Source: a virus. Taken from it: a DNA stretch of 29,302 nucleotides. The stretch is taken from the UHGV virus genome UHGV-0110803; one strand, given 5' to 3'. Every line of letters starts with the position of its first letter. The first letter of the stretch is position 1. Under the pieces are notes generated by a model. The model saw nothing but the letters and a program-made list of their open reading frames with translations, had not been told where the DNA came from and made no database searches. Positions 1-29,302 of the stretch are shown here, one piece after another. The translations under genes were made by a program, and so were the position numbers.

Positions 1-504
1 CTGCTCGCGCCCTATGCGCCACATTGCATCGGCAATTTCCCGGTCATTGCTGCCGCTGGCGATGAATTGCACCAGCCCGGCACGGTCAAAATCGTAGTTG
101 ATACCGGAATGATACTTGCCGCGCAGTTGCGCCACCTCCGAAGATACCGACCGGCGGGCGCCGATACGCGCATCGTTGCGGCCAACCAGCATTGCTTCAA
201 GCCCGATATCCGGGCGGTCTTTCCAGATAGTACGAAGCTCTCTAAGTCGTTGTGCGGCAATACGGGCGTTGATTGCCTTATTGCGAGCCTCAATCTGTTT
301 TGCCAGCATATCGGCATTGCTCAGTTCTTCCGCTGCGCGCATCGCGGCCTCTTCCAGAGACAGCGCCTCATTGGTCGCCAGAATTCGCCTAGTGGTGTCG
401 TTCATGTCACGCACCAGCGACTCCATCTCATCGGAAGAAAGCTCGCGACCAGCGGCAGCATTTACACTGCGCTCGCACTGCGTCAAAAATTCGTTTGCTG
501 CCAT
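1..504 (-). CDS. Internal virion/ejection protein, 3'-truncated by the window edge (N-terminus MAANEFLTQCERSV...)
   Basis: Open frame with no stop from ATG at 504 down to position 1 (168 codons); its ATG overlaps the TGA of the upstream gene (ATGA); absent from the ORF track because no stop lies inside the window. Confidence 0.5.
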   Translation of the reverse strand, partial: MAANEFLTQCERSVNAAAGRELSSDEMESLVRDMNDTTRRILATNEALSLEEAAMRAAEELSNADMLAKQIEARNKAINARIAAQRLRELRTIWKDRPDIGLEAMLVGRNDARIGARRSVSSEVAQLRGKYHSGINYDFDRAGLVQFIASGSNDREIADAMWRIGREQ

Positions 505-2201
505 CACATCCCCCGGTTAATCATACAGGCGGCAAATGCCCGGAAAGCGTTGCTCATGCTATTGTCGCTGGCGTCGGCACGAATATCATTGAGTTTCTGG
601 CGCAACGTGGTCGCAAGATCAGGGTTATCGACAGCGATATCGTCAAGCAGGGCGTTACTCAGGTTGAGCTCGTTATCAAGGTCTGCAGCGGCAGCGGTAA
701 TTTCATGATCTGCCTTTTGCGTTTCTTGATAAACCCGATCGGCTGTTTCGCTTGCTGGGCGAGCCGTTTCATCAACCTGCCGTGCCGGGTTCTGTATGCG
801 ATGGATGGCGCGTTCACGCAGTGCTGGTTTGTGCAGTTCATAGAAGGGCTCAACATCTGGGCTACGTCCTTCCATCATGTGTGCCAGCGCAGCGCGATAC
901 GCCTGCTGGTTCACGTTCCAGTCAGCATCCCTGATGGCGCTTGCGGCAGTGCGAACTGCGCCAGCGACCGGCGACATCTGCATGCCGTCCAGGATCTGCT
1001 GCGCACGCTCGGAAATGGTGACTTTCAGGTCGTCGGGGATCTCGCCGCGGGAAATCTGAGACTGGCGCCAGCGCGCCTGCTCTGCTGTCGCGTTCTGCTC
1101 CAGCGATGTATTGATCTCCTGATTGCGTGCAGCGATGGCGTCTTTCTCGGCCTGAATCTCTTTCAGTGCCCTAGAGCGCGCATCCTTAAACTTCATCCGC
1201 TTCCCCTGATACTTTTTGGTGCGCTGTTGCAGCGTCGCATCAAGCGAGTCAGCATGACGTTGATTAGCCGCAAGCTCGGCACGCAGGTCGGCAACGTTAC
1301 CGATCTGCCCGCTCTGTAACTCCTGCTGGCGCGCCATATAGTCAGGAACCACGTCGTCATAAGCCCGGCTGTATGCGTAGCTCTCCGCTTCACTGGAAAT
1401 GGCCGCCGCCAGATCTGCGTTAGCGCCAACCTCAGGGATATTCACGCCCGCCGGAATGTTGTCAGGCGTTATCACCGGGGTTGGCTGCGCATCGCCAGAA
1501 AACGCCGGGGACTCTCCCGTTGCAGCATCGGGAACGCGACGCGGTCGCACGATATCGGCGATAAGGCCGCCGCCGGCATGCATTAGACCGCCAGCCATCG
1601 TGTTAAAGAAAGTACTTTCCAACGCGTTGCTATAGGTGAAGTCGTCACCTTCCGCCGCCGCTGCCAGCCCGGTAAGCGGCACGGTCACCACCGCCTGCGC
1701 TGCCCCCATGCGTGCACCAGCAACAAATCGCTCGCCAAATCGGCCAAGCACAGAAGCTGCCTTTGCTTCTCCAGCGAACGGAACCAGCGCCAGCGCCACG
1801 TTACCAGGATCTGCCATTGAACCAGCTAGGCTGGCTGCGAAATTAAGCGGCGTGGCTACCCACCCGCTCGGTGCCGACATCGCAATCTGCTGGCGTGCCA
1901 GAGAATCTTTGCGTTCGGCAATAACATGATCGAGAAAAGCCTGCGTAACGCCAGAATCTGGCACGTTTATGCTCTTTACGCCGTACTGCTTCAGGAGCTC
2001 ATCTGCGTCCTGCTTACTGATAACTGTAGAGTTTGGGTCATTCGCCAGCGAGTCGGCCTGCGCAAAGCGGTAGCCGGACATGACCGGCCCCTCTTCAAAT
2101 CCCTGCTTAAGGGAAGAAAGCAGCGATTCGCCAAGCCCTGCTGGCGCGTTGCCAATTGGCTGGTTAATGCCCTGTCCCGGATCATCTGTGTAAATTGGCA
2201 T
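504..2201 (-). CDS. Internal virion/ejection protein (565 aa)
   Basis: Large ORF in the block downstream of the tail tubular genes; Ala/Gly-rich with coiled-coil-like stretches; position as in T7-type core protein sets. Confidence 0.55.
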   Translation of the reverse strand: MPIYTDDPGQGINQPIGNAPAGLGESLLSSLKQGFEEGPVMSGYRFAQADSLANDPNSTVISKQDADELLKQYGVKSINVPDSGVTQAFLDHVIAERKDSLARQQIAMSAPSGWVATPLNFAASLAGSMADPGNVALALVPFAGEAKAASVLGRFGERFVAGARMGAAQAVVTVPLTGLAAAAEGDDFTYSNALESTFFNTMAGGLMHAGGGLIADIVRPRRVPDAATGESPAFSGDAQPTPVITPDNIPAGVNIPEVGANADLAAAISSEAESYAYSRAYDDVVPDYMARQQELQSGQIGNVADLRAELAANQRHADSLDATLQQRTKKYQGKRMKFKDARSRALKEIQAEKDAIAARNQEINTSLEQNATAEQARWRQSQISRGEIPDDLKVTISERAQQILDGMQMSPVAGAVRTAASAIRDADWNVNQQAYRAALAHMMEGRSPDVEPFYELHKPALRERAIHRIQNPARQVDETARPASETADRVYQETQKADHEITAAAADLDNELNLSNALLDDIAVDNPDLATTLRQKLNDIRADASDNSMSNAFRAFAACMINRGM

Positions 2202-2202
2202 G

Positions 2203-4824
2203 TTATCGTCCTGATTGCTGGCCGTTCTGGAAAATGTTAATCAGGTTGTCGCGCTGACTTTCTGCGCTGTATTCCTTAGACTGTCCGGGAGTATATTTCA
2301 CCGGAGTATCAATGAACTTGGTAATGCGGTTCCATACTGATCGGTTGGTTGTTCCCAGTTTCGCCAGATCGTTGAACGGCACCGTAATCGGGTTGCCGTC
2401 GGCACCGTTGACGATCAGCCCGTTGAGCATCAGGGTAAGTCCTGTTTCGTCGCTGTTGGTAACCCACTGCGCATTATCACGAATGCGGGAGATACTCTGC
2501 TCACGGTTGACCTCATCAGGTAGCCTTGGGTCACCAATAAGCGGCATAATCTGATCTGCTGACAGGTTTTTCAGATACGCATTGGCACCATCGTTAACGT
2601 CACGAATATCTACCCCTGCACGATTAGGTAGCCGCCAAGTGCCATTGGTCTGGTACTGCTCGCCGAGAAGGTCCTGATACGCCTGTTTTGCTGCATCAGA
2701 CGCCGACATTCCGCGCTGCATGTAGTTGTAGGTCAAGCGTTTTCCCTGCTCGTTATAAATAGTCCAGTTTTCAGCACCATTTCTCTGAGGAATAAGAGTT
2801 GAAGAAAAATCTTTAAATTGATCTGTCCACGATGAGTCTGCACTGTCTGCCTGGTTTTTATCCAAACCAGATCTCAAATCAGAAGTAGGTACATTCCGTA
2901 TTTGCCACAACGCATCTGCTGCCCGTTGGTTTTCTGTAGACATTACAACCTTTAAAGCTGGGAATGCTTTATTTTGCACCTGCCGCATCACCTGATCCGA
3001 GTATTTGCCGAACGACTGCGCCACCGACTGAATGGCCTTTACGCTAGATTCCTGCGTGTTGTCAATACGCTGCAGTACGTCGTTGACCATGGACTCCGGT
3101 AAAACTTTTTTGCTCATTATCCCCAGGCGGTCTTTTTCAGACTGTATGCGGGAAACTAGGTATTCACCAGATGAAGGGTCATTCAGGTACTGCTGGAATG
3201 CAGCCTGCACAACCGGAGAGTTTTGTTGCAGCCATGCCCCCGGATCCGCTTCCCGCGCCTTCAGTACCTGCCCAAGCTTGACCTTTGCCGATGCATAAAG
3301 CTCTGCTTTGTATTTAAAGTCAGAGTCGTTTTCCTGCGGTGCCATTGCCTGCACGGCGGCGGTACCTTGCTGGACGTTGCCCTGCATAATGGTCTGATAA
3401 ACAGGTTGTAGCGTCATTGCCTGCTGGTATTGCTGGAAGGTTTTTTCCATCTGCAGGCGCTCGGCAGGCGCTGCCTGAAGCGGCATAACGGCGGCCCATT
3501 CGTGCGCTGAAATAGGCGTCACCTGCTTACCGGCCTCAATTTTGGATAGGTCGTCCTGCATTCGACTCTGTAGCGCAACGCGACCGGCTGAAGCCTGCAT
3601 GTCGTACATGCCAGCAACCTTGCTCATCATCTGCGACTTTTTGTCCGGACTCATGGCGTTCCAGAATGGCTGTGCGATGAGGTTTTCCATCGTCGCAGAT
3701 CCAGGAATAGCTCCAGCACTGCCAGTTACTTTTGCCACATAATTGCGCGTCTCGTCGTATGGGATAGCTGCGGCAAACTGGGCGTTACTGACTTCGCCTG
3801 TGCGCGGATCGCCAATCTGTTTAATCCAGCCGTCAACCTTTCCTGGGCCAGCGTTATAGGCAGCTACTGCCAGAACCGGGTTATTGTCGTATTTCTTCAT
3901 CTGCGCGCCGAAATAAGCTTGCCCCAAGCGGGCATTATAGCGCGGGTCATTCAACCATTTATCTCGGTCCCACGGCACGCCAGCAAGGCGGGCAGCTTCG
4001 GGGCCAGTATCTTCCGTCACCTGCGCTACGCCAACAGCGCCTTTTGGCGACACCAGAGGTGTTCCGTCCTTTCCGTACTGATTTCCGCCACTCTCCTGCC
4101 AGATTATTGCAGAGAATAACTGCGCCTCACTCGGTGTATCGGTTACCTCAATCTTGCCGTTCGGACCCATCATCTGTTGATACATCGGCACATACCACGC
4201 CTCCGCCGCACCGTTCGCGGCATTCTCGCGCCACGAAACCCAGTTCTGTTCAATCTCTTCCTGACTCTGGCCGTGGGCTTCGCCGTAAGCGATGATGCTA
4301 TGATATGCCTTCAATCCTGCCTGGTTTGCCATTGTCGGGTTACGGAACTGCATCGATAGGTTTTTTAGTGTCGCATCCTGCATATCCGCCTCATACTGGC
4401 GAACCTGTCCTATTTCGTACCTCCCGGCCTGCGTAGTGAACTGAATGCGCTGCTGCTGCGCCTGCTGCATGAAAGCATTACGAGCCTGTTCATCCGGCAG
4501 CGACATAGCCAGTTGTTCGACCTGAGCATCAAACTGCTGCGTATACTCCTGACCTTTTCCAATAGCATTTTTCCCTTTCAGGTTAAGCAAACCTGTTTCA
4601 GGGTTATTCAGCAGATCGCTGCCTGTCTGACTGAGTTTAAGGGATGCCTCCTGAACCATAGCAACATTCTCTTTCTGCCTGGCTTCACCATATGCCACCG
4701 CATACTGATCTGCGACATTCGCCAGCACCTGACCTGCTTGAGGAACATCGAAGGTCTGAAAACCACCGGTTTGCACACCACGACTTTGCACCTGGCGGCC
4801 GGATGTAGTAGGAACAACAGGCAT
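2203..4824 (-). CDS. Internal virion protein with lytic transglycosylase (SLT) domain (873 aa)
   Basis: SLT signature IIWQESGGNQ ... AYNAGPGKV inside a large virion-module ORF. Confidence 0.75.
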   Translation of the reverse strand: MPVVPTTSGRQVQSRGVQTGGFQTFDVPQAGQVLANVADQYAVAYGEARQKENVAMVQEASLKLSQTGSDLLNNPETGLLNLKGKNAIGKGQEYTQQFDAQVEQLAMSLPDEQARNAFMQQAQQQRIQFTTQAGRYEIGQVRQYEADMQDATLKNLSMQFRNPTMANQAGLKAYHSIIAYGEAHGQSQEEIEQNWVSWRENAANGAAEAWYVPMYQQMMGPNGKIEVTDTPSEAQLFSAIIWQESGGNQYGKDGTPLVSPKGAVGVAQVTEDTGPEAARLAGVPWDRDKWLNDPRYNARLGQAYFGAQMKKYDNNPVLAVAAYNAGPGKVDGWIKQIGDPRTGEVSNAQFAAAIPYDETRNYVAKVTGSAGAIPGSATMENLIAQPFWNAMSPDKKSQMMSKVAGMYDMQASAGRVALQSRMQDDLSKIEAGKQVTPISAHEWAAVMPLQAAPAERLQMEKTFQQYQQAMTLQPVYQTIMQGNVQQGTAAVQAMAPQENDSDFKYKAELYASAKVKLGQVLKAREADPGAWLQQNSPVVQAAFQQYLNDPSSGEYLVSRIQSEKDRLGIMSKKVLPESMVNDVLQRIDNTQESSVKAIQSVAQSFGKYSDQVMRQVQNKAFPALKVVMSTENQRAADALWQIRNVPTSDLRSGLDKNQADSADSSWTDQFKDFSSTLIPQRNGAENWTIYNEQGKRLTYNYMQRGMSASDAAKQAYQDLLGEQYQTNGTWRLPNRAGVDIRDVNDGANAYLKNLSADQIMPLIGDPRLPDEVNREQSISRIRDNAQWVTNSDETGLTLMLNGLIVNGADGNPITVPFNDLAKLGTTNRSVWNRITKFIDTPVKYTPGQSKEYSAESQRDNLINIFQNGQQSGR

Positions 4825-5390
4825 CAGTAACCTCCTATTTTGAATCGGGAGTCAGAATTCATAAAACCTGAGTTAGATAACATTGGCGTGTTTCCTTGCT
4901 TACTAATCGGATTGATACTTCCGCCACCCAACTTATATGCACCGTACGCTTTTAGTGGTGCCGTTAACAAAGTGCTGGTCATCGATGATTTAGCAGCCGA
5001 CTGAGCAGCAGCCCCCTGTGCCTGAGCATTCATTCCCTGAACCTGATACCCATATGCCTCACGCTGAGCATTATTCACTGTCGTTAACGCATCAAGAGTG
5101 CCGAACTGAGCATTATCCGCAAAAACGTCAAGAGCTGTTCCGCTACTTAATTCCGCACCGGTAGCCCCCATAGTGGCCGCCGCAGTACCTGAGCGTTGAC
5201 GCATTTCACGACGACGCTGATCCGCTTCAATATTCCCACGATTGATTGAATCCTGTGCCTGAGCTTCAGCAATTTCAGCATTCCGATCAGCTATGGCTGA
5301 CTGGTATTTTGCCTGCTTGCTCTGGCTGTACATTGACGCGGCTGTGGATGCCACTGTGACGGCAACCAAAGCGATGGCTGGGTTACACAT
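4824..5390 (-). CDS. Internal virion protein with N-terminal transmembrane helix (gp14-like position)
   Basis: N-terminus PAIALVAVTVASTAASMY is hydrophobic; Gln/Ala-rich remainder; gene order after tail tubular genes. Confidence 0.5.
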   Translation of the reverse strand: MCNPAIALVAVTVASTAASMYSQSKQAKYQSAIADRNAEIAEAQAQDSINRGNIEADQRRREMRQRSGTAAATMGATGAELSSGTALDVFADNAQFGTLDALTTVNNAQREAYGYQVQGMNAQAQGAAAQSAAKSSMTSTLLTAPLKAYGAYKLGGGSINPISKQGNTPMLSNSGFMNSDSRFKIGGY

Positions 5391-5854
5391 TATTTTCTCT
5401 CCATGTGAAATCTGTGGAAATTAAGACCAAGAGCACCATAAGGCGCGGCTTCTTCAAGCCTGAATCCAAGCCAGTGCAGCCATGCTTTGGCAACATGGTT
5501 TCGCTCGTCGACGTAGTTTTCCAGGCGCGGATAAACTGCCAGCATCTGCTGCAATACAGGGCGGCAGTGGCGAAGAAATGTCTTCTGATATTTTTCAATA
5601 CGGCTGGTTCCTACCAGCCAGGGCGTACCATTGCCACCGATCATTGACGCCGGAGATACGCCAAACATGGTTACCAGTTCTCCGTTCGCAAATCCTGACC
5701 AGGCCATAGTCGCAGTGCGAAGACCAACACGCAGCGCATCTTCGGTAGTCATCAGCGATACCGCATACAGTTCGTCAATATCAGCCTGACGAACATCCGG
5801 CAAAATCATCTGAAGATGCTCTTCGGTAGCGGGAATAATTTGAACGTCAATCAT
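5390..5854 (-). CDS. Small virion-module protein (gp13-like position, 154 aa)
   Basis: Positional call only; overlaps neighbours by 1 nt (coupled). Confidence 0.4.
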   Translation of the reverse strand: MIDVQIIPATEEHLQMILPDVRQADIDELYAVSLMTTEDALRVGLRTATMAWSGFANGELVTMFGVSPASMIGGNGTPWLVGTSRIEKYQKTFLRHCRPVLQQMLAVYPRLENYVDERNHVAKAWLHWLGFRLEEAAPYGALGLNFHRFHMERK

Positions 5855-8325
5855 CAGAATCCCCCAACAGTAAGGCGAGGAATAACGGCAAGAACAGACA
5901 GCGGCAACGGGTCAAGCTGACGGATTTTTACACGTCCGTTTTTGCCCCAGTTACTGTCCAGTTTCACTTCTACTTTTCCGGTAGCATCATCAACAGGATC
6001 ATCGTAGAACTCGAATTCACGCTGTGGATATTCGTACCATTTACCGCCGGGCGTAGTCGCCCAGATGCCGCGACTGGCATTCACAACCAGAGTAACGGAG
6101 GGGATCACCTGTTTTTTGTCCAGCAGCGTTTCCTGTCCGTTAATGTTGATATCCAGTGTTTCGAATTCAGCAGTTATTGGCAGGCCGATGTGCACTACAG
6201 CCCCCGGAGATTCCAGCGTGACGGCACCTCCGGAAACCACTTTCTGTGGTTCCACGTTCGCATCAGAGAGAATGTTTACGGTCTGACCTTCAAGATGAGA
6301 CAAGCCGCCAAATGCCCGGCGCGCCATCTGCCAGTTCGTGGTGGCCACATTCCTGAGGGATGGCGGGACGTTCCTGTTAGGACGAACCACTACAGCGGTA
6401 TTGCTGGTTACAGAAATAATGTCGCAACGTAATTCTTTTGACACTTCATCGCCAGTATCAGGATCAGTTCCGGCATAAGGGAACTGTAGTTGCGCACCGA
6501 CATCACTACTGGTGAAGTACGCACCACCAGAAACACTGATTGTATATTCCGCGCGGTAATCCCATTCACCAGAACCACCAGTGATGATCATCGTTCTGTC
6601 AGACGTATTTCTTCCATCATAGCTAAGGCCAGAATCAACAAAGAAAGCGTCTTCATCGCTGGTAAATAAACGGCTGGACAGTCTCTCGATGTATCTCACT
6701 GCTTGCCCGTTAACGGTTCGGTTAACGACGAAATACACCGCATCTTCATTGCCTTCGCTGATACTGCATGTGCTTTCATATTTTCCGGTACTGGACTGTG
6801 GTGCCCATGCAAAAACCTGCTGATCACGCAAATAGGTCATCACCAGTAATTTACCGTCATCACGAATGCAGAAGGCGCTGGAGTAAGGGACAATCGAGAA
6901 GCACCAGTCAACAATGCTGTGCTTCTGAAAAAGATGATTGGCAAGGATGGTCAGGTCGTTCCCCTGATAGCCGTCAACATCGAATGAGTAGGCCAGATCA
7001 CGGACAACGCTGCCTTTCTCCTGGACGAACAGAGCAATATTCGCCACAGCAATTGGTGGGACATTGCTCGAGCCATTTGATCCCTGAGAGCTGAATGCAA
7101 ATGATGATGGGGTTAACACTTTGTTCTGGTCGCCGGTGATGACGTACTCACCTCCGGAAGTCAGTGCCACCAGCGAACCGACATCAATCAGGTGGCGGAT
7201 CTCATTAACCTGACGCCCGGCATAGGTGTAGATAATTCTGTCGTCATCCTGCGTAGGATTGCTTTTGCCAAAATCCTTATAATCCCCGGTACGGCTGGCC
7301 CAGATAGTCTGAGGGAACGCAGTCGATGCGGCGAAGTAAAGACGTTGTTGATAATAAACAACAGTGCCAGGATAACCATTAACACTGTTCCAGGCATATT
7401 TAGCCCATTTATAGCTGGCATTATCCTCGCCAACGACCTGCGAAGGGATATAGGAAATCACCTCGGCAGTTGCAGTAGTTCCATTTGCAGCAGTGATACG
7501 GGCAATGCCAAAACCACTGTGCAGATATTCCCACTCAATGCCAGTATCATCATCACCGGATCCGCCCCAGCCATCCCATGATGTGCCTTCTGTATGCGAA
7601 GGGCGCAAAGTGCCTGTTTTGCCTGCTGTAACGGCGCGATAGTAGTTACTGTCTGCACGGCGAATATCGCCAATCGACGTACTCTTACTGGTTTCCCATA
7701 CCGGCACTGAATCCACTGCAGGCTGTTCCAGATAGAACAATTTGCCTACCTGCTCCGCGCCAAAAATAGAGGCGCTTGCTGTTAACGTAATTGTCCCGGT
7801 GCTGGCGCTGGCATAAACCGTCACTGACTCGTCAATATTGATATCTTCAAATGGCCCGTTCTTCGTTACCACATCAACCAGTTGCCAGTTGTCATGCGCA
7901 TAGCGGCGCAACTCTTTCGGCGGGTATGCCGGGTGAACCAGCGTAAGCACGTCGGCGCTTTGCGTAAATTTAATTCGGAACAGATCGGCTTCAGTATATG
8001 GCGTGGCAATTTCATAAATAACATTGCTGCTGTTCAGCACCAACGCACCATCTTTGATAACGCGCATGTACTGGTGCCCGAACTCCAGAGCATAGGTCTG
8101 AACCGTCGAGAACTGGAACGGGATCAGGCGGCATTTCCGATTTGGGTATTTGGCGGCACCGACAAAACGCGTACCAGGTCGATTCTCAACGCCGCCATAC
8201 TGCCGCACGATAAAGTTATCGCACTTGCGCAATGCCACCTGGTACTTCGCCATGTCGATACGACCGTACAACGACGGTCCAATCTCACCACCGGCAAAGC
8301 TGGGCTGGATCCAACTGATAGCCAT
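5854..8325 (-). CDS. Tail tubular protein B-like (nozzle), 823 aa
   Basis: Size, position after the adaptor gene and N-terminal pattern SFAGGEIGPSL resembling T7 gp12-type proteins (from memory, not searched). Confidence 0.6.
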   Translation of the reverse strand: MAISWIQPSFAGGEIGPSLYGRIDMAKYQVALRKCDNFIVRQYGGVENRPGTRFVGAAKYPNRKCRLIPFQFSTVQTYALEFGHQYMRVIKDGALVLNSSNVIYEIATPYTEADLFRIKFTQSADVLTLVHPAYPPKELRRYAHDNWQLVDVVTKNGPFEDINIDESVTVYASASTGTITLTASASIFGAEQVGKLFYLEQPAVDSVPVWETSKSTSIGDIRRADSNYYRAVTAGKTGTLRPSHTEGTSWDGWGGSGDDDTGIEWEYLHSGFGIARITAANGTTATAEVISYIPSQVVGEDNASYKWAKYAWNSVNGYPGTVVYYQQRLYFAASTAFPQTIWASRTGDYKDFGKSNPTQDDDRIIYTYAGRQVNEIRHLIDVGSLVALTSGGEYVITGDQNKVLTPSSFAFSSQGSNGSSNVPPIAVANIALFVQEKGSVVRDLAYSFDVDGYQGNDLTILANHLFQKHSIVDWCFSIVPYSSAFCIRDDGKLLVMTYLRDQQVFAWAPQSSTGKYESTCSISEGNEDAVYFVVNRTVNGQAVRYIERLSSRLFTSDEDAFFVDSGLSYDGRNTSDRTMIITGGSGEWDYRAEYTISVSGGAYFTSSDVGAQLQFPYAGTDPDTGDEVSKELRCDIISVTSNTAVVVRPNRNVPPSLRNVATTNWQMARRAFGGLSHLEGQTVNILSDANVEPQKVVSGGAVTLESPGAVVHIGLPITAEFETLDININGQETLLDKKQVIPSVTLVVNASRGIWATTPGGKWYEYPQREFEFYDDPVDDATGKVEVKLDSNWGKNGRVKIRQLDPLPLSVLAVIPRLTVGGF

Positions 8326-8933
8326 CAGGACAACCTCGCAATGGTAAACTCATCAACCGGTGGCTGTGGTTCCTGTGATTCATTCTGGCTATGCGAGCCA
8401 GCACTAAGAATCACGCGATTGTACATATTGAGGGCAAACGTACCGAGGTCTGCATTCCCAGTCAGCGCCATGTTAATAGCTGCCGCAAGACGCCAGGCCA
8501 GCGCCTCCATAAAAATGGCATCAAACATGTTCACATCTGTAACGCGAGAGACATACTTAAGCCATGCCTGCGGCTGGTCTGTGTAGATCAATTTTCCTGT
8601 TCCGTTGGTGTCTGCACCAACTTCGTACTGAACACGCATTGCTGCTGTTGGATTGCGTACACCAGGAAGCATAATTTCAGTAATGCGCAGACAATCGGAA
8701 GGGTACTGGTACGCATATTCCCAGTCAGGCGGTGGATTGCTCGTATCTGCAAGCGCCACGCGTTTTGTAGCAAAGTTCCAGTCAAAATCAGAAAGCACAG
8801 CATCACGACAGGCCTCAAAATGCAGCGAACATTCCCCCGCTTCCTTGCTGGCTTCCGTCAGGCTGTTAATGCTGCGGCTGTTGCCAATATTGGACAGCGC
8901 ACGATTACAGATCTCTACTACAGAGGCCATCAC
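8325..8933 (-). CDS. Tail tubular protein A-like (adaptor/gatekeeper), 202 aa
   Basis: About 200 aa immediately upstream of the tubular B-like gene; N-terminal pattern NRALSNIG ... DFDWNF resembles T7 gp11-type proteins. Confidence 0.5.
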   Translation of the reverse strand: MMASVVEICNRALSNIGNSRSINSLTEASKEAGECSLHFEACRDAVLSDFDWNFATKRVALADTSNPPPDWEYAYQYPSDCLRITEIMLPGVRNPTAAMRVQYEVGADTNGTGKLIYTDQPQAWLKYVSRVTDVNMFDAIFMEALAWRLAAAINMALTGNADLGTFALNMYNRVILSAGSHSQNESQEPQPPVDEFTIARLS

Positions 8934-9253
8934 TCACCCCCGTTACCGTAGAGGGTTTCAGCCGCTGATTTTTCTACATCACCGGAAACAGGAGCGATTG
9001 CCATATCAGTGATCTGCAGATCGGCGCTGCGATTAACACCATCGTCAGTTTCTCTGGCAGACAGGCCTCGAATAACAGCCTTCGCAGTTATCATCACTTC
9101 TGTTCCGACGCCCTGAGGTTGCGCCTTCAGCTTATTCAATGTGTCGTTATTCAGCGTGATGCACAGCCCCCACGGGTATTCATCGCGAGTTCTGGTTTCT
9201 CCGCTCTCATCCTGGTAGCTGTCAGTGCCGGTTTTGAGGTTTACGAGTTCCAT
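8930..9253 (-). CDS. Hypothetical virion-module protein (107 aa from ATG)
   Basis: Track ORF trimmed to the ATG preceded by AGGAG at 7 nt; the track start is an upstream GTG. Confidence 0.4.
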   Translation of the reverse strand: MELVNLKTGTDSYQDESGETRTRDEYPWGLCITLNNDTLNKLKAQPQGVGTEVMITAKAVIRGLSARETDDGVNRSADLQITDMAIAPVSGDVEKSAAETLYGNGGE

Positions 9254-9262
9254 ATACACTCC

Positions 9263-9287
9263 TGCAATAAAGGGGCCGAAGCCCCTT
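9263..9287 (-). terminator. Intrinsic terminator between head-accessory and tail genes (AAGGGGC-TTCG-GCCCCTT then TTATTG on the minus strand)
   Basis: Perfect 7-bp stem located between the stop at 9304 and the next RBS. Confidence 0.45.
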
Positions 9288-9303
9288 GTCTGATTCGCGA
9301 GGC

Positions 9304-9639
9304 TTACACGCCCAGTTCTTTACGCTTATCTGCGATCTTCTCGCGGAGCGTTTCAGCTTTGGCGTTATGGTGTGGCTTCTCGTTAAAGAGCAATTCGTAC
9401 TCTTCACGGAGCTTATCCAGTTCACCATCATCTGACACATCGTTGATGATTTTGGTGCTGGTTGCTGCCATTGACACCTTTCCTGCAACTTTTGCTTTTG
9501 CCTGTCTGGCTGCATCGTTAACAGGTTCCAGTGCGCTACCAGGCTCACCTTCGTATTCGATTTCTGCCCCCTCCGGCCACAGTGTGTTATGGATATGAGA
9601 GAGGCGCAGAACGCGGTATCTTGGTTTCTCACCTGACAT
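9304..9639 (-). CDS. Hypothetical head-module protein (111 aa from ATG)
   Basis: Track ORF trimmed to the ATG preceded by AAGGTGA; followed by an intrinsic terminator. Confidence 0.4.
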   Translation of the reverse strand: MSGEKPRYRVLRLSHIHNTLWPEGAEIEYEGEPGSALEPVNDAARQAKAKVAGKVSMAATSTKIINDVSDDGELDKLREEYELLFNEKPHHNAKAETLREKIADKRKELGV

Positions 9640-9649
9640 CGATATCACC

Positions 9650-10087
9650 TTAACCAGTTACTTTTGAGCGGATCGGATACGGCGTATTGGCATCAACATC
9701 AAGACTGATACCAGCAGTGAATTCGCCAGCCGTTAGTGGGCCAGTTGCGACGGAGTAGTTAACACGCAGATATCGCTGAACACCGGCAGGCACCTTTGCA
9801 GAAACAACTCGTTTACCTGCTGTCAGGGCGGTCTTTGCCAGTGCGCCACTATCATAAATAGTGGTCCATGAGCTGTTATTCTCACTCGTCTGCAACTGGA
9901 TGTTTACAGTTGCATCACCGCTTGCCGCGGCGGCTGTGTTAACCAGCGCCCAAAACTCAAGCGGGTAACCCACGCCGATATCACGACGTTTTCCGTCAAT
10001 TGGACCGAGATCGATTACGTCAGTAGAAGCCGCGGTATTCGTAACCGCCTGAGCTTCGGAGAACATCAACAGTTTGTCGGTGATCAT
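9650..10087 (-). CDS. Putative capsid-associated/decoration protein (145 aa)
   Basis: Directly downstream of the major capsid gene; Thr/Ser/Ala-rich beta-type composition; function is a positional inference. Confidence 0.4.
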   Translation of the reverse strand: MITDKLLMFSEAQAVTNTAASTDVIDLGPIDGKRRDIGVGYPLEFWALVNTAAAASGDATVNIQLQTSENNSSWTTIYDSGALAKTALTAGKRVVSAKVPAGVQRYLRVNYSVATGPLTAGEFTAGISLDVDANTPYPIRSKVTG

Positions 10088-10102
10088 CTTCTTTCTCCAT
10101 TA

Positions 10103-10122
10103 GTGGGTCTGTTACGACCCAC
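10103..10122 (-). other. Stem-loop immediately downstream of the major capsid gene (GTGGGTC-loop-GACCCAC), no U-tract
   Basis: 7-bp perfect inverted repeat in the 51-nt gap after the capsid stop. Confidence 0.4.
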
Positions 10123-10138
10123 AGGTTAATAACAGGCG

Positions 10139-11131
10139 TTACACCACGCGGGCTTCTGTTTCCAGAAGCGCATCAGTTTCACGGATTGGTACACCACGGA
10201 ATGACGTCCACCACTCGCCTTCAGTCTCTTTTACGCTAATCGCCAGAGATGTTTTCTCCAGAGACTGCAGATCAAGAGCCTGGCCTACAGTGCGGTTCAT
10301 GTAGAACACCGGGCGGCCCATGCCACGGTTTGGAATGCGATGCAGTGCTTTAACCATCAACTTCGCAATATTTGCGGCAGAGGAAGGTTCTGAAAGATTG
10401 CTGACATCGATGTTTGCAATGCGAACAACATAACGCCAGTCACGCAGAGCAAGTCCGTTATCCCATTTGTAATGGGTGCGATAGCCTTCGTACTTGCCGC
10501 CATTAGCATCTTCCAGTGTCACCTGGCCTTTATCTTCCATCTGGATGCCAGCCTTCTGCCCTTTCGGGAAGATGCCATGCACGGTGTTTTCGCCCCACAC
10601 CACTAACCAGATTGAGGTGTTATCTGTACCCGTGCCACCAGCATCAATGATGTTCTGAGCATTACCCGCAGACAGGCTGGAATAGCGGGAGGACAGTCCC
10701 ATAAACTGCTGAGGGTTAACGCTGGAATCACCATAAAACAGCGTCTGCGCCATCTGCTGATTCATCGCTTCAATAAATGCGCGGTCTTCAGACAGGCGGA
10801 ATTCGGCGGTATTGCCGTTCAGATCAGCCAGTGACTTATCGACTTCCGCATAGGTTTCCAGCATGCCAACGGAATCGGTTACCTGCACTGTGGTTGATTT
10901 GCTTGGCTGTACGCCATAGTTCAGCAAACGCCAGGTAGCTGAAGGTAAACCAGAACGAATGGTGGTTCGGTGTCCGGTAGGAAGGTTCCCTTCGACAAAA
11001 GGCATATCCTGAAGGATCGGGTTAGTTTGACCGAGAAGCTCGATAATCTTATCGACTTTCCCGTTTGGATCGACGCGCTTACCCCAGTCAGCCAGCGTTA
11101 GCGCAGTTAAGCCTTTAACAGACATTGTCAT
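10139..11131 (-). CDS. Major capsid protein (330 aa)
   Basis: Size and position after the scaffold gene; stem-loop immediately downstream. Confidence 0.65.
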   Translation of the reverse strand: MTMSVKGLTALTLADWGKRVDPNGKVDKIIELLGQTNPILQDMPFVEGNLPTGHRTTIRSGLPSATWRLLNYGVQPSKSTTVQVTDSVGMLETYAEVDKSLADLNGNTAEFRLSEDRAFIEAMNQQMAQTLFYGDSSVNPQQFMGLSSRYSSLSAGNAQNIIDAGGTGTDNTSIWLVVWGENTVHGIFPKGQKAGIQMEDKGQVTLEDANGGKYEGYRTHYKWDNGLALRDWRYVVRIANIDVSNLSEPSSAANIAKLMVKALHRIPNRGMGRPVFYMNRTVGQALDLQSLEKTSLAISVKETEGEWWTSFRGVPIRETDALLETEARVV

Positions 11132-11139
11132 TTCCTCTC

Positions 11140-11841
11140 TTATTTGCCATAGAGCACTTCGGCCGCACTACGCTGGCCTTCATTACCACCGGTGACCATG
11201 CCATCTTCAGACATCGCCTTTCCGATTTTCACGAACGTTTTGACCAGATCAGGGTGATTACCCAGCCCGGTGGTGTTCAGATATTCTTTGAGTTCAGGTG
11301 TCCCGAACTGGTCAAGCGCACGCTGTGCGGCGCTAAGGTTAGAAATCAACTTGTCGCCACCGATTTCTTTGTCAGCTTTTACATCCGCAGCCCACTGCTC
11401 GGTTGTTTTCTGCCAGGCTTCTGCCTGGCGCTGCTGAACACCTGCCAGAATCTTCGGATAAGCATCAACCAGCTTTTGCGCTTGCTCGTTGGTCAGGTTA
11501 AGTTCTCGCGCCACCGGCTCGAATTCCTTCAACGCTTCTGTATCCAGCTCTACGCCTTCGGCAGCCTGAAACTCGTACTTCTCAGGCGCACCCTCTGGTT
11601 TATCGCCACCCTTTTTTTCATCCTGCTTATCGTTTTCAGGCTTTTTGTCATCAGCAGGTTTATCGCCATCAGCAACAGGTTGTGGCTTATCACCTTCCTG
11701 TTGTGATGGATCACCAACTGGAGCAGGGGTATCACCTGCAGGCGCTGACGGTTCTGACGCAGCCGGAGCTGCTCCACCATCGACTGGCTGCTCATTGCAA
11801 AGACGGCGATACAGCAAACGCTCAAATAAATTCATGATCAC
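11140..11841 (-). CDS. Scaffolding protein (233 aa)
   Basis: Acidic, Pro/Ala/Lys/Asp low-complexity N-terminal half and helical C-terminal half; lies between portal and capsid genes. Confidence 0.6.
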   Translation of the reverse strand: MIMNLFERLLYRRLCNEQPVDGGAAPAASEPSAPAGDTPAPVGDPSQQEGDKPQPVADGDKPADDKKPENDKQDEKKGGDKPEGAPEKYEFQAAEGVELDTEALKEFEPVARELNLTNEQAQKLVDAYPKILAGVQQRQAEAWQKTTEQWAADVKADKEIGGDKLISNLSAAQRALDQFGTPELKEYLNTTGLGNHPDLVKTFVKIGKAMSEDGMVTGGNEGQRSAAEVLYGK

Positions 11842-12134
11842 TCCTGTTCACTGGCCTCTTTGGCCATCTTCAAATACTGTTCAGGGCAATGCGCCATAAC
11901 GCGCTGAAACAGTTCCAGCGCCAGATTGCGTTGCCCCTCATTAAATGCCATTGCCATAGCATCCATCGGAGAGATAGCGGAAAACACACGGCCTTTCTCC
12001 AGCACCGACCAGACAACGCGACGCCCCTGTTCACTGCTCATGACAAAGCGAATGTCATCAATTTCACGCTGTGCCATGTCACGTTGCTTACGGGCGTTTT
12101 CTTCTTTCAGTTGATCGTCTTCGTAATCTGTCAT
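11838..12134 (-). CDS. Hypothetical head-assembly protein (98 aa)
   Basis: 4-nt overlaps with portal and scaffold genes indicate coupled translation. Confidence 0.45.
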   Translation of the reverse strand: MTDYEDDQLKEENARKQRDMAQREIDDIRFVMSSEQGRRVVWSVLEKGRVFSAISPMDAMAMAFNEGQRNLALELFQRVMAHCPEQYLKMAKEASEQE

Positions 12135-13810
12135 TGTGATTGCCCACCCTGACCACTAACTGCATTCGCCATAGCTGACAACACACTCGGATCCGAAGTT
12201 TTAGCTTCACTTAGCGTCTTGACACCCTGTGCCGCCGCCATCCCCATCGCCATCATTTGTTGCTGCTGTTGCTGCTGTGCCCGTTGCTGGCGAGCCTGCT
12301 CAACCTGTTCCTGCGGAACAATGACGGTTGGAGACACTCCGGACATATCAGCGAATGCATCGATCGCCTGATCAACGTTGAGTTTGTCGAGAGCTTCTGG
12401 TTTCGCTTGCGCAAGTTGACCAATGAAGTTAACCGTGGACGCCAGACTGGACAGGCCGATAGACTTCTGCGCCTGAGCCATGACGGAAATGTATTCGACC
12501 TTCAGGGGCATGCCTTCCATCGCGTCAGGCGGTGGCGGCAGCATGTTTTTACGCACCATCATCGAGAAAGCGCGGTCAATGAGAGGATTAAGACATTCGT
12601 CGTTCAGACGCTCCAGAACCGGCCCCAACATCAGAAGTTTTTCTTCTTTCATTTCGATCACCGCTTCAACAGGCATCGAGCGGGTATTGATGTTCTGCAA
12701 CATCATGAACAGATCGACAAAGTAGGCGCTGTTAATGATTTGACGAGTGTCCTGAATGTCTGCCACCAAATCTGCTGTACTGGGGTTAACCAGATAAGCA
12801 GGCCTGAATCCATCCTGACCAGTAATCTGATCGATATACGTGATGTCGCCAGGAAGAAGGGAGGCGCGCTGATTCTTGAGGGAAGTCGGAGCAACCATCG
12901 GCGGATTGGTGGCTTTATCAATCAACTGCGACTTGCGCTTCTGGAGAAGCTGCAATGCCTTAACAGGTCCAAGCGCCAGCATACCCGGGCATGATGATCC
13001 ATAAACATCTTCGCCATTAACTTCCCAGCGCGGAGCCATAATTGGAAACTCATCGAATCCGGACTCACGCAACAACTTGTCGTTATCACCGCCAACCTCG
13101 TAATAAACCGATTTGAATGGCTTGTTCTTGCTATCCAGCTTCGATGTATCGCGGTCAATGTTCGGGTAAACCGAATGCATCACTTCAATCCACTTCTCGT
13201 AGGTGCCGCTTTCCCACATGCTTTTTACGGATTCGCTGACGTTATTTAGCCCGAACTCCTGAACAAGCTGACGAACGGTCATAGAGAACTTGCGAAAACA
13301 GGTGTCCACACTGCCACGAGGTGAGTTAGCCAGGTAGTAACTGCCTATCGGGAATGGCATTGTGCGAATGATGTCCTCGTCATCCTCCAGTACCGCCATT
13401 GCACCGGTGCTGTATGTGCCGAGGCTTCCGTATAACTGCGGAAGAGACTGGTAGAGATTCGACTTATTGAACATATCGTTCATGCGGTTCTGCACCGCCT
13501 CAAGCCACAACTTAACAGGGCCATAATCCATCATTTCAGGATCTGGCGTAGCCAGGCGAAACCACGGACGCGCGGGGCTTGTGATGCCTGACATCATGCC
13601 GCTGGCGAGAGTGCGCGCCGCCATAGTCCCGGTCGAATCAATAATGCGTGTATTGCGTCGATCGTTACGGTTGACCTCAGAAGTCAGAAAGCGGGAACCA
13701 CGTGGGTTGATGTAATCACTCAACTCGCGCCAGTGCGGCTCGAACGACTGACGCTCGCTTTCAAGTTGTGCGAACTGTTTGTTCAATCGCTCTTTAGTTG
13801 TTTCCGCCAT
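12131..13810 (-). CDS. Portal (head-to-tail connector) protein, 559 aa
   Basis: Size, position after terminase, and a Gln/Ala/Met-rich C-terminal tail (QQRAQQQQQQQMMAMGMAAAQG) like podovirus connector proteins; GGAG RBS. Confidence 0.7.
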   Translation of the reverse strand: MAETTKERLNKQFAQLESERQSFEPHWRELSDYINPRGSRFLTSEVNRNDRRNTRIIDSTGTMAARTLASGMMSGITSPARPWFRLATPDPEMMDYGPVKLWLEAVQNRMNDMFNKSNLYQSLPQLYGSLGTYSTGAMAVLEDDEDIIRTMPFPIGSYYLANSPRGSVDTCFRKFSMTVRQLVQEFGLNNVSESVKSMWESGTYEKWIEVMHSVYPNIDRDTSKLDSKNKPFKSVYYEVGGDNDKLLRESGFDEFPIMAPRWEVNGEDVYGSSCPGMLALGPVKALQLLQKRKSQLIDKATNPPMVAPTSLKNQRASLLPGDITYIDQITGQDGFRPAYLVNPSTADLVADIQDTRQIINSAYFVDLFMMLQNINTRSMPVEAVIEMKEEKLLMLGPVLERLNDECLNPLIDRAFSMMVRKNMLPPPPDAMEGMPLKVEYISVMAQAQKSIGLSSLASTVNFIGQLAQAKPEALDKLNVDQAIDAFADMSGVSPTVIVPQEQVEQARQQRAQQQQQQQMMAMGMAAAQGVKTLSEAKTSDPSVLSAMANAVSGQGGQSQ

Positions 13811-13824
13811 TTCAATGACTCCGG

Positions 13825-14031
13825 TTACTGACCAAGCAGCGTTTTACCGCTGGTCTTAGCGGTTGATGTGTCGCCCTGAGAACCGGTAAGCAGCGTAGAA
13901 CTACGACCAGCAGCAGCGCGACGGCGACGAGTTTCTTCGTCGCGGGCATCAACAACGGCGGCATCCTGCTCCTGTGGTGCTGCCTGAACTTCTGGTGTTG
14001 CAGGCACTGATGGTGAGCTACCCATGCACAT
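13825..14031 (-). CDS. Small hypothetical protein (68 aa) upstream of portal
   Basis: Start context CGGAGTCATTGATATG nearly identical to the portal start context CGGAGTCATTGAAATG. Confidence 0.4.
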   Translation of the reverse strand: MCMGSSPSVPATPEVQAAPQEQDAAVVDARDEETRRRRAAAGRSSTLLTGSQGDTSTAKTSGKTLLGQ

Positions 14032-14099
14032 ATCAATGACTCCGTACGCAATTAAATTATTACCAATTTAACCACATATGATTTATTTATCGTAGGCAG

Positions 14100-14136
14100 T
14101 TGACATTTAATGCGCGAATTATTACCTTTGAGGTAA
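14100..14136 (+). promoter_or_regulatory. Putative promoter region for the tRNA/moron cassette: TTGACA, AATTAT, then palindrome TTACCTTTGAGGTAA (14122-14136)
   Basis: TTGACA at 14100-14105; the decamer AATTATTACC is shared with the pL-like promoter; the -35 to -10 spacing is suboptimal (11 bp). Confidence 0.4.
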
Positions 14137-14458
14137 CCAAAGAGTTCATTCCGGTTACTAACATGACTGGCTTGTCGTTAAATTGAACAGGTGGAGTGAG
14201 CTTTTATTTTGAGCAGTACGGCGTATGGCACATGCGCCGATAGCGGTCTGGATACGTTTAAGGGGCACCCTCCCTTGCTCGGGCAAACGAACCAGGTAGC
14301 CGGAATGTGCAAGTCGAGCGGTTTTATTCCGCGCACGGGGATTCACCATCCCGGCGATTCGGTGTGACGCCTCGGAAGAGACGAGGGTACAACGATGAGA
14401 GCATTTATGGAGCCGCGACAAAGTGTGGCGCCTTAACAGGCTAAGTGCTCTCAGCGTT

Positions 14459-14535
14459 GTGGCATTAGCTCAGTTGGACAGAGCAACCGCCTTCTAAGCG
14501 GTTGGTCGCAGGTTCGAATCCTGCATGCCACGCCA
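14459..14535 (+). tRNA. tRNA-Arg (anticodon UCU), CCA encoded
   Basis: Cloverleaf folded by hand: acceptor GTGGCAT/ATGCCAC, D-stem GCTC/GAGC, anticodon stem ACCGC/GCGGT with loop CTTCTAA, T-arm GCAGG-TTCGAAT-CCTGC, discriminator G, CCA. Confidence 0.85.
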
Positions 14536-14578
14536 GAATCACGCCTAAGGACCGTGATGCCAGAAGTTCCAGGTGCTT

Positions 14579-14620
14579 GGCGGTGATGGTTTCCCTTGAA
14601 GGACTATCACCGCCCTTTTT
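14579..14620 (+). terminator. Hairpin plus T-tract 3' of the tRNA (GGCGGTGAT ... ATCACCGCC CTTTTT)
   Basis: 9-bp perfect stem followed by a T-run; functional on the plus strand only. Confidence 0.45.
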
Positions 14621-14698
14621 ACAGCAGGACGCCATTGCGATGACTTCATGCTGTAAACCAGTACAGCCACGGAAGGCAGAACTCATTGCTTCCAGTTC

Positions 14699-14723
14699 GC
14701 CCGGTTCGTCCGGGCATTTTTTT
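14699..14723 (+). terminator. Intrinsic terminator-like hairpin GCCCGG-TTCGT-CCGGGC followed by ATTTTTTT, immediately upstream of the RBS of the 139-aa ORF
   Basis: GC stem plus 7-T run; RBS AAGGTGA follows directly. Confidence 0.5.
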
Positions 14724-14734
14724 AAGGTGAGATT

Positions 14735-15154
14735 ATGAAGACAATTGATATGTTGGCTAAGTATCTAAATGAATGGCCATTAAAATATTCTCGTATCGTT
14801 CAGGCTGAAGACTGCGTTTTTTATGGCGTTTTTGCTGGTAATGAAATGCATTACGAAGTAATTCAGAGTGAGGGACTGGCCGGGTTAACTCTTAGCGAAG
14901 ACCATGGTACTAGCGTTACGTTCCATGACTGGATAACAGCACAACGTTCTGAAATGGAAAAAGGCGATATGTTTGATATTTCTCGCGCTGTTTACGCTAA
15001 AGCAAAAAGTGATCATGATTACATGAGCGAACACTTATACAACATGAAGTTACAATGCCTGCATGCGGCGCTTATTCAGAATGGGCACTTCGATAAAACA
15101 AGTGCCATCAATATTGCGGAAGCCATCAACGCTGGATTTAATGCCATTAAGTAA
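14735..15154 (+). CDS. Orphan moron protein, 139 aa, no recognisable domain
   Basis: AAGGTGA RBS; visibly AT-rich relative to flanking genes; opposite strand to the surrounding late operon; own terminator. Confidence 0.6.
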   Translation: MKTIDMLAKYLNEWPLKYSRIVQAEDCVFYGVFAGNEMHYEVIQSEGLAGLTLSEDHGTSVTFHDWITAQRSEMEKGDMFDISRAVYAKAKSDHDYMSEHLYNMKLQCLHAALIQNGHFDKTSAINIAEAINAGFNAIK

Positions 15155-15158
15155 CACC

Positions 15159-15170
15159 GTGACATGTCAC
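15159..15170. repeat. Perfect 12-bp palindrome GTGACATGTCAC, copy A
   Basis: Identical 12-mer recurs at 17610-17621 with similar flanks (AACACC upstream). Confidence 0.8.
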
Positions 15171-15174
15171 AAAC

Positions 15175-15203
15175 AGCCAGCCGATGAGCTGGCTTTGTTT
15201 TAT
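15175..15203 (+). terminator. Intrinsic terminator of the moron cassette (AGCCAGC-CGATGA-GCTGGCT then TTGTTTTAT)
   Basis: 7-bp stem plus T-tract on the plus strand; no U-tract on the minus strand. Confidence 0.6.
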
Positions 15204-15244
15204 CCTCATCAGAGGATATCAACGACATTATCCCCACCAGCGGA

Positions 15245-16720
15245 TTAAGCATATGGATCGTAATCTGTGATGGCCTTGCCTTGCTGGTTCTGCTGCCCGG
15301 GAATTCGCAGACGCTTCGACACAGGGAACGCAAACGTCAGCAGTAGCGCATCGCCTTTACCAGGAGAACGCCCAAGCCGCTCCTTGATATCTTCCTTCGG
15401 TTCGATAACGATTTTACCGTCCACTCGAACTTTGTACTCTGCCGCCGACAGGTCGTCCGCTGTTTCCTGGTCATCAAGCATGCCGCCCAGCCTCAGCCAC
15501 GTCTTGCATGAGTTGAACATCTCCCCGCGCTTATTGAGCATCTGCGGGTCAGTAGACGCGCCACCGAACGGAACAAGTTGCCATGTACGACCCCAGCCGT
15601 CACCGATTGACTTCAGACCAGTTCCGTAACCGAAGTCGATGAACACCGCGTCAGCCTGATACTGGTCTTCAAAGTCAGCGATACGCTTTGCCATAATCAG
15701 ATCGTCAGTGGTCTTGTTGCCGGTCCACAGCACCTTACTGTGCAGCCCCTGCCGCAGGTATATCACCGCATCATCAACGCCTGAGTATGCCGGGTCAACG
15801 CCGATTATCACCGGAGCATGTGCAACCTGCGCAGCGGTGACCACCCGTTTCATTGCCTCGTCAGTAAGTCCGGTAGGGATAAACTGCAATTCAGATGCAT
15901 CCGGGAATATGCCGCGCACACGGATTTTAACGAAGTCGCTGTCTTCCCCGTAGTCATCAACCCATTTCTGCAACTGCTGTTTGTTAGTGCCTTCCACCGT
16001 CCGGCTGTCAATCTGCGCAGTTTTCCAGCGGTGTTTATATTTGCGGAAACATTCGCGGAAACGTCCGGTATTACGCGTCGGGTTTCCGAACGCCACCCAG
16101 ATAATCTCAGTGTCTTCGTCCGTTAGCGCACCCTCGGCAACTTCCCACACCAGATCCGCAATGTTCGACGCTTCATCGAATACCACGATGATGCGTTTGC
16201 GCTCGTTGTGTAGTCCGGCGAATGCCTCAGTGTTGTGCTCAGACCAGGGGATTGCGTCAGCTCGCCACCGCTTGTCGTGCCCAGGATCATTGCTGTACAT
16301 CGCGGTAGCGGTACAGGTAAACCAGTCTTTCGTGATAGCAAGGTTCGACCACTTGATAATTTCCGGCCAAGTCTTCGTTCGTAGCTGGTTGTCGGTGTTG
16401 GCGGTCACCACGACCTTACAATCCTCGCAAGTGGACATGCCCCAGTTGATCAGCATTGAGATGAATGCGGATTTACCAATACCGTGACCAGAAGCGCGTG
16501 CCAGCATAAGCGGCTGATAGCGCGTCTCTGGATTCTGCAGGTGATCACGTATCTCTCGGAACGCATCGGCCTGCCACTGACGTGGACCGGTGGCATGTGC
16601 CAGTTCAGTCCCCTCTTCCCCCCACGGGAACGCATAGAGGGCATAACCAAGCGGATCGTGAGTGAACCCTGCAATATCCTCGATCAACTGCTCTTCAGGA
16701 GATAACGCTGTATCTGTCAC
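15245..16720 (-). CDS. terL: Terminase large subunit (491 aa)
   Basis: Walker A-like SGHGIGKS, ATPase then nuclease-domain layout, 4-nt overlap with the small-subunit gene. Confidence 0.85.
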   Translation of the reverse strand: MTDTALSPEEQLIEDIAGFTHDPLGYALYAFPWGEEGTELAHATGPRQWQADAFREIRDHLQNPETRYQPLMLARASGHGIGKSAFISMLINWGMSTCEDCKVVVTANTDNQLRTKTWPEIIKWSNLAITKDWFTCTATAMYSNDPGHDKRWRADAIPWSEHNTEAFAGLHNERKRIIVVFDEASNIADLVWEVAEGALTDEDTEIIWVAFGNPTRNTGRFRECFRKYKHRWKTAQIDSRTVEGTNKQQLQKWVDDYGEDSDFVKIRVRGIFPDASELQFIPTGLTDEAMKRVVTAAQVAHAPVIIGVDPAYSGVDDAVIYLRQGLHSKVLWTGNKTTDDLIMAKRIADFEDQYQADAVFIDFGYGTGLKSIGDGWGRTWQLVPFGGASTDPQMLNKRGEMFNSCKTWLRLGGMLDDQETADDLSAAEYKVRVDGKIVIEPKEDIKERLGRSPGKGDALLLTFAFPVSKRLRIPGQQNQQGKAITDYDPYA

Positions 16721-17313
16721 TGATTACCATCCTGACGTTCTTTGAGTCGCTTCCTGGCTGCTGCTATGCGATCAGCAATTGTCACATTCACATTAACATC
16801 CAGACGTTCTTTGAACGCGTTGACATCAACATGCTTACCAATCAGCTCAAGGTTCTTCACCTTGTCAGGCCATTTAATTTTTTTGAGGATTGTCTCTATC
16901 GAATCCTCGTTCATGTTCATGATGGTCGATGACAGATCAAAGCCACTAAGCGTAGTGCGCCAGATTTTCGGCCACTCACGGATTGGTTTAAGGCTCCCAT
17001 CGTCGTTGAGGATGTCGATCACGTCCATCTGGTCGATCTCCACCAGGCGCATGAGAACGTAATCAGCACTGACGCGCATTCGTTTGTTGCGCTCCTCCAT
17101 CAACTCGGCAATCCGTTTTTGAATGCGTTCATCGCGCATCATGACACTGGCTTTAACTGCCGCTGTATTTGGGGAGAATCCTGCGTTAATCGCTGCCTGA
17201 GTCTGGTTTTCAGGCGTTTTGATGTATGACTGGCAATAAGCCTCCTGCATTGCTGTTAGTGGCTTAAATTGCGTTGATTTGCGTTTATAGGTTTTAGGTT
17301 CAGCAGGCATCAT
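16717..17313 (-). CDS. terS: Terminase small subunit (about 198 aa from tandem ATG ATG; track ORF starts at an upstream TTG)
   Basis: Motif LTAMQEAYCQSYIK ... QTQAAINAGFS typical of small terminase HTH region; AAGGTGG RBS before the ATG pair. Confidence 0.8.
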   Translation of the reverse strand: MMPAEPKTYKRKSTQFKPLTAMQEAYCQSYIKTPENQTQAAINAGFSPNTAAVKASVMMRDERIQKRIAELMEERNKRMRVSADYVLMRLVEIDQMDVIDILNDDGSLKPIREWPKIWRTTLSGFDLSSTIMNMNEDSIETILKKIKWPDKVKNLELIGKHVDVNAFKERLDVNVNVTIADRIAAARKRLKERQDGNQ

Positions 17314-17330
17314 AACCACCTTGGTAATAG

Positions 17331-17353
17331 TTACCGTTGTGGTAATAGTACCA
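17331..17353 (-). promoter_or_regulatory. Palindrome TTACCGTTGTGGTAA fused to an extended -10 (TGG TACTAT on the minus strand) upstream of terS
   Basis: Perfect half-sites; the -10 hexamer shares its last base with the palindrome, the same geometry as three other promoters in the window. Confidence 0.5.
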
Positions 17354-17354
17354 T

Positions 17355-17382
17355 GCAAAATAAAGCCGCCATAGTTGGCGGC
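17355..17382 (-). terminator. Intrinsic terminator after the 70-aa gene (GCCGCC-AACTAT-GGCGGC then TTTATTTTG on the minus strand)
   Basis: 6-bp GC stem plus U-tract, located 5 nt after the stop codon. Confidence 0.55.
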
Positions 17383-17387
17383 AGTAT

Positions 17388-17600
17388 TCAAAGTCCATCA
17401 AATTCATCGTAAAAACTCTCGTCAAGATACCCTTCCCATTTACCGCGAATGAAAATTACATCCTCGCCGCAAGGGTGCTGACTGTCGATAACTATATCCC
17501 TCCTGGCGCAACCATACTTATGCATGAGAAATTTAACCTCTTTCGGAAAATTTGCTGAGTTATCTCTCATATCTTCAAGGTCGTAGCGTATTTTTGGCAT
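17388..17600 (-). CDS. Hypothetical small protein (70 aa from ATG)
   Basis: GAAGGTG RBS; the GTGACATGTCAC palindrome lies immediately upstream. Confidence 0.4.
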   Translation of the reverse strand: MPKIRYDLEDMRDNSANFPKEVKFLMHKYGCARRDIVIDSQHPCGEDVIFIRGKWEGYLDESFYDEFDGL

Positions 17601-17609
17601 AACACCTTC

Positions 17610-17621
17610 GTGACATGTCAC
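17610..17621. repeat. Perfect 12-bp palindrome GTGACATGTCAC, copy B
   Basis: Sits exactly at the junction between the 113-aa gene stop and the RBS of the 70-aa gene. Confidence 0.8.
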
Positions 17622-17959
17622 ACTATTAATTTCGTTTCATGCCAGCCTTTAGTCACCCAGCATTGCGAGTCACCATTACACGGGCATGAATTCACAGGAA
17701 CTCTCTCGCCGCACTTACCGCAACGTTTTCTGCTGATCGATTTTATACGCCCGCGCACGCGTGCATCATCCTGGCGGATCAGTAACGCTATATACTCACC
17801 AAATTCGTAAGGCGCACGCCCGGGGCGACGTGTGGCACAGTTACGCTCCAGCATTTCAATTTCCTGAGCATCAAGCACAATCTCCAGCTTACGCACACCA
17901 GATGCAGCTTGTCTGGCTCTCTGAGCGGCTTTGCGCTCTGCTGCTGATTTAGCCATCAA
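17618..17959 (-). CDS. Hypothetical protein with basic N-terminus and Cys-rich C-terminus (113 aa)
   Basis: C-terminal CGKCG ... CPCNG ... C cluster suggests a zinc-ribbon; no family assigned. Confidence 0.45.
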   Translation of the reverse strand: MMAKSAAERKAAQRARQAASGVRKLEIVLDAQEIEMLERNCATRRPGRAPYEFGEYIALLIRQDDARVRGRIKSISRKRCGKCGERVPVNSCPCNGDSQCWVTKGWHETKLIV

Positions 17960-18230
17960 TATTTACCTTTATCGCGAACACCTTTACCGGTTTATCACCG
18001 AAGTGCGGATGTGTGATTGTCTTGATTTCATATCCGTCATACGGGACGTCAATTCTGCGGCAGGAATCGTCGCGCTTCGGATATCCCTTTGTGATAATCA
18101 GGCGGTCATACTCCCGGAACATAATTCGCTTATTCCAGTAGTCATTACACAGGCGATACTCTTCCGTTTTCTCGCCTGACTTCATCTGGTCGAAATATTC
18201 ACCTTTGACGGCAAGTTGCAGGTTAGCCAC
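17949..18230 (-). CDS. ASCH/PUA-like domain protein (93 aa, GTG start)
   Basis: AGGAGG followed 6 nt later by GTG; N-terminal pattern KGEYFDQMKSGEKTEEYR resembles ASCH-type domains (from memory). Confidence 0.5.
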   Translation of the reverse strand: MANLQLAVKGEYFDQMKSGEKTEEYRLCNDYWNKRIMFREYDRLIITKGYPKRDDSCRRIDVPYDGYEIKTITHPHFGDKPVKVFAIKVNIDG

Positions 18231-18795
18231 GGTTAACCTCCTGCGGCGGTTCTGGTAGTGGCATCCAGTGTGACGGCTCACATACCCCCTCAACACCATT
18301 CATGTAAAAGAATTGAAATAACCCTTTACCTTTGTGAAACCCTACCATCTGCTCTTTTGTGTCTGAGCAATAAACCAAAACATCTTCTTCGTTTGGCATT
18401 CGCTCACTACAGCTTATCCAGCCATCCTGAGTTACCGGAGAGTTGCCAGACAGCGCGTTCTGCAACCGCTCCAGCTTCACATATTCCTGAACCCTGTTTC
18501 CGTCACATGACTGAAGCCATTGCGCAGCCTTTTTCGCATCAGTATGAAAGGCACAAGTGCGTCCATCCTCAAATTGCATTTCGTAAAGGTCAGCAACCTG
18601 TTCAAAGTGCGTTTGTGGCAAGTTGTAAGTTTGGCTTACAGGTTCTGCACTATCAGCTTCGCGCCGCTTCTGTAGCTCTGCTGCCATCACTCTCACGACT
18701 TCAACTGGTGCCCTTGCAGCAAACTCCATGTTGGTGATCAGCTCATTAAGATATTGATCGCTGGGATACTGTTTCTTATCGGTTATAGTGGTCAT
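18223..18795 (-). CDS. DUF551-type phage protein (190 aa from the MTTIT start)
   Basis: C-terminal motif GWISCSERMPNEEDVLVY ... HWMPLPEPPQ matches the DUF551 pattern; GGAG RBS before the internal ATG. Confidence 0.6.
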   Translation of the reverse strand: MTTITDKKQYPSDQYLNELITNMEFAARAPVEVVRVMAAELQKRREADSAEPVSQTYNLPQTHFEQVADLYEMQFEDGRTCAFHTDAKKAAQWLQSCDGNRVQEYVKLERLQNALSGNSPVTQDGWISCSERMPNEEDVLVYCSDTKEQMVGFHKGKGLFQFFYMNGVEGVCEPSHWMPLPEPPQEVNRG

Positions 18796-18796
18796 A

Positions 18797-19186
18797 TCAC
18801 TCTCCTTTTCCCTGAAGCATAGCGGCACGGCAGGCGTTCCAGCCTCTCACCTCTGCAATAGCAGCAACAGCATCAACCGCGTACATGCTAAGAGGATTAG
18901 GCATTGGTTTTTCTTCCGGTACTACTGGAACGGGTGGAGCGGCGTAGACCTCAATAATTCCATTATCAATAGGCCACTCCCCATCCTTGATGTAGTCACT
19001 TGTGCCGTCAACTTGCTGTTCTGCAATGTGAAATGCACCTATTGGTTTTGCTTCCAGCGATACCAGTGCAATACGAAACACATTGGCAAGCAGGCTGTTT
19101 GAAGATTGGTTATCGTGCGCCGGGTCGCTCAGGAAACCAGTGATGAATGATTTAATTTCCGCGTTTTCTCTGGTAATAGTGGTCAT
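18797..19186 (-). CDS. Hypothetical protein (129 aa), N-terminus MTTIT
   Basis: Coupled to neighbouring genes; shares the first five residues and start-region DNA with the next gene. Confidence 0.4.
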   Translation of the reverse strand: MTTITRENAEIKSFITGFLSDPAHDNQSSNSLLANVFRIALVSLEAKPIGAFHIAEQQVDGTSDYIKDGEWPIDNGIIEVYAAPPVPVVPEEKPMPNPLSMYAVDAVAAIAEVRGWNACRAAMLQGKGE

Positions 19187-19548
19187 GCCGTAGCCCCTTC
19201 TTGATATTTTTCAAACCAGAACACAATCGGGTCAGATTTCATTTCAACCAATCCCATACGAACCAGCGCTTTGCCTTTCCCGGACGCAAGGAATTCACGA
19301 CGACCATCACTGATAATTCGCCGATAATCTTCCAGGCTGCTGCAATGCTTGTGCAGATTGCATGGGTGGCATGCCGGAACCATGTTGGATATATCGTCAC
19401 GTTCCTGGTGAAGCATATTTCCAGCAAAACGAATGACCGGTTTTACATGGTCTGCATGCCACTTTTCGCCAAGTTCGCAGCCGCAATAAGCACAGCGACC
19501 GCCGAACTTCATGCGCAGCTCTGCACGTTGTTTTTTCGTCAGTGCCAT
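19183..19548 (-). CDS. HNH endonuclease (121 aa)
   Basis: CAYCG ... HADHVKP ... ACHPCN motif. Confidence 0.8.
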   Translation of the reverse strand: MALTKKQRAELRMKFGGRCAYCGCELGEKWHADHVKPVIRFAGNMLHQERDDISNMVPACHPCNLHKHCSSLEDYRRIISDGRREFLASGKGKALVRMGLVEMKSDPIVFWFEKYQEGATA

Positions 19549-19549
19549 A

Positions 19550-19948
19550 TCACTCTCCTTTGATGCGAATGCCAGCGACGCGTAGTGCGTGTTCTAAGTC
19601 AATCAGGCAAAGCCAACTGCCATTTTCTTTAGGTATCATGACATGCCGCTTATTAGCATTTATTGGGTGCCCATATCGAAGGTCGTAGCGAGTCGGTAAT
19701 TGAACTTCCCTCGCTTCCAGTTCTGTAATGCGTTTGTTTTTAGCTTCTAGTTCATCCAGTAGCGCCAGCACGCTTTCTGGTCCGGCCAGAATTTTGAAGG
19801 CATTGAGCGCATCAATATCAACACCGCTATCTTTAAGTTCCTGCTCGCTTATCAGATCATCATCAACTGGCAACATTAACAGGCGTTCCATTGCCGGAAT
19901 TGCACGCTCTGCCGCCTCACGCAGTGCCTGATAGTTAATTTTGGTCAT
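19550..19948 (-). CDS. Ead/Ea22-like protein (132 aa)
   Basis: N-terminus MTKINYQALREAAERA typical of Ead/Ea22-like phage proteins (from memory). Confidence 0.5.
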   Translation of the reverse strand: MTKINYQALREAAERAIPAMERLLMLPVDDDLISEQELKDSGVDIDALNAFKILAGPESVLALLDELEAKNKRITELEAREVQLPTRYDLRYGHPINANKRHVMIPKENGSWLCLIDLEHALRVAGIRIKGE

Positions 19949-19949
19949 A

Positions 19950-20249
19950 TCACATCACCCTGAATCCGTTGCATTTACGTAAAAAATCGCAGATATAGCC
20001 CTTCATTTTTTCGTGCCAATCTCGATCATTCCCATTGCACCAACCATCAGGTGGAGTCCAGTTTTCTATCAGAGCAGCCATTTTCTTTGCTTTTGCAGGA
20101 GTAGCTGTTGCGGTATCGCAGTAATGACGAGTGTCGATCAACGTATCCATACCATCGATATCAAGTACGCAAAACCATGTGTGATTCGGCATTTCAACAG
20201 ATGGTATTTGTTGCCCACGTCGACGTTTATCAATAAGACATACAGTCAC
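19950..20249 (-). CDS. Hypothetical protein (99 aa)
   Basis: ORF with 4-nt overlap to the upstream gene; no recognisable domain. Confidence 0.4.
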   Translation of the reverse strand: MTVCLIDKRRRGQQIPSVEMPNHTWFCVLDIDGMDTLIDTRHYCDTATATPAKAKKMAALIENWTPPDGWCNGNDRDWHEKMKGYICDFLRKCNGFRVM

Positions 20250-20746
20250 TTGTTGCCTCCTTCACGTAGCTCGGCGGCAAAAGCTACTGCGTGATCATGA
20301 TGTTCAAGTGTGTATGCACACTCCGCAAACATCTCCACGCCCTGCGCACGTACTTCAGCCAGAAAAGCATCGGTGGCTGGAGTTTCGCTGTGGTGTAGGG
20401 CATCGTTGATAATCATTGCAGCAACACCAGCCTGCCCTGCATCCGTGACCGACACATGCTCAAGAGTTACAGCCATTGCATGTTTCAGCCCAGCATTCTC
20501 CGCCGCCAGCGCTGAAAACTTCTCGTGTGCCAACTTAACAGCCGAATCAGCCTGCTTAATTGACTCAATCGCTTTCTGGTGGTCTTCGGCCAGCGCATTA
20601 GCACGCACCAGTTGCACTTCCAGTTGCGTTGCCAAATCGCTGATCAGCTTTGCCACACTGCGCATATCAACGGCACCACATTCTGCTTTCAGTTCCGAAG
20701 CCATCTCATGCCCGGCGGAAACTAACCCTTTGATATTACTTTCCAT
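20246..20746 (-). CDS. Hypothetical protein (166 aa), Ala-rich and helical
   Basis: GAGGG RBS; no recognisable domain. Confidence 0.45.
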   Translation of the reverse strand: MESNIKGLVSAGHEMASELKAECGAVDMRSVAKLISDLATQLEVQLVRANALAEDHQKAIESIKQADSAVKLAHEKFSALAAENAGLKHAMAVTLEHVSVTDAGQAGVAAMIINDALHHSETPATDAFLAEVRAQGVEMFAECAYTLEHHDHAVAFAAELREGGNK

Positions 20747-20807
20747 CTTTACCCTCGCTTATCCACATAACTTATTGATTACATTGATAACTAAAAAGAT
20801 CGTCGAT

Positions 20808-21152
20808 TCAGAACTCTTCGATGTTCCAGCCACCACCTGCTTTCTTTGGTTTAACCGTTACCCCGATGATTCGGAACGGATACTGATCTGCGGCGACTTT
20901 GGTTTTCACCCTGGCGTCGTCGGTCCAGAAACCTTTCACTTCGTGCAGTTCCATCTCGCCGGTGGCGAGCATCACAGCAAAATCGGGCGTATAGAACGTG
21001 TTGTCAGCTAACCGCAGCTTGATACCCTCAAATCGATACCAGACGATTTCTCCTGCACGTTTACGCAGCTCAAGGTGCTGGCAATACGCAGATTCTGTTT
21101 TGTTCATCTGGCCTGTTTTGAGTCGACCAAGAGCCTGTATCTGTTTTCTCAT
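20808..21152 (-). CDS. DUF1064-like small PD-(D/E)xK-type protein (114 aa)
   Basis: Pattern YTPDFAV ... ELHEVKG; its RBS GAGGT lies inside the palindrome at 21156-21170. Confidence 0.5.
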   Translation of the reverse strand: MRKQIQALGRLKTGQMNKTESAYCQHLELRKRAGEIVWYRFEGIKLRLADNTFYTPDFAVMLATGEMELHEVKGFWTDDARVKTKVAADQYPFRIIGVTVKPKKAGGGWNIEEF

Positions 21153-21155
21153 GAT

Positions 21156-21232
21156 TTACCTCTTAGGTAATTAAAAACCACATAAGACACGAAATCAATA
21201 GAGTTTAGAATATTTTGTTACCTGATAGGTAA
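21156..21232 (-). promoter_or_regulatory. Minus-strand promoter with two perfect palindromes: TTACCTGATAGGTAA (21218-21232), -35 TTGATT, 17-bp spacer, -10 TTTAAT fused to TTACCTCTTAGGTAA (21156-21170)
   Basis: Same geometry as the pL-like promoter: site, 19 bp, -35, 17 bp, -10 sharing one base with the second site; 62 bp centre to centre. Confidence 0.55.
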
Positions 21233-21244
21233 TCATTGAGGCGT

Positions 21245-21264
21245 AAAAAAATGCGCTATCGCGC
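21245..21264 (-). terminator. Weak intrinsic terminator after the P-like gene (GCGC-GATA-GCGC then TTTTTTT on the minus strand)
   Basis: Short GC stem plus 7-U tract directly after the stop codon. Confidence 0.35.
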
Positions 21265-21269
21265 TGGTA

Positions 21270-22070
21270 TTACTTGATAAATCCTGCCGCCTTTCCCCGC
21301 CTGTATTCCTCCATCAGCCACTGCGCCGGTGTTATTCCCCCAAGGGTGGCGGCGTTAGGCATGCACCCGAAACTTCGCCCTGGTGGATGGTAAACGTCTC
21401 TCCCTGTGTCCGGAGGTGTACTCATGGGCTCTCGCTTTGCCTGTATGCTGATCACCGGATCGGGTATCTGCTGTCCGGAAGCTACCTTTTTCGCCCAATC
21501 ATCGAGCAGCCTGCGCGCGTGTTTCTCAACCTCAATCTCGCTAAGCTGGCGCTGATACATTGCACGGCGGGTATCACATACGACCCAGTACATAACCGGA
21601 TGTCGCCACGGGAATCTTTCGGGACCACCAGGATATAAACTTTTTTCCTTGCTGTACCGGTGAAACTCCGCCATCACATCGTCAATGGTGACGCCAAGAA
21701 CCATCTTGCTGTCTTTACACCACTTGATGAATTGCCCTGGCGACGGCCAGAACGGAGACTCACTGGCGCGGGCGTGGCGCATACCAGCAGAAACCTGTTC
21801 ACGGGTTCGGATCCCCCCTTCGGCAAACGCAGCAATCCACTGCTGTTTTGCAGCAACTTCCTGCTCTGGCGTCTTCAGGTTGGTTACCACTGCCGCCGGA
21901 AACAGTTGTTTCAGCTGTTTGAAAAGGGCATCAACAAGCCTCTCTGCTGACATGTTCACCACGTTGTCATTGTTGGTGTACTGATGCTCATAACCTGACA
22001 TGCGAGAAAGGGCTTCTCCGTCACGGTTTTGTATCGCGGTAAAAACGTTGTTCACAAGAAATCCTCCCAT
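21270..22070 (-). CDS. Replication protein P-like (helicase loader), 266 aa
   Basis: Segment QQWIAAFAEGGIRTREQVSAGMRHARASESPFWPSPGQFIKWCKD closely parallels lambda P (recalled, not searched). Confidence 0.75.
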   Translation of the reverse strand: MGGFLVNNVFTAIQNRDGEALSRMSGYEHQYTNNDNVVNMSAERLVDALFKQLKQLFPAAVVTNLKTPEQEVAAKQQWIAAFAEGGIRTREQVSAGMRHARASESPFWPSPGQFIKWCKDSKMVLGVTIDDVMAEFHRYSKEKSLYPGGPERFPWRHPVMYWVVCDTRRAMYQRQLSEIEVEKHARRLLDDWAKKVASGQQIPDPVISIQAKREPMSTPPDTGRDVYHPPGRSFGCMPNAATLGGITPAQWLMEEYRRGKAAGFIK

Positions 22071-22867
22071 GCTTCAGGGCTGTTCCAGTGCGGAACGTTG
22101 TTATCAGGTAATGTTGATTGCTTCTGTCTGCTAATCTGCAGCCTCCTTGCCAGCTTCTGCTCCCACTGTGCCTGATGGTATGCCTTACCCTCAGCCATCC
22201 AGTAAATTCTGAACTCTGCAAGTTCCTGTGCCGTTGGCAGACTGTCCAGGTAGATCCCCTGCAATGAGCTTTTCCGAAGAAAGTCATCTGATGGTTGCCA
22301 TTGTTCATGCATGACAAATTTGCCTAATTGCCCTGGCCCACCAGGAGGAACAAAGTTATTCATCACGGCGTTGTTTGCGCCGGGGTCATGAGACACAGAA
22401 TCCCCGTTTTTTGTCCTGCTCTCCCTCTCTTGGTTAAATGACTGGTTATATGACTGGTTCTGGATCCCGTTTTTGGGATCATTCAACATCCCGTTTTTGG
22501 GATCATTCAACATCCCGTTTTTGGGTATATTCCCGTTTTCGGTAAAATTACCGTTTTCGGGTTCATTACCCCCTTCCCGGTTGCCTTTAATGTTCCCGTT
22601 TTTGGTTATATTAAGAGAGAAAACCCGCACTCTTTTTGTCGCTCCCTTTCTCTCTCCGGTATCTGAAATAAGCCCCATTTTCATGAGCGATATAAGCCCG
22701 GCCTGCACGGTTTTTTTATTCAGGCAAGTGTCTTTAACGAGGCGTTCTATGCTGGGGTAGCAGAGGTTATATTCATCGGCTCTGTCAGCCATCGAGAGCA
22801 GTATGAGCTTTAATGATGAGCTACCTGGATCTGTCTCCCAGGCCCAATCTGTTGCATGTCTGCTCAT
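22052..22867 (-). CDS. Replication initiator, O-like (N-terminal winged-HTH, internal iteron-encoded repeats), 271 aa
   Basis: N-terminal HTH-type segment, internal peptide repeats encoded by the DNA iterons, 19-nt overlap with the P-like gene. Confidence 0.7.
   Translation of the reverse strand: MSRHATDWAWETDPGSSSLKLILLSMADRADEYNLCYPSIERLVKDTCLNKKTVQAGLISLMKMGLISDTGERKGATKRVRVFSLNITKNGNIKGNREGGNEPENGNFTENGNIPKNGMLNDPKNGMLNDPKNGIQNQSYNQSFNQERESRTKNGDSVSHDPGANNAVMNNFVPPGGPGQLGKFVMHEQWQPSDDFLRKSSLQGIYLDSLPTAQELAEFRIYWMAEGKAYHQAQWEQKLARRLQISRQKQSTLPDNNVPHWNSPEAWEDFL
22464..22612. repeat. Iteron array (putative replication origin) inside the O-like gene
   Basis: ATCCCGTTTTTGGGATCATTCAAC twice in perfect tandem followed by four degenerate CCCGTTTT(T/C)GG units; flanked by AGAGAGAAA/TTTCTCTCT inverted repeats. 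Confidence 0.65.
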
Positions 22868-22882
22868 GATTAATCTCCGCTA

Positions 22883-23083
22883 TCAGCTTGAGTGTTGTGG
22901 GGAGGAATTAATCATGATCTGCTTAATCTCTGCCCTGATGCGACGGTTTGATTCCATGGTGCACTCAACACAGTGTCCGTTGTAAACCCAGCGTTCACTG
23001 TCATGTCCGTGCTTACATGGTTTTCCGGTGTAGTAGCGTTTAAGTCCGCGCTTTGCGGCATCAATACGTGTAATGATTTCCAT
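22883..23083 (-). CDS. Small Cys/His-containing protein at the cII-equivalent position (66 aa from ATG)
   Basis: C-x-H-x-H ... C-x-x-C pattern; track ORF carries an implausible N-terminal extension. Confidence 0.4.
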   Translation of the reverse strand: MEIITRIDAAKRGLKRYYTGKPCKHGHDSERWVYNGHCVECTMESNRRIRAEIKQIMINSSPQHSS

Positions 23084-23163
23084 GGTAAGCCCTGTTATTA
23101 GTATTGGGATTACGGTTATTTTGTGCTGACACAAAAAAAAGATCAACCATATTTGGTTTTTTA

Positions 23164-23178
23164 TTACCTTTGAGGTAC
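23164..23178. promoter_or_regulatory. Operator-like palindrome TTACCTTTGAGGTAC (one mismatch) just downstream of the tR1-like terminator
   Basis: 14 of 15 bp identical to the site at 14122-14136. Confidence 0.45.
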
Positions 23179-23184
23179 GAATAG

Positions 23185-23212
23185 ATATGAAAAGACCGCC
23201 GGATGGCGGTCT
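23185..23212 (-). terminator. tR1-like intrinsic terminator after the Cro-like gene (AGACCGCC-ATCC-GGCGGTCT then TTTTC on the minus strand)
   Basis: 8-bp GC stem plus U-tract about 20 nt after the stop codon. Confidence 0.55.
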
Positions 23213-23233
23213 ACAGAGGGTTGTGGCTGGATA

Positions 23234-23464
23234 TCATGAGTAGAAGAAGTATGCCAGTTCTGCTTTTGAGCGCAGCCATTGTCTTGATTTACAGGCTTTA
23301 AAAAGCCCATCCATCAATACATTACCTGGCATTTTGCGCTTACCTGTTAAGTGAGTCTGGATATAGTGACTCGTCGTTCCGGCTTCCTGTGCGAAGGCTT
23401 CACGCTCATCCGGAGTAAGTGCAAGCCAGTGCTTTTTGAAATCGAAATGTCCGTTATCGCTCAT
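23234..23464 (-). CDS. Cro-like HTH regulator (76 aa)
   Basis: HTH-like segment AFAQEAGTTSHYIQTHLTGKRK; divergent from the repressor gene across an operator cluster. Confidence 0.55.
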   Translation of the reverse strand: MSDNGHFDFKKHWLALTPDEREAFAQEAGTTSHYIQTHLTGKRKMPGNVLMDGLFKACKSRQWLRSKAELAYFFYS

Positions 23465-23500
23465 AGCTATTGCCTGATATTTATTTCAGATAATAAATAT

Positions 23501-23563
23501 TCACCCATAAGGTAACAAAAATCAAGGATAGTTACCCATGAGGTGCATTTACCTGTTGGGTAA
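23501..23563. promoter_or_regulatory. Operator cluster of three TTACC-N5-GGTAA-type palindromes between the divergent regulator genes
   Basis: TCACCCATAAGGTAA (23501-23515), TTACCCATGAGGTGC (23532-23546), TTACCTGTTGGGTAA (23549-23563). Confidence 0.6.
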
Positions 23564-23618
23564 TATTGCTTTAAATTGAATCATCTACTGATTCATATAT
23601 GAGGCGATTTTCCAGAAA

Positions 23619-24203
23619 ATGAAAAGTATCCAGGACGTCCGCAGGCAAAATCTCAACGACTTGATCGACCGTGAATTCAATGGTGTTCAGACGCGGATGG
23701 CAGAAAAACTTGGAACTCAGGCAAATCTGGTAAACCGCTGGGCTCTTGGCAAGAAGGTTATCGGCGACCAGGTTGCGCGAAAAATTGAAGCTGCCGCCAA
23801 TAAACCACGTAACTGGCTTGATATCGATCGCTCGCTTTCTCAGGAAGGTTTTCAGCCTGTCGGCCCAAGCGACATTGGTCAGCTGGCGGCTCACAACCTG
23901 GAACGCTGGATGAGCGAAAGCCGCGACCTTTCAACTCAGGGAAAACTTCACCGCGCATCCGGCGTCGCCCAGGTGACAATCAGCCGCCTGTTAAACAATG
24001 AGGTCAGCGTTTCCATTTCCACCCTGGAGAATGTTGCATCCGCATTCGGGCGTCACGGCTATGAATTACTGATTCACCCGCACGACCCTGCGACCATCAA
24101 CTATGACCGCTCGCGCTACGCATTGTTACCCGAAACCGAGAAAGCAAAGATCGAAAGTTACATTGAATTTGTCATCAACCAGAACGAAAAAAACAAACAA
24201 TAA
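23619..24203 (+). CDS. Prophage repressor candidate with two HTH motifs and no peptidase domain (194 aa)
   Basis: Two XRE-type HTH segments (QTRMAEKLGTQANLVNRW and ASGVAQVTISRLLNN); no Ala-Gly/Ser-Lys autocleavage signature seen. Confidence 0.6.
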   Translation: MKSIQDVRRQNLNDLIDREFNGVQTRMAEKLGTQANLVNRWALGKKVIGDQVARKIEAAANKPRNWLDIDRSLSQEGFQPVGPSDIGQLAAHNLERWMSESRDLSTQGKLHRASGVAQVTISRLLNNEVSVSISTLENVASAFGRHGYELLIHPHDPATINYDRSRYALLPETEKAKIESYIEFVINQNEKNKQ

Positions 24204-24223
24204 AATCATACTTTTCAGTAAGT

Positions 24224-24250
24224 AAGCCGCCTTCTGGCGGCTTTTTTATT
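24224..24250 (+). terminator. Intrinsic terminator after the repressor gene (AAGCCGCC-TTCT-GGCGGCTT then TTTTATT)
   Basis: 8-bp stem plus T-tract. Confidence 0.65.
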
Positions 24251-24260
24251 GCCTATACTG

Positions 24261-24337
24261 TTACCTAATAGGTAATTTTCTTAACTCATATCTATTGACA
24301 TCAAACCAAATACGCATAATTATTACCTCAACGGTAA
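24261..24337 (+). promoter_or_regulatory. pL-like promoter: palindrome TTACCTAATAGGTAA (24261-24275), -35 TTGACA (24295-24300), 17-bp spacer, -10 AATTAT fused to TTACCTCAACGGTAA (24323-24337)
   Basis: Consensus -35; two perfect palindromes 62 bp apart centre to centre. Confidence 0.6.
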
Positions 24338-24356
24338 CAGACCGAGGTAACAAGTT

Positions 24357-24509
24357 ATGCAGTGGAAAATCATCAACGGTTGGTACTGCGTTACTGCATG
24401 CGGATTCATGAGTTGGAAGTTTCGCACCTTACAGGAAGGCATTAAGTGGGCTTTCGTCAGCAAAGAAGCTCGCGATGTGGCCAACGATAACGAGATATGG
24501 GAGGGCTGA
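24357..24509 (+). CDS. Small Trp-rich protein (50 aa), first gene of the pL-like operon; not in the ORF track
   Basis: GAGGT RBS 8 nt before the ATG; frame translated by hand to TGA at 24507-24509. Confidence 0.35.
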   Translation: MQWKIINGWYCVTACGFMSWKFRTLQEGIKWAFVSKEARDVANDNEIWEG

Positions 24510-24511
24510 TA

Positions 24512-24811
24512 ATGAACGTTAATCAGCAGAAAAATCTTCAAAAAATCATGCTGGCATTCGACAAGGACTACCGCCTGTCAGAACAGCTATATGACCGACA
24601 AGTTGAACTGATTGAGAGCATCCGACTTCATCAACTGTCCTCAACTTTCGACGTTGTAACAGGCAAAGGCGTTCGTCAGGAAGTGCTGGAGGCTGCTAAA
24701 GACAGCCCTGAGTTCGAAGAACTGATGGATGCCTACCGGCGCGAGGCAATGGCAATTATAGCGCGCTGGGATCTGGCGGATCAGCTTGATGGGCAGAGGG
24801 ACGCGGCATGA
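24512..24811 (+). CDS. Hypothetical protein (99 aa from the internal ATG)
   Basis: GGAGGG RBS 7 nt before the ATG at 24512; 4-nt overlap with the exonuclease gene. Confidence 0.5.
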   Translation: MNVNQQKNLQKIMLAFDKDYRLSEQLYDRQVELIESIRLHQLSSTFDVVTGKGVRQEVLEAAKDSPEFEELMDAYRREAMAIIARWDLADQLDGQRDAA

Positions 24812-25629
24812 AACCGGGAATTTATTTCGACATCAGCAACGAAGACTACCACGCAGGTGACGGCGTGAGTAAGTCGCAACTGGACATGGTTGCCAAGAAT
24901 CCGGCGCTTCTTAAATGGGTTCAGGCAGCACCAGAAGACGAAGAGAAAAAGTCTGCACTGGATATGGGAACCGCATTGCACTGCCTGCTTCTGGAACCTG
25001 GAGAATTCGACAAACGCTTCATCGTTTCACCGAAATTCGATCGTCGGACAAAACAAGGTAAAGCTGACGAAGAAGCATTTCTTCGTGATGTGGCGGATAT
25101 GGGTATTACGGTACTTGATGTCGAGCAGTGGCGAAAACTGGAGCTGATGCGTGATAGCGCAATGGCTCATCCGGCGGCACGCTGGATGTTGGAAGCACCT
25201 GGTTACTGCGAAGCATCAATGTACTGGAACGATGAAGAGACGGGTGAGTTGTGCCGAATTCGTCCAGACAAATGGCTGAACGAGCACAACGTGATCGTCG
25301 ACGTGAAAAAGGTTGCAGATATGGACCGTTTTGCACGCCACATCGAGGAATTCCGCTACCACGTGCAGGACGCAATGTACCGCGAAGGCGCAATGAGGGT
25401 TACTGGTCAGCCGCATGGTTTTTTCTTTCTTGCCGTGAGCGAAAGCATTGATTGTGGTCGGTATCCGGTACGCGTGTTCGAGCTGGATGCGCCAGATGTC
25501 GATGCCGGGCACGCTCTGTTCCGCCGGGATCTGAATACCTATCACGAATGCCGCATCAACGATGAATGGGGCGGAGTGGAAATTATTAAACGCCCTGACT
25601 GGGCACGTAAACAGGATATGTACGTATGA
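24808..25629 (+). CDS. PD-(D/E)XK-type recombination exonuclease (exonuclease VIII/RecE C-terminal-like), 273 aa
   Basis: N-terminus MKPGIYFDISNEDYHAGDGVSKSQL typical of this family (from memory); coupled to the annealing-protein gene. Confidence 0.7.
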   Translation: MKPGIYFDISNEDYHAGDGVSKSQLDMVAKNPALLKWVQAAPEDEEKKSALDMGTALHCLLLEPGEFDKRFIVSPKFDRRTKQGKADEEAFLRDVADMGITVLDVEQWRKLELMRDSAMAHPAARWMLEAPGYCEASMYWNDEETGELCRIRPDKWLNEHNVIVDVKKVADMDRFARHIEEFRYHVQDAMYREGAMRVTGQPHGFFFLAVSESIDCGRYPVRVFELDAPDVDAGHALFRRDLNTYHECRINDEWGGVEIIKRPDWARKQDMYV

Positions 25630-26507
25630 GCAATGATATCGCAATCACATCACAACCAGGCGCAACTGTAGGCACTGCTGCGGCAATCTTCAGCCCCGAG
25701 GGCATGAATCAACTGGTGCGTTTCGCGGAGTTGATGTCACAAAGCAAAGCGACTGTACCGAAACATCTTGAAGGCAAACCTGCCGATTGCCTGGCGGTGA
25801 CCATGCAGGCGGCACAGTGGGGAATGAACCCTTTCGCCGTGGCGCAGAAAACGCATGTGGTAAACGGAACGTTAGGCTACGAAGCACAGTTGGTAAACGC
25901 GGTCGTATCCTCTTCCAGCCTGCTAGCGACACGCCTTAATTATCGCTGGAGCGGTGACTGGTCGAATGTTAACGGCAAAACAGATAAATCACCGAATCTG
26001 ACGGTAACTGTGTCAGCAGTTCTTAAAGGAGAAGTAGAACCACGTGAGCTTACCATCAGTATGGCGCAAGCCGGAGTGCGTAACTCTCCATTGTGGGAAC
26101 AGGATCCGCGCCAGCAACTTGCCTATCTTTGCACGAAACGATGGGCTCGCCTGCACGCTCCTGATGTACTTCTTGGTGTTTACACCCCTGACGAATTACA
26201 GGAAACGGCACCGCGCGTTGAGCGAGACATTACTCCGCAAACAACTACTGCTGCGGGAATGAACAGTCTGATCAACGCTAAACCAGTGAAAAAGCCTGAT
26301 GAGCAAACGCGTAAAGCGGATAGCCGTGATCCAGAAGAAATGCTGATGGCCTTTACCAGCGCAGCGATGAATTACAGCACTGTCTCCGAACTGGATAAGG
26401 CTTACAAATACATTGCACAAAAACTTTCAGATGATGACGAACTGCTGGCAAAAGCCACCGACGTTTACAGCGTTCGTCGGGAAGAATTAAACGAAACATC
26501 TATGTAA
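25626..26507 (+). CDS. Single-strand annealing protein, Bet/Red-beta-like (293 aa)
   Basis: Segments NPFAVAQ, PLWEQDPRQQL ... RWARLHA and ERDITP parallel lambda Bet (recalled, not searched). Confidence 0.75.
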   Translation: MSNDIAITSQPGATVGTAAAIFSPEGMNQLVRFAELMSQSKATVPKHLEGKPADCLAVTMQAAQWGMNPFAVAQKTHVVNGTLGYEAQLVNAVVSSSSLLATRLNYRWSGDWSNVNGKTDKSPNLTVTVSAVLKGEVEPRELTISMAQAGVRNSPLWEQDPRQQLAYLCTKRWARLHAPDVLLGVYTPDELQETAPRVERDITPQTTTAAGMNSLINAKPVKKPDEQTRKADSRDPEEMLMAFTSAAMNYSTVSELDKAYKYIAQKLSDDDELLAKATDVYSVRREELNETSM

Positions 26508-26556
26508 CCACCACCGCGGCGCCACGCGCGCCGCACTGCAACCAAGAGAGGTATTT

Positions 26557-26805
26557 ATGAAAGGTGCATTAGGTAAGAAGGAACTCCTGGCGGTGGTGCC
26601 ACTGTCATGGAGCACTATCGACCGTATGGAGCGCGCAGGTGAATTTCCTAAACGCTGGTATATCACTGACAAACGCTGCGCATGGAACCGTGACGAAGTT
26701 GAGCGTTGGCTTGATGAACGTCAGGCAGCAAGCCCGGCAGAGTTCCAGGGTAAAAAGCCTCCGGTTCAGCAACGTGTATATCGTCCTGTGAGCAACGCTG
26801 CATGA
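26557..26805 (+). CDS. AlpA/Xis-type excisionase or regulator (82 aa)
   Basis: Motif LLAVVPLSWSTIDRMERAGEFPK ... AWNRDEVERWL. Confidence 0.65.
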   Translation: MKGALGKKELLAVVPLSWSTIDRMERAGEFPKRWYITDKRCAWNRDEVERWLDERQAASPAEFQGKKPPVQQRVYRPVSNAA

Positions 26806-26914
26806 GTGTGCTTCTAAGGCACTGGAGCAAATGGTCAGGATGGTACTTATTCCTGGCCTCTGTTTCAGCATGGCTTTATCTGCTGGCATTAATTTTCAGA
26901 GAGGGTTGGATTAA

Positions 26915-27214
26915 GTGAGAAAGTTAAGCCGACTTGAAAAATATCACATGAACAAGGTTTCAATGCGCAGTCCGTCAAAGATTGTCGCCGTTACTCCTGC
27001 GGCGATAGAGATCGAAAAACGCGCGATTGAAAGAGAGAAAAAAGGGCAGTTCCGCATTGCCGCTCACCTTTGGCTTCAGTGTATGGATGTTGCTTCTGGT
27101 GATGTTGAGCGTGCAAGGATCGCGGTTCGCAGGGACCAATGTATCACAAAAGGTAACGGCCTTCGCCGTGGCGACTATAGCGGCATAGGATGTTGTGGGG
27201 TGGTTTATGACTAA
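26915..27214 (+). CDS. Small hypothetical protein, possibly ANR-like regulator (start uncertain: GTG at 26915 or ATG at 26963)
   Basis: Segment FRIAAHLWLQCMDVA ... ERARIAVRRDQC; assignment is tentative. Confidence 0.35.
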   Translation: MRKLSRLEKYHMNKVSMRSPSKIVAVTPAAIEIEKRAIEREKKGQFRIAAHLWLQCMDVASGDVERARIAVRRDQCITKGNGLRRGDYSGIGCCGVVYD

Positions 27215-27857
27215 GAAATACACACTAATCTATGCAGATCCACCCTGGGTATACCGGGACAAAGCCGCAGATGGTAATCGCGGTGCCGGTTTTAAATATC
27301 CGGTTATGAGTGTGCTGGATATCTGCCGCCTTCCTGTGTGGGATTTGGCCGATGAAAACTGTCTGTTGGCCATGTGGTGGGTGCCAACACAACCACTCGA
27401 AGCACTAAAAGTTGTTGAAGCCTGGGGATTCCGTCTGATGACCATGAAGGGCTTCACGTGGATAAAATGTGGTAGTCGACAACCAGATAAACTGGTTATG
27501 GGTATGGGACACATGACTCGCGCCAATAGTGAAGATTGCCTGTTTGCAGTAAAGGGAAAACTACCTACGCGCATTAATGCAGGGATCGTTCAGTCATTTA
27601 CCGCACCGCGGCTTGAGCACTCAAGAAAACCAGATATCGTTCGTGAAAAACTTGTGCAATTGTTAGGCGATGTTTCTCGCATTGAACTGTTCGCCCGCCA
27701 GACGTCTCATGGCTTCGATGTTTGGGGTAATCAGTGTGAAGACCCGGCAGTGCAACTACACCCCGGATACGCGTTGGATATTGGCGGATTAACAAATGCA
27801 TTCAGCAATTCTCCGCTGTCACCAACAGACAACCAGGGGCGGGAGCGTGCAGCATGA
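27207..27857 (+). CDS. MT-A70 family DNA N6-adenine methyltransferase (216 aa from the internal ATG)
   Basis: Catalytic DPPW motif in IYADPPWVY; 8-nt overlap with the upstream gene. Confidence 0.8.
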   Translation: MTKKYTLIYADPPWVYRDKAADGNRGAGFKYPVMSVLDICRLPVWDLADENCLLAMWWVPTQPLEALKVVEAWGFRLMTMKGFTWIKCGSRQPDKLVMGMGHMTRANSEDCLFAVKGKLPTRINAGIVQSFTAPRLEHSRKPDIVREKLVQLLGDVSRIELFARQTSHGFDVWGNQCEDPAVQLHPGYALDIGGLTNAFSNSPLSPTDNQGRERAA

Positions 27858-28048
27858 ACAGGGCATCACCAGCAGATTTAAGGAAATGCCTTGAAACTGC
27901 AAACATGCTTGCACACAGCGGGATCAGGTTTGTTCCAATTCCCGCTGTCACTGATGCTGAATTTGCAACACTGTCAGCAATATTCGCAGATAAAATTGAA
28001 TCACTGGCAGCAGAAGCCGAGATGGAAGAAAATCAGCAGAATAATTAA
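27854..28048 (+). CDS. Hypothetical small acidic protein (64 aa)
   Basis: 4-nt overlap with the methyltransferase gene; no recognisable domain. Confidence 0.4.
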   Translation: MNRASPADLRKCLETANMLAHSGIRFVPIPAVTDAEFATLSAIFADKIESLAAEAEMEENQQNN

Positions 28049-28051
28049 ACG

Positions 28052-29302
28052 TTATTCCCCCGCCATCCATTTCTCAAACTTCGACGGGGAGAACGGAATC
28101 AGATCCGTATGCTCCCCGTCAATCCAGGAATCAATCATATCGGCCCACTGCTGCAACATGTAGGCGCGCTGTCTGGCGTATTCCGCTTTGTTATATACGG
28201 CGCGCACACCTTTCTGCTCATGTGCCAGAGCCTTTTCAATCCAGTCTGAAGGATAACCAGCCTCATGCAATAACGTACTGGCTGTACGGCGCATATCGTG
28301 TACGGTGAAGTCCTGAATATGCTCACCATTTTCATTTATTATTTTCACCGTTCTGTCGATCAGAGAGTTCAGCGCGGCATTAGATAATGGCTTCCGGAAG
28401 TTGTAACGACCAGGAACCAGATATTCACTTCCACCAGCGCACATCTGCAGCCCGACCAATATATCCTGTGCCTGTTTAGGCAGGTAAATAACGTGCGCCC
28501 GGCTTCCCTTCATGCGGTCTGAAGGAATTGTCCATGTCCATTTTTTAAAATCTATTTCATCCCACGTTGCGTTGGTGAATTCGCCTTTACGAACCATAGT
28601 GATAAGCACCAGCTTTAAAGCCATTTTCATAGTGCCCATAGCACCAATGGCATCCAGCGTGCGGAAGAACAGGCCAATTTCTTCTGGTGTCAGTGTTCGC
28701 TCTCGTGGTTTAAATATGGCGATAGACGAAGGTTTAATGTCAGCCGCAGGATTAAACAAACCATGACCACGGTCATTGGCGTGACGGTATACGCTGCTGA
28801 TGATCTCCCTGGCCTGTACTGCTGTTGCCCGACCACCGCGTTCGACAATCCTGTCACACAAATCACGAACCATCGATGTGGTAATTTCAGTCATCATTTT
28901 GTTGCCAAGAACAGGAAGTATTTCACGGTCGATCACTGCCTGCTTCATTGCGCGGGTACTTTCAGCCAGGATGACGTGTTTCATATAACTGGCGGTATGT
29001 ACCGCAAACGTCTCGGCACCACGAATCTTTTTGATACCGTCACGTTTAGCCGCAGCCGGCGACTGGCCTGCTTTAAGCAGCTTCTTTGCAGCAATCAGTT
29101 CTTCTCGCGCTTCTGCCAGGCTGATACCGTCACGCCCATACTGCCCGATTACCAGTGTTTCGCGGCGACCGTTGATACGGTAGTCATAACGAAACGAGAC
29201 CGTGCCTGACGTAAGCACAGCGACATACAGCCCGTCACGATCGGAGACCTTGTACAGTTTGTCCTGCGGCTTGAGGTTTTTTAATTTTGTATCGGTAAGC
29301 AC
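28052..29302 (-). CDS. int: Tyrosine integrase (P4-like family); N-terminus at or just beyond the window edge
   Basis: N-terminal LTDTKLKNLKPQDK arm-binding pattern; catalytic-region motifs HDMRRTAST and VRAVYNKAEY; the ORF reaches position 29302. Confidence 0.9.
   Translation of the reverse strand: MLTDTKLKNLKPQDKLYKVSDRDGLYVAVLTSGTVSFRYDYRINGRRETLVIGQYGRDGISLAEAREELIAAKKLLKAGQSPAAAKRDGIKKIRGAETFAVHTASYMKHVILAESTRAMKQAVIDREILPVLGNKMMTEITTSMVRDLCDRIVERGGRATAVQAREIISSVYRHANDRGHGLFNPAADIKPSSIAIFKPRERTLTPEEIGLFFRTLDAIGAMGTMKMALKLVLITMVRKGEFTNATWDEIDFKKWTWTIPSDRMKGSRAHVIYLPKQAQDILVGLQMCAGGSEYLVPGRYNFRKPLSNAALNSLIDRTVKIINENGEHIQDFTVHDMRRTASTLLHEAGYPSDWIEKALAHEQKGVRAVYNKAEYARQRAYMLQQWADMIDSWIDGEHTDLIPFSPSKFEKWMAGE

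Follow-up and report, generated by a model that had tools for sequence, protein, structure and literature searches.

The window analysed here, a stretch of 29,302 nucleotides (UHGV virus genome UHGV-0110803), belongs to a Uetakevirus (epsilon15/phiV10-like). Positions 14100-15203 constitute a conserved plus-strand expression platform of the Uetakeviruses, which lies antisense between terL and gp3/portal. On the minus strand it is flanked by terL (15245-16720), a gp3-like ORF (13825-14031) and the portal gene (12131-13810), assignments that rest on homology to the annotated phages phiV10, epsilon15 and PAS61. The unit contains, in this order, a promoter/operator, a leader, a tRNA-Arg(UCU), two intrinsic terminators, an ORF of 139 amino acids and a third terminator:

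14100-14128, plus strand: sigma-70-type promoter read from the sequence, TTGACA (14100-14105), 17-nt spacer, TACCTT (14123-14128)
14122-14136, palindromic: operator TTACCTTTGAGGTAA, overlapping the -10 region, predicted repressor site
14137-14214, plus strand: 5′ leader before the RNA core, with GGCTTGTCGTTAAAT and GGTGGAGTGAGCTTT partly conserved within it, defined by upstream-sequence comparison
14215-14396, plus strand: leader RNA core (covariance model R1, 144.6 bits, E 2e-41)
14219-14224/14234-14239, plus strand: helix P1 of the core
14247-14250/14293-14296, plus strand: helix P2, enclosing variable hairpins
14295-14313, plus strand: invariant segment GGUAGCCGGAAUGUGCAAG, followed by a variable hairpin
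around 14335-14361, plus strand: P5 and pseudoknot PK2 of the core
14367-14383, plus strand: P6 of the core, CCUCG-GAAGAGA-CGAGG
14388-14459, plus strand: P7, long closing helix, CAACGAUGAGAGCAUU ... AAGUGCUCUCAGCGUUG, with a variable insert
14459-14535, plus strand: tRNA-Arg, anticodon UCU, reading AGA (ARAGORN; Rfam RF00005, 73.3 bits)
14579-14621, plus strand: terminator-like hairpin 1 (14579-14614, 14-bp stem, dG -22.0) and T-run
14622-14698, plus strand: conserved inter-terminator spacer, 73-83% identity across loci with different cargo
14699-14723, plus strand: terminator 2, GCCCGG-UUCGU-CCGGGC (14699-14715), then seven T, dG -11.6
14724-15154, plus strand: ribosome-binding site (AAGGTGA, 14724-14730) and 139-aa cargo ORF (14735-15154)
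15175-15203, plus strand: terminator 3 (hairpin 15175-15194, dG -11.5), in front of the convergent terL

An earlier note on this DNA had described an autonomously expressed, AT-rich cassette placed antisense between terL and portal. All the features it named were recovered in place, including a promoter and terminators of the unit's own and the opposite orientation of the flanking genes. The AT-richness holds for the ORF (GC 0.402) and the promoter region (0.347) but not for the leader RNA (0.574) and the tRNA (0.571), the average of the window being 0.506. The long leader is also present, but the note had passed over it, although it is the most conserved and most unusual part of the unit.

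The promoter has a strong -35 element, and its layout, TTGACA/TTGACC-N17-TACC(T/C)T, is conserved in the Uetake-like loci L008, L016, L021, L022, L027, L030, L034, L059, L092, L099, L109 and L128. Candidates for a -35 region on the minus strand of this site were poor. Judged from the promoter sequence, transcription probably starts at about 14135-14137. The palindrome reported in the earlier note proved to be one of a family: with at most one mismatch, TTACC-N5-GGTAA occurs at 10 sites in the window, while 0.52 were expected and none of 100 shuffles reached 10. The HTH repressor gene (23619-24203) is likewise flanked by such sites, two more operators of this regulon, at 17313 and 17331, precede terS, and in the epsilon15 record the equivalent of the 14122-14136 site is annotated as a repressor binding site. 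Because the -10 region lies inside the operator of the immunity repressor, the unit is predicted to be under repressor control, to stay off in the lysogen and to be turned on along with the early genes. The predicted silence argues against lysogenic conversion, for which the earlier note had thought such a layout a common home, and against a classical moron expressed by the prophage. Between the end of the -10 region and P1, the 5′ leader varies from 12 to 96 nt in different loci.

The tRNA-Arg scored well above the gathering score of RF00005 (29 bits), ARAGORN placed the anticodon tct at position 35, and the CCA end is encoded. Its assignment as a tRNA for the rare AGA codon was correct with respect to the anticodon, but AGA usage in the window is modest (4.4 per 1000 codons) and the codon is absent from the 139-aa ORF, terL, the portal gene and a 330-aa ORF (10139-11131). 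Only some of the related slots contain a tRNA. RNase P matures the 5′ ends of tRNAs, and on this ground cleavage is expected at 14458/14459.

The three plus-strand hairpins, two ahead of the ORF and one behind it as claimed before, were also recovered by a second method, from which the dG values were taken. A long hairpin equivalent to terminator 1 is conserved in Uetake-like loci with or without a tRNA. Terminator 2 ends 1 nt before the ribosome-binding site of the cargo ORF; a RyhB-like match over this terminator and the 3′-end of the spacer was weak (20 bits, E 0.72) and far below gathering. A terminator is annotated in the phiV10 record at the equivalent of terminator 3. In the window, only 50 nt separate terminator 3 from the convergent terL. 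Related slots carry a short GC hairpin with a T-run approximately 20 nt before the cargo start codon, which in the Uetake-like slots leaves no room for a separate cargo promoter.

The cargo ORF is preceded by AAGGTGA, 4 nt before its ATG, in line with the strong ribosome-binding site noted earlier, and no other of the 41 ORFs is as low in GC content (mean 0.500, sd 0.037, z = -2.67), as its alleged AT-richness had implied. It had been called an orphan without a recognisable domain. No family was found in Pfam and PADLOC (E up to 1), the Tad2-like PF11195 included, and searches of NCBIfam and a PDB sequence profile gave no match either. Nevertheless, the ORF is not an orphan in the strict sense: its residues 1-139 match positions 1-139 of the 140-position profile of PHROG 4846 (E 3.4e-88), a small family of unknown function from enterobacterial prophages, and it has 103 homologous clusters in Enterobacteriaceae. 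The protein consists of an N-terminal domain of approximately 90 amino acids and a C-terminal helical hairpin module (residues 93-137) that is common to proteins with other N-termini. AlphaFold modelled it with a pLDDT of 67 overall and of 84-89 for the C-terminus; with this model, Foldseek found nothing in PDB and BFVD except a Tyrion protein with the same C-terminal module. An exhaustive profile search with the family returned only 28 representatives and one repetitive protein of 2042 amino acids, which we regard as spurious.

Comparison of related phages revealed that the noncoding platform stays 73-83% identical as far as about 14724-14734 and is followed by differing ORFs. The cargo of the relatives comprises PHROG 4846, PF13876, Tad2-like PF11195, HNH_3 or membrane/coiled-coil proteins, or is missing, as in L092, which has kept the RNA and three terminators without a cargo ORF. 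Conversely, epsilon15 has kept terminator and cargo, while its RNA is reduced to a 78-nt remnant. The gap between terL and gp3/portal is thus a true accessory slot, and the PHROG 4846 family was confined to it wherever examined. The idea of an anti-defence function, also suggested in the earlier note, agrees for the slot with the Tad2-like cargo of a Klebsiella relative (PF11195, 91.7 bits), but the 139-aa ORF itself matches no such model.

The leader RNA extends from about 14215 to 14458 (~245 nt) and folds into the helices P1 to P7 with a pseudoknot; the last G of P7 is nucleotide 1 of the tRNA-Arg. Covariation was assessed for 32 pairs on 46 non-redundant members. Pairing was possible in 96.5% of the pair cells, compared with 26-50% in slid controls, and 15 pairs showed compensatory double changes; none of 500 shuffles reached the observed values. 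An independent metagenome set, chosen via a different anchor, replicated the covariation of P1, P2, P2b and P5. For P7, duplexes of own partners had a mean dG of -22.5 and swapped ones of -17.9, no permutation out of 2000 was as good, and compensatory variants occur among the members. One pseudoknot is backed by covariation. A second pairing, PK1 (GCACAU with AUGUGC), is proposed: both strands are invariant even where the search pattern leaves them free, and three AUGCGC sequences are uncompensated. Two mutually exclusive folds are possible for the P1 loop, which pairs within P1 in one and with AUGUGC (14305-14310) in the other. In a segment free of search-pattern constraint, CCGGAAUGUGCAAG is kept in 85 of 89 metagenome variants, while the 3′ domain varies among members. 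The many G-U pairs, which would be C-A mismatches on the other strand, assign the RNA to the plus strand.

Rfam 15 (4227 models) gave no match over 14137-14458 even at E up to 10, the elements of five other loci, searched at E up to 0.5, had none either, and a literature search for put-like RNAs, Uetakevirus regulation and literal sequence strings did not turn up the RNA. Several known motifs were considered and rejected: a hammerhead core, since GAUGAG in P7 varies; an HDV-like topology and SRP-like loops; and the RfaH ops site, with which only GGTAGC is common, the upstream bases covarying as P2. The boxA-like 3′ strand of P7, GUGCUCUUU, is probably a coincidence because it covaries with its partner strand.

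Of 5,426 complete E. coli genomes, 1,840 contain a member of the family. Members occur in one copy per genome, and most lie without an adjacent tRNA. They always lie in sense orientation in the 5′ portion of early operons under repressor control, in temperate phages of enterobacteria, and in three contexts: the PL position of lambdoid phages, the ban operon of P7 and the terL-gp3/portal slot of the Uetakeviruses. In all of them, the element points the same way as the tRNA, the cI or the ban gene. Lambdoid carriers include mEp460, Stx2c, Stx2a_1447, Ayreon, phiSTEC1575-Stx2k and many prophages. Here the order is a cI-type repressor gene (HTH_3 and Peptidase_S24), a terminator, operators/promoter, the element and the early-left genes, so that the element corresponds in position to nutL/putL. 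Immediately ahead of it, a promoter is annotated in the Ayreon record, and in four loci only 6-7 nt separate the -10 region from P1. The records of mEp460, Ayreon and phiSTEC1575-Stx2k annotate no N gene, which is weak evidence for its absence, and the first early-left ORF of mEp460 had no Pfam match. The element of phage P7 belongs to the ban operon, which C1 controls, and follows directly on a tRNA, far from the promoter. It was also found in one Stenotrophomonas phage, in keeping with a target that Gammaproteobacteria have in common, for instance RNA polymerase. A supposed member from Oscillospiraceae (L019) was dismissed as a chance match of a 19-mer. Gene callers often cover the element with spurious ORFs.

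We tentatively favor the reading that the leader RNA is a put-like, cis-acting antiterminator that gates the cargo, a function proposed by analogy. Like a put site, it is encoded in sense orientation a short distance after a repressor-controlled early promoter, with terminators to follow. According to this model, the repressor would shut the promoter in the lysogen, and upon infection or induction the promoter would become active together with the early genes. Its transcript would begin with the structured leader of ~245 nt and run straight into the tRNA-Arg(UCU), from which, owing to this direct junction, the leader would be parted by the RNase P cut. While nascent, the leader would act in cis on the RNA polymerase that made it, as does HK022 put, so that cargo expression past the terminators would be limited to transcripts begun at the 14100-14128 promoter. 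The early-left operon of lambdoid phages would be expressed by the same action. With somewhat more reserve, we consider that the leader might be the founder of a new class of nascent-RNA antiterminators, or of phage RNAs binding the polymerase or host machinery, which would replace N in a large group of N-less lambdoid phages and gate tRNA/anti-defence cargo in P1/P7-like plasmid prophages and Uetakeviruses.

Several observations stand against antitermination in cis. The leader differs from put in size and showed no similarity to the HK639 putL-like RNA or to the stretch of HK022 compared. In the cargo-less L092 the gate would have nothing to express, and epsilon15 keeps its terminator and cargo but only a remnant of the RNA. 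Hairpins resembling terminators follow the element in 30 of the 46 loci, but the terminator scan was empty in the other 16. The tRNA lies between RNA and terminators, and RNase P would cut the tether; put activity, however, was reported to be independent of a tether (PMC9378689). The P7 element is far from its promoter, though putR also lies ~270 nt downstream of its own (PMC9378689).

Alternatively, the leader might be a stable non-coding RNA acting in trans, freed by RNase P or the terminators, with tRNA and ORF as co-expressed passengers. Its target would be a host or phage factor, e.g., a defence protein, a nuclease, or the translation or transcription machinery. We regard this as possible but rather doubtful. 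L092, which keeps RNA and terminators without cargo, is readily accommodated, as are the complex pseudoknotted architecture and the layout, which is that of stable RNAs excised from tRNA precursors: the RNA abuts a tRNA, at the tRNA 5′ end in the window and at a tRNA 3′ end in phage P7. The extreme conservation of single-stranded segments, above all of CCGGAAUGUGCAAG, suggests a recognition surface. On the other hand, the strict sense position after early promoters in more than 30 independent contexts is not required of an RNA acting in trans, there is one copy per genome and no target can be named.

That the 139-aa protein is the payload (exclusion, anti-defence or conversion) and the leader a long UTR with a tRNA appears unlikely. 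The unit has, like a moron, its own promoter and terminator and a composition unlike its flanks, and the low GC content of the ORF, its good ribosome-binding site, the exchange of cargo including the Tad2-like domain and the confinement of the ORF family to the slot are all in agreement with such a role. But the leader is far more conserved and widespread than any cargo, occurs cargo-less and outside this phage group, and its structure is under selection, whereas the protein gave no functional signal. Expression of the ORF by the prophage is moreover unlikely because the promoter is operator-controlled.

Still less probable is a riboswitch-like sensor, in which a ligand-dependent fold of the leader would decide whether the downstream terminators act. 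A pseudoknotted 5′ leader with invariant unpaired segments, two exclusive pairings of the P1 loop and terminators to follow would suit it, but the terminators lie 120-240 nt past the core with a whole tRNA between, the conserved core is free of any overlapping expression platform, the 3′ domain differs between members and no known riboswitch class matches.

It is very improbable that the leader-modified polymerase passes all three terminators and runs on in antisense into terL/terS, thereby delaying or damping the packaging genes early in infection, the cargo being optional. The proximity of terminator 3 to the convergent terL and the lack of cargo in L092 might be taken in its favor, and as the terS operators belong to the same regulon, the early and late promoters might be active at the same time and require a further means of timing. 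Yet the idea is wholly speculative, three successive terminators argue that transcription is meant to stop, and the lambdoid and P7 contexts are explained no better than by plain antitermination.

A feature of the minus strand, either an RNase III site in the late mRNA, for which the epsilon15 record has a predicted site in the intergenic region, or a small protein, for which ORFs on this strand have been called across the element of mEp460 (mEp460_037) and of L279-L281 and some open frame exists in 34 of 46 cores, is scarcely credible: the abundant G-U pairs exist on the plus strand only, in lambdoid phages and P7 the minus strand belongs to no operon there, and coding was rejected on these pairs together with the indel lengths (core lengths spread over every residue class modulo 3, internal gap runs that in 329 of 429 cases are not multiples of three, a 4-nt indel inside the core between the window and mEp460).

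An RNA of ~245 nt with clear covariation and a pseudoknot is unannotated in about a third of the complete E. coli genomes, although E. coli and its phages are the systems most heavily mined for non-coding RNA. If it is an antiterminator, it would explain early-left operon expression in many N-less lambdoid phages, a question that a 2025 Genome Research paper raises for the phage LLS (PMC12315714), and would provide a second, structurally unrelated example beside HK022 put, the only well-studied phage case. The portable module of promoter/operator, leader RNA, terminators and cargo marks a hot spot for accessory and anti-defence genes, which could be mined by RNA search instead of by unpredictable proteins. 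A covariance model of the leader would also remove false protein calls from annotation.

Among known systems, morons and anti-defence islands (Tad2, PF11195) resemble the unit in having their own promoter and terminator, deviant GC content and exchange of cargo, with an anti-defence domain in one relative. However, morons are constitutively active in the prophage, whereas the promoter studied here is predicted to be under the immunity repressor, the cargo sits behind terminators and a conserved RNA platform, and the 139-aa ORF matches no defence or anti-defence model. The T4 species 1 and 2 RNAs and the c4 RNA of P1/P7, which is cut by RNase P, are small stable RNAs processed from phage tRNA transcripts. 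They share with the leader that a structured phage RNA abuts a tRNA, at the tRNA 5′ end here and at its 3′ end in P7; the C4 family is in Rfam and was matched elsewhere in mEp460 (L004, 206-293), but not at the element. EAR RNA of the Bacillus eps operons is a cis-acting processive antiterminator with a reported pseudoknot, under whose influence terminators inside a long operon are ignored. It is a pseudoknotted leader RNA as well and demonstrates that RNA-only antiterminators need not resemble put, but it comes from another phylum, has another sequence and is represented in Rfam, where the leader found no match.

The closest parallel is put RNA, which acts in cis just downstream of PL and causes read-through of terminators (PMC9378689). 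RNAs of the put type need no phage protein to overcome both intrinsic and Rho-dependent terminators, and mutations in the zinc-binding domain of the RNA polymerase beta-prime subunit block their action. Like HK022 putL/putR and the 'putL-like antiterminator RNA' of HK639, the leader is a structured sense RNA after a repressor-controlled early promoter and ahead of terminators or early genes. HK022 and HK639 are temperate coliphages lacking N. Model R1 found nothing in HK639 and in the stretch of HK022 from 22 to 30 kb at E up to 10, the put sites not having been located therein, and alignment with the annotated HK639 putL was unconvincing. The put RNA has ~70 nt and two stem-loops, compared with ~245 nt, seven helices and a pseudoknot in the leader. 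Unlike put in its phages, the leader occurs singly in each genome and is also present in the late region of a podovirus and in P1-like plasmids.

The part of the cassette that deserves follow-up is its leader RNA, a structured element of about 245 nt (approximately 14215-14458). There is nothing unusual in the tRNA or in the notion of an accessory slot. The surrounding 1.5 kb gave a 95% match over the full length to Escherichia phage HEMP4, and most of it was also matched by phiV10, the O157 typing phages 9 and 10, ZX5, TL-2011b and PAS61. All these phages are Uetakeviruses (epsilon15/phiV10 group). The minus-strand flanks, which in annotated relatives encode the large terminase, a small gp3-like protein and the portal, were assigned by correspondence to these relatives; the tRNA was found by tRNA detection and the hairpins by hairpin scans:

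12131-13810, minus strand: portal
13825-14031, minus strand: small gp3-like protein
14100-14128, plus strand: promoter (TTGACA 14100-14105, 17-nt spacer, TACCTT 14123-14128)
14122-14136: palindrome TTACCTTTGAGGTAA
14459-14535, plus strand: tRNA-Arg(TCT)
14579-14614, 14699-14715 and 15175-15194, plus strand: three terminator-like hairpins
14735-15154, plus strand: 139-aa ORF (AAGGTGA 4 bases 5' of the ATG)
15245-16720, minus strand: large terminase (terL)

Thus, every item listed in the earlier note (tRNA, hairpins, ORF with ribosome-binding site, palindrome) is present in the window; the observation was confirmed, while its interpretation is partly supported.

With at most one mismatch allowed, the window contains ten copies of the motif TTACC-N5-GGTAA (14122, 17313, 17331, 21156, 21218, 23164, 23501, 23549, 24261 and 24323) compared to 0.52 expected copies, and operator pairs lie on both sides of the HTH repressor gene (23619-24203). 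Judged by sequence, the palindrome is a real regulon signal. The -10 region of the cassette promoter falls within an operator, an acceptable -35 region is missing on the minus strand at this site, and the same arrangement is kept in a dozen related loci of other genera. From this position we infer that the unit is transcribed independently and that its promoter is predicted to be shut by the prophage repressor; if so, the unit should be switched on together with the early genes and not in the lysogen. Elsewhere, a PL-like promoter (TTGACA-N16-TAATTA, approximately 24297-24324) is located between two operator copies, and two further copies at the start of terS suggest that the packaging genes are also directly repressor-controlled.

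The structure of the leader was tested on an alignment of 46 members with pairwise identities below 92%. The tested model comprises seven helices, two of them pseudoknots, with 32 pairs. Standard pairs made up 96.5% of the pair cells, compared to 26-50% when the partners were shifted by one to three columns; changes on both sides affect 15 of the 32 pairs, and double changes filled 141 cells, compared to 10-33 in the shifted controls. No observed measure was reached in any of 500 shuffles. A second set, drawn from metagenomes by means of an anchor on the opposite side of the RNA and aligned by covariance model, reproduced the covariation of P1, P2, P2b and P5. For the long closing helix P7, a partner-swap test gave a mean dG of -22.5 versus -17.9, and none of 2000 permutations was as good. 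The last G of P7 is nucleotide 1 of the tRNA. A candidate pseudoknot of the P1 loop (GCACAU/AUGUGC) is invariant in sequence. Since many pairs are G-U, the RNA was assigned to the plus strand; a conserved reading frame over the element was excluded on either strand by the indel lengths. The 3' strand of P7 (14438-14459 and its equivalents elsewhere) often reads GUGCUCUUU(C)CGUUGUGGUG and is similar to rrn boxA (UGCUCUUUAACAA) with a G/U-rich, boxC-like stretch behind it, a likeness that may be coincidental, as this strand covaries with its partner.

A search with the leader only disclosed 70-83% identity in unrelated phages, namely lambdoid phages (cdtI, mEp460, Ayreon, 2H10 and phages of the Stx2c, Stx2a and Stx2k types), P1-like phages including P7, phages of Klebsiella and Enterobacter, and a Stenotrophomonas phage. 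The invariant 19-mer GGTAGCCGGAATGTGCAAG was detected in at least 120 viral contigs and in 23 species-representative genomes, almost all Enterobacteriaceae, with one chance match set aside (an Oscillospiraceae locus with none of the other helices). By BLAST, 1,840 of 5,426 complete E. coli genomes contain the element, 554 places being on plasmids; RefSeq never annotates it in these genomes. It is single-copy per genome. A complete element also resides on a 1.7-kb contig of a Bacillota MAG, probably by misbinning. Neither the element of the window nor that of five other loci matched an Rfam 15 family, and the element is unreported in the searchable literature, literal sequence strings included, a coverage that stops short of the key 2011 paper on phage antiterminator RNAs. 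The RNA family thus appears to be undescribed. Hypothetical proteins called over the tRNA or leader in phiV10 (phiV10p04, 2166-2417 of locus L001), mEp460 (mEp460_037, 2443-2811 of L004) and loci L279-L281 (2439-2915), L282 (4061-4180) and L283 (3926-4303) are probably artefacts, as there is no conserved reading frame.

In lambdoid phages, the CI-type repressor gene (HTH_3 plus Peptidase_S24) and its terminator are followed by operators and promoter, the element and the early-left genes on the same strand; nutL of lambda and putL of HK022 occupy this position. The Ayreon record independently annotates a promoter ahead of the element. Between the end of the -10 region and P1 lie 6-7 nt in four loci and 12-96 nt in the others. 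The annotations of mEp460, Ayreon and phiSTEC1575-Stx2k list no N gene. In P7 the element lies 3' of a tRNA inside the C1-controlled ban operon, in Uetake-like phages 3' of the operator-bearing promoter. In all contexts, the element is sense-oriented and placed within the 5' portion of an operon under direct control of the immunity repressor (predicted in the window).

Other RNA signals were encountered at these loci. The P7 ban operon (L005, 1352-1436 and 1549-1664) harbors a tRNA-Ser(UGA)-like gene identified by ARAGORN and unannotated in the P7 record, at the same place a near-threshold tRNA-Sec-like Rfam match (46.6 vs 47) and alongside a near-threshold STnc100 match (43 vs 47). Directly 3' of the RNA core of Stenotrophomonas phage BUCT708 (L007, 2631-2750), a sub-threshold RprA-like match (50 bits, gathering score 70, E 0.001) may merely be a terminator hairpin. 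On the minus strand of the mEp460 locus (206-394), C4 antisense RNA (83.6 bits) and isrK RNA (67 bits) within or beside the Rha/antirepressor gene suggest that this lambdoid phage carries a P1-like RNA immunity module.

The cargo of the slot is exchangeable. In phiV10 and epsilon15 the slot contains a different gene (PF13876), in other relatives a Thoeris anti-defence domain of the Tad2-like kind (PF11195, 91.7 bits), an HNH endonuclease, small membrane proteins or a combination of membrane and coiled-coil proteins; some slots have two genes and one (L092) none. The noncoding region 14536-14734 is 73-83% conserved between loci with different cargo, and homology ends at approximately 14724-14734, at the ribosome-binding site. 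Therefore, the unit consists of a conserved noncoding platform and exchangeable cargo, which corroborates the proposed accessory cassette; for the slot, the suspected anti-defence function gained support through the Tad2-like cargo of a relative. The phiV10 and epsilon15 records already carry an opposite-strand ORF at this position, and the latter annotates predicted repressor, IHF and RNase III sites upstream as well as terminator features. At the end of the spacer between terminators 1 and 2 (14622-14723), a stem (GGAAGGCA...UGCUUCC) precedes terminator 2, an arrangement similar to the 3' ends of Hfq-type small RNAs; the sole database signal for this stretch was weak and RyhB-like (20 bits, E 0.72), and PAS61 has a 30-nt deletion within it (14669-14698).

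The AT-richness ascribed to the cassette holds for the 139-aa ORF (GC 0.402, z = -2.67, the lowest among 41 ORFs) and the promoter region, but not for the cassette as a whole, because leader and tRNA are GC-rich (0.57). AGA codons occur at 4.4 per 1000 codons in the window and are absent from the 139-aa ORF, terL, portal and a 330-aa ORF (10139-11131).

The 139-aa ORF, regarded as an orphan, indeed had no match in Pfam, NCBIfam or PADLOC, but belongs to PHROG 4846 and has 103 homologous clusters, without exception from Enterobacteriaceae; among 1.84 billion representatives, no more than 28 were identified in an exhaustive profile search. The protein is modular, with an N-terminal domain of about 90 residues and, at the C-terminus, a conserved module spanning about 45 residues (EHLYNMKLQCLHAALIQNG.FDKT.A.NIAEAINAGF.AIK), which in 123-aa proteins of phage Tyrion and many prophages is joined to a different N-terminus. 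Among the proteins P0012, P0072, P0092, P0098 and P0103 and the cargo of L015, this helical module occurs with unrelated N-termini and, in the 68 aa of L015, nearly alone; in some homologues (201-204 aa) an extra domain of about 60 residues (…FEEVTRPVIKWLAQNVHPHHSVIIDSTHAELLE…) without a Pfam match is fused on. AlphaFold predicted a helical hairpin for the module with confidence and modelled the rest poorly, and fold searches matched only the Tyrion protein. Profile and structure analyses gave no function for this accessory protein, whose gene occupies a genuine hot spot.

In Uetake-like slots, a long hairpin terminator is followed about 85-125 nt later by a short GC hairpin and T-run ending about 20 nt 5' of the cargo start codon. 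In the window, the T-run of terminator 2 ends one base 5' of the ribosome-binding site, so that the ORF could be expressed only by read-through. The put RNAs of HK022 make the polymerase that transcribed them resistant to terminators (PMC9378689). By analogy, we tentatively propose that the leader is a put-like antiterminator acting on its own polymerase. Terminator resistance conferred in this way would explain the strict promoter-proximal position of the element, the terminators before the cargo and before lambdoid early genes, and the absence of an annotated N gene. Against antitermination count the slot without cargo (L092), epsilon15, which lost most of the RNA, yet retains terminator and cargo, and the missing homology of the leader to put-type RNAs: none was found with HK639 or with a stretch of HK022 (22-30 kb) in which the put sites were not located. 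Judged by this comparison, the leader is not a member of the put family. In epsilon15 (L002, 3044-3121) a 78-nt RNA remnant (35.9 bits) is left, the tRNA is missing, and spacer, terminator 2 and PF13876 cargo are kept. The main rival, a stable trans-acting RNA excised beside the tRNA, we consider somewhat less likely; less likely still are readings as a riboswitch, an antisense timer, an ORF-centred unit or a minus-strand feature. By function, an antiterminating leader would belong to RNA-mediated antitermination or, more generally, to the phage leader RNAs.

Follow-up and report, generated by a model that had tools for sequence, protein, structure and literature searches.

Dispersed TTACC-N5-GGTAA palindromes as probable operators of one repressor in a phiV10-like prophage

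Gene organization and census of the palindromes

The stretch of DNA analysed here (the window; 29,302 nucleotides of the virus genome UHGV-0110803) is a phiV10-like (Uetakevirus) prophage of the phiV10/epsilon15 type, with phiV10 as its nearest named and near-identical relative. Divergent genes encode a prophage repressor, Rep, and a Cro-like protein, and the features of this switch region and of the other transcription units discussed below are collected in Table 1.

Table 1. Coordinates of the genes, putative operators and predicted control elements in the window
Feature	Coordinates	Strand	Basis
Leader block upstream of the head operon, 56 bp	14040..14095	-	alignment, six genomes
Predicted promoter TTGACA-17-TACCTT toward tRNA-Arg, -10 inside operator	14100..14128	+	
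Putative operator between head operon and tRNA-Arg unit, perfect	14122..14136	.	
tRNA-Arg (UCU), downstream of operator-bearing promoter	14459..14535	+	ARAGORN, Rfam
Second putative terS operator, one mismatch, 18 bp from 17331	17313..17327	.	
Putative operator at start of terS/packaging unit, perfect	17331..17345	.	
Predicted extended -10-like element TGgTACTAT	17345..17353	-	read from alignment
Terminator upstream of terS	17365..17382	-	annotated in epsilon15 and phiV10
Putative proximal operator, post-replication unit, perfect, 62 bp from distal	21156..21170	.	
Predicted promoter TTGATT-17-TTTAAT, DUF1064/eae/ead unit	21170..21198	-	read from alignment
Putative distal operator, post-replication unit, perfect	21218..21232	.	
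Short terminator past P-like replication gene	21245..21267	-	GCGC-N4-GCGC then T7
Single imperfect putative operator, one mismatch, directly past cro terminator	23164..23178	.	
cro terminator	23193..23212	-	homologous place annotated in phiV10
Cro-like protein, 76 aa, divergent from rep	23234..23464	-	homologue of phiV10p41 and epsilon15 gp39
Predicted cro promoter	23490..23525	-	pattern scan; TTGATT-17-GAATAT or TTGTTA-17-TATTAT, two registers
Putative operator OR-3, one mismatch (TCACC), within spacer of predicted cro promoter	23501..23515	.	
Putative operator OR-2, two mismatches (GGTGC), 17 bp from OR-1	23532..23546	.	
Putative operator OR-1, perfect, closest to rep	23549..23563	.	motif scan
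Rep, prophage repressor, 194 aa	23619..24203	+	homology to SPC32H Rep
rep terminator	24224..24243	+	
Putative distal operator, pL-like unit, perfect, just past rep terminator	24261..24275	.	
Predicted pL-like promoter TTGACA-17-AATTAT	24295..24323	+	pattern scan
Putative proximal operator, pL-like unit, perfect, 62 bp from distal	24323..24337	.	

Perfect TTACC-N5-GGTAA palindromes were found at 14122, 17331, 21156, 21218, 23549, 24261 and 24323, exactly where an earlier sequence-only reading of the window had placed them, as against an expectation of 0.02 from dinucleotide shuffles, none of 100 of which reached seven; the chance figure of about 0.03 given in that reading is consistent with this value. 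Allowing up to one mismatch, 10 sites were found against 0.52 expected from shuffles, the additional ones lying at 17313, 23164 and 23501. The last two had already been listed as near-perfect, along with 23532 (TTACCCATGAGGTGC), which has two mismatches, and the site at 17313 had been overlooked. A 50-kb control from the E. coli chromosome contained three one-mismatch sites and no perfect one, and the sites are thus strongly enriched over both shuffled and host sequence. In an unbiased count over all 5+5 palindromes with spacers of 0-12, TTACC/N5 took the top rank both for the window and for each of three related genomes. All 11 sites are intergenic, the non-coding share of the window (outside the gene list) being about 7.9%, and they are spread over six separate intergenic regions, to which phiV10 adds four beyond the window.

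Conservation in related phages

Scanning related prophages, a comparison proposed along with the original reading, recovered the motif in phiV10, epsilon15, Tyrion and the Klebsiella phage BUCT711, 13-15 times with at most one mismatch and in homologous places, and SPC32H has 10 perfect sites and several imperfect ones. Position and spacing are conserved over phages of four host genera, with invariant half-sites and drifting spacers and flanks, and spacings of 62 bp and 17/18 bp are fixed among the relatives. The 80 IMG/VR loci that share the N-terminal domain of the window Rep also have variable spacers and flanks, and the deviations of their weak sites are conserved. Among 192 unique sites the spacer is of low information; the prevailing distances between sites are 17, 48 and 62/63 bp, that of 62/63 bp occurring 228 times across loci.

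The palindromes could be supposed to act as RNA hairpins in termination, processing or translation, or to be chance, compositional features or restriction-modification targets. A hairpin of 5-7 bp is possible at each of them and several overlap ribosome-binding sites; however, these hairpins are weak, at -3.5 to -5.3 kcal/mol, and lack a T-tract, and in each 62-bp pair the distal site precedes the predicted promoter and would thus not be transcribed from it. Chance is excluded by the enrichment, by the host control and by the restriction to intergenic regions. Moreover, the stem bases of the strong sites are unvaried over the 80 loci whereas the spacers carry little information, which fits sequence-specific recognition rather than structure, and we regard this whole family of explanations as scarcely credible.

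The genome of epsilon15 (GenBank AY150271) was reportedly described by Kropinski et al. in 2007 in Virology 369:234. The site set is already annotated in its public record and the central claim is accordingly not new: novelty is low because RefSeq NC_004775.2 labels seven homologous sites genome-wide as protein_bind 'repressor', features that are possibly predictions. The annotated coordinates coincide with scan matches of (A)TTACC-N5-GGTAA(T), and the sites share with those of the window the half-sites, the N5 spacer, the 62-bp and 17/18-bp spacings and the homologous positions upstream of terS, upstream of gp3, in the pL region and past the replication genes; the counterparts of 17331 (12-27) and 14122 (2931-2947) are both annotated as repressor-binding. 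The record lists seven sites where a scan with at most one mismatch finds 15, and includes neither the rep/cro trio nor the second member of the 62-bp pair. In the phiV10 record, the repressor sites are unannotated.

Rep and its homologues

Rep is 100% identical to phiV10p40 and about 42% identical overall to the epsilon15 repressor. Its parts are a DNA-binding domain at the N-terminus, a middle domain resembling HTH_3 and a putative oligomerisation region at the C-terminus, and it could be aligned over its full length with the Rep of SPC32H (PDB 5D50; phmmer E 4e-42; residues 1-190 to residues 2-197 of 5d50_A), the entries of which are the only solved structures matching it. The alignment extends through the tetramerisation region, the C-terminal halves being about 40% identical as judged by eye, and the helix NLVNRW is identical in the window Rep, Tyrion, SPC32H and BUCT711. 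Pfam gives HTH-type matches only, with HTH_3 at residues 106-147, and a Peptidase_S24 domain was not found in Rep by the same search. SPC32H Rep is reported to be a tetramer that binds palindromic sites (PMC9638917) and to have a dimerisation domain followed by a looping-type tetramerisation domain; its repression mechanism 'has not been extensively characterized' according to a structural paper of 2023 (PMC9986798). Of the tandem-HTH architecture initially ascribed to Rep, the N-terminal DNA-binding domain stands, but the second, HTH_3-like region is described as the dimerisation domain in SPC32H Rep; most likely, Rep has one N-terminal DNA-binding domain, followed by the HTH_3-like region.

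The N-terminal domain of Rep is also homologous to that of the cI of PseuP_224-type Pseudomonas phages (39% identity, E 4e-15), and 23 columns are invariant in a 75-aa N-terminal alignment that includes this homologue. TTACC-N4-GGTAA surrounds the cI gene in 20 of 21 such loci, and the three sites in the 31.7 kb of Pseudomonas phage examined all lie in the immunity region. The two systems thus share half-sites around the repressor gene but differ in the spacer (N4 instead of N5) and in the C-terminal domain, which in the Pseudomonas cI is Peptidase_S24. From these comparisons we infer that the palindromes are very probably the operators of Rep, and infer likewise the promoters, a looping of the DNA and the route of induction considered below.

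Placement of the putative operators

In the switch region, OR-1 is perfect in all 80 IMG/VR loci, and the deviations of OR-2 and of OR-3 (TCACC) are kept in the same 80 of 80. The counterpart of OR-2 is perfect in epsilon15, SPC32H and BUCT711, and the site at 23532 is positionally kept in relatives despite its two mismatches. TTGATTTTT at the predicted cro promoter is invariant across six genomes. The lone site at 23164 has imperfect counterparts in phiV10, Tyrion, SPC32H and BUCT711, with deviations conserved over the 80 loci. No convincing promoter could be assigned at 23164, which may conceivably be a roadblock, a looping partner or an antisense control.

Beyond the rep/cro trio, operators would start almost every other transcription unit, namely the pL-like recombination operon, the post-replication unit, the terS/packaging unit and the tRNA-Arg/head junction, in addition to the site past the cro terminator. 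At the pL-like, post-replication, terS and tRNA-Arg units an operator abuts or overlaps the predicted -10: for the first three the last T of the -10 coincides with the first T of the operator (24323, 21156 and 17331-17345, respectively), and for the fourth the predicted -10 lies within it. With the operators on or over the predicted -10 in this way, bound Rep would directly block RNA polymerase. At two of the promoters, a second operator would stand exactly 62 bp upstream, or about six helical turns.

The pL-like promoter is the top promoter-like match of its region (10/12), where such matches as a class are not enriched (9 found vs 13.6 in shuffles), and CTATTGACA at this promoter is conserved in six genomes. 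Over the 80 loci the half-sites of 24323 are nearly invariant and those of 24261 invariant, the upstream flank of the latter having two to four alleles per column. At the post-replication promoter, ATTGA and the -10 letters TAAT do not vary among all six genomes and keep a fixed spacing, the proximal operator includes the GAGG Shine-Dalgarno of the gene starting at 21152, and the terminator past the P-like gene is conserved in six genomes and annotated in the phiV10 record.

At terS, the element TGgTACTAT is invariant in five genomes and the operator at 17313 contains the GGTGG Shine-Dalgarno of the gene (ATG at 17310). The terS start in the phiV10 record is probably annotated too far upstream. 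At the tRNA-Arg promoter, six genomes share TTGAC at an unvarying distance from the operator, and in all of them the -10 keeps TAnnnT. Both the terS and the tRNA-Arg -10 elements are weak matches read from alignments. The tRNA-Arg is the same gene in the same place in phiV10, SPC32H and BUCT711. The head operon lies on the minus strand, its gp3 homologue starting at 14031, and the tRNA-Arg unit on the plus strand; in the leader block between 14040 and 14095 most columns are invariant in six genomes, and the block holds TGgTTAAAT and a GGTAA half-site 62 bp from the operator at 14122. The label of a moron cassette, applied to the tRNA region in the sequence-only reading, does not hold, as 14122 sits where the head operon meets the tRNA-Arg unit; a tRNA under repressor control counts as a function of the lytic phase and not as a moron. 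The wider proposal of a phage-wide regulon came through each computational comparison able to overturn it, viz., enrichment, intergenic confinement, conservation and overlap with predicted -10 elements, to which the labels of the epsilon15 record add seven homologous sites.

Other candidate binding proteins

The Cro-like protein may be a second reader of the TTACC sites. It has no Pfam match, its homologues are 58-83% identical across the genus with the AGTTSHYIQTHLTG stretch conserved (AGTTSHYIQ being invariant), and a 76-aa divergent protein near the TTACC sites of the Pseudomonas phage shares a GTTxxY motif with it in a MAFFT alignment. It stays a candidate because its conservation within the genus exceeds even that of Rep and because of this shared motif; in lambdoid switches, moreover, operators are common to Cro and CI, as they are in lambda itself. 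That the distal sites are read mainly by the Cro-like protein, alone or together with Rep, to turn their units down in lytic growth appears to us rather unlikely, however: the window and Pseudomonas Cro-like proteins have no BLASTP similarity whereas the N-terminal domains of the repressors do match, in the epsilon15 record the bound protein is given as the repressor, and action of the Cro-like protein would be compatible with binding by Rep as well.

Another regulator could be imagined to bind the sites and activate the lytic units, for example the gp49/p55-type protein encoded at 17618-17959, just upstream of terS, the counterparts of which carry the annotation 'transcriptional regulator' in the phiV10 and epsilon15 records, and late units are indeed preceded by sites. 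We consider this very unlikely, given that the rep/cro trio and the pL-like pair occupy classic operator positions, that the operators overlap -10/+1 while activator sites are usually upstream of -35, that the motif tracks the N-terminal domain of Rep into unrelated Pseudomonas phages, and that the 17618-17959 protein has no DNA-binding match in Pfam.

Comparison with known repressor systems

The arrangement resembles lambda in that three graded operators occupy the gap between divergent rep and cro genes and a pL-like promoter has an operator cluster of its own. As had been proposed, it is otherwise unlike lambda, where CI ends in a LexA-like S24 domain and its operators are confined to OL and OR: Rep has no S24 domain, and the window adds operators at middle, packaging and tRNA/head units (past the replication genes, at terS and at the head/tRNA junction), units of a kind that lambda governs via N and Q antitermination and not via CI. 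The proposed likeness to P1 C1 holds for function, since a single immunity repressor is predicted here to act on many operators dispersed over many transcription units, but not for the sites or the protein: the operators of P1 are asymmetric, 17 bp long and each occupied by a monomer of C1, those of the window are perfect palindromes, and the repressors are unrelated. The stoperators of mycobacteriophage L5, recognized by gp71, were also considered and rejected as a model; they are asymmetric, orientation-dependent and located inside transcribed operons, where they stop elongation, whereas the window sites are palindromes that without exception lie in intergenic DNA, and most of them overlap a predicted core promoter. 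By this comparison, 23164 is the only window site that could act as a roadblock.

A close parallel is the Rep-Ant lytic switch of SPC32H (PDB 5D50, 5D4Z), reportedly described by Kim and Ryu in 2013 in J Virol and by Kim et al. in 2016 in PNAS. SPC32H has a full-length Rep homologue, likewise without an S24 autocleavage domain, and the same motif in the same places, but its Ant partner and LexA box have no counterpart within the window, which encodes neither an Ant gene nor its LexA box. The Ant of phiV10 is 88% identical to that of SPC32H and has CTGTATAAATACACAG (the LexA box) just upstream.

Proposed mechanism and implications

We propose that two N-terminal helix-turn-helix heads of Rep would each take one half-site, the half-site centres being 10 bp, or one helical turn, apart. 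A 62-bp pair would fit one Rep tetramer or two cooperating dimers, with the promoter clamped in a small loop. In the lysogen, Rep would silence the units individually and not via a lambda-style cascade, and upon induction, by homology with SPC32H and phiV10, LexA cleavage would lead to production of the small antirepressor Ant, which would dismantle the Rep tetramers.

A broader and more tentative suggestion, possible but on balance doubtful, is that such 'flat' control is genus-wide and that one TTACC-reading head has been recombined onto two induction modules. If so, a single kind of tetrameric repressor would clamp all promoters by means of one recurrent module, consisting of an operator, 62 bp containing the promoter and a second operator fused to the -10, and Ant-driven disassembly of the tetramer would simultaneously free the early, middle, packaging and tRNA units. 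Their timing would then reside in the conserved, graded strength of the operators (the deviations at 23501, 23532 and 23164) and not in an antitermination cascade. The two modules would be an Ant-sensitive tetramer with N5 here and a RecA-sensitive S24 dimer with N4 in Pseudomonas, a pairing that would offer a natural system for how oligomerisation geometry sets operator spacing.

Silencing of phiV10/epsilon15-like prophages promoter by promoter by one repressor, as suggested here, would be of use in annotating such prophages, including that of the phiV10 record, in predicting cross-immunity among phages with a common operator and in informing the design of phiV10-based reporter phages. The 62-bp pair and the Pseudomonas N4 variant would provide handles on how Rep tetramers of the SPC32H type engage DNA. 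Prophages of the phiV10/epsilon15 type are common in E. coli, Salmonella, Enterobacter and Klebsiella.

Repeated palindromes in the window and its relatives

The window is a Uetakevirus prophage (phiV10/epsilon15 group) that lies in reversed orientation relative to phiV10 and matches it at approximately 96-98% identity along most of the sequence. An exact search finds seven perfect TTACC-N5-GGTAA sites (14122, 17331, 21156, 21218, 23549, 24261 and 24323, named by their start coordinates), in agreement with the sequence-only reading, as against a mean of 0.02 in dinucleotide-preserving shuffles, none of 100 of which reaches seven. With up to one mismatch, 10 sites are found in the window against 0.52 expected from shuffles, those with a single mismatch being 23164, 23501 and 17313. 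Two of these, 23164 and 23501, had already been listed as near-perfect; 17313 had been left off, and 23532, also listed, carries two mismatches yet keeps its position in relatives. TTACC with an N5 spacer is the top 5+5 palindrome in the window and three related genomes in an unbiased tally over spacers 0-12, and all 11 sites lie outside genes, the non-genic share of the window being about 8%. In a 50-kb control stretch of the E. coli chromosome, three sites have one mismatch and none is perfect. A comparable density was therefore not found in this non-phage DNA; the shuffles and the host control exclude chance or base composition as the origin of the sites, and the observation of repeated palindromes is confirmed.

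The same motif recurs at homologous positions in phiV10, epsilon15, Enterobacter phage Tyrion and Klebsiella phage BUCT711 (14, 15, 15 and 13 sites, respectively, with at most one mismatch) and in SPC32H (10 perfect sites and several imperfect ones), the repressors of these relatives being only 42-78% identical to that of the window. Immediately upstream of terS is a pair with 18-bp spacing, and single sites precede the gp3/head operon and int and separate the O-antigen gene from the lysis genes. The surroundings of ant and the tail-fibre gene have one or two, and the pL-like promoter has two or three. Three lie in the rep-cro interval, an imperfect one follows the cro terminator, and another pair comes after the replication genes. 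Because the window starts within the structural genes and stops at the integrase start codon, it contains none of the tail-fibre, O-antigen-modification, lysis or ant regions. Members of the pL-like and post-replication pairs (24261 with 24323 and 21156 with 21218 in the window) are 62 bp apart in every genome (63 in one BUCT711 pair), and neighbour spacings over all loci analysed are almost only 17, 18, 30, 48 and 61-63 bp. Enriched, intergenic and conserved at unit starts, the sites support the phage-wide regulon proposed earlier, with corrections.

The motif derived from 192 unique perfect sites is aTTACC-t-n-W-n-a-GGTAAt, with a spacer almost without information. Conservation was also counted in 80 IMG/VR loci, chosen by an identical N-terminal domain of the repressor and uninformative on divergence. 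Half-sites at 23549 and 24261 are invariant in these loci and 24323 deviates in only three, spacer and flank columns at strong sites have two to four alleles, and the deviations of the weak sites, TCACC at 23501 and GGTGC at 23532, are each fixed in 80 of 80. Such fixed half-sites, drifting spacers and fixed weak-site deviations form the pattern expected for protein-binding sites of tuned affinity. RNA hairpins, as another account of the palindromes, were rejected: they would be weak (-3.5 to -5.3 kcal/mol) and lack T-tracts, the spacers are low in information and the stem bases constant at strong sites across the 80 loci, and the distal pair members, lying upstream of the predicted promoters, would not be transcribed by them, which also counts against hairpins.

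Rep as the likely reader of the sites

The repressor of the window, Rep, is 100% identical to phiV10p40 and a full-length homologue of SPC32H Rep (PDB identifier 5D50; E-value 4e-42). The domains of SPC32H Rep are described, from the N terminus onward, as serving DNA binding, dimerisation and tetramerisation, the last of them, at the C terminus, binding the antirepressor Ant as well (PMC9986798, PMC9638917). Pfam detects an HTH_3-like region at residues 106-147 of Rep and no S24 peptidase domain. The tandem HTH read from the sequence is thus probably a single DNA-reading head followed by a dimerisation module that resembles an HTH. A homologue search with the Rep N-terminal domain returned near-identical fragments only. 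Rep proteins that share the operator do not differ in the presumed recognition helix (NLVNRW), and the epsilon15 RefSeq record labels homologous sites 'protein_bind, repressor'; on balance, the evidence favours Rep as the binding protein.

A related head is found in Pseudomonas phage PseuP_224, an unrelated siphovirus, whose cI has a Rep-like head (39% identity, E-value 4e-15, over the N-terminal domain) fused to an S24 peptidase. Two ATTACC-N4-GGTAAT sites precede cI in its genome, by 73 and 34 bp, and one follows the gene. In the informative IMG/VR set, ranked on the Pseudomonas sequence, both upstream positions are kept in 19 of 21 relatives and a single upstream site in one, while the most divergent relative, at 48% identity, lacks them; half-sites are invariant and spacers variable in the 20 site-bearing loci. 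These Pseudomonas siphovirus cI repressors of S24 type have operators with the same half-site as those of Rep, a spacer one base shorter and fixed distances from cI.

The Cro-like protein may be a co-reader or even the main reader of the sites. The Cro-like proteins of the window and the Pseudomonas phage show no BLASTP similarity; a MAFFT alignment reveals a GTTxxY motif common to both, and Cro-like proteins are well conserved within the genus, so that Cro may share the sites, as in lambda. A late activator as the reader is unlikely, as the operators overlap -10/+1, their placement is that of a classic switch, and the motif accompanies the Rep head into other phages. A study of ZX5 examined Rep and Ant by overexpression and described no operator (PMC9782041), and a full-text literature search on the motif and on 'Uetakevirus' found nothing relevant.

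Promoter context of the operators

The promoters considered here are pattern-level predictions, and promoter-like hits as a class are not enriched in this region (9 against 13.6 in shuffles). At the pL-like promoter, the final T of the predicted -10 element doubles as the opening T of operator 24323. The same junction is seen at operator 21170-21156, which also holds the Shine-Dalgarno of the DUF1064 gene and whose whole post-replication layout is kept in six genomes, and at operator 17345-17331 with the -10-like element of terS. The second terS operator (17313) carries a GGTGG Shine-Dalgarno, with the conserved terS ATG at 17310. In phiV10, terS as annotated begins upstream of a terminator and of both operators, as does a TTG-start ORF in the window. 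The start kept throughout the genus is the ATG at 17310, so that the phiV10 gene has probably been drawn 81 nt (27 codons) too long.

At 14122, an invariant TTGACA and a TACCTT within the operator are separated by 17 nt, which predicts a repressor-controlled promoter toward tRNA-Arg(UCU). The operator and TTGACA are kept in all of phiV10, SPC32H, BUCT711, epsilon15 and Tyrion, with or without the tRNA, which is at the same place in the first three and absent from the last two. The tRNA, the sole match in an Rfam scan, is unannotated in phiV10, where ORF phiV10p04 is drawn over it. Most columns of the 56 bp upstream of the gp3/head operon are invariant in six phages from four host genera, a conservation exceeding that of coding DNA; within the block are TGgTTAAAT and, at exactly 62 bp from operator 14122, a GGTAA half-site, and its candidate roles are late promoter, activator site and RNA leader.

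Site 23501 occupies the spacer of the predicted cro promoter, and no promoter could be assigned to 23164, just behind the cro terminator. A promoter-like element just upstream of 23164 points toward cro, so that its transcript would be antisense to cro; a repressor-controlled antisense RNA could arise here and might explain the otherwise promoterless 23164. An element common to two leaders, TATGTGGTT, shows only a roughly twofold excess (12 against 5.7).

Coordinates of features in the window and related genomes
Genome	Feature	Position	Strand	Element or context
Window	Rep	23619-24203	+
Window	Cro-like protein	23234-23464	-
Window	rep terminator	24224-24243	+	then operator 24261
Window	pL-like promoter (predicted)	24295-24323	+	TTGACA at 24295, 17-nt spacer, AATTAT ending 24323
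Window	Post-replication promoter (predicted)	21198-21170	-	TTGATT-17-TTTAAT; preceded by short terminator and operator 21218-21232
Window	Terminator upstream of terS	17382-17365	-
Window	Extended -10-like element at terS (predicted)	17353-17345	-	TGgTACTAT
Window	TTG-start ORF at terS	16717-17391
phiV10 (L001)	terS as annotated	41-715
Window	TTGACA near operator 14122	14100	+
Window	Block upstream of gp3/head operon	14040-14095	-
Window	tRNA-Arg(UCU)	14459-14535
phiV10	tRNA-Arg(UCU)	2853-2929
phiV10	phiV10p04	2672-2923
Window	Promoter-like element near 23164	23126-23153	+	CTGACA-16-CATATT
Window	LexA-box-like CTGTAAACCAGTACAG	14651-14666		between two terminators
phiV10	CTGTAAACCAGTACAG	2722-2737
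Window	Sf6 gp66-like gene	14735-15154
phiV10 (L001)	Ant	20543-20800		beyond the window
SPC32H (L004)	Ant	19676-19936
Window	Tandem-repeat arrays	22431-22570
Window	DnaT-like replication-initiator gene	22052-22867
PseuP_224 (L007)	N4 sites	19922, 19961, 20823
epsilon15 (NC_004775.2)	Repressor-binding features	12-27, 2931-2947, 19895-19911, 32479-32494, 32554-32570, 32616-32632, 35906-35922

A proposed model of repression and induction

We infer binding, promoters, looping and induction as follows. Rep heads would read the two half-sites, one helical turn apart; an operator joined to the -10 element would obstruct RNA polymerase, and with a partner operator 62 bp upstream, likely on the same DNA face since 62 bp is about six helical turns, a Rep tetramer would clamp the promoter. 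SPC32H Rep binds as a tetramer (PMC9638917), about 100 Å separates its domain pairs, and DNA-looping regulators have the same tetramerisation fold (PMC9986798). The proposed clamp fits these published descriptions. Induction would proceed as in SPC32H, with Ant, itself under LexA control, taking Rep apart. Kim & Ryu reportedly described this mechanism for SPC32H in 2013, and PMC9638917 and PMC9986798 repeat it in part.

In favour of this route, the Ant proteins of phiV10 and SPC32H are 88% identical, and a LexA box, CTGTATAAATACACAG, lies just upstream of phiV10 ant. Despite this Ant identity, the two Rep proteins share only about 42% identity overall, with roughly 40% across the C-terminal half that binds Ant, which suggests either a small conserved contact surface for Ant or a recent module exchange. 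LexA boxes in the window are no more frequent than by chance (two matches against 0.49 expected; 10 of 100 shuffles reach two). The LexA-box-like CTGTAAACCAGTACAG, upstream of the Sf6 gp66-like gene, is conserved in phiV10.

Relation to known systems

The closest known case is the annotated repressor-site set of epsilon15, and the window is a near-copy of phiV10 with the same sites. The seven epsilon15 features have the same sequence as the window motif and cover the terS, head, tail-fibre, pL and post-replication positions; as these homologous sites are annotated as repressor-binding, the phage-wide regulon is already public for epsilon15, the type phage of the genus. The likeness to P1 C1 drawn by the sequence-only reading holds for control logic and not for membership, and on the features tested the system belongs with neither lambda CI nor L5 gp71. 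Our additions are modest: the sites missing from the epsilon15 record (the three between rep and cro and the second pair members), the fixed 62-bp bracket with its -10/operator junction, the conserved graded imperfections of weak sites, and the N4 variant in Pseudomonas phages.

Other features of the prophage

The exact prophage was not found in complete E. coli genomes, the best match being 97.6% identical. Unlike the remainder of the window, the virion genes at 1-5035 have almost no nucleotide match to phiV10, which points to mosaic exchange of the distal structural genes. Within the DnaT-like replication-initiator gene are three adjoining tandem-repeat arrays, with units of 12 bp (2.4 copies), 24 bp (2.6 copies, 100% match) and 18 bp (about three copies), that look like origin iterons, by analogy with the lambda O gene.

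Follow-up and report, generated by a model that had tools for sequence, protein, structure and literature searches.

The palindromes flanking the terminase genes

Why should a phage carry the same 12-bp palindrome twice, once at each edge of its terminase genes? The question is posed by the window analysed here (the whole 29,302-nucleotide stretch of the virus genome UHGV-0110803), which is an epsilon15/phiV10-like (Uetakevirus) prophage. A scan of the window sequence locates exact copies of GTGACATGTCAC at 15159-15170 and 17610-17621; shuffled sequence is expected to yield 0.03 copies with one mismatch allowed, and 0.02 copies of GTGACNNGTCAC. The identity of the two copies, which a preliminary description had singled out, is thus exact, against an expectation of about 0.02, and its statement that they bracket the terminase cassette also stands: sites A and B, spaced 2451 bp apart, enclose a 70-aa gene, terS and terL. 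The elements concerned, in window coordinates (no strand is given for the symmetric motifs or for the HNH gene), are:

12071..12082, one-mismatch copy GTGCCATGTCAC (reverse complement of GTGACATGGCAC), within a gp5-like coding gene
14735..15154, plus strand, convergent moron of 139 aa (PHROG 4846), an accessory gene among core phage genes
15158..15171, site B, GTGACATGTCAC at 15159-15170 with its Y/R flanks
15175..15194, plus strand, terminator hairpin and T run of the plus-strand moron, abutting site B
15245..16720, minus strand, terL, terminase large subunit
16717..17319, minus strand, terS, terminase small subunit (Pfam Terminase_2)
17331..17345, TTACC-N5-GGTAA motif, just 5' of the terS start
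17365..17382, minus strand, hairpin of an intrinsic terminator, GCCGCCAACTATGGCGGC plus T run, located between early operon and terS
17388..17600, minus strand, 70-aa gene (PHROG 1541), between site A and the terminator
17609..17622, site A, GTGACATGTCAC at 17610-17621 with its Y/R flanks
17618..17959, minus strand, regulator gene (PHROG 536) of 113 aa (TTG start) or 112 aa (ATG at 17956)
19183..19548, HNH gene (Pfam search of the window)

Site A overlaps the last Val codon and the TGA stop (17618-17620) of the minus-strand 113-aa gene. Immediately next to it comes GAAGG, the Shine-Dalgarno sequence for the 70-aa gene, which starts with the ATG at 17600-17598. Site B, about 75 nt beyond the terL stop (15245), is separated by 4 nt on one side from the TAA that ends the plus-strand moron and by 4 nt on the other from the hairpin at 15175-15194. 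The one-mismatch copy at 12071-12082 could be a weak extra site or a mere coding coincidence; the same GTGCCATGTCAC/GTGACATGGCAC variant is also the tandem partner of an exact site in P2-like phages.

A logo built on 66 sites with unique contexts gives the consensus Y-GTGAC-WW-GTCAC-R, with information beyond the 12-mer only at the positions immediately flanking it (+/-1). The 14-bp form of the predicted site is YGTGACATGTCACR. The more extended flanking similarity that had been noted is real as sequence, a shared GGTGTTA stretch interrupted by a 3-nt indel, but neither the logo nor the alignments of relatives show it to be conserved: at site A, GGTGTTA belongs to the 70-aa gene, as its ribosome-binding site and start, and relatives without this gene do not have it.

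Three sites at three operon ends in the Uetakeviruses

Searching related phages for the motif, as the preliminary description had proposed, places it at the same three locations in five complete relatives: site A on the stop codon that ends the last early gene, site B behind terL, and site C, which lies beyond this window, behind the last structural gene. Epsilon15, PAS61 and Tyrion have exactly three exact copies each, in homologous places; in SPNIS2 and in BUCT554 one of the three copies at these places is a variant. Coding DNA is only ~80% identical among these five phages, and the genes neighbouring the sites differ. Sites A, B and C mark the 3' ends of the early-right, terminase and structural units, that is, of three rightward transcription units. 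An intrinsic terminator is found near each site, with direct adjacency to a GC-rich hairpin and T run noted at sites B and C, and the hairpin abutting site B keeps its pairing in relatives through compensatory changes. The epsilon15 GenBank record annotates the homologue of the 17365-17382 hairpin as a terminator and TTACC-N5-GGTAA as a repressor operator; the latter opens two of the following Uetakevirus units, just before terS and upstream of a gp3-like gene. Many sites are annotated in that record, and the palindrome is not among them.

Of 78 assessable close loci, 77 have an exact site A. Site B is exact in 51 of 73 close relatives, has one mismatch in eight and is absent from 14; its loss or mutation in 22 of the 73 marks it as dispensable. 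In alignments with PAS61, epsilon15, Tyrion and L161, site B nevertheless stands as an invariant island between diverged flanks. A Uetakevirus lacking the regulator was sought in SPNIS2 and BUCT554; both carry the gene as well as the sites.

The motif travels with a regulator gene

The pairing of the motif with this gene extends to unrelated phages. GTGAC-N2-GTCAC occurs two to three times per genome in other carriers of the regulator gene (ZF40, N15, a P2-like Yersinia phage and Vibrio K303), and tests of the window, ZF40 and N15 set 2-3 copies of the dyad-symmetric site per genome against 0.02-0.05 expected. ZF40 has three exact copies (0.05 expected), one of them 2 nt past the regulator stop; N15 has three copies of the form GTGAC-TG/CA-GTCAC, one of them on the stop codon of gene 46; the P2-like Yersinia phage has two tandem sites 33 bp apart; and Vibrio K303 has three copies together with a regulator that is 31% identical. 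Phage lambda, from which the regulator gene is absent, has zero copies of the motif. The regulator is the sole gene common to all examined carriers.

The same association emerges from a count of inverted repeats. When every 5-mer arm with a spacer of 0-4 nt was tallied over 80 diverse viral loci (1.37 Mb), GTGAC-N2-GTCAC was the top inverted repeat, with 95 matches in 76 of the 80 loci; the runner-up had 23. In the reverse direction, the regulator is encoded in 32 of 120 viral stretches (2-15 kb) that had been chosen solely for containing TGTGACATGTCACA. Sites are 51% intergenic, compared with 11% of bases. One site is nearly always on or beside the regulator's own stop codon, and one to three more are found elsewhere in the genome. 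In the commonest placement among the diverse loci, the regulator's TGA supplies bases 2-4 of the site, and this holds in subfamilies that differ in their central dinucleotide; the same register is kept in epsilon15, Tyrion, N15 and many of those loci. The regulators themselves are only 31-40% identical between lineages in which the motif is locked to the gene's stop codon. The central CATG gives way to CTGG, CGCG or CACG in other lineages, with GTGAC and GTCAC fixed. In P2-like phages, arrays of two or three sites and half-sites have an operator-like appearance.

These patterns of co-occurrence make it likely that the palindromes are operators, bound by the phage's own 112/113-aa regulator as a dimer. 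The notion that a dimeric factor recognises them was already part of the preliminary description; the association of motif and gene in both directions, in unrelated phages, now gives that factor a predicted identity.

The candidate regulator

The regulator gene closes the early-right operon. Its product is small; the N-terminus is basic, a strand-helix-helix segment is predicted, and the C-terminal part has four invariant cysteines (Cys4). It is labelled 'transcriptional regulator' by PHROGs and RefSeq. A Pfam search returned no match, the Q families included, and the sole NCBIfam match is a weak one to YbfE (E = 0.05), which we take to be CopG-like. AlphaFold prediction reached a pLDDT of 47 from the single sequence and 62 from 33 sequences; helix positions in the latter model are compatible with the strand-helix-helix layout, at low model confidence, and both models are too poor for a fold to be assigned. 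Foldseek comparison of the model with the PDB produced noise only, hhalign alignments with CopG and Mnt were not significant, and sequence and profile searches of the PDB with the regulator found nothing. As regards the DNA, conserved outer half-sites around a variable centre are unexpected for a single ribbon-helix-helix ribbon placed on the dyad.

Alternative explanations

The sites might instead serve another factor that travels with the neighbourhood: a host protein, a phage DNA methyltransferase or an HNH endonuclease. Many carriers do encode methyltransferases or HNH enzymes, the window has its HNH gene at 19183-19548, and CATG stands at the centre of the motif. But it is that centre which is replaced elsewhere while the GTGAC and GTCAC arms stay unchanged; the epsilon15 record has no annotated HNH gene and that of the P2-like Yersinia phage no methyltransferase; the regulator alone is common to all of the examined carriers; and the motif keeps its lock on the regulator stop codon despite the divergence of the regulators. 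We regard this explanation as improbable.

Somewhat less credible still is an element that works as RNA, a hairpin of the nut/boxB type in antitermination, an RNase processing site or a translational operator beside a Shine-Dalgarno sequence. The last of these has a precedent in the Com-mom system of phage Mu, in which Com, like the regulator, has a Cys4 motif, and several copies do lie 1-20 nt 5' of Shine-Dalgarno sequences at site A in the window, at N15 gene 47 and at Vibrio terS and gene 0032. Against it, the hairpin would have only 4-5 bp and, at -2.9 kcal/mol (z = 0.25), be no more stable than shuffled sequences; the palindrome is invariant, without compensatory changes, while the neighbouring terminator hairpin covaries; no gene follows sites B and C, which are placed between convergent 3' ends; and there is no match in Rfam. 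Nor is there any enrichment at gene starts across phages, which also disposes of a general association with gene starts or ribosome-binding sites.

That the palindromes are recombination scars, or short conserved joints for the exchange of modules such as the packaging cassette and the morons, is very unlikely. Variable DNA does adjoin them: site A has the 70-aa gene beside it, site B is next to morons that vary between phages, and Tyrion has an additional gene. Where close relatives have no site B, however, the exchanged DNA starts at the stop codon of terL and takes hairpin and palindrome away together; the 70-aa gene, which epsilon15 and Tyrion lack and of which PAS61 and phiV10 retain an 8-codon remnant, differs by internal deletion and not by insertion at the palindrome. 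In ZF40 and N15 some copies are within coding genes, nothing in the tested genomes suggests a recombinase acting on the palindrome, and 12 bp is too short for homologous exchange. The breakpoint at the terL stop and the coding-gene copies count directly against the preliminary suggestion that the sites mark the edges of an exchangeable packaging module.

A packaging signal framing the terminase genes (pac, cos-like or an accessory terminase site), which had also been proposed, fares worst and is extremely unlikely: it would account for the flanking of terS-terL on both sides in the window and for the Vibrio K303 copy ~20 nt upstream of terS, but the motif occurs with unrelated packaging systems and at non-packaging places in N15, the P2-like phage and ZF40, N15 and the P2-like phage having known cos ends (N15's, lambda-like, at the ends of its record and away from the motif), while the third Uetakevirus copy is 17 kb away at the structural operon end and site B is missing from 14 of 73 close relatives although their terminase is the same. 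The recurrence of the regulator together with its site in many unrelated temperate phages argues against both of these last readings.

Three further readings were tried and rejected. A promoter within the palindrome, with GTGACA as the -35 element, was not found by a scan, and the window, PAS61 and L166 have no plausible -10 element; by eye, epsilon15 and Tyrion have a weak -35/-10 candidate, with the -10 box 17 nt downstream. A terminator component does not hold as a general rule: eight of 33 intergenic sites are near terminators, as are 121 of 500 random intergenic positions. A stop-codon read-through signal would leave sites B and C unexplained, and the post-stop extension, compared by eye between the window and epsilon15, is not conserved.

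A proposed mechanism at operon ends

If the palindromes are operators for the regulator, their placement suggests what binding would do. The regulator, made from the early operon, probably binds the sites and, where transcription units end, stands as a roadblock or boundary in the path of RNA polymerase. At site A, bound regulator would stall polymerase before the regulator ORF is completed. The gene, which lacks its own promoter, would thereby be under negative autoregulation, and less transcription of the early operon would run on into the terminase genes. Binding at site B would help to keep terL insulated from the convergent moron. The effect could also have the opposite sign, with local antitermination allowing transcription to read through the sites.

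A broader proposition, that PHROG 536 and YGTGAC-N2-GTCACR form an undescribed operon-end control module which in the Uetakeviruses is possibly the missing early-to-late switch, is put forward as a speculation that we consider rather doubtful. In such a module the operator on the regulator's own stop codon would truncate its own message, a form of 3'-end autoregulation; binding would gate read-through into the next unit; and the extra sites would mark the ends of other units. The Uetakeviruses are without a Q homologue, and we know of no mechanism for late-gene switching in epsilon15/phiV10-like phages. The regulator would not be a universal late switch, since ZF40, N15 and the P2-like phages have late regulators of their own (Q, Ogr). 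The motif strings were not found in the searchable literature, nor was a published account of the regulator-operator pair; the epsilon15 genome paper (PMC2698709) may mention the palindrome.

The proposed pairing would give a defined DNA target and a testable function to a widespread family that has had a generic label and no Pfam family, and that ranges over Uetakeviruses, N15-like telomere phages, P2-like, ZF40-like and Vibrio phages. It also provides a simple rule for finding sites: look at the regulator gene's own stop codon. Some epsilon15/phiV10-like phages are used for O157 typing and as reporter phages. A 3'-end operator that turned out to block polymerase or to gate read-through would be an unusual form of control for a gene that ends a long operon.

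Comparison with known systems

The arrangement brings to mind lambda Q and its binding element at pR', the late antitermination module of lambdoid phages: the regulator gene ends the early-right operon just ahead of the late genes, a DNA site follows the gene directly, and a terminator lies between that site and terS, the first late gene. The regulator is unrelated in sequence to any Q family (it has no Pfam match); unlike lambda pR', the surroundings of the window site contain no sigma-70-like promoter, though the terminator at 17365-17382 is in place; and further sites are at operon 3' ends instead of at a single late promoter. ZF40 and N15 carry a Q-like gene in addition to the PHROG 536 regulator.

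Arc and Mnt of P22, CopG and MetJ offer a second parallel, as small proteins with a strand-helix-helix core (here predicted) and a short palindromic target, and the tandem sites of P2-like phages, about three helical turns apart, are also in the manner of ribbon-helix-helix repressors. This similarity is without statistical support, and the regulator has an extra C-terminal Cys4 module; the putative operators differ as well in their conserved outer half-sites and variable centre, and in that the hallmark site is found where the regulator gene ends, not in that gene's promoter.

P2 Ogr and 186 B are Cys4 zinc-finger late activators with dyad-symmetric sites, and a small phage Cys4 protein with a dyad-symmetric site is what is predicted for the regulator. 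Ogr sites, however, are TGT-N12-ACA, located at about -55 of late promoters, while PHROG 536 sites are at gene ends and have no promoter association. The P2-like carrier has a further annotated 'transcriptional regulator', gp53 (35653-35868), which from its expected position is presumably Ogr. Protein roadblocks to transcription, LacI bound inside a transcribed stretch being one example, are an analogy of mechanism only, and the effect here could be the opposite, read-through; what the two would share is a tightly bound dimer that halts RNA polymerase on a palindrome within or at the end of a transcription unit.

Palindrome copies and their setting

The 12-bp palindrome GTGACATGTCAC is present as exact copies at 15159-15170 (site B) and 17610-17621 (site A) of the window; dinucleotide-preserving shuffles lead one to expect 0.03 copies even with one mismatch allowed, and 0.02 copies of the looser pattern GTGACNNGTCAC. 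The mapped gene order and the positions of the exact copies therefore establish that the preliminary description was correct in its coordinates and in stating that the two copies bracket the terminase genes.

Features around the two palindromes in the window
14459-14535, plus strand: tRNA-Arg (anticodon TCT), flanked by the moron and by the gp3-like gene
14735-15154, plus strand: moron (accessory gene inserted among core phage genes), convergent
15159-15170: site B, flanked by the moron stop codon on one side and the hairpin at 15175-15194 on the other
15175-15194: terminator hairpin of the convergent moron
minus strand: terS, then terL, which ends at 15245
17382-17365, minus strand: intrinsic terminator between the 70-aa gene and terS
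17600-17388, minus strand: 70-aa gene; its Shine-Dalgarno sequence GAAGG abuts site A
17618-17959, minus strand: 113-aa gene (the proposed regulator); its last Val codon and TGA stop lie within site A
19183-19548, minus strand: HNH endonuclease gene (Pfam HNH, PHROG 2118) in the early region, ~1.6 kb upstream of the terminase genes

The same description held that the two copies have related flanks. That similarity, over GGTGTTA, is unconserved, and at site A it simply comprises the 70-aa gene's start and ribosome-binding site; that gene is missing from epsilon15 and Tyrion and is reduced by internal deletion to an 8-codon remnant (MHDEFDGF*) in PAS61 and phiV10. A logo built from 66 sites with unique contexts carries information only one base past the 12-mer: Y-GTGAC-(A>g)(T>c)-GTCAC-R. 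The 70-aa product (PHROG 1541) is ~50% identical to a small ORF beside uvsY in T4-like phages.

A one-mismatch copy (reverse complement GTGACATGGCAC) lies at 12071-12082, within the coding sequence of the gp5-like gene, and has been conserved across E. coli Uetakeviruses. It could be an additional, weak site, since the same variant partners an exact site in tandem in P2-like Yersinia-type phages.

Conservation among Uetakeviruses

The window is an epsilon15/phiV10-like Uetakevirus. Sought in related phages, the motif is kept at three homologous places: whole-genome scans find exactly three exact copies each in epsilon15, PAS61 and Tyrion. Site A overlaps the stop of the final early gene (gp49 in epsilon15); site B comes after terL and directly adjoins the 3' end of the convergent moron; and the third palindrome, site C, located ~2 kb outside the window, immediately follows the final gene of the large structural operon, with a terminator hairpin within 1-3 nt. 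SPNIS2 and BUCT554 have the same three sites, with one variant copy in each. The coding DNA of the genomes compared is only ~80% identical and their morons differ; despite this, the 12-mer is an invariant island, and the pairing of the adjacent hairpin is preserved by compensatory changes.

The terL end was compared in 80 close E. coli prophage loci (L013-L092), with counts taken over 73: site B is exact in 51, differs by a single base in 8 and is missing from 14. Cassette replacement has a hot spot immediately downstream of the terL stop codon, with unrelated DNA starting directly at the stop in 14 of the 73 loci. At a fourth operon end, that of the Rz/Rz1 lysis genes, the two-mismatch variant GTGACATGGCAT is conserved in epsilon15, SPNIS2 and BUCT554 (L006 26618-26629; L295 26573; L296 20036), which may simply be coding conservation.

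Co-occurrence of the motif with a regulator gene

A tblastn search places homologues of the regulator in phages whose virion and packaging genes are quite unlike one another, and the motif is present in each carrier examined. Pectobacterium myovirus ZF40, whose regulator is 67% identical, carries the exact motif three times against 0.05 expected, once 2 nt past the regulator gene's stop and twice within early genes. In N15 (35% identical) the motif appears three times as GTGAC-TG/CA-GTCAC: once at the gene 46 TGA stop, in the register seen in epsilon15, once within repA, and once where the repA operon ends. Three copies are also present in Vibrio siphophage K303 (31% identical); when the inverted repeats of that genome were counted without bias, GTGAC with a 2-nt spacer shared first place among 5-mers. 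Lambda, which does not have the regulator gene, has zero copies. In a P2-like Yersinia phage, two sites separated by 33 bp share one long intergenic region. In P2-like loci (L011 11675-11719; also L115, L126, L132 and L139), the long intergenic region holds GTGACATGGCAC, 21 nt, GTGACATGTCAC and then a TGTGAC half-site ~25 nt downstream; these arrays look like a cooperative operator cluster.

When every inverted repeat of 5-mers separated by 0-4 nt was counted in 80 diverse viral loci (1.37 Mb) fetched by protein profile, GTGAC-N2-GTCAC ranked first, with 95 hits in 76 loci vs 23 for the runner-up. Its most frequent placement has the regulator stop codon at site bases 2-4, in subfamilies with AT, GC or AG centres. 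In the reverse direction, 32 of 120 viral stretches of 2-15 kb, chosen solely for containing TGTGACATGTCACA, themselves encode the regulator, and several more belong to contigs already known as regulator carriers.

The protein itself is small and basic, with four C-terminal cysteines among its invariant residues; it belongs to PHROG 536, labelled "transcriptional regulator", and has no Pfam family. Its AlphaFold model (pLDDT 62) predicts a basic helix followed by two more helices, preceded by coil at the place expected for a ribbon-helix-helix strand. Foldseek with this model returned only noise, PDB searches by sequence and by profile gave no match, hhalign gave no significant match to CopG or Mnt, and NCBIfam gave a single weak match, to YbfE. 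None of these searches confirmed a fold, so DNA binding is predicted from the co-occurrence genetics.

Proposed mode of action and alternatives

Sites are strongly enriched in non-coding DNA (51% of sites vs 11% of bases) and are also enriched at incoming stop codons. Across phages they show no excess proximity to terminators (8 of 33 vs 121 of 500 random intergenic positions) and no enrichment near gene starts, and a scan of the window found no promoter-like match overlapping site A or site B. As RNA the palindrome forms a marginal hairpin (-2.9 kcal/mol, z = 0.25) and matches no Rfam family.

The best reading is that the regulator, produced from the early operon, would bind the unit-end sites and act there as a roadblock or boundary. 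Binding at its own stop codon would autoregulate its gene, which has no promoter of its own; at site A it would also limit read-through into terS. The effect may be of opposite sign, a local antitermination. The suggestion that the palindromes are recombination scars is unlikely: where site B is missing, foreign DNA begins at the terL stop codon, hairpin and palindrome being lost together; the difference in the 70-aa gene is an internal deletion; and other phages have copies inside coding genes, the 12-mer exact while neighbouring codons differ. There is only a slim chance that some other factor binds the palindromes, the regulator being the only gene common to all carriers examined. A packaging signal, also proposed earlier, is very unlikely: the motif accompanies unrelated terminases, is remote from N15's known cos ends, recurs a third time where the structural operon ends, and is not retained at site B throughout close relatives.

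A second motif, TTACC-N5-GGTAA, which the epsilon15 record labels as the repressor operator, has seven copies in the window where none is expected (14122-14136, 17331-17345, 21156-21170, 21218-21232, 23549-23563, 24261-24275 and 24323-24337). The 17331-17345 copy falls in the gap from the terminator to the terS start, and the 14122-14136 copy is upstream of the gp3-like gene, so two late units carry a repressor-type operator 5' of their genes, the GTGAC palindromes being at the units' 3' ends; this placement suggests that late units could be under direct repressor control.

Relation to known systems

The pairing of palindrome and regulator is unannotated in the richly annotated epsilon15 record, and the regulator family, the motif and the placement of an operator on its own gene's stop codon are absent from the searchable literature (epsilon15 genome paper not covered). 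Phage regulators paired with palindromic operators are well known as a kind of feature; relative to that literature, what appears to be new is the protein family, the motif and the putative operator-on-own-stop-codon arrangement.

Follow-up and report, generated by a model that had tools for sequence, protein, structure and literature searches.

The operon junctions of this phage are probably ordinary Uetakevirus operon boundaries, where every unit begins at a predicted promoter overlapped by an operator of the phage repressor, Rep. The element conserved throughout the genus is the putative operator–promoter cassette and not the pairing of terminator and operator. Sites, hairpins, their geometry and conservation, and the homology of Rep are established here for the window, i.e. 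the whole 29,302 nt stretch of DNA analysed. Both components were already known: the epsilon15 record marks the operators, the phiV10 record the terminators, and structures of the repressor family have been solved. The duplicated 81-bp cassette with its fixed 62-bp spacing may not have been spelled out before.

Between 14 and 25 kb the window is 96–98% identical to Escherichia phages PAS61, phiv142-3, ZX5, TL-2011b and phiV10, and its gene order matches that of the Uetakevirus family. By these sequence comparisons it is a Uetakevirus, an epsilon15/phiV10-like temperate podophage of E. coli. Five genomes from four host genera were compared: the window, epsilon15, SPC32H, Enterobacter phage Tyrion and Klebsiella phage BUCT711. 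Four junctions are termed J1 (before terS), J2 (after the lambda-P-like gene), J3 (after the Cro-like gene) and J4 (after rep). The units and genes around them are as follows.

From terS (ATG 17316) leftwards, minus strand: late genes, the packaging/late operon
21152–17388: nin-like block (nin-like/middle operon)
ATG at 21152, minus strand: DUF1064 gene, directly after the J2 cassette
23083–21270: replication genes, including the lambda-P-like and DnaT-like genes
23234–23464, minus strand: Cro-like gene, 76 aa, heading the rightward operon; phrog_35 'transcriptional repressor' (E 3.5e-12)
23619–24203, plus strand: rep, encoding a 194-aa repressor with an HTH_3 domain, homolog of SPC32H Rep
24357–28048, plus strand: early-left operon (PL), with the integrase after it

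The DnaT-like gene also contains iterons at 22464–22613, which are probably an origin marker.

The palindrome TTACC-N5-GGTAA is present in seven exact copies, at 14122, 17331, 21156, 21218, 23549, 24261 and 24323, against 0.02 expected from shuffled sequences, and a palindrome scan found it to be the sole strongly enriched palindrome in the window. With up to two mismatches allowed, there are 27 matches against 7.7 expected. Degenerate copies at 17313, 23164 and 23501 (one mismatch each) and 23532 (two mismatches) complete a set of 11 sites, all of them confined to the starts of units and symmetric, the exact copies being perfect inverted repeats. Two pairs have a spacing of 62 bp (21156/21218 and 24261/24323) and one a spacing of 18 bp (17313/17331); a triplet (23501/23532/23549) lies in the divergent region between rep and the Cro-like gene. 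epsilon15, SPC32H, Tyrion and BUCT711 carry the palindrome at the corresponding junctions. A preliminary description of this DNA had named four of the 11 sites and did not mention the pairing. It gave all four as TTACC-N5-GGTAA, which is exact for 17331, 21218 and 24261; the site at 23164 departs by one mismatch (TTACCTTTGAGGTAC).

Most likely, the palindrome serves Rep as its operator. This reading is based on the copies in the immunity region, the annotation of epsilon15, the homology of Rep, and the effect of the ZX5 repressor. The immunity region is laid out as follows.

23490–23563, no strand assigned: divergent immunity region, with O1 at 23501–23515, O2 at 23532–23546 and O3 at 23549–23563

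The three copies occupy the region between the divergent rep and Cro-like genes and overlap a predicted lytic promoter, O1 being inside the spacer of the rightward promoter TTGTTA (23513–23518)-17-TATTAT (23490–23495) on the minus strand. The triplet, with its spacings of 17 bp and 30/31 bp, is conserved in epsilon15, SPC32H and Tyrion; in BUCT711 the 17-bp pair is kept and a third site is seen by eye only. The epsilon15 record labels the same palindrome 'protein_bind: repressor, lysogeny' at homologous junctions. The earlier use of the term operator is thus supported by this annotation and by the homology of Rep.

Rep aligns with SPC32H Rep (PDB 5D50) over residues 1–190 (E 4e-42). In later papers that cite it, SPC32H Rep is described as a tetramer in which DNA-binding domains pair across dimers to bind palindromic sites (PMC9638917), with a tetramerisation domain of the DNA-looping type (PMC9986798). 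Overexpression of the ZX5 repressor, which is identical to Rep, reduced endolysin and holin transcripts by ~99.97–99.99% (PMC9782041), a drop that fits direct control of the late units by Rep. The stretch NLVNRW in the N-terminal domain is invariant genus-wide among Reps that are otherwise 43–78% identical, and this invariance matches the unchanged operator half-site. Diverged Reps keep the same recognition stretch together with the same half-site; the 80 loci kept of 225 Rep relatives in IMG/VR all encode a 100% identical Rep. The C-terminal, Ant-binding half has diverged relative to SPC32H Rep. Induction of SPC32H reportedly proceeds via an antirepressor that removes Rep, and the Rep–Ant switch is said to have been described by Kim & Ryu in 2013 and by Kim et al. 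in 2016 (PDB 5D50/5D4Z).

Might the palindrome be bound mainly by another protein, e.g. the Cro-like 76-aa protein, with Rep recognizing something else? The helix-turn-helix stretch of that protein is as invariant genus-wide as the palindrome, and its AGTTSHYIQ.HLT is invariant in the five genomes. However, Cro and repressor use common operators in lambda-type switches, and binding by the Cro-like protein would therefore add to the main explanation. In addition, the epsilon15 depositors call the sites repressor sites, the window has no alternative repeated motif for Rep, and paired sites suit a two-headed tetramer of the kind described for SPC32H Rep (PMC9638917). A palindrome that serves chiefly a protein other than Rep is therefore very improbable.

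One and the same 81-bp cassette makes up J2 (at 21.2 kb) and J4 (at 24.3 kb): a distal operator is followed by 19 nt, (CTA)TTGAnn, 17 nt, and a −10 whose final T also begins the proximal operator.

21156–21232, minus strand: J2 cassette, with distal operator 21218–21232, −35 TTGATT 21193–21198, −10 TTTAAT 21170–21175 and proximal operator 21156–21170
24261–24337, plus strand: J4/PL cassette, with distal operator 24261–24275, −35 TTGACA 24295–24300, −10 AATTAT 24318–24323 and proximal operator 24323–24337

The predicted promoters, TTGACA-17-AATTAT at J4/PL and TTGATT-17-TTTAAT at J2, stand in the same register. The ten cassettes from the two junctions in five genomes align without gaps, and the operators are 62 bp apart in nine of them and 63 bp apart in one. 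At J2 the proximal operator also contains the Shine-Dalgarno sequence of the DUF1064 gene. Both junctions show what is expected of an operator-controlled sigma-70 promoter, i.e. a spacer within 16–18 nt, operators that overlap or flank it, and conservation.

The late junction, J1, is built differently, with an extended −10 followed by two tandem operators 18 bp apart, the second of which holds the terS ribosome-binding site.

17345–17353, minus strand: putative late promoter, extended −10 TGGTACTAT, its final T doubling as the first of the operator; predicted start near 17338
17331–17345, no strand assigned: late operator 1, exact, spanning the predicted start of the packaging/late operon; its epsilon15 counterpart at 12–27 is annotated 'protein_bind repressor'
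17313–17327, no strand assigned: late operator 2, one mismatch, 18 bp from operator 1; the spacer holds the terS Shine-Dalgarno sequence AAGGTGG

The motif TGnTA(C/T)TAT (TGnTAyTAT) abuts the late operator in the same register in all five genomes, and the tandem pair with its 18-bp spacing is kept in epsilon15, Tyrion and the window. No −35 was found for this late promoter, and it may need an activator.

J3 departs the most from the cassette.

23118–23178, minus strand: J3 region, with a weak operator at 23164–23178 (GTACC...GGTAA), the block CCAAATATGG, and a putative −35 TTGATC (23141–23146) and −10 CAAAAT (23118–23123)

The left half of the operator reads GTACC, ACACC or ATACC in the five genomes and is followed by a conserved 22-nt block. 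The hexamers TTGATC-16/17-CAAAAT are also conserved in the five genomes; they are modest matches and there is no proximal operator. They represent a putative promoter for the replication operon. The conserved block CCAWATAYGGTTGATCTTTTTT was considered as a DnaA-box or IHF site, and this was dropped on account of poor matches.

A further site lies outside the four junctions.

14122–14136 (region 14100–14136), plus strand: further operator, with TTGACA (14100–14105) 16 nt upstream and a −10, TACCTT, within the operator

The distance from TTGACA to operator is identical in the five genomes, and TTGACA-17-TACCTT fits all of them. A plus strand promoter with a −10 AATTAT at 14117 was rejected, as the spacer would be just 11 nt. 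The annotated repressor site at 2931–2947 of epsilon15 is the counterpart of this operator. The operator faces a structured leader of 330 nt before tRNA-Arg(UCU), and the operator-bearing TTGACA promoter is predicted to serve this leader.

In sum, a predicted sigma-70-type promoter is found in fixed register with the operators at three of the four junctions, with conservation in five genomes from four host genera. The preliminary description had suggested that the genome is cut into insulated transcription units, each restarted from a regulated promoter. This proposal is partly supported. The register-locked putative promoters favour it, and it is qualified by a weak hairpin at J2, by terminators that are less conserved than the cassettes, by a late promoter without a −35, and by the presence of the p55 gene upstream of J1.

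The terminators themselves are as follows.

17355–17382, minus strand: J1 terminator, stem-loop 17365–17382 (GCCGCC-AACTAT-GGCGGC) with U-tract 17355–17364; ends the nin-like/middle operon
21245–21264, minus strand: weak J2 terminator, GCGC-GATA-GCGC (21253–21264), then A and T7 (21245–21252); after the lambda-P-like gene
23185–23212, minus strand: J3 intrinsic terminator, stem-loop 23193–23212; after the Cro-like gene
24224–24250, plus strand: J4 intrinsic terminator of the rep transcript, stem-loop 24224–24243 and T-run

The J1, J3 and J4 hairpins are predicted intrinsic terminators, each with a GC-rich stem-loop and U-run at a gene 3′ end on the transcribed strand. The J1 hairpin has 7 bp (−16.3 kcal/mol, z −3.8, tail TTTATTTT), that at J3 has 8 bp (−15.0 kcal/mol, z −5.1, tail TTTCATAT), and that at J4 also has 8 bp (−21.1 kcal/mol, z −6.1, tail TTTTTTAT). 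The J2 hairpin is thermodynamically weak, with a 4-bp stem that is below the 5-bp minimum of the scanner and a z of −1.6. Intrinsic terminators had been proposed at all four junctions; the sequence pattern is clear at three of them and ambiguous at J2, where a 4-bp stem is followed by A and T7.

The terminators vary between relatives. The J1 hairpin is identical in at least 67 IMG/VR loci, is found also in epsilon15, SPC32H and Tyrion, is absent from BUCT711, and is annotated in the epsilon15 and phiV10 records. The J3 terminator is kept in Tyrion and at least 57 IMG/VR loci; in epsilon15, SPC32H and BUCT711 the hairpin lacks a U-run. The J4 terminator is present in Tyrion and in 80 of the 80 IMG/VR loci kept (of 225) with this Rep, and the junction alignment showed no clear counterpart in epsilon15, SPC32H or BUCT711. 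Thus each of these three terminators is missing or has no U-run in at least one relative. The weak J2 motif is unchanged across at least 59 distinct IMG/VR sequences and is kept in the five genomes. In the phiV10 record each of the four junctions, J2 included, bears a terminator annotation.

As first described, each of the four hairpins is followed by a palindrome along the direction of transcription; the positions are right, and the gap from stem end to operator is 19, 20, 14 and 17 nt at the four junctions. When four terminators were scattered randomly over the 1,890 non-coding nucleotides, every one of them had a site 8–25 nt downstream in 8e-5 of 100,000 trials; both elements are expected at operon boundaries, and this figure therefore measures organization and not a new kind of element.

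Another perfect palindrome, GTGACATGTCAC, occurs beside terminators at 15159 and 17610. It is present in 2–3 copies in the complete genome of each of four relatives, typically between the stop codon of the last gene of a unit and a hairpin, so that unit ends across the genus carry it beside terminator hairpins. Of 80 p55 loci, 77 have it overlapping the stop codon of the gene, with variable DNA immediately downstream. No mention of GTGACATGTCAC was found in the literature searched. A scan of viral contigs for the 14-mer TGTGACATGTCACG returned many unrelated contexts, as expected by chance, and only copies linked to p55 or to hairpins were used.

The 80 IMG/VR loci kept (of 225, identical Rep) show the arrangement at higher resolution. 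The set of sites is repeated from locus to locus, with differing gene content in between. Little or no variation is seen in the half-sites, hairpin stems, T-runs and promoter hexamers, and the 5-nt operator spacers and terminator–operator linkers are hypervariable, with 43–49 distinct versions. Invariant elements amid hypervariable linkers are the mark of selection on terminator and operator–promoter alike.

The position of an operator 14–20 nt behind every hairpin raises the question of whether its main role is to stop RNA polymerase that has leaked through the terminator in the lysogen, and not to control initiation, which would make it a palindromic counterpart of the L5 stoperator. Immediately after rep, the only gene that a lysogen must transcribe, comes J4; epsilon15, SPC32H and BUCT711 have no clear rep terminator, yet have a third operator downstream, by the Shine-Dalgarno sequence of the first PL gene; and the operators at 17313 and 21156 overlap ribosome-binding sites instead of promoters. 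The L5 stoperators, recognized by gp71, are ~30 asymmetric 13-mers that are orientation-dependent and act on elongation. The window resembles L5 in the many sites for a single repressor that lie outside the immunity region, at boundaries between gene clusters. It differs in that the sites are symmetric, number about 11, and are in fixed register with promoter hexamers; asymmetric, orientation-dependent sites within transcribed regions, as in L5, are not what is seen. The strict −35/−10 register and the 62-bp pairing around the promoter are predictions of initiation control, and a roadblock needs neither; nor are any sites spread through transcribed regions, all being at unit starts. A roadblock as the principal role is therefore unlikely, and the two activities can coexist.

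Progression through the lytic cycle might alternatively be driven by an unrecognized antiterminator or late activator, with junction promoters that are minor or activator-dependent and units that are not autonomous. Two genes invite this idea.

17618–17956, minus strand: gene for a p55/gp49-family 'transcriptional regulator' of 112 aa (phrog_536), second-to-last gene before J1
26915–27214: gene for a PerC-like protein, a PerC-family activator encoded in PL

In the p55 protein a Cys/His cluster is invariant and the N-terminus follows a beta-alpha-alpha pattern; its gene lies just upstream of J1, as Q does in lambda, and p55 is a candidate late regulator. The late promoter, an extended −10 without a −35, is also in keeping with the idea, and the weak J2 hairpin suggests that read-through is tolerated. 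On the other hand, promoters at J2 and J4 have consensus-like −35 hexamers, and the searches gave no antiterminator-family match. None was found among 26 ORFs, mostly of the early region, compared with Pfam, among 10 small or unassigned ORFs compared with PHROGs, or in NCBIfam. As a Q-like factor, p55 had no sequence match in PDB and none in Pfam or NCBIfam; its AlphaFold model is of low confidence (pLDDT 63.8), and Foldseek against PDB gave nothing below E = 3.9. The Rfam search of the window for antitermination RNA returned just one tRNA. Strings like boxA, sought together with nut and qut elements, occur only within coding sequence or on the wrong strand; one of these, the rrn-boxA-like TGCTCTTTAACGA at 9392 (minus strand), is in a structural gene, is kept only in Tyrion, and was judged to be chance or coding constraint. 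These results agree with the preliminary description, in which no N-like or Q-like antiterminator had been recognized, and a concealed cascade of this type appears improbable.

A more elaborate proposal is that J1 is a three-part device consisting of GTGACATGTCAC, the terminator, and the Rep-controlled late promoter, in which p55, with a putative ribbon-helix-helix-like N-terminus and a Cys-rich C-terminus, tunes termination or read-through at GTGACATGTCAC. This we regard as speculative and quite improbable. If true, p55 would represent a novel type of regulator linked to terminators, and the device would supply timing beyond the reach of a single repressor.

The preferred reading, in which operon boundaries carry promoters under Rep control, has its closest relative in epsilon15, the type Uetakevirus (NC_004775.2 / AY150271.2). 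There (A)TTACC-N5-GGTAA(T) is found at homologous places, the same terminator directly precedes the terS operator, and the 62-bp and 18-bp pairings are the same. Its record marks repressor sites ahead of terS, gp3 and the tail-fibre gene, at three places in PL, and ahead of the gene next after the replication module; of 11 exact copies in that genome, 7 carry such an annotation. epsilon15 differs from the window in three respects: its Rep is just 43% identical to that of the window, convincing terminators are missing behind rep and the Cro-like gene, and PL contains a third operator. SPC32H has a homologous repressor and the same palindrome at the same junctions; the ant locus is not part of the window. 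The epsilon15 genome was reportedly published by Kropinski et al. in 2007, and phiV10 by Perry in 2009.

Lambda immunity and timing depend on the OL/OR operators, the tL/tR terminators, and antitermination by N/nut and Q/qut. As in lambda, the repressor and Cro-like genes of the window diverge from a region with three operators, early operons run both leftward and rightward, terminators separate functional modules, and there are a lambda-P-like replication gene and nin-like genes. In contrast to lambda, the window carries operators also at the units for replication, the nin-like genes, packaging and the tRNA, each with a putative promoter of its own; searches of it gave neither an N or Q homolog nor a nut-like element, and Rep has no peptidase domain. 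Plasmid pLS20 Rco has an N-terminal HTH and a C-terminal tetramerisation domain that shares its fold with that of SPC32H Rep, and two operators 75 bp apart flank and overlap a promoter, with looping (PMC9986798); the spacing in the window is 62 bp. Rco differs in that it acts on direct-repeat arrays at a single promoter pair on a plasmid (PMC9986798), whereas the window has single palindromes at many promoters. The layout of the window is therefore of the epsilon15/SPC32H regulatory type, and neither of the lambda type, because operators are at many units, no N or Q was found, and induction would be by antirepressor, nor of the L5-stoperator type, because the sites are symmetric and locked to promoter hexamers.

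For this phage we infer Rep binding to these sites, promoter activity, looping and the efficiency of the terminators, and events would probably take the following course. At each junction the last gene of a unit would be followed by an intrinsic terminator, a short variable linker, and the operator–promoter cassette of the next unit. Rep, which is probably a tetramer like its SPC32H homolog, would place its two DNA-binding heads on operator pairs 17–18 bp or 62 bp apart, and on a 62-bp pair the −35/−10 region would be looped out. In the lysogen Rep would silence all lytic units together, i.e. PL, PR, replication, nin-like, packaging/late and the tRNA unit. The sole active transcript, that of rep, would be kept out of the early-left genes by the J4 terminator together with Rep bound immediately after it. 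On induction an antirepressor would strip Rep from the DNA, leaving every unit free to start at a promoter of its own.

The predicted Rep regulon would thus comprise at least six promoter regions within the window, and more genome-wide. The rigid 81-bp cassette with its 62-bp spacing fits a two-headed tetramer and makes looping directly testable. The predicted transcript starts and ends offer a simple test of whether lytic expression can be ordered without antitermination in a temperate phage. The cassettes are located exactly where gene content differs between relatives, and therefore they may also be recombination joints in the mosaic evolution of these phages.

Junctions equivalent to window positions 21218-21232 and 24261-24275 were compared among 80 IMG/VR loci (L004-L083), all of which carry an identical Rep, the phage repressor. 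Hypervariable sequence, with 43-49 distinct versions, makes up the 5-nt spacers of the operators and the 7-10 nt that link the T-run to the operator. The half-sites, the hairpins and the hexamers of the promoters stay fixed. Cassettes at the junctions keep their place while the intervening genes differ, and therefore may be recombination joints.

A second perfect palindrome of 12 bp, GTGACATGTCAC, is usually found after the stop codon that closes a unit's final gene and before a GC hairpin. Its copies are as follows:
15159-15170 and 17610-17621, window
2142, 19517 and 39612, epsilon15 (L003)
2145, 19634 and 38629, SPC32H (L084)
2702 and 20377, Tyrion (L085)
431, 18526 and 26462, BUCT711 (L086)
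The palindrome overlaps the stop codon of p55, a gene of the 'transcriptional regulator' family, in 77 of 80 p55-encoding loci, and the DNA immediately downstream is variable. Between the palindrome and the terminator of J1, the late junction before terS, the window has an inserted small ORF (phrog_1541). A text search of one paper library for the palindrome string returned no match.

The longest terS ORF (16717-17391) begins with TTG at 17391 and would take in the terminator and both late operators; a corresponding ORF of 675 nt is annotated in the PAS61 record. The true start is likely the ATG at 17316, which is preceded by AAGGTGG. The resulting product of 199 aa agrees in length with epsilon15 terS (198 aa).

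At J3, after the Cro-like gene, the operator and its flank (23145-23178, + strand), CCATATTTGGTTTTTTAT running into TACC..., resemble an inverted proximal half of the J2 cassette, with an 86% match to 21157-21184. On the + strand, TTTTAT resembles a -10 and holds the usual register, and an A-tract stands where the -35 is expected. Speculatively, these motifs could form an activator-dependent promoter, in a position comparable to that of lambda PRE, that would send antisense transcription across the Cro-like gene in the direction of rep.

A TTGACA promoter with an operator, oriented away from the late genes, is present in the 14100-14535 region, and its TTGACA-to-operator distance is identical in all five genomes (the window and four relatives). 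The 330-nt non-coding stretch downstream folds better than shuffled sequences (z -3.4) and has no match in Rfam. It is followed by:
14459-14535, tRNA-Arg(UCU)
14579-14614, + strand, terminator
14699-14715, + strand, terminator

The string TGCTCTTTAACGA (9380-9392, - strand) agrees with rrn boxA at 12 of 13 positions and lies on the late-transcribed strand. It probably reflects chance or coding constraint, since it is within a structural gene and retained only in Tyrion.

Tandem 24-nt iterons, ATCCCGTTTTTGGGATCATTCAAC, occur at 22464-22613 as two perfect copies plus degenerate ones, within the DnaT/HTH_36 replication gene (22052-22867, - strand). This block is probably the replication origin; the lambda origin likewise lies inside the initiator gene.

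Outside the window, all four relatives share a conserved one-mismatch operator, TTACC-N5-GGTAT, some 50 bp upstream of their integrase gene:
26882, epsilon15
26960, SPC32H
28568, Tyrion
12620, BUCT711
This conservation suggests that Rep also acts on int expression.

Follow-up and report, generated by a model that had tools for sequence, protein, structure and literature searches.

The window analysed here, a stretch of 29 302 nucleotides taken at its full length, is an epsilon15/phiV10-like prophage of the genus Uetakevirus, a temperate podovirus, and extends from the virion genes as far as the integrase. A region of 5 kb around the promoters described below is about 98% identical to the Escherichia phages phiV10, vB_EcoP_PAS61 and phiv142-3. 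The repressor gene rep is followed by a divergent cro-like gene, by the replication genes and then by a DUF1064 gene. On the opposite side of rep lies the early-left operon, with RecE/RecT, AlpA-like and PerC-like genes and a methylase. Further putative regulators encoded by the phage are the phrog_536 protein (17618-17959) and the PerC-like protein (26915-27214). The genes and RNA features to which the text refers are the following.

23619-24203, plus strand: rep, prophage repressor of 194 aa (N-terminal HTH, HTH_3-like middle domain, C-terminal domain)
23234-23464, minus strand: Cro-like small regulator of 76 aa, divergent from rep (phrog_35 'transcriptional repressor', E 3.5e-12)
20808-21152, minus strand: DUF1064 gene, after the replication genes, with its ATG at 21152
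14459-14535, plus strand: tRNA-Arg(TCT), the sole Rfam match in the search at the sites
14579-14614, plus strand: terminator beyond tRNA-Arg

The rep gene is placed between two promoters, PM, which precedes the DUF1064-led operon, and PL, which precedes the early-left operon. Each is bracketed by two copies of the 15-bp palindrome TTACCN5GGTAA, here called operators because they are putative binding sites of Rep. The components of the two modules are listed in the order of transcription.

PM module:
21245-21264, minus strand: weak hairpin GCGC-GATA-GCGC followed by seven T, ending 12 nt before the upstream operator (-8.4 kcal/mol, z -1.55)
21218-21232, minus strand: putative upstream operator TTACCTATCAGGTAA, exact TTACCN5GGTAA, centred at about -62; its epsilon15 homologue (35906-35922) is annotated 'protein_bind repressor'
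21217-21199, minus strand: spacer of 19 bp from the upstream operator to the -35 hexamer
21193-21198, minus strand: -35 hexamer TTGATT, 19 bp after the upstream operator and with an invariant CTA in front
21192-21176, minus strand: spacer of 17 bp from the -35 to the -10 hexamer
21170-21175, minus strand: -10-like hexamer TTTAAT, without A at -11, its last T also being the first of the downstream operator
21156-21170, minus strand: putative downstream operator TTACCTAAGAGGTAA, over predicted positions -7 to +8; the pair is kept in all eight genomes compared

PL module:
24224-24243, plus strand: strong rep terminator, 17 nt before the upstream operator (-21.1 kcal/mol, z -5.9)
24261-24275, plus strand: putative upstream operator TTACCTAATAGGTAA; its epsilon15 homologue (32616-32632) is annotated 'repressor'
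24295-24323, plus strand: PL-like sigma-70 promoter TTGACA-17-AATTAT (TTGACA 24295-24300, AATTAT 24318-24323), 19 bp after the upstream operator
24323-24337, plus strand: putative downstream operator TTACCTCAACGGTAA, over -10/+1; its epsilon15 homologue is the annotated site 32554-32570

A sequence-only reading of this DNA had claimed that the two promoters share one geometry. Read directly at these positions, both indeed consist of an operator, 19 bp, TTGAnn, 17 bp and a hexamer, and at both the last T of the -10 hexamer is also the first T of the downstream palindrome. The two operators of each pair are 62 bp apart from centre to centre, which is 5.9 turns at 10.5 bp per turn. The downstream operator lies on the -10/+1 region, as the same reading had it: it overlaps the conserved promoter core TTGA-17-NNNNAT and the predicted start. 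At PM the right half of this operator also supplies the Shine-Dalgarno sequence AGAGG, 3 nt ahead of the ATG at 21152, so that the predicted leader is only about 11 nt long; the ATG downstream of PL is at 24357. A/T tracts adjoin the upstream operator on its promoter side (TTTTTT in PL, AAAATAT in PM). Since the likeness of the two modules extends beyond the operators, to the CTA before TTGA and to a T-run followed by A..GCCT before the upstream operator, they are likely to have a common origin.

The motif is not confined to the two modules. With at most one mismatch, TTACCN5GGTAA occurs 10 times in the window (seven exact copies and three with one mismatch) against 0.52 expected, and none of 100 shuffled sequences reached 10. 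An eleventh copy, with two mismatches, at 23532-23546 brings the number of sites between rep and cro to three. Operators are spread over every operon of the genome, with 10-15 sites. The motif ATGTGGTT has no significance on its own within the window. The sites outside the two modules are as follows.

23501-23563, no strand assigned: rep-cro operator region, with sites at 23501-23515 (one mismatch), 23532-23546 (two mismatches) and 23549-23563 (exact)
23164-23178, minus strand: operator with one mismatch, between the cro terminator, which it follows directly, and the replication genes downstream; kept in phiV10 (33112) and Tyrion (35365)
17313-17353, minus strand: terS promoter, with the extended -10 TGGTACTAT at 17353-17345 fused to an operator at 17345-17331
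14122-14136, no strand assigned: operator between the head operon (minus strand) and the plus-strand tRNA-Arg unit; its epsilon15 homologue (2931-2947) is annotated 'repressor'

In the rep-cro region, the site at 23501-23515 overlaps the -35 hexamer and the spacer of a PR-like promoter, TTGTTA-17-TATTAT. The three sites are 31 and 17 bp apart, and the same layout of 17 and 30/31 bp is found in epsilon15 and SPC32H. At terS, a second operator with one mismatch (17327-17313) lies 18 bp downstream of the first and overlaps the terS Shine-Dalgarno sequence; the counterpart site of epsilon15 (12-27) is annotated 'repressor'. The fusion of -10 hexamer and operator had been noticed at two further promoters besides PM and PL. 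It is present at terS, and the same TGnTACTAT fusion is found in phiV10, TL-2011b, Tyrion, epsilon15 and SPC32H. For the so-called moron promoter, near the tRNA-Arg unit, the string AATTATTACC does occur at 14117-14126, but the AATTAT in it (14117-14122) is probably not the -10 hexamer, since it lies 11 bp from the conserved TTGACA (14100-14105), which is not a sigma-70 geometry. The choice of hexamer was probably off by 6 bp: TACCTT (14123-14128) lies 17 bp from TTGACA and falls inside the operator 14122-14136. With a tRNA-Arg gene and a terminator downstream on the plus strand, a plus-strand promoter is likely here, with a -10 other than AATTAT. A second conserved palindrome-like motif, AACCATATATGGTT, is present at late promoters. 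We also considered whether the palindrome might act as an RNA hairpin and rejected this, because the 5-bp stem is too weak and the sites lie at or upstream of the predicted starts; the Rfam search at the sites returned no RNA family, only the tRNA.

The conservation of the pair was analysed in eight genomes from four host genera: the window, phiV10, TL-2011b, Tyrion, BUCT554, BUCT711, epsilon15 and SPC32H. The PL, PM, terS and head-operon sites align across all of them. The pair is present at both promoters in all eight, and 15 of the 16 pairs are exactly 62 bp apart, the remaining one, a Klebsiella PL pair, being at 63 bp. Other intergenic distances drift in the same genomes; the distance from the operator region to PL, for example, varies from 705 to 724 bp. 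A scan of IMG/VR for any two exact sites 47-77 bp apart gave at least 120 loci. The unique pairs among the matches listed comprise 96 at 62 bp, 11 at 63 bp, eight at 76 bp and four at 74 bp, with at most two at any other distance. When the matches listed are combined with the reference genomes there are 104 unique 62-bp pairs, and in 103 of these TTGA follows the upstream operator at a distance of exactly 19 bp, always in the same orientation; the single exception has TTGTAT in this position. Among the 101 of these 104 pairs that could be oriented and had enough flanking sequence, 53 are of the PM type and 48 of the PL type, and the spacer identity falls to 0.50 and 0.36, respectively, while the length is constant.

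The full 77-bp pattern is expected by chance about 0.004 times in 596 Gb. In a one-genome-per-species collection it was found 15 times in 12 stretches, all but one from Enterobacterales: Citrobacter, Pseudocitrobacter, Klebsiella, Kluyvera, Buttiauxella, Ca. Erwinia, Pseudescherichia and Superficieibacter, in addition to one Chryseobacterium contig. Rep homologues (38-75% identical to that of the window) and/or Cro homologues adjoin the match in 8 of the 11 Enterobacterales stretches; neither was found in the sequence available around the Klebsiella, Ca. Erwinia and second Pseudocitrobacter stretches. Among deposited phages, the PM module is found in Rep-encoding records only. Of 5426 complete E. 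coli genomes, 485 (about 9%) contain prophages with this promoter module.

The 62-bp spacing is therefore under strong conservation, and its invariance can be divided into three parts: the overlap of -10 hexamer and operator, the 17-bp spacer and a preferred distance of 19 bp from the upstream operator to the -35 hexamer. A spacer of 17 bp is the optimum for sigma-70 promoters, and the fixed distance between the -35 hexamer and the downstream operator is explained by promoter occlusion. A special explanation such as looping is needed only for the 19-bp part, which is strongly preferred and not absolute. The distance from TTGA to the downstream operator is constant in all variants. The length variants (61, 63 and 64 bp) change only the segment before the -35 hexamer, to 18, 20 and 21 bp, and most of them arise through the T-run beside the upstream operator. 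The 61- and 64-bp variants occur once each among more than 100 unique sequences listed, and a Klebsiella clade is fixed at 63 bp. Because this segment tolerates 18-21 bp, any requirement for phasing is not absolute. Variants of ±1 to 2 bp occur; none of +5 or +10 bp was found among the matches listed. Some of the invariance could come from an inherited cassette, but descent from a duplicated cassette alone was rejected as an explanation, since it does not account for the lack of insertions and deletions while the spacer identity drops to 0.36-0.50.

The quality of the two promoters differs. PL has hexamers near the sigma-70 consensus at a distance within 16-18 bp, and was the top match of a consensus promoter scan in the 10.7 kb scanned (10 of 12 positions). 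The scan showed no overall enrichment (nine found against 13 expected), so that the promoter calls rest on conservation and not on the scan. Within the PL class, the most frequent -35 hexamers are TTGACA (33) and TTGACT (10), and the most frequent -10 hexamers AATTAT (30) and AATCAT (9). For PM, the -35 hexamer TTGATT proposed by the earlier reading is correctly placed and conserved, but its TTTAAT is a non-canonical -10, with T in place of the near-invariant A at -11, and was not called by the scan. Against the same sigma-70 standard PM reads TTGATT-17-TTTAAT, with TAAATT at 18 bp as a shifted alternative in some relatives. The PM class has TTGATT (30), TTGAAA (10) and TTGATA (6) as -35 hexamers and TTTAAT (25), TTAAAT (22) and ATAAAT (4) as -10 hexamers; an A at -11 is almost absent. 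PM may therefore be weak, need an activator or use a hexamer shifted by 1-2 bp, and under any of these options the downstream operator still covers the -10/+1 region; its transcription may also start elsewhere.

Each promoter module is preceded by a terminator, at a conserved short distance before the upstream operator in both classes. Strong terminators (z -4.8 to -5.9) precede PL, terS and the post-cro site. The hairpin before PM is annotated in phiV10 as a putative rho-independent terminator, and GCGC..GCGCATTTTTTT is conserved in the PM class. A search with the IHF consensus showed no enrichment and no match between the operators of either pair, and IHF-assisted looping thus has no sequence support at PL and PM.

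The proposal that the palindromes are repressor operators agrees with the annotation of epsilon15 and with the Rep homologue encoded between the two promoters. The epsilon15 record (NC_004775.2) contains seven features named 'protein_bind: repressor (lysogeny)', all with the sequence (A)TTACC-N5-GGTAA(T), and they are placed as in the window: ahead of terS and of the head operon, in the region of PL, and beyond the replication genes. Rep of the window matches the structure of SPC32H Rep (PDB 5d50) with E 4e-42 over residues 1-190. Its Pfam matches are HTH_3 and a YdaS-like HTH, with no S24 peptidase domain. The protein is the same as phiV10 p40 (100% identity) and shares 42% identity with epsilon15 gp38. 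The Rep proteins of six phages are 42-78% identical to it, and in all of them the N-terminal HTH helix NLVNRW is invariant; this putative recognition helix fits the invariant half-site of the operators. The linker from the DNA-binding to the middle domain varies in length among Rep proteins, which is consistent with flexibility. The Cro-like protein, with 58-83% identity within the family and the HTH-like segment AGTTSHYIQ.HLT unchanged throughout, may be a second binder of the same operators, as in lambda. The ZX5 paper deals with a phage whose repressor is identical, and contains no definition of an operator.

In SPC32H Rep, an N-terminal domain is described as binding DNA, a middle domain as dimerising and a p53-like C-terminal domain as tetramerising; the DNA-bound form is reported to be a tetramer, whose DNA-binding domains form two pairs (PMC9638917, PMC9986798). 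In the trans model put forward for it, the domains that read one palindrome come from different dimers, and one tetramer is enough to repress (PMC9638917). The tetramerisation domain is presented as a p53-like 'TetDloop', a type of domain by which Rco of plasmid pLS20 loops DNA over 75 bp, and the pairs of middle domains are given as about 100 Å apart (PMC9986798). The antirepressor is reported to inactivate Rep (PMC9638917) and to disassemble it (PMC9638917, PMC9986798). The mode of gene repression by Rep is referred to in PMC9986798 as not extensively characterised.

Taken together, we consider it probable that each of the two sigma-70-type promoters is bracketed by two Rep operators, that the downstream one represses by occlusion and that, most likely, one tetramer bridges both. 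The two parts of this reading differ in strength. Repression by the site over -10/+1 is well supported: this operator covers the end of the -10 hexamer and the predicted start site, so that a bound repressor of the epsilon15 gp38/SPC32H Rep family would exclude RNA polymerase. For the sites at -62 and +1, a cooperative bridge formed by one Rep tetramer is a plausible hypothesis. The upstream operator near -62, beside the A/T tract, would be an auxiliary site, and one tetramer (or two interacting ones) would hold both operators and bend the 47 bp between them. At both promoters the operators have the arrangement expected for looping, with a spacing that is conserved and amounts to nearly a whole number of helical turns. 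A bridge is the most likely role of the upstream operator because the Rep tetramer, as reported for SPC32H, has its DNA-binding domains in two pairs. With two such units, two operators at each promoter, about six turns and a linker of variable length, one tetramer is the most economical form of it, in agreement with the cooperative or looping repression proposed by the sequence-only reading. The early-left operon (PL) and the DUF1064-led operon (PM) would thereby be repressed tightly and cooperatively, and the antirepressor would lift this repression in one step. The order terminator-operator-promoter-operator would constitute a conserved cassette insulating each lytic operon in the lysogen.

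Some observations count against a bridge. The 62 bp of DNA measure about 210 Å when straight, against the distance of about 100 Å between the middle-domain pairs of Rep, so that bridging would need strong bending or long linkers. In the same genomes other operator pairs are 17-18, 31 and 48 bp apart, and one rigid binding geometry cannot explain all of these. The main alternative to bridging is that the operators act independently: the downstream one would occlude the promoter, and the upstream one would block read-through from the terminator and/or cover the UP-element region from -40 to -60. The 62 bp would then be the sum of the sigma-70 spacer, the fixed overlap and an inherited 19-bp segment. 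Such an arrangement fits the terminator or hairpin with T-run close before the upstream operator in both classes, the rep transcripts that run toward PL in the lysogen and the A/T tracts on the promoter side of the upstream operator. It also fits the confinement of length variation to the 18-21 bp before the -35 hexamer, and the sites after the cro and terS-upstream terminators, which have no partner at 62 bp. We nevertheless regard it as unlikely. The T7 run beside the upstream operator of PL should be prone to slippage, yet the 61- and 64-bp variants are as rare as described above. The replication genes upstream of PM are silent in the lysogen and the hairpin there is weak, so that a roadblock is less needed at PM, yet the geometry is identical. 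Half of each reported Rep tetramer would, moreover, go unused.

Both a class I activator role and an unrelated binding factor are less likely than an independent upstream site. The position -62 is classic for class I activators, and the centre of the upstream operator falls near it if the start is 7 nt after the hexamer. A regulator bound there, either the Cro-like protein or Rep at low occupancy, might aid the polymerase in lytic growth, with the downstream site repressing only in the lysogen. The weak -10 hexamer of PM, without A at -11, could need such help, and the Cro-like protein is highly conserved, with its invariant HTH-like segment. However, PL has the same geometry, and its near-consensus TTGACA-17-AATTAT should need no activation; the figure of -62 depends on an inferred start and activation by Rep or the Cro-like protein is purely hypothetical, which together make this reading quite improbable. 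The slimmest chance is given to another binder, such as a host factor or a phrog_536 or PerC-like protein, the likeness to a repressor regulon then being coincidental. The binding of Rep to the palindromes is indeed deduced from homology and annotation, the phage encodes several further putative regulators, and the occurrence of AACCATATATGGTT at late promoters suggests that these regions are the target of at least two DNA-binding factors. Against such a binder are the three sites in the rep-cro intergenic region, in a lambda-like layout, the annotation of the epsilon15 counterparts as repressor sites, and the restriction of the module to Rep-encoding phages among deposited phages. The half-site is also invariant from Salmonella through Klebsiella to Buttiauxella, which fits a phage-borne factor with an invariant recognition helix.

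Going further than bridging by a Rep tetramer as stated above, the TetDloop of the tetramer might clamp the -62 and +1 sites into a micro-loop of 62 bp, the cassette being a portable locked insulator used twice per genome; a third version, with a half-site in the same register of 62 bp, may exist in the head/tRNA control region. We advance this only tentatively and hold it to be somewhat doubtful. If true, few natural phase-locked repression loops would be as short as this micro-loop, for whose repressor a crystal structure exists. Independently of this extension, the operator pair offers a concrete and cheap hypothesis for how a Rep tetramer shuts a promoter and an antirepressor opens it. The prophages that host the module carry O-antigen-modifying genes and have relatives across Enterobacterales. 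The module of about 120 bp (terminator, operator, promoter, operator) is also a compact natural part from which synthetic promoters under tight repression could be built.

By motif, position and cognate repressor, the feature belongs to the epsilon15/SPC32H family of Rep operators. It shares with the Rep/Ant switch of these phages (PDB 5d50/5d4z) the motif ATTACC-N5-GGTAAT, the genome positions, a homologous repressor and the genus Uetakevirus, and differs in that Rep of the window is only about 42% identical to the Salmonella proteins. The motif was known before, and the operators are already annotated in epsilon15. Of the two PM sites the epsilon15 record contains the upstream one alone, and it does not mention the paired geometry. 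In the sources on Rep covered here, namely the second-hand accounts in PMC9638917 and PMC9986798 and the GenBank annotation, the fixed -62/+1 pair at two promoters throughout the family does not seem to be described. The control proposed is of a known kind and testable, and changes no general principle of phage regulation.

As in lambda OL/OR, rep and cro are divergent with three operators between them, and a PL-like promoter downstream of the repressor gene has sites for the same repressor. PL here differs from that of lambda, where three operators adjoin one another, in being flanked by two at a distance of 62 bp; a lambda-type tripartite operator (three adjacent sites about 20-24 bp apart) was accordingly rejected for both PL and PM. 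The present phage also has sites in every operon, against two control regions in lambda, and its Rep is without an S24 peptidase domain. To our knowledge, no cleavage is involved in the inactivation of SPC32H Rep. The sites were also compared with stoperators of the mycobacteriophage L5 type, which are asymmetric, in one orientation and inside transcription units. This assignment was rejected, since the present sites are palindromic and lie at promoters or after terminators; the only feature shared is the genome-wide spread of 10-15 sites.

The operators O1 and O3 of LacI are 92 bp apart and OE and OI of GalR 113 bp, and lambda CI binds cooperatively to operators moved 5-6 turns apart. The likeness to these systems lies in an operator on the promoter with a second one a near-integral number of turns away, and in a repressor with two DNA-binding units. 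The loop here would differ from those of LacI and GalR in being very short and enclosing the whole promoter, and the protein family is unrelated. Rco of the Bacillus plasmid pLS20 is described as having the same combination of an N-terminal HTH and a C-terminal TetDloop and a similar repressor/antirepressor logic (PMC9986798). Its operators are direct-repeat arrays that bind several tetramers, whereas those of the window are single 15-bp palindromes and Rep has an extra middle dimerisation domain. The distances are nevertheless of similar size, 75 bp between the Rco operators and 62 bp here, and Rco is relieved by the anti-repressor Rap.

The central 5 bp of the operator palindrome (TTACC-N5-GGTAA) vary even among phages whose flanking 5 kb are approximately 98% identical, as seen when the modules at PM, the promoter of the DUF1064 gene (21156-21232), and at PL, the early-left promoter (24261-24337), are compared with those of phiV10 (L004) and of another relative (L008). 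The centre of the first site of PM, for example, may be TATCA, TAATG or TGATG, and over the 131 bp of the PM region identity to phiV10 is only 93%. The half-sites are fixed, and the centres are either unconstrained or diversifying. Virtually all 62-bp modules, in both classes, have the trinucleotide CTA directly 5' of the -35, with close to 2 bits at each position. It is not explained by any standard promoter element. Its positions in the window are:

21199-21201, CTA before the -35 of PM
24292-24294, CTA before the -35 of PL

The full 77-bp pattern has one exact match in a Bacteroidota genome, at 840-916 of the Chryseobacterium sp. c4a locus L133. This match is unexpected, because the chance expectation is about 0.004. 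It lacks both the CTA and the terminator features, and no homologue of Rep or Cro is encoded in the 8-kb locus.

Besides the operator, the window and phiV10 share another conserved motif, (A)A(C/T)CATAT(G/A)TGGTT:

14070-14083, window, minus strand
21176-21183, window, minus strand
about 23140-23153, window, minus strand
3305-3318, phiV10
20918-20931, phiV10
24735-24749, phiV10
33132-33145, phiV10

Copies are located at the head, tail-fibre, lysis and post-cro promoters, the lysis copy being a perfect palindrome (AACCATATATGGTT), and the spacer of PM holds one half of the motif (ATGTGGTT). At the late promoters, a -10-like hexamer lies 7 nt after the motif and the -35 is poor; this arrangement suggests that the motif serves a late activator, or else a second regulator.

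A conserved half-site (GGTAA/TTACC) at 14060-14064 is exactly in the 62-bp register with the single operator at 14122-14136. On the minus strand, the sequence of the would-be partner of this operator is TGGTTAAATTGGTAA (region 14060-14136). All 75 nt from this operator to the gp3-like gene are nearly invariant in the eight phages compared. Between terL and the head operon, a tRNA gene is encoded on the other strand from the structural genes, and a tRNA-Arg is annotated at the equivalent place in the SPC32H record:

14459-14535, plus strand, tRNA-Arg, anticodon TCT
14579-14614, plus strand, strong terminator after the tRNA

The mechanical terS ORF (region 17308-17391, minus strand) begins at TTG 17391 and spans a terminator as well as the promoter and the two operators. 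The true start is probably ATG 17310 (or 17313), immediately 3' of a Shine-Dalgarno sequence located within the second terS operator. The short version is annotated in Tyrion and epsilon15, and the long one in the phiV10 RefSeq record.

An iteron of about 24 bp (ATCCCGTTTTTGGGATCATTCAAC) is repeated in five to six copies at 22464-22616 (plus strand), within the replication-initiator gene, and this array is probably the phage origin. The core of the iteron is CCC-N-GGG around a T-run and bears a loose resemblance to the Rep operator; a TTACC or GGTAA half is present in two of the copies.

Follow-up and report, generated by a model that had tools for sequence, protein, structure and literature searches.

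A probable SPC32H-type Rep/Ant antirepression switch in a phiV10-like Escherichia coli prophage

How a prophage leaves lysogeny when its repressor carries no recognisable autocleavage domain, and no antirepressor gene lies in view, is the question raised by the immunity region of the virus genome UHGV-0110803. The whole stretch of DNA analysed (29,302 nucleotides, referred to below as the window) is a phiV10/epsilon15-like (Uetakevirus) E. coli prophage. It is the reverse complement of a phiV10-type prophage and is collinear with phiV10. Starting with the integrase gene, it passes over the early genes and those for replication, terminase and head, and ends in the genes of the internal virion proteins. 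The immunity region shares 98% identity with that of Escherichia phage phiV10 and with those of about 15 further Uetakevirus podophages of E. coli; among 5426 complete genomes of E. coli, 562 contain it. No complete E. coli genome matched the whole window (best match: 89% coverage, 97.6% identity); the first 2.5 kb of the window (its left end) share 99.6% identity with a prophage of E. coli ECONIH2. The locus is a rep/cro immunity region, a real but ordinary switch of an already known kind, namely the E. coli orthologue of the Rep/Ant antirepression switch of Salmonella phage SPC32H. The SPC32H system is reportedly the subject of Kim and Ryu, J Virol 2013, and Kim et al., PNAS 2016, with the PDB entries 5D4Z and 5D50.

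The rep gene was located exactly where the original prediction had placed a plus-strand gene for a 194-aa protein with two HTH-type segments: Pfam recognised a YdaS/DUF739-type HTH at aa 20-61 and an HTH_3/HTH_26 domain at aa 104-148 (E 1.2e-9). The absence of a LexA/CI-type peptidase, also predicted, was confirmed. A cryptic S24 fold was looked for with Pfam, AF2 and Foldseek and was not found: Rep gave no Peptidase_S24 match in Pfam even at E<=1, and the domain was present in none of the 86 clusters of Rep homologues, all of which are about 194 aa long, originate from Enterobacterales and contain HTH families only. The Rep sequence contains neither an Ala-Gly nor a Cys-Gly dipeptide. Its AF2 model, made from 24 homologues (pLDDT 76.7), is all-helical (domains 1-68 and 84-151, followed by a C-terminal helix), whereas the S24 fold is beta-rich. 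In Foldseek, this model matched SPC32H Rep best (chains of 5D50 and 5D4Z) and XRE-type HTH proteins next, and no LexA/CI C-terminal domain was among the matches.

The structure of SPC32H Rep has been solved alone and bound to the 86-aa Ant (PDB 5D4Z, 5D50). In phmmer searches of the PDB, aa 1-190 of Rep matched 5D50_A (chain 'Repressor' of the 'Rep-Ant complex from Salmonella-temperate phage'; E 4e-42), and aa 89-190 matched 5D4Z_A (E 4e-20), an entry covering Rep residues 92-198. The BLASTP identity of Rep to SPC32H Rep is 42% (53% in the N-terminal domain and 32% in the middle domain), and the epsilon15 repressor is also 42% identical. Closer relatives include the repressor of TL-2011b (98.5% identity) and a group of proteins with 100% identity, comprising phiV10 gp40 (Perry et al., 2009), ORF21 of vB_EcoP_ZX5 (PMC9782041), the repressors of phiv142-3 and PAS61, and others; the record of phiV10 gp40 has read 'putative transcriptional repressor, two helix-turn-helix motifs' since its deposition. 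When the ZX5 repressor was overexpressed, endolysin and holin transcription fell by more than 99.9% and no free phage was obtained (PMC9782041). In SPC32H Rep, as outlined in PMC9986798, a middle dimerization domain is followed by a C-terminal domain for tetramerization and Ant binding. The earlier description 'tandem HTH' fits Rep as a fold, but its second segment, which by homology corresponds to this middle dimerization domain, is probably not a second DNA reader. A toxin-antitoxin ('VapI antidote') reading of Rep was also considered, and was ruled out by synteny, the operators and the full-length PDB homology. The name 'VapI antidote' comes from the annotation of one phage record; weak HigA/YdaS matches are also present.

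The rep and cro-like genes diverge from a 154-bp spacer carrying three 15-bp palindromes of the form TTACC-N5-GGTAA (Table 1), whose half-sites were invariant in an alignment of five phages. These palindromes are putative Rep sites. Three operators had been predicted between the two genes, and three are indeed present in the spacer (starting at 23501, 23532 and 23549), but operators of this type are not limited to them. The rep-ward promoter candidate (TTTACC-17-TTAAAT, read by eye) is weak, and a consensus promoter scan left rep without a plus-strand promoter and several of the operator-marked operons without any. The early-left promoter is strong and precedes two small ORFs and the genes for a PD-(D/E)XK exonuclease and RecT.

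The predicted Cro-like partner of 76 aa was confirmed as an exact ORF, assigned to PHROG_35 ('transcriptional repressor', E 3.5e-12) and lying at the syntenic Cro position, divergent from rep across the operators. Sequence searches gave no Pfam and no PDB match for this protein. AF2, run on the single sequence, modelled it as a bundle of five helices (pLDDT 81), the nearest structures being YdaS, C-protein and the 434/P22 DNA-binding domains (TM 0.55-0.62; Foldseek E-values >1 and not significant). The recognition helix AGTTSHYIQTHLTG is kept in 5 phages and is conserved across hosts together with the operator and the N-terminal domain of Rep.

Table 1. Predicted features of the immunity region and operator-like sites elsewhere in the window
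Feature	Position	Strand	Remarks
Putative operator	14122..14136		perfect; upstream of portal/structural operon
Adjacent putative operators	17313..17327 and 17331..17345		1 mismatch and perfect, respectively; after terminator, just before small-terminase ATG
Putative operator pair	21156..21170 and 21218..21232		both perfect; 62 bp apart; between lambda-P-like gene and DUF1064 operon
Operator-like site TTACCtttgaGGTAC	23164..23178		1 mismatch; between cro terminator and next gene
Intrinsic terminator	23193..23212	-	directly 3' of cro-like gene
Cro-like HTH protein	23234..23464	-	76 aa; divergent from rep; PHROG_35
Promoter-like site, cro-like gene	23490..23518	-	TTGTTA-17-TATTAT; encloses O(R)-a
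Putative operator O(R)-a TCACCcataaGGTAA	23501..23515		1 mismatch; in spacer/-35 of Cro-ward promoter
Putative operator O(R)-b TTACCcatgaGGTGC	23532..23546		2 mismatches; half-sites conserved across phages
Putative operator O(R)-c TTACCtgttgGGTAA	23549..23563		perfect; overlaps weak rep-ward -35 candidate
Repressor gene (rep)	23619..24203	+	194 aa; ORF, Pfam, PDB match, AF2
Parts of Rep			N-terminal HTH, DNA-binding, ~aa 1-70; middle HTH_3-like, ~85-150; C-terminal helical, ~160-194
Intrinsic terminator	24224..24243	+	after rep
Putative operator O(L)-1	24261..24275		perfect; upstream of early-left promoter -35
Early-left promoter	24295..24323	+	TTGACA-17-AATTAT (10/12)
Putative operator O(L)-2	24323..24337		perfect; at early-left -10/+1, 62 bp from O(L)-1

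The window contains 7 perfect copies of TTACC-N5-GGTAA, against 0.02 expected from shuffled sequences, and each of four other genomes contains 8-10 (0.02-0.05 in shuffles over the five genomes). Non-coding operator sites are syntenic in the five genomes at the following positions: (i) the rep-cro spacer, (ii) the early-left promoter, (iii) downstream of the cro terminator, and upstream of (iv) the DUF1064 (nin-like) operon, (v) the small terminase gene and (vi) the portal operon. For the site following the cro terminator, syntenic copies were found in phiV10, Tyrion and BUCT711; in relatives, copies also precede ant, the holin gene and int. The usual order at these sites is terminator, operator, operon. 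Throughout the five genomes, operator pairs bracketing a promoter keep a spacing of 62 bp, except for a single pair (63 bp), and the pair upstream of the DUF1064 operon flanks the sequence TTGATT-17-TTTAAT (read by eye). The operator consensus is conserved across hosts, although the repressors of the five genomes are only 42-78% identical. The dispersed, paired arrangement fits one Rep tetramer bridging two palindromes and the direct repression of most operons. With nearly every transcription unit marked by an operator, one looping Rep tetramer might directly repress the whole genome, a tentative reading that is somewhat less likely than not. Such genome-wide direct repression would resemble P1 C1 or the L5 stoperators, and not a lambda-style cascade; if it is true, the Rep operator beside the LexA box of ant would form a double lock with positive feedback.

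As predicted, the window carries neither a LexA box nor an antirepressor gene. LexA boxes were scored with a rough PWM made from literature E. coli LexA sites (weakest training site 12.7 bits, median 20.1), and the best 20-mer of the window reached 10.0 bits; tblastn with Ant and the Bro-N protein returned nothing below E=1 in the window. Two candidates for a hidden trigger were rejected. A perfect CTGT-N8-ACAG at 14651-14666, considered as the LexA box of a small ORF, scored 10.0 bits, below all training sites; it has a GC-rich centre, lies between two plus-strand terminators and adjoins a tRNA-Arg gene, with which the 73-aa ORF spanning the site overlaps. The two perfect CTGT-N8-ACAG sequences present are about what chance would produce in 29 kb. 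The two small early-left ORFs (50 and 104 aa; PHROG_898 and PHROG_856, function unknown) were rejected as a hidden antirepressor because, standing behind Rep-controlled operators, they cannot be the trigger.

An antirepressor gene is present in relatives, outside the part corresponding to the window. ECONIH2 has an 85-aa ORF, roughly 5.7 kb past the left edge of the window, that matches the 'Anti-repressor protein' of 5D50 (chain E; E 1.4e-46), and about 20 nt upstream of it lies TACTGTATATTTATACAGTT, a LexA box of 28.3 bits. In close relatives this gene, ant, is placed between the tail-fibre gene and the genes of internal virion proteins, and phiV10, SPC32H, Tyrion and BUCT711 likewise have ant with a LexA box. 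In ECONIH2, phiV10, SPC32H and Tyrion this box stands out as the only such site of the genome (22-28 bits); in BUCT711 it is weaker (18.0 bits), and a second box (26.9 bits) occurs elsewhere. Ant of the relatives is about 87% identical to SPC32H Ant, and Ant homologues were found in 35 of 35 related phage records. Among the 5426 complete E. coli genomes, the ant module is present in 529, compared with the 562 with the immunity region, about 6% of which have no match to the module. In the SPC32N record, the CAG of the ant LexA box is altered by a C>A substitution, which agrees with the report attributed to Kim and Ryu (2013), who are said to have found that a single-base mutation of this box makes Ant constitutive.

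According to the summary in PMC7380047 (citing Kim and Ryu, 2013), LexA self-cleavage permits Ant synthesis in SPC32H, and Ant inhibits the repressor by protein-protein interaction; PMC9638917 describes the Ant tetramer as engaging two Rep dimers and disrupting the Rep tetramer that binds DNA. For phages of the E. coli group, mitomycin C induced a lysogen of PhiV10nluc, a phiV10-derived reporter phage, about 10-fold (PMC5021930), and TL-2011b was released after mitomycin C treatment (PMC3293862). The original interpretation of a non-autocleaving repressor inactivated by a factor encoded elsewhere is supported by the homology of Rep to the SPC32H Rep/Ant system and by the ant gene and LexA box of relatives, which lie outside the window. 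The alternative offered with it, an unrecognised small protein within the window, is not needed. We infer that this very prophage carries ant.

We consider it highly probable that the locus works as an SPC32H-type Rep/Ant switch, in which a non-cleaved Rep tetramer sits on the palindromes and is removed by a LexA-controlled Ant encoded elsewhere. The N-terminal HTH of Rep would bind the 15-bp palindromes, while dimerization through the middle HTH_3-like domain and tetramerization through the C-terminal domain are proposed by analogy with SPC32H Rep. Rep would shut the Cro-ward and early-left promoters, and probably other operator-marked operons too; having no protease domain, it would, like its SPC32H homologue, not be cleaved. 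On DNA damage, inactivation of the host LexA would free the promoter of ant (about 85 aa), expected in the tail-fibre/internal-virion-protein interval of the prophage, some 5.7 kb past the left edge as in close relatives. By the same analogy, Ant would bind the C-terminal part of Rep, whereupon the tetramer would leave the DNA. The model is based on the homology of Rep in sequence and fold, on the anatomy of the operators, and on ant and its LexA box as seen in relatives; the absence of cleavage, the binding of Ant to Rep and the control by LexA are taken from secondary accounts of the literature on the homologue. Points against the model are that the window stops short of ant and its LexA box, that about 6% of genomes with the immunity region give no match to the ant module, and that Rep is only 42% identical to the characterised protein (32% in the middle domain).

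Three other explanations were weighed against this switch. Induction of phiV10-type prophages in E. coli might proceed mainly or additionally through a Bro-N::Ant-like fusion, instead of or along with the small Ant, the fusion gene standing behind isrK-like and C4 antisense RNAs as in P1 immI. The relative ECONIH2 encodes a 236-aa Bro-N protein ending in a domain of 74 aa that shares 43% identity with Ant and falls into the same PHROG_450. In this relative, Rfam placed a C4 antisense RNA (8725-8808; 66 bits, gathering threshold 45) directly upstream of the Bro-N gene (8857-9567), and also recognised an isrK directly upstream of that gene (63.5 bits, gathering threshold 50). The window itself has no such C4 RNA. 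Judged by sequence, the Bro-N::Ant-like gene with its isrK/C4 RNAs is a P1 immI-like module. Records of E. coli, Enterobacter and some Klebsiella phages contain two or three Ant-domain loci, versus one in Salmonella ones, and overexpression of the Bro-N ORF4 of ZX5 lowered the number of lysogens about 1000-fold (PMC9782041). However, the fusion gene varies, ZX5 ORF4 and phiV10 gp23 being only 39% identical, whereas conservation of the small ant among E. coli phages exceeds 97% and its LexA box is never missing; SPC32H does without the fusion, and it is not obvious how an antirepressor under C4 control would be linked to DNA damage. We regard induction through the fusion, whether as the main or an additional route, as unlikely. 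The Bro-N::Ant paralogue, too, lies outside the window.

A mosaic or remnant prophage devoid of a functional ant module, with the repressor locked on and no SOS induction, would be compatible with a window that stops before the ant locus and is matched in full by no complete E. coli genome, and with the lower count of genomes carrying the ant module (529) than the immunity region (562). This is quite improbable: in all other respects the window is a complete and collinear phiV10-type gene set, in which the genes for integrase, replication, terminase and structure are intact, and ant stands a few kb on in every inspected genome sharing the left-end sequence (ECONIH2, H133 and H141). A hidden capacity of Rep for RecA-dependent self-cleavage, as in lambda CI and LexA, is scarcely credible: nothing found speaks for it beyond the prior that most lambdoid repressors are of the self-cleaving type, and against it stand the Pfam and homologue-cluster results, the missing Ala-Gly and Cys-Gly dipeptides, the all-helical model with its Foldseek matches, and the crystal structure of the homologue, whose whole C-terminal half is a helical dimerization/tetramerization unit.

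Compared with SPC32H, the locus described here shares (i) full-length homology of Rep, (ii) gene order, (iii) the operator TTACC-N5-GGTAA, (iv) a rep-cro spacer with three operators at spacings of 17 and 30/31 bp and (v) in the window's relatives, a LexA box in the same place at ant. It differs in the E. coli host, in the middle domain of Rep, in the ant locus being outside the window, and in the Bro-N::Ant-like paralogue with C4/isrK RNAs that E. coli relatives add. The ZX5 paper, on a phage with an identical repressor, makes no mention of LexA (PMC9782041). The same logic, a non-cleavable repressor plus a small antirepressor gene that lies outside the immunity region under direct LexA control, is found in Gifsy-1, -2 and -3 (antirepressors GfoA, GftA and GfhA), in coliphage 186 (CI/Tum) and in N15 (CB/AntC) (PMC3121763). 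No sequence kinship to these systems became apparent, and the Gifsy antirepressor gene is placed differently from ant, coming after a dinI homologue on the downstream side of the replication genes. SPC32H Ant is said, in the abstract of Kim and Ryu (2013), to be structurally distinct from antirepressors of the Gifsy, 186 and N15 type.

The immI regions of P22 (Ant/Mnt/Arc/sar) and P1 (C4 RNA-icd-ant) are likewise second immunity loci with an antirepressor away from the repressor gene, and the C4 antisense RNA directly upstream of the Bro-N antirepressor-type gene in E. coli relatives recalls P1 in particular. P22 and P1 differ, however, in having a repressor that can be cleaved (C2 of P22) or an antirepressor outside SOS control, whereas here the SOS input would come through the small Ant. 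With lambda the locus shares divergent rep and cro genes, three operators between them and a rep gene co-oriented with the early-left operon, mirroring cI/PL and cro/PR; unlike lambda CI and LexA, Rep lacks an S24 domain, a cleavage site and a catalytic Ser/Lys module.

Rep is identical to the phiV10/ZX5 repressor and its family is structurally solved. The locus is of little importance beyond correct annotation. For a possible genome-wide use of the published Rep tetramer, the paired operators dispersed over the genome and the Ant paralogue under RNA control offer modest leads. About 10% of complete E. coli genomes (562/5426) can be annotated as carrying a prophage inducible by SOS via a LexA-controlled antirepressor, and not via repressor cleavage. 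When windows of this type are scanned, ant should be looked for beside the tail-fibre gene.

A putative operator of the 194-aa repressor (Rep), the palindrome TTACC-N5-GGTAA, is present at almost every operon start, mostly directly 3' of a terminator, both in the window and in the four phage genomes compared with it (L001, L003, L005 and L006). Several copies form pairs with a 62-bp spacing and a promoter between them. The pattern is common to the five phages, representing four host genera, with syntenic sites in the compared genomes.

Operators of this type also lie next to the LexA-controlled antirepressor gene (ant) of the relatives: the LexA box of ant is preceded, at a distance of ~38 bp, by a perfect copy, and a further one is found just 3' of the gene in the E. 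coli, Enterobacter and Klebsiella phages. This placement beside ant and its LexA box suggests that Rep, in addition to LexA, represses ant. In the E. coli ECONIH2 relative (L002), the LexA-controlled ant is adjoined by a locus which, judged from its sequence, is a second antirepressor module resembling immI of P1. Its product, a Bro-N protein, ends in a domain paralogous to Ant (43% identity), and directly 5' of the Bro-N gene are Rfam matches to isrK (63.5 bits) and C4 antisense RNA (66 bits).

Two other sites were scored as LexA boxes: (i) the perfect CTGT-N8-ACAG palindrome CTGTAAACCAGTACAG of the window, placed between two plus-strand terminators and occurring as a near-identical copy in a relative, whose score is low (10.0 bits), and (ii) a second strong box, TACTGTATATTTAAACAGTA (26.9 bits), of Klebsiella phage BUCT711, which precedes a hypothetical 109-aa gene where the nin-like region ends, whereas the box preceding ant in this phage is weaker (18.0 bits).

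Coordinates of the features in the window and related genomes
Feature	Sequence	Coordinates	Strand	Remark
Operator palindrome	window	14122-14136		
tRNA-Arg(UCU) gene	window	14459-14535	+	moron region
Palindrome CTGTAAACCAGTACAG	window	14651-14666		
Small-terminase gene start region	window	17300-17391	-	
Operator palindromes	window	17313-17345		
Operator palindromes	window	21156-21232		
PHROG_1081 gene	window	22883-23146	-	3' of cro terminator
Operator palindrome	window	23164-23178		
Operator palindromes	window	24261-24337		
PD-(D/E)XK (DUF3799) exonuclease and RecT genes	window	24808-26507	+	
Perfect Rep-type operators near ant	L002	8193-8207, 8573-8587		
isrK and C4 antisense RNA	L002	8624-8808		outside window; Rfam
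Bro-N protein gene	L002	8857-9567		outside window
Perfect Rep-type operator near ant	L003 (SPC32H)	20013-20027		
LexA box TACTGTATATTTAAACAGTA	L006 (BUCT711)	382-401		

In the longest small-terminase ORF, as in the phiV10 annotation, a terminator and two operator copies lie downstream of the start. The true start is probably the ATG at ~17310/17307, which is preceded by AAGGTGG and agrees with the shorter annotations of SPC32H and Tyrion.

The position held by cII in lambda is taken in the window by a small PHROG_1081 gene (66 aa in its phiV10 counterpart), whose product contains a Cys/His-rich motif (CKHGH...CVEC) and shows a faint endonuclease VII-type match. The exonuclease and RecT are encoded by separate, overlapping genes, whereas a single fused "recET" ORF is annotated in phiV10. 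Between the terminase and portal genes lies the tRNA-Arg gene, which is shared by SPC32H and the ECONIH2 relative and is unannotated in phiV10.

Follow-up and report, generated by a model that had tools for sequence, protein, structure and literature searches.

The second gene of the early-left operon in the phage genome described here very probably encodes a remote homologue of the Gam protein of phage lambda, as profile comparisons and a predicted fold suggest. Lambda Gam, a dimer that is acidic and helical, mimics DNA: it occupies the DNA-entry site of RecBCD, a DNA-end nuclease of the host, and blocks the DNA binding, nuclease and helicase activities of the enzyme. By analogy, the 99-aa protein probably inhibits RecBCD as well. 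It is preceded by a gene for a Trp-rich protein of 50 residues. The reading favoured for the pair, with reasonable though limited confidence, is that a Gam homologue acting like Gam and a host-directed early peptide would be produced together from a pL-type operon. Both genes lie in a DNA stretch of 29,302 nucleotides (virus genome UHGV-0110803), which is called the window below and to which all coordinates refer.

The phage and its early-left operon

The window belongs to a temperate phage of E. coli of the epsilon15/phiV10 type (Uetakevirus). Between 23200 and 26600 the identity is 98.6% to Escherichia phage vB_EcoP_PAS61 and 95-98% to ZX5, TL-2011b and phiV10, all of which are temperate podophages of Uetakevirus (the epsilon15 group). 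The stretch 24200-24900 was found in 559 of 5,426 complete E. coli genomes (about 10%), and the family of the 99-aa protein is found in prophages of Salmonella, Klebsiella, Enterobacter and Citrobacter too.

A prophage repressor with two helix-turn-helix (HTH) domains is encoded at 23619-24203 on the plus strand (Pfam HTH_3, E = 1.2e-9). It is a homologue of phiV10 p40 and epsilon15 gp38, and the repressor function of the ZX5 homologue has been demonstrated by overexpression (PMC9782041). The repressor transcript ends at an intrinsic terminator on the same strand (24224-24251, comprising 24224-24243 and a T run), which has an 8-bp stem with six GC pairs. A terminator is also annotated after the repressor gene in the phiV10 record.

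The terminator is followed by a pL-like sigma-70 promoter on the plus strand (24295-24323), in which TTGACA (24295-24300) and AATTAT (24318-24323) are separated by a 17-nt spacer. The promoter is assigned from its match to the consensus (10 of 12 positions) and is the top promoter-like site within 23150-24900. Two operator palindromes, both perfect copies of TTACC-N5-GGTAA, accompany it. One of them, TTACCTAATAGGTAA (24261-24275), is positioned 5' of the -35 hexamer; the other, TTACCTCAACGGTAA (24323-24337), takes in the end of the -10 hexamer and the point at which transcription is expected to start. Ten copies of the motif are present in the window compared to 0.5 expected, and no shuffled sequence reached 10. 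Repressor sites are annotated at the equivalent positions in the epsilon15 record, and the palindrome at 24323-24337 is kept in the upstream regions of phiV10, Tyrion and BUCT554.

The repressor gene and the operon are transcribed in the same direction, as are cI and the pL operon in lambda. Because the order of elements is that of lambda (cI, terminator, oL/pL, first early gene), 'pL-like' is a fitting name. Once the two-HTH repressor is off its TTACC-N5-GGTAA operators, the promoter at 24295-24323 would transcribe the entire early-left (pL-type) operon. The gene order of the operon is: the 50-aa gene, the 99-aa gene, a RecE-like exonuclease, RecT, an AlpA-like excisionase, PerC and a methylase. 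The exonuclease, a PD-(D/E)XK enzyme, is encoded at 24808-25629 on the plus strand (Pfam DUF3799, E = 1.7e-21; phrog_412 exonuclease VIII, E = 5e-126), and its start codon and the stop codon of the 99-aa gene share the sequence ATGA. The start of the RecT single-strand annealing protein (25626-26507, plus strand; Pfam RecT, E = 2.6e-31; phrog_561, E = 2.8e-145) overlaps, in turn, the end of the exonuclease gene.

The window contains four Chi sites, all on the minus strand, compared to 1.1 expected. Their number was considered as a clue to the RecBCD strategy of the phage and was dropped, the excess being too weak.

The 50-aa gene

The 50-aa gene (phiV10 p39, epsilon15 gp37, phrog_898) runs on the plus strand from the ATG at 24357 to the TGA at 24507-24509. 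Its ribosome-binding site, GAGGT, was read from the sequence at 24344-24348, and the distance between GAGG (24344-24347) and the ATG is 9 nt. The initial annotation of this DNA had described a 50-aa ORF with a good ribosome-binding site directly behind an operator-overlapped promoter, and that description is borne out by the coordinates given here and by the palindrome that overlaps the -10 hexamer. The gene was indeed missing from the ORF list on which the initial annotation drew, because 50 aa is below the 60-aa default of that list.

The length of the ORF is in itself unremarkable, because 94 ORFs of at least 30 aa overlap the region 22000-29302. The ORF is found, however, in all Uetakevirus relatives examined. 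A total of 28 homologues are known from the searches, from Enterobacteriaceae throughout, and the PHROG family phrog_898, which is of unknown function, matches the protein along its full length (E = 1.9e-38). All nine relatives compared have GAGGT 5' of the start codon; together with the ATG, it is kept in the relatives from E. coli, Salmonella, Klebsiella and Enterobacter. The stop codon abuts or overlaps the start of the next gene in every relative, and in the Klebsiella and Enterobacter relatives the 50-aa and 99-aa genes overlap by GTGA. Across seven divergent loci, pN/pS in the frame of the ORF is 0.15 for codons 1-26 and 0.60 for codons 27-49, while the other five frames give values of 0.41-7.3 over codons 1-26. 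Codons 1-26 have 22 variable sites, of which 13 are third positions, where synonymous changes are found. Thus the conservation, the ribosome-binding site, the pN/pS values and the stop-start junction establish the 50-aa ORF as a coding gene.

It is highly improbable that the ORF is untranslated and owes its conservation to a 72-aa ORF on the opposite strand (24323-24541, minus; gp39 in Tyrion) or to an element, RNA or DNA, at the 5' end of the transcript. The first 45 nt of the 50-aa ORF are highly conserved, the antisense frame is open for 53-89 codons in all relatives with pN/pS of 0.41-0.60, and the antisense ORF was the choice of the Tyrion annotators. Nevertheless, the lowest pN/pS is that of the forward frame, with its excess of third-position changes, its ribosome-binding site and ATG are kept, and its stop always meets the next start. 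The low ratio in the antisense mirror frame is an expected by-product of coding in the forward frame. Furthermore, the antisense ORF has TTG as its start codon and lacks an evident ribosome-binding site. The 72-aa ORF was rejected as a gene because of this start codon and because its weaker selection signal is typical of a mirror frame.

Public annotation of the 50-aa gene is uneven: the record of Enterobacter phage Tyrion has the antisense ORF, and the RefSeq record of E. coli PEC399 omits the gene. The 50-aa and 99-aa proteins are both 'hypothetical' in the phiV10, epsilon15 and RefSeq E. coli records. Neither is new as a gene, because both are present in PHROGs (phrog_898 and phrog_856) and in RefSeq hypothetical entries. 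In the papers searched, no function was found for epsilon15 gp36 and gp37 or for phiV10 p38 and p39.

Comparison of the 99-aa protein with lambda Gam

The gene for the 99-aa protein, which is acidic and all-helical (phiV10 p38, epsilon15 gp36, phrog_856), occupies 24512-24811 on the plus strand, from the ATG at 24512 to a TGA ending at 24811. As the initial annotation had noted, it has a GGAGGG ribosome-binding site, which is read from the sequence at 24500-24505, within the end of the 50-aa gene and 6 nt 5' of the ATG. The mechanically called ORF begins at an ATG at 24497 and has 104 aa; in every homologue the start corresponds to 24512, with either MN(V/I)QQ or a GTG start.

The protein has few relatives that conventional searches can reach. 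It is matched by phrog_856 (E = 1.5e-55), a family of unknown function, and the window protein has no Pfam match at E up to 1 and no match in NCBIfam or among annotated PHROGs. A word-index search returned 53 relatives, all at least 74% identical. A full search with HMMER, covering 1.8 billion representatives, yielded 32 proteins of the family and no bridge from it to a larger family. A Foldseek search of BFVD gave two good matches, both unnamed. The HMMER representatives and the phage loci were combined into an alignment (A3), in which identity goes down to 31%.

Gam was suspected first from the position of the gene, and the tests for homology were run afterwards. When the A3 profile was compared to all PDB sequences, the best single-stretch match was lambda Gam (5mbv_A and 2uuz_A, E = 0.18-0.2), with residues 31-86 of the family aligned onto residues 33-90 of GamS. 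A member of the family designated P0086 matches the Pfam Gam profile (PF06064) with an E-value of 0.0042, residues 31-94 being aligned onto positions 33-96 of the 98 in the profile. This is the best Pfam E-value for any of 19 members of the family; its score of 17.7 bits, the highest in the family, does not reach the PF06064 gathering score of 25 bits. One member matches phrog_259, 'gam-like host nuclease inhibitor', with an E-value of 0.016. An hhalign comparison of A3 with an alignment of 24 Gam proteins (A4) gave a probability of 88%, a P-value of 3.1e-6 and a score of 36.5 over 55 co-linear columns. The maximum for 360 column-shuffled controls and one reversed control was a score of 21.9 and a probability of 12%. 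HMM searches between the two families, run in both directions, gave scores above those of all 20,000 composition-matched shuffles.

An AlphaFold2 model of the 99-aa protein, calculated with the deeper alignment and no templates, has a pLDDT of 92.2 and a pTM of 0.77. The predicted fold is that of GamS, on which it superposes at 1.4 Å over 76 residues. The model is partly dependent on the sequence signal, because 2UUZ was included in the training of AlphaFold. An earlier model, of low confidence, had matched generic helical hairpins only.

In its general properties the protein resembles lambda Gam (PF06064; 2UUZ, 5MBV), which is likewise all-helical and acidic and is encoded directly 5' of an exonuclease and an annealase. 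The lengths are 99 aa and, for GamS, 98 aa. The isoelectric points of the two families are 4.7 and 4.8, respectively, although the net charge is -6 in the 99-aa family compared to -10 in Gam. The two proteins differ in other respects. Their sequence identity is about 18-22%, and the sequence of the N-terminal helix is unrelated. The 99-aa protein is paired with a RecE-like exonuclease and RecT, whereas lambda Gam is paired with Exo and Beta. No long isoform of the GamL type is evident for the 99-aa protein.

The best-conserved motif common to Gam and the 99-aa family is D/E64-x-x-E67-F68-x-E70, which aligns onto D67, E71, F72 and E74 of GamS. In GamS, D67, E71 and E74 form ion pairs with RecB K268, K288 and R297, respectively (PMC9836394 Table 1). 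The corresponding positions 64, 67 and 70 are acidic in 16, 19 and 18 of 19 members of the 99-aa family. Three further residues conserved in Gam, G56, F72 and R81, have G53, F/Y68 and R77 as their counterparts. Six RecBCD-contact residues of Gam fall in or beside the aligned region: in addition to the three that are acidic in both families, D33 adjoins the invariant E32 of the 99-aa family, and E78 and E85 are lost, being replaced by Ala or Gly. The N-terminal third of the 99-aa protein (about 30 residues) does not align with Gam, so that the four RecBCD contacts of the Gam N-terminal helix have no alignable counterpart. In Gam, this helix fills the single-strand channel of RecB (PMC5218532).

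Three other small early phage proteins that act against RecBCD, P22 Abc2, T7 gp5.9 and Mu Gam, have unrelated folds and mechanisms (PMC9836394, PMC12315714), and none of them appeared among the PHROG, Pfam and PDB results for the 99-aa family. A survey of lambdoid phages distinguished four anti-RecBCD types, namely Gam, GamL, Abc2 and MuGam (PMC12315714). The 99-aa protein is best described as a further, previously unrecognised sequence type of the Gam fold, carried by Uetakevirus-type phages.

Gene neighbourhood of the 99-aa gene

The 99-aa gene is located in the early-left operon beside the phage recombination genes, directly 5' of the exonuclease and the annealase and joined to the former by the ATGA overlap. 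The gam gene of lambda and the gamL gene of phi80 are placed likewise. The position of the 99-aa gene is unchanged in phages in which the RecE-like nuclease has been swapped for one of the YqaJ type. In three lineages, unrelated small genes lie between the 99-aa gene and the nuclease; they encode a 45-aa zinc ribbon in Tyrion, an 84-aa protein in BUCT711 and a 68-aa protein in ETEC H10407. A further example of the arrangement is found in a locus (L022) of a phage with lambdoid/Rac-type immunity, where the order is KilR, a Gam-like gene, a DUF3799 exonuclease and RecT.

In phiv142-3, several E. coli prophages and a metagenomic locus (L021), the two small genes are separated by a gene for a coiled-coil protein of 337-344 aa, which shares 55% and 45% identity with phi80 Agt/Mog (E = 2e-97 and 3e-53). 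Agt/Mog itself is entered in the phi80 record as 'modifier of Gam, anti-toxin for Gam' and lies directly 5' of gamL, rec and exo; the facts about Mog and GamL are taken from RefSeq record notes and from PMC12315714. The Mog-like neighbour backs the Gam assignment but is not specific to it, because its family is common in early-left operons (163 phage records), where it is found beside cIII as well. The window itself, unlike phi80, has no Mog gene. Phi80 GamL is a divergent Gam-type protein of 93 aa, encoded 5' of rec and exo, to which the 99-aa family has no detectable similarity (hhalign probability 0.5%).

Proposed function of the 99-aa protein

If the 99-aa protein functions like Gam, it would dimerise and occupy the DNA-entry site of RecBCD as a DNA mimic. 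Blocking of RecBCD would shield linear phage DNA at its ends, both after injection and during replication. The shielded ends would then be left to the exonuclease and annealase of the phage itself, and phage recombination would be favoured. RecBCD inhibition is judged probable on this analogy, which is a weaker statement than that made above for homology.

The main rival explanation accepts the Gam fold and gives it a different target. This could be another enzyme that acts on DNA ends, such as SbcCD, or a nuclease or sensor of host defence; it could also be the RecE-like exonuclease or the RecT of the phage itself, for which the protein would serve as a loading or regulatory partner. Such a role is rather unlikely, but several features are in keeping with it. 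The 30 N-terminal residues, which correspond to the part of Gam that enters the RecB channel, are unrelated in sequence, and two of the acidic residues that contact RecBCD are missing. The overlap of the stop codon with the exonuclease start suggests that the two proteins are co-produced. Phi80 GamL, moreover, is an example of how widely Gam-type proteins diverge (PMC12315714). Against another target stands the fact that the element best conserved between the two families, D-x-x-EF-x-E, is the motif that contacts the RecB arm. Furthermore, the gene has stayed in place despite the exchange of the RecE-like nuclease for a YqaJ-type one and despite the small genes inserted in three lineages, and a specific partnership with one nuclease is therefore disfavoured.

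It is very unlikely that the protein resembles Gam by chance, both being small, acidic and helical, and has an unrelated function. Every individual sequence score is under the curated thresholds, and generic hairpins were all that the first low-confidence model matched, as would suit a chance resemblance. However, three independent lines, the two-way profiles, the fold and the synteny, agree on Gam, and the shuffle and reversal controls scored far lower than the comparison itself.

The initial annotation held that neither small protein belongs to a recognisable family, and that clear homology of the 99-aa protein to a known replication or recombination accessory factor would speak against its own account. 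For the 99-aa protein, profiles, fold and context all point to remote homology of just this kind, with Gam. In the lambda Red recombination system, Gam is the accessory factor, and the 99-aa half of the earlier finding is therefore explained. The suggestion that genes at this position are often host-directed fared better, because the evidence on the 99-aa protein points to an anti-RecBCD function. The Kil-type idea, when applied to the 50-aa protein, has its basis in position.

The 50-aa protein

The 50-aa protein is rich in Trp. Its 25 N-terminal residues, MQWKIINGWYCVTACGLMSWKFRTL, are near-invariant in the alignment of the family (A2), whereas the C-terminal half exists in two versions. The conserved N-terminal pattern is MQWK..G.Y.VT.CGLMSWKF. 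A remoter homologue, encoded in locus L021, has the sequence MQWKFSEGFYLVTICGLMSWKF. The first Cys of the 50-aa protein is dispensable, because Leu takes its place in this homologue; the C-x3-C pair has been ruled out as a metal site for the same reason. A transmembrane segment is unlikely, since the hydrophobic stretch is estimated from the sequence to be short and mildly hydrophobic. Profile searches found no match to the protein in Pfam, NCBIfam, the PDB or annotated PHROGs.

Known proteins with a comparable setting are Kil and KilR (lambda Kil, 47 aa; phi80 Kil, 69 aa; Rac-type KilR), which are also small early-left proteins encoded just 5' of a gam-type gene. They are inhibitors of cell division that prevent the FtsZ ring from forming, so that cells expressing them become filamentous. 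The KilR gene of locus L022 stands in exactly the slot of the 50-aa gene. The likeness is one of position, as there is no sequence similarity: hhalign comparisons with lambda Kil (PF06301), phi80 Kil and KilR (PF27398) gave probabilities of 0.16%, 0.23% and 0.45%, respectively, and these candidates were rejected as relatives. A Pfam scan of 19 members of the 50-aa family found no match to Kil or KilR and none to Lambda_CIII. Since the slot 5' of the gam-type gene is filled by such unrelated small proteins in lambda, phi80 and L022 alike, a Kil-like role directed at the host is the best guess that position allows. The 50-aa protein would be the first product of the operon, translated and strongly constrained, and it is possible, by this analogy of position, that it is a host-directed early peptide in the role of Kil or KilR. 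With equal tentativeness, it could be a new kind of small early effector, whose N-terminal half would bind a conserved host target outside the known Kil, CIII and anti-defence families.

Another small protein of early-left operons is CIII of lambda (54 aa), an inhibitor of the host protease FtsH. A CIII-type role, in which the 50-aa protein would favour lysogeny rather than act in the manner of Kil, is doubtful. The proteins are alike in size (50 aa and 43-54 aa) and belong to the same class of operon. In addition, INGWYCVTAC is co-linear with IAGWPCVGC of a Yersinia phage CIII, and R-x-L-x-E-G-x-K with R-K-L-R-D-G-W-K of lambda CIII. This resemblance of motifs is a weak lead and has no statistical support. 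The hhalign probability is 2% (P = 0.025, 26 co-linear columns), and eight of 200 column shuffles score equally; the empirical p of about 0.04, which is uncorrected, is not significant after four targeted comparisons. Besides the lack of a Pfam Lambda_CIII match in any member of the family, no CII-type partner was identified in the window. A host-directed peptide in the Kil position is kept as the tentative reading.

Significance

The assignment of the 99-aa protein is useful for annotation and can be tested, but it will not surprise the specialist, and the remaining novelty lies in the 50-aa peptide. The 99-aa protein has no name in Pfam, NCBIfam, PHROGs or RefSeq. This group is therefore probably miscounted in surveys that class phages as devoid of an anti-RecBCD function.

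If the 99-aa protein is a Gam-type inhibitor, these phages are predicted to be sensitive to host systems that watch over RecBCD, retron Ec48 being an example and Gabija possibly another. Killing by quinolones is predicted to be potentiated by the protein on the same condition. A Gam-like protein, a RecE-like exonuclease and RecT, encoded by adjacent genes, would make a self-contained recombineering cassette. The 50-aa peptide, for its part, offers a compact and well-defined target in the search for new host-directed functions.

Organization of the operon in related phages

The gene order of the pL-like operon varies among the relatives of the phage. In a subset of them the genes for the 50-aa and 99-aa proteins are separated by an inserted coiled-coil gene of 337-344 codons that is homologous to phi80 Agt/Mog ('modifier of Gam'); it takes the place of the C-terminal residues of the 50-aa protein. 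The Mog-like gene is found in phage phiv142-3 (L010:1459-2493), in a metagenomic locus (L021:2980-3993) and in two further loci (L012:1459-2493 and L013:2816-3850), and is absent from the window.

The junction of the Gam-like (99-aa) and exonuclease genes is a hotspot for the insertion of small genes. It is occupied by a 45-aa CxxC...CxxC zinc-ribbon protein in Tyrion (gp37, L003:3093-3230), by an 84-aa protein without a family match in BUCT711 (L005:2944-3198) and by a 68-aa protein labeled as MarR family in ETEC H10407 (L020:909-1115). In Salmonella phage SPN1S the exonuclease and RecT genes are separated by an inserted HNH endonuclease gene (L007:3789-4199). The two proteins are annotated as a single fused RecE-RecT protein of 586 aa in phiV10 (p37, L001:4609-6369), whereas in the window (24808-26507) they are encoded by two separate ORFs with an ATGA overlap.

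The Gam-like gene is also present in a phage that carries an S24-type repressor and YdaS/YdaT genes, and the range of the family therefore extends beyond Uetakevirus-type genomes. In that phage the gene is preceded by genes for a 126-aa protein without a family match and a KilR-family protein (L022:3351-3924).

The 50-aa gene is covered by a 72-aa antisense ORF (24323-24541, minus strand). The equivalent stretch is free of stops over 53-89 codons in all relatives, and in Tyrion the antisense ORF was the one chosen by the annotators (gp39).

Repressor-type palindromes and Chi sites

Outside the pL region, the window contains eight more 15-nt repressor-type palindromes, TTACC-N5-GGTAA, at positions 14122, 17313, 17331, 21156, 21218, 23164, 23501 and 23549. 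Some of these form pairs with a spacing of 18-62 nt and are distant from the immunity region, an arrangement suggesting that several other promoters, for example those of an antirepressor or of late genes, are under repressor control. Four Chi octamers (GCTGGTGG), compared to 1.1 expected, are found in the window at 7167, 10635, 15234 and 28431, all in one orientation (minus strand); only three of 100 shuffles contained at least four.

Follow-up and report, generated by a model that had tools for sequence, protein, structure and literature searches.

Orphan methylases of temperate phages are expressed on exit and are silent in the lysogen (PMC5778455; review PMC12707154). M.EcoGII of Escherichia coli O104:H4, the best functional analogue of the enzyme described here, is a prophage-borne, solitary N6-adenine methylase of the beta class (motif IV first), which is not expressed in the lysogen and presumably shields phage DNA on exit (PMC5778455). 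The MT-A70 family includes ciliate MTA1, which produces 6mA in DNA, and METTL3, which produces m6A in RNA; the eukaryotic enzymes operate in heteromeric complexes, together with paralogues that are inactive and with distinct nucleic-acid-binding partners. Orf63, encoded by an exo-xis gene, is pro-lytic, an effect known for lambda and phi24B (PMC10869804, PMC5575149).

Phage phiV10 (NC_007804) carries at p34-p31 the gene order AlpA, 38-aa membrane protein, PerC-like protein, MT-A70 methylase and small last gene, next to a convergent P4-type int gene with a 3-nt junction. Equivalent regions with the same gene order are found in Salmonella phages epsilon15 and SPN1S and in Enterobacter phage Tyrion (genus Uetakevirus). 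Epsilon15 differs by an additional small ORF, another last gene, and a 154-nt gap with a terminator-like hairpin before int. Junction gaps in related phages range from -4 to +4 nt. A DndB-like gene coupled to the methylase gene occurs as an optional partner in SPN1S, in Citrobacter werkmanii and in 5 of 80 near-identical E. coli loci.

Gene content and operon structure

The window, by which we mean the whole stretch of 29,302 nucleotides analysed here, ends at the start codon of int. Its ORF map agreed in all coordinates and features with an earlier note on this DNA (Table 1). At this locus, gene order and 3-nt junction are identical to those of phiV10, with no material difference, whereas the recombination/replication region is mosaic relative to that phage. 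A database search gave 98.6% identity of the region to phiV10. The region was found in 564 of 5426 complete E. coli genomes, and the exact sequences of all three proteins (ORF1 to ORF3) are already in NCBI. In strain G5, int adjoins guaA. The arrangement is thus real yet ordinary, since its genes are an already-annotated part of the common phiV10/epsilon15-type prophage and form the far operon end of it. As this prophage type is present in about one-tenth of sequenced E. coli strains and the region is published and annotated, the significance of the locus is small as it stands. On balance, we favor as probable a joint reading in which the locus represents the promoter-distal part of the early-left (pL-like) operon in an E. 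coli-integrated temperate podovirus of the phiV10/epsilon15 type (Uetakevirus), the operon being repressed in the lysogen and encoding a methylase with an anti-restriction role.

Table 1. Positions of features in the window
Feature	Position	Strand	Remarks
Terminator-like hairpin	24224-24243		3' of repressor-like gene (23619-24203)
Palindrome TTACCTAATAGGTAA	24261-24275		
pL-like sigma-70 promoter candidate, TTGACA-17-AATTAT	24295..24323	+	10/12 match; early-left operon
Palindrome TTACCTCAACGGTAA	24323-24337		
AlpA-type excisionase/regulator	26557..26805	+	Pfam Phage_AlpA; PHROG 'excisionase and transcriptional regulator'
38-aa membrane protein, phiV10 p35 equivalent	26802..26918	+	PHROG 17484
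ORF1, PerC-family small basic protein, 99 aa, pI 9.8	26915 (GTG)..27214	+	Pfam PF06069
ORF2, N6-adenine methyltransferase of the MT-A70 family (beta class), solitary, 216 aa, confined to the catalytic core	27207 (ATG)..27857	+	Pfam PF05063
ORF3, lambda Orf63 homologue (DUF1382), 64 aa, last operon gene	27854..28048	+	Pfam PF07131
Spacer ACG, 3 nt, between convergent stops	28049..28051		also in phiV10 annotation and most of 80 near-identical loci
P4-type tyrosine integrase (int), 416 aa	28052..29302	-	Arm-DNA-bind_3, Phage_int_M and Phage_integrase all above threshold
Conserved nested GC-rich hairpin in last 25 int codons	28083..28120		35 nt past ORF3 stop

The operon comprises, in this order, genes for a RecE-like exonuclease, RecT, the AlpA-type excisionase, the 38-aa membrane protein, the PerC-family protein, the MT-A70 methylase, and the Orf63 homologue. 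The promoter candidate lies just downstream of the terminator-like hairpin behind the repressor-like gene and is bracketed by the two palindromes listed in Table 1. Palindromes of the form TTACC-N5-GGTAA occur 10 times in the window (0.5 expected), some of them in the divergent repressor/cro-like region. Promoter and operator calls are pattern matches, and the 2 promoter-like matches in the scanned region represent no enrichment over the 5.6 expected from shuffles. From 24324 to 28051, the plus strand had no predicted terminator-like or promoter-like site. Membership in a pL-like operon, as proposed earlier, is thereby supported by the promoter candidate with its palindromes and by the lack of any predicted intrinsic terminator through 28051. 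Consecutive reading frames overlap: the stop codon of the 38-aa membrane protein overlaps the ORF1 start (GTGA), the end of ORF1 and the start of ORF2 share 8 nt (ATGACTAA), and the ORF3 start overlaps the ORF2 stop (ATGA), with a GGGAG Shine-Dalgarno sequence 8 nt upstream. Translational coupling of these frames, which had been suggested for ORF1 and ORF2, is probable. Transcription would start at the candidate promoter with its two operator-like palindromes and end tail to tail against int, and the early-left operon would be repressed in the lysogen and turned on upon infection or induction.

The earlier note had grouped ORF1 to ORF3 as a trio. A functional module they are not: among 10 relatives from other genera whose integrases are at least 79% identical, PerC was present in all 10 (near-core), whereas 7 had the methylase (semi-core). 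The third position is a swappable cargo slot. Homologues of the methylase with 78 to 84% identity were also located at unrelated positions of other phages, where PerC is missing. With methylase homologues traveling alone and an exchangeable third slot, a single module of three genes is ruled out.

Small proteins flanking the methylase

ORF1 exceeded the gathering threshold of the Pfam PerC profile (30.1 versus 22.6 bits; residues 35-80) and matched PHROG 868 ('transcriptional activator') end to end over residues 1-99 with 207 bits. In RefSeq, the same protein is named 'PerC family transcriptional regulator'. Its former designation as ANR-like had to be abandoned: the score against the NCBIfam ANR model (NF033650) was 23.6 bits, below the cut-off of 32, and the match fell on the same stretch (residues 35-77) as that to PerC. 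Like PerC of EPEC and PchA-E of EHEC, ORF1 is a small basic protein on a mobile element that passes the family threshold, but its match to PerC/Pch is weak (30 bits) and restricted to residues 35-80, and the phage version has no known LEE island or target. The long 99-aa form is supported by relatives with an ATG at the equivalent position and by conservation of the first 11 residues, whereas relatives have no start codon at the place of the internal ATG that some annotations use. The dN/dS ratio of ORF1 was 0.11-0.14, and the PerC-like protein may act as a small regulator.

ORF3 had previously been described only as an acidic 64-aa protein. Size and charge were as stated (10 acidic versus 5 basic residues, pI 4.5), and an identity can now be added. 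The protein scored 105.7 bits against PF07131 (threshold, 27; E = 1.3e-30), aligned over its full length with lambda Orf63 at 50% identity (E = 9e-21), and matched PDB entry 8dsb (E = 5.8e-13). As in lambda, the gene lies late in the early-left operon, past the recombination genes. However, lambda orf63, which has orf60a and orf61 as its neighbors, points in the same direction as xis and int, whereas ORF3 is the final gene, abuts a convergent int, and is missing in relatives from other genera. The slot that it occupies next to int holds variable cargo, with other genes in its place in relatives. By analogy with lambda, the Orf63 homologue would tip development towards lysis.

The convergent junction with int

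The stop codons of ORF3 (TAA, 28046-28048) and int (28052-28054, minus strand) are separated by the spacer ACG, and a scan of 27850-28300 revealed no intrinsic terminator between the two genes, consistent with the earlier description of an unterminated 3-nt convergent junction. From this layout, transcriptional interference between the pL-like operon and int had been concluded. In such a reading, convergent transcription would generate antisense RNA and polymerase collisions as a selected device controlling Int synthesis. We regard this as possible, although not likely. The lack of an intrinsic terminator, as opposed to the bidirectional terminator-like hairpin of epsilon15 (L003, 3267-3282), the conserved tail-to-tail layout, and a conserved hairpin 35 nt into the antisense-int region would fit such a device. 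Yet the layout is generic: 24 of 26 species-representative integrase relatives had tail-to-tail gaps between -38 and +45 nt, many different genes abut int, and in distant relatives it is the AlpA homologue itself that does so. A near-zero gap is therefore the norm of the integrase family and no special sign of interference, nor is it bound to ORF1 to ORF3. Furthermore, Int has to act alongside the AlpA-type excisionase upon induction, so that strong silencing would be unexpected at this stage. Past the ORF3 stop, the RNA is rich in C (C/G ratio of 1.4-1.8 over 28004-28134) and not translated; RNA of this kind favors Rho-dependent termination, which also speaks against the device. To judge from base composition, antisense-int RNA may be terminated by Rho, compatible with the missing intrinsic terminator. 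In the operon-end reading that we prefer, transcripts extending beyond the ORF3 stop would be antisense-int RNA, most likely Rho-ended or processed, and any influence on int expression would be a secondary consequence.

The hairpin near the 3' end of int is exceptionally stable relative to shuffled sequences. RNA folding gave energies of -25.1 kcal/mol for the plus and -27.5 kcal/mol for the minus strand (z = -4.6 and -4.9, respectively), and none of 200 shuffles was as stable. Among relatives, 5 of the 7 stem codons were invariant, compared to 33 of 312 background columns, two compensatory pairs were present, and the covariation score was above that of 499 of 500 shuffles. No U-run adjoins the hairpin on either strand, and no Rfam family scored above threshold within 24000-29302. 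Two relatives (L099 and L104) keep both the internal hairpin and a stable junction hairpin that spans the stop codons, which counts against the proposed interference and also weakens the idea that the internal hairpin merely substitutes for an absent junction terminator; the junction hairpin of L099 was not classed as terminator-like by the terminator scan. In lambda sib-type retroregulation, int is co-transcribed from pL, and an RNase III hairpin forms only in read-through transcripts. Such a mechanism does not apply here, where int is convergent and not co-directional with the pL-like operon. An improbable but conceivable role for the hairpin lies in RNA processing or termination, by which it would coordinate the two convergent transcription units; this suggestion is separate from that made below for DndB-like proteins.

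The solitary MT-A70 methylase

The MT-A70 identity of ORF2, proposed earlier from its DPPW motif, was clear-cut, with 80.0 bits against PF05063 (threshold, 23.9; E = 2.6e-22) over profile positions 1-172 of 172. The catalytic motif IV, IYADPPW, occupies residues 8-14 (DPPW, 11-14) near the N terminus in a permuted order, and D/SPPW is retained in all 7 homologues from other genera. PADLOC assigned ORF2 to MTase_II with 257 bits, and PDB sequence matches included Tetrahymena MTA1 (4e-13) and METTL3 (6e-6). An AlphaFold model of moderate confidence (pLDDT 71, pTM 0.72) resembled the METTL3/MTA1 catalytic domains (5il1_A, TMq 0.66; 7yi8_B, TMq 0.63; probability 1.00 for both); the matches span essentially the whole protein, the best being METTL3 and METTL4. 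ORF2 thus has Pfam family, fold, and DPPW motif in common with MTA1 and METTL3. Unlike these eukaryotic enzymes, it has no nucleic-acid-binding partner encoded beside it, although some relatives carry the coupled DndB-like gene. Hia5 and Hin1523, which are non-specific methylases of prophages, were rejected as kin of ORF2, both being Dam-like alpha-class enzymes with DPPY.

Purifying selection on ORF2 is strong (dN/dS, 0.03-0.10). In 79 of 80 near-identical loci, the tblastn alignment was full-length or covered residues 3-216, and members of the phage group from Escherichia, Salmonella, Citrobacter, Klebsiella, Kluyvera, and Enterobacter have kept the gene. No cognate restriction enzyme accompanies it, in agreement with the earlier note: none was found among the 28 window ORFs by Pfam and PADLOC (∼10 kb of prophage outside the window being judged from relatives), none is annotated in phiV10, and none lies beside methylase homologues in other phages. 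The sole nuclease-like match in the window is a 121-aa HNH protein (19183-19548), 7.7 kb from the methylase gene.

Since operator-like palindromes lie on either side of the promoter-like site of the operon, lysogens probably do not express the methylase, which, judging from its operon position, would act on phage DNA after induction. The enzyme consists of the catalytic MT-A70 core and lacks a separate domain for target recognition. Probably as a homodimer, like other beta-class enzymes, it would modify replicating phage DNA, and progeny genomes carrying N6-methyladenine would be shielded in the next host from its adenine-sensitive restriction systems. M.EcoGII offers a functional analogy but no homology: that enzyme has 349 aa, DPPY and FxGxG motifs and a central target-recognition region, and its demonstrated non-specificity (PMC5778455) does not extend to the 216-aa DPPW core of the window. 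The literature searched contained nothing relevant on a target motif or on expression of the phiV10/epsilon15 methylase. The earlier note had taken the lack of a new methylated motif in the lysogen as a refutation of its reading. This test is invalid because the gene belongs to an operon that is probably repressor-controlled and lysogen-silent, as M.EcoGII is (PMC5778455). Once determined, the specificity of ORF2 would indicate which restriction systems are evaded by these prophages and whether an MT-A70 enzyme made up of the core alone is sequence-specific. It would also correct the reading of methylome data from lysogens, in which no motif is left by a prophage methylase that is silent.

Methylation might instead serve the phage's own replication, packaging, or gene timing, with no part in restriction protection. 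Dam methylation of the pac sites of P1 exemplifies such an internal role. Many orphan phage methylases may regulate viral cycles (review PMC12707154), and the retention of this gene across six enterobacterial genera under strong purifying selection would be in keeping with that. So would its coupling or proximity to DndB- or ParB-superfamily genes in several relatives, since Iyer et al. linked such genes to modification during packaging (PMC4738411). We nevertheless consider this role unlikely. The methylase is absent from 3 of the 10 closest integrase relatives from other genera and hence dispensable for the phage type, and it is encoded among early-left accessory genes, with the terminase genes far away.

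Less likely still is lysogenic conversion, in which the PerC-like regulator and the coupled methylase would be expressed from the prophage and reprogram host gene expression epigenetically, thus acting on the host and not against restriction. PerC and Pch proteins, which are encoded on prophages or plasmids, regulate virulence and adhesion genes of the host. The 8-nt overlap of the PerC stop and the methylase start would suit joint expression of this kind, as would the presence of PerC in every one of the close integrase relatives, 7 of them with the methylase. Lysogens express some of the Pch proteins, the PerC homologues of EHEC (PMC7369912), so that, by analogy, a weak internal promoter for PerC and the coupled methylase may exist. 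However, no promoter-like site was predicted on the plus strand downstream of the pL-like candidate through 28051, the genes lie within an operon whose promoter has operator-like palindromes on both sides, and close homologues of the methylase occur in other phages without PerC. Constitutive broad-specificity phage methylases are, moreover, toxic (PMC5778455, PMC12707154). Silence in the lysogen and action after induction thus remain our preferred reading.

That the enzyme modifies RNA (m6A) and not DNA, as its family name, the JGI label 'N6-adenosine-specific RNA methylase IME4', the METTL3 and METTL4 structural matches, and RNA methylation by the unrelated M.EcoGII (PMC5778455) might suggest, is highly improbable given that ciliate DNA methyltransferase MTA1 was the top sequence match among solved structures and that PADLOC groups ORF2 with Type II DNA methylases. 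As the closest solved relatives include the RNA methyltransferases METTL3 and METTL4, the substrate class is nonetheless one that we infer.

The MT-A70 family of enterobacterial phages is very common and represents, among solved structures, the closest prokaryotic sequence relative to MTA1/METTL3. In the ciliate MTA1c complex, MT-A70 subunits need separate DNA-binding partners. It is conceivable, if improbable, that the methylase and a DndB/ParB-superfamily protein form a two-component DNA-adenine modification module, with the DndB-like part targeting or gating the enzyme and the solo form having low specificity. If true, such a module would be a prokaryotic parallel to MTA1c.

Identity of the region and its genes

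The stretch 26500-28300 was 98.6% identical to Escherichia phage phiV10 (genus Uetakevirus), with the same annotated genes (p36 to p31) and the same 3-nt junction with the integrase gene int, and was present in 564 of 5426 complete E. coli genomes. RefSeq names the genes there PerC family regulator, MT-A70 family methyltransferase, and DUF1382 family protein (here ORF1, ORF2, and ORF3), and the exact sequences of all three proteins are already public. In the rest of the window lay this phage type's structural, replication, and immunity region; int displayed a P4-type domain set, and an AlpA-type excisionase was present. The region is an ordinary part, already annotated and widespread, of a known type of prophage. 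All coordinates of an earlier note, made from the sequence alone, held against the ORF list and the sequence, and most of its identifications were right or nearly right. A tRNA-Arg gene (anticodon TCT) lies inside the prophage, with the structural region on one side and the terminase region on the other.

Coordinates of features in the window and at loci of relatives (L-numbers, with their own numbering)
Feature	Position	Strand	Remark
ORF1	26915-27214	+	GTG start; ORF list and sequence
ORF2	27207-27857	+	ATG start; IYADPPW = residues 8-14
ORF3	27854-28048	+	stop 28046-28048
Spacer between ORF3 and int stops	28049-28051		ACG, 3 nt
int stop codon	28052-28054	-	
Nested GC-rich hairpin	28083-28120		within last 25 codons of int; RNA folding
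AlpA-type excisionase	26557-26805		
Promoter-like site	24295-24323	+	TTGACA-17-AATTAT; 3' of the repressor-like gene's terminator-like hairpin
TTACC-N5-GGTAA 15-nt sites	14122, 17313, 17331, 21156, 21218, 23164, 23501, 23549, 24261, 24323		
HNH endonuclease, 121 aa	19183-19548	-	
tRNA-Arg	14459-14535		
Cargo-slot loci	L028 1283-1969 and 2264-2632; L004 2855-3514; L003 3058-3240; L079 1285-2124		
DndB-like genes	L005 2244-3311; L143 3433-4428; L102; L025, L030, L039, L045, L073		
ParB-superfamily neighbors	L010-L013 (about 3000-4600); L006-L009 (about 4000-8600)		
F451 methyltransferase	L014 2385-3023		
Tyrion DUF1317 gene	L144 1912-2091		
Epsilon15 hairpin	L003 3267-3282		annotated in the epsilon15 record as RNase III site

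The stop of ORF1 and the start of ORF2 share 8 nt (ATGACTAA), while the stop of ORF2 and the start of ORF3 overlap (ATGA), with a GGGAG Shine-Dalgarno sequence ahead of ORF3. The ORF3 product matched DUF1382 (105.7 bits), is acidic as noted earlier (10 D+E versus 5 K+R; pI 4.5), and was 50% identical to lambda Orf63, whose gene belongs to the exo-xis region of lambda and is pro-lytic (PMC5575149, PMC10869804). An NMR structure of lambda Orf63 is available in the PDB.

ORF1, previously labeled ANR-like, passed the Pfam threshold for PerC (30.1 bits versus 22.6) but fell under the NCBIfam cut-off for ANR (23.6 bits versus 32), both matches lying in the same 45 residues; ANR membership was rejected. 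Its length differs among annotations (83, 88, or 99 aa), being 83 or 88 aa in RefSeq and phiV10 (window 26915-26962). Relatives in six other genera, and likewise epsilon15, have an ATG at the position equivalent to the GTG at 26915, where it overlaps the stop of the preceding gene; residues 1-11 are conserved, and no start codon corresponds to the window's internal ATG; PHROG 868 matched residues 1-99 end to end. By these comparisons the 99-aa form from GTG 26915, as originally proposed, is the better start call, and since relatives support it, the starts in public annotations probably lie too far downstream. A rare 297-aa protein (P0003; cluster of 3 member sequences) combines PerC and MT-A70 domains and may result from a frameshift that joins the PerC and methylase genes at their 8-nt overlap.

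The methylase and the predicted control of its operon

ORF2 matched MT-A70 with 80 bits in a Pfam profile search and contains the DPPW motif described before. Its nearest solved structures by sequence were ciliate MTA1 (4e-13), followed by METTL3. An AlphaFold model of moderate confidence superposed on the catalytic domains of METTL3 and MTA1 only (TM 0.63-0.66), and because it covers only these, ORF2 encodes a core enzyme without a separate recognition domain. Against homologues of other genera, dN was 0.09-0.18 with dS saturated, dN/dS was 0.03-0.10 where computable, and DPPW or SPPW was retained in all seven. In 79 of 80 near-identical loci, the tblastn alignment was full-length or spanned residues 3-216. 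The "DNA methyltransferase" of Stx2a phage F451 was 83% identical to ORF2 over residues 27-187; its N terminus, including DPPW, is replaced, with DUF1382 and then convergent int still downstream, and it is probably an inactive remnant.

No restriction-enzyme family turned up among the 28 ORFs of the window (about 10 kb of the prophage falls outside it), and the annotation of the complete phiV10 genome lists none, which justifies calling the methylase an orphan, as had been done. Homologues of 78-84% identity occupied quite different sites in other phages, after the lysis genes in some and in the region after the replication genes in others, and no restriction enzyme adjoined any of them. An HNH endonuclease with weak PADLOC matches to PtuB-type HNH models is encoded beyond the replication genes, not adjoining the methylase.

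ORF1 to ORF3 come last in a single, closely packed run of plus-strand genes, and no plus-strand terminator-like site was found between the promoter-like site and ORF3. Palindromes TTACCTAATAGGTAA and TTACCTCAACGGTAA flank this promoter-like site. The motif TTACC-N5-GGTAA occurred 10 times in the window versus 0.5 expected, mostly in paired, intergenic positions, on both sides of the pL-like promoter and at the divergent immunity region by the repressor-like gene; these palindromes are candidate repressor operators for several promoters. ORF1 to ORF3 would belong to an early-left operon under repressor control that is off in the lysogen, a pattern documented for M.EcoGII and Mom (PMC5778455, PMC12707154). 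Because of this inferred silence, the lysogen methylome, proposed as a check in the earlier note, would probably show no trace of it even with a fully active enzyme, and finding no motif there would not refute methylase function. Judged from context and precedent, the best-supported mechanism is that the solitary methylase, from an abundant core-only MT-A70 family, would be made after induction, marking progeny DNA against restriction.

Cargo slot and convergent junction beside int

We compared 80 viral contigs whose integrase was at least 98% identical to that of the window. The usual order, found in the majority, was Orf63, methylase, PerC, 38-aa protein, AlpA; an AntA-type antirepressor cassette replaced Orf63 in 5/80 contigs, a NinI-like phosphatase did so in 4/80, and unrelated genes lay at the locus in 1/80. 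The position adjoining the int stop is a cargo slot: its occupant in otherwise near-identical prophages was Orf63, a NinI-like phosphatase, a Bro-N protein, a 60-aa protein in epsilon15, or the pairing of an AntA antirepressor with a small ORF. Among species-representative genomes of Citrobacter, Kluyvera, Klebsiella, Superficieibacter, Scandinavium, and Pseudescherichia, the 10 relatives with int at least 79% identical all carried PerC, 7 carried the methylase, and none carried Orf63. The "trio" of the earlier note was thus rejected as one module: Orf63 is swappable, the methylase is missing in 3/10, and methylase homologues occur elsewhere on their own. In Enterobacter phage Tyrion, a DUF1317 gene (lambda orf60a family) lies between PerC and the methylase, so the AlpA-to-int interval of such phages collects lambda exo-xis-type genes.

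The 3-nt gap between the ORF3 and int stops was confirmed, and a consensus scan found no terminator-like site between the two genes, as previously stated. In 24 of 26 integrase relatives, from Enterobacterales to Betaproteobacteria, a convergent gene ended from 38 nt inside to 45 nt past the int stop; in distant relatives the AlpA homologue itself abuts int, and the gaps in cultured relatives were -4 (SPN1S), +2 (PAS61), +3 (phiV10), and +4 nt (Tyrion). Since tight gaps are this common, the 3-nt gap is characteristic of the family, not of the trio, and interference with int, formerly read as implied by the convergent arrangement, is possible but not implied. Among cultured relatives only epsilon15 departs from this: its last early-left gene and int are 154 nt apart, and the spacer contains a bidirectional terminator-like hairpin (AAGCCCGTAAGGGCTT plus T-run), which is missing from phiV10-type prophages. 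Untranslated C-rich RNA favors Rho-dependent termination, and plus-strand RNA past the ORF3 stop is untranslated and C-rich (C/G 1.4-1.8).

The hairpin inside the int 3' end (-25 to -27.5 kcal/mol; z about -4.7) was matched in stability by 0/200 shuffles and has no U-run. Across 12 integrases (79-100% identity), 5/7 stem codons were invariant versus 33/312 comparable columns overall, two stem pairs showed compensatory changes, and the covariation score exceeded that of 499/500 shuffles; conservation and covariation are no more than suggestive, the sample being small and its sequences related. Shorter, more distant integrases have no such C-terminal tail and lack the hairpin. The hairpin is also present in two relatives (L099 and L104) with stable junction hairpins spanning the stop codons, that of L099 not being classed as terminator-like by the terminator scan.

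Genes accompanying the methylase in relatives

In Salmonella phage SPN1S, Citrobacter werkmanii, E. coli G5, and 5 of the 80 near-identical viral contigs, the MT-A70 gene was translationally coupled to a DndB-like (DGQHR) gene that the window lacks; in the 5 contigs this gene sits between PerC and the methylase. The copies were 74-76% identical across genera, and the protein may act together with the methylase or regulate it. Methylase homologues of Klebsiella phages and of other E. coli phages had ParB-superfamily genes (HTH_ParB, ParB_N) beside or near them, an adjacency that resembles the DndB-like association.
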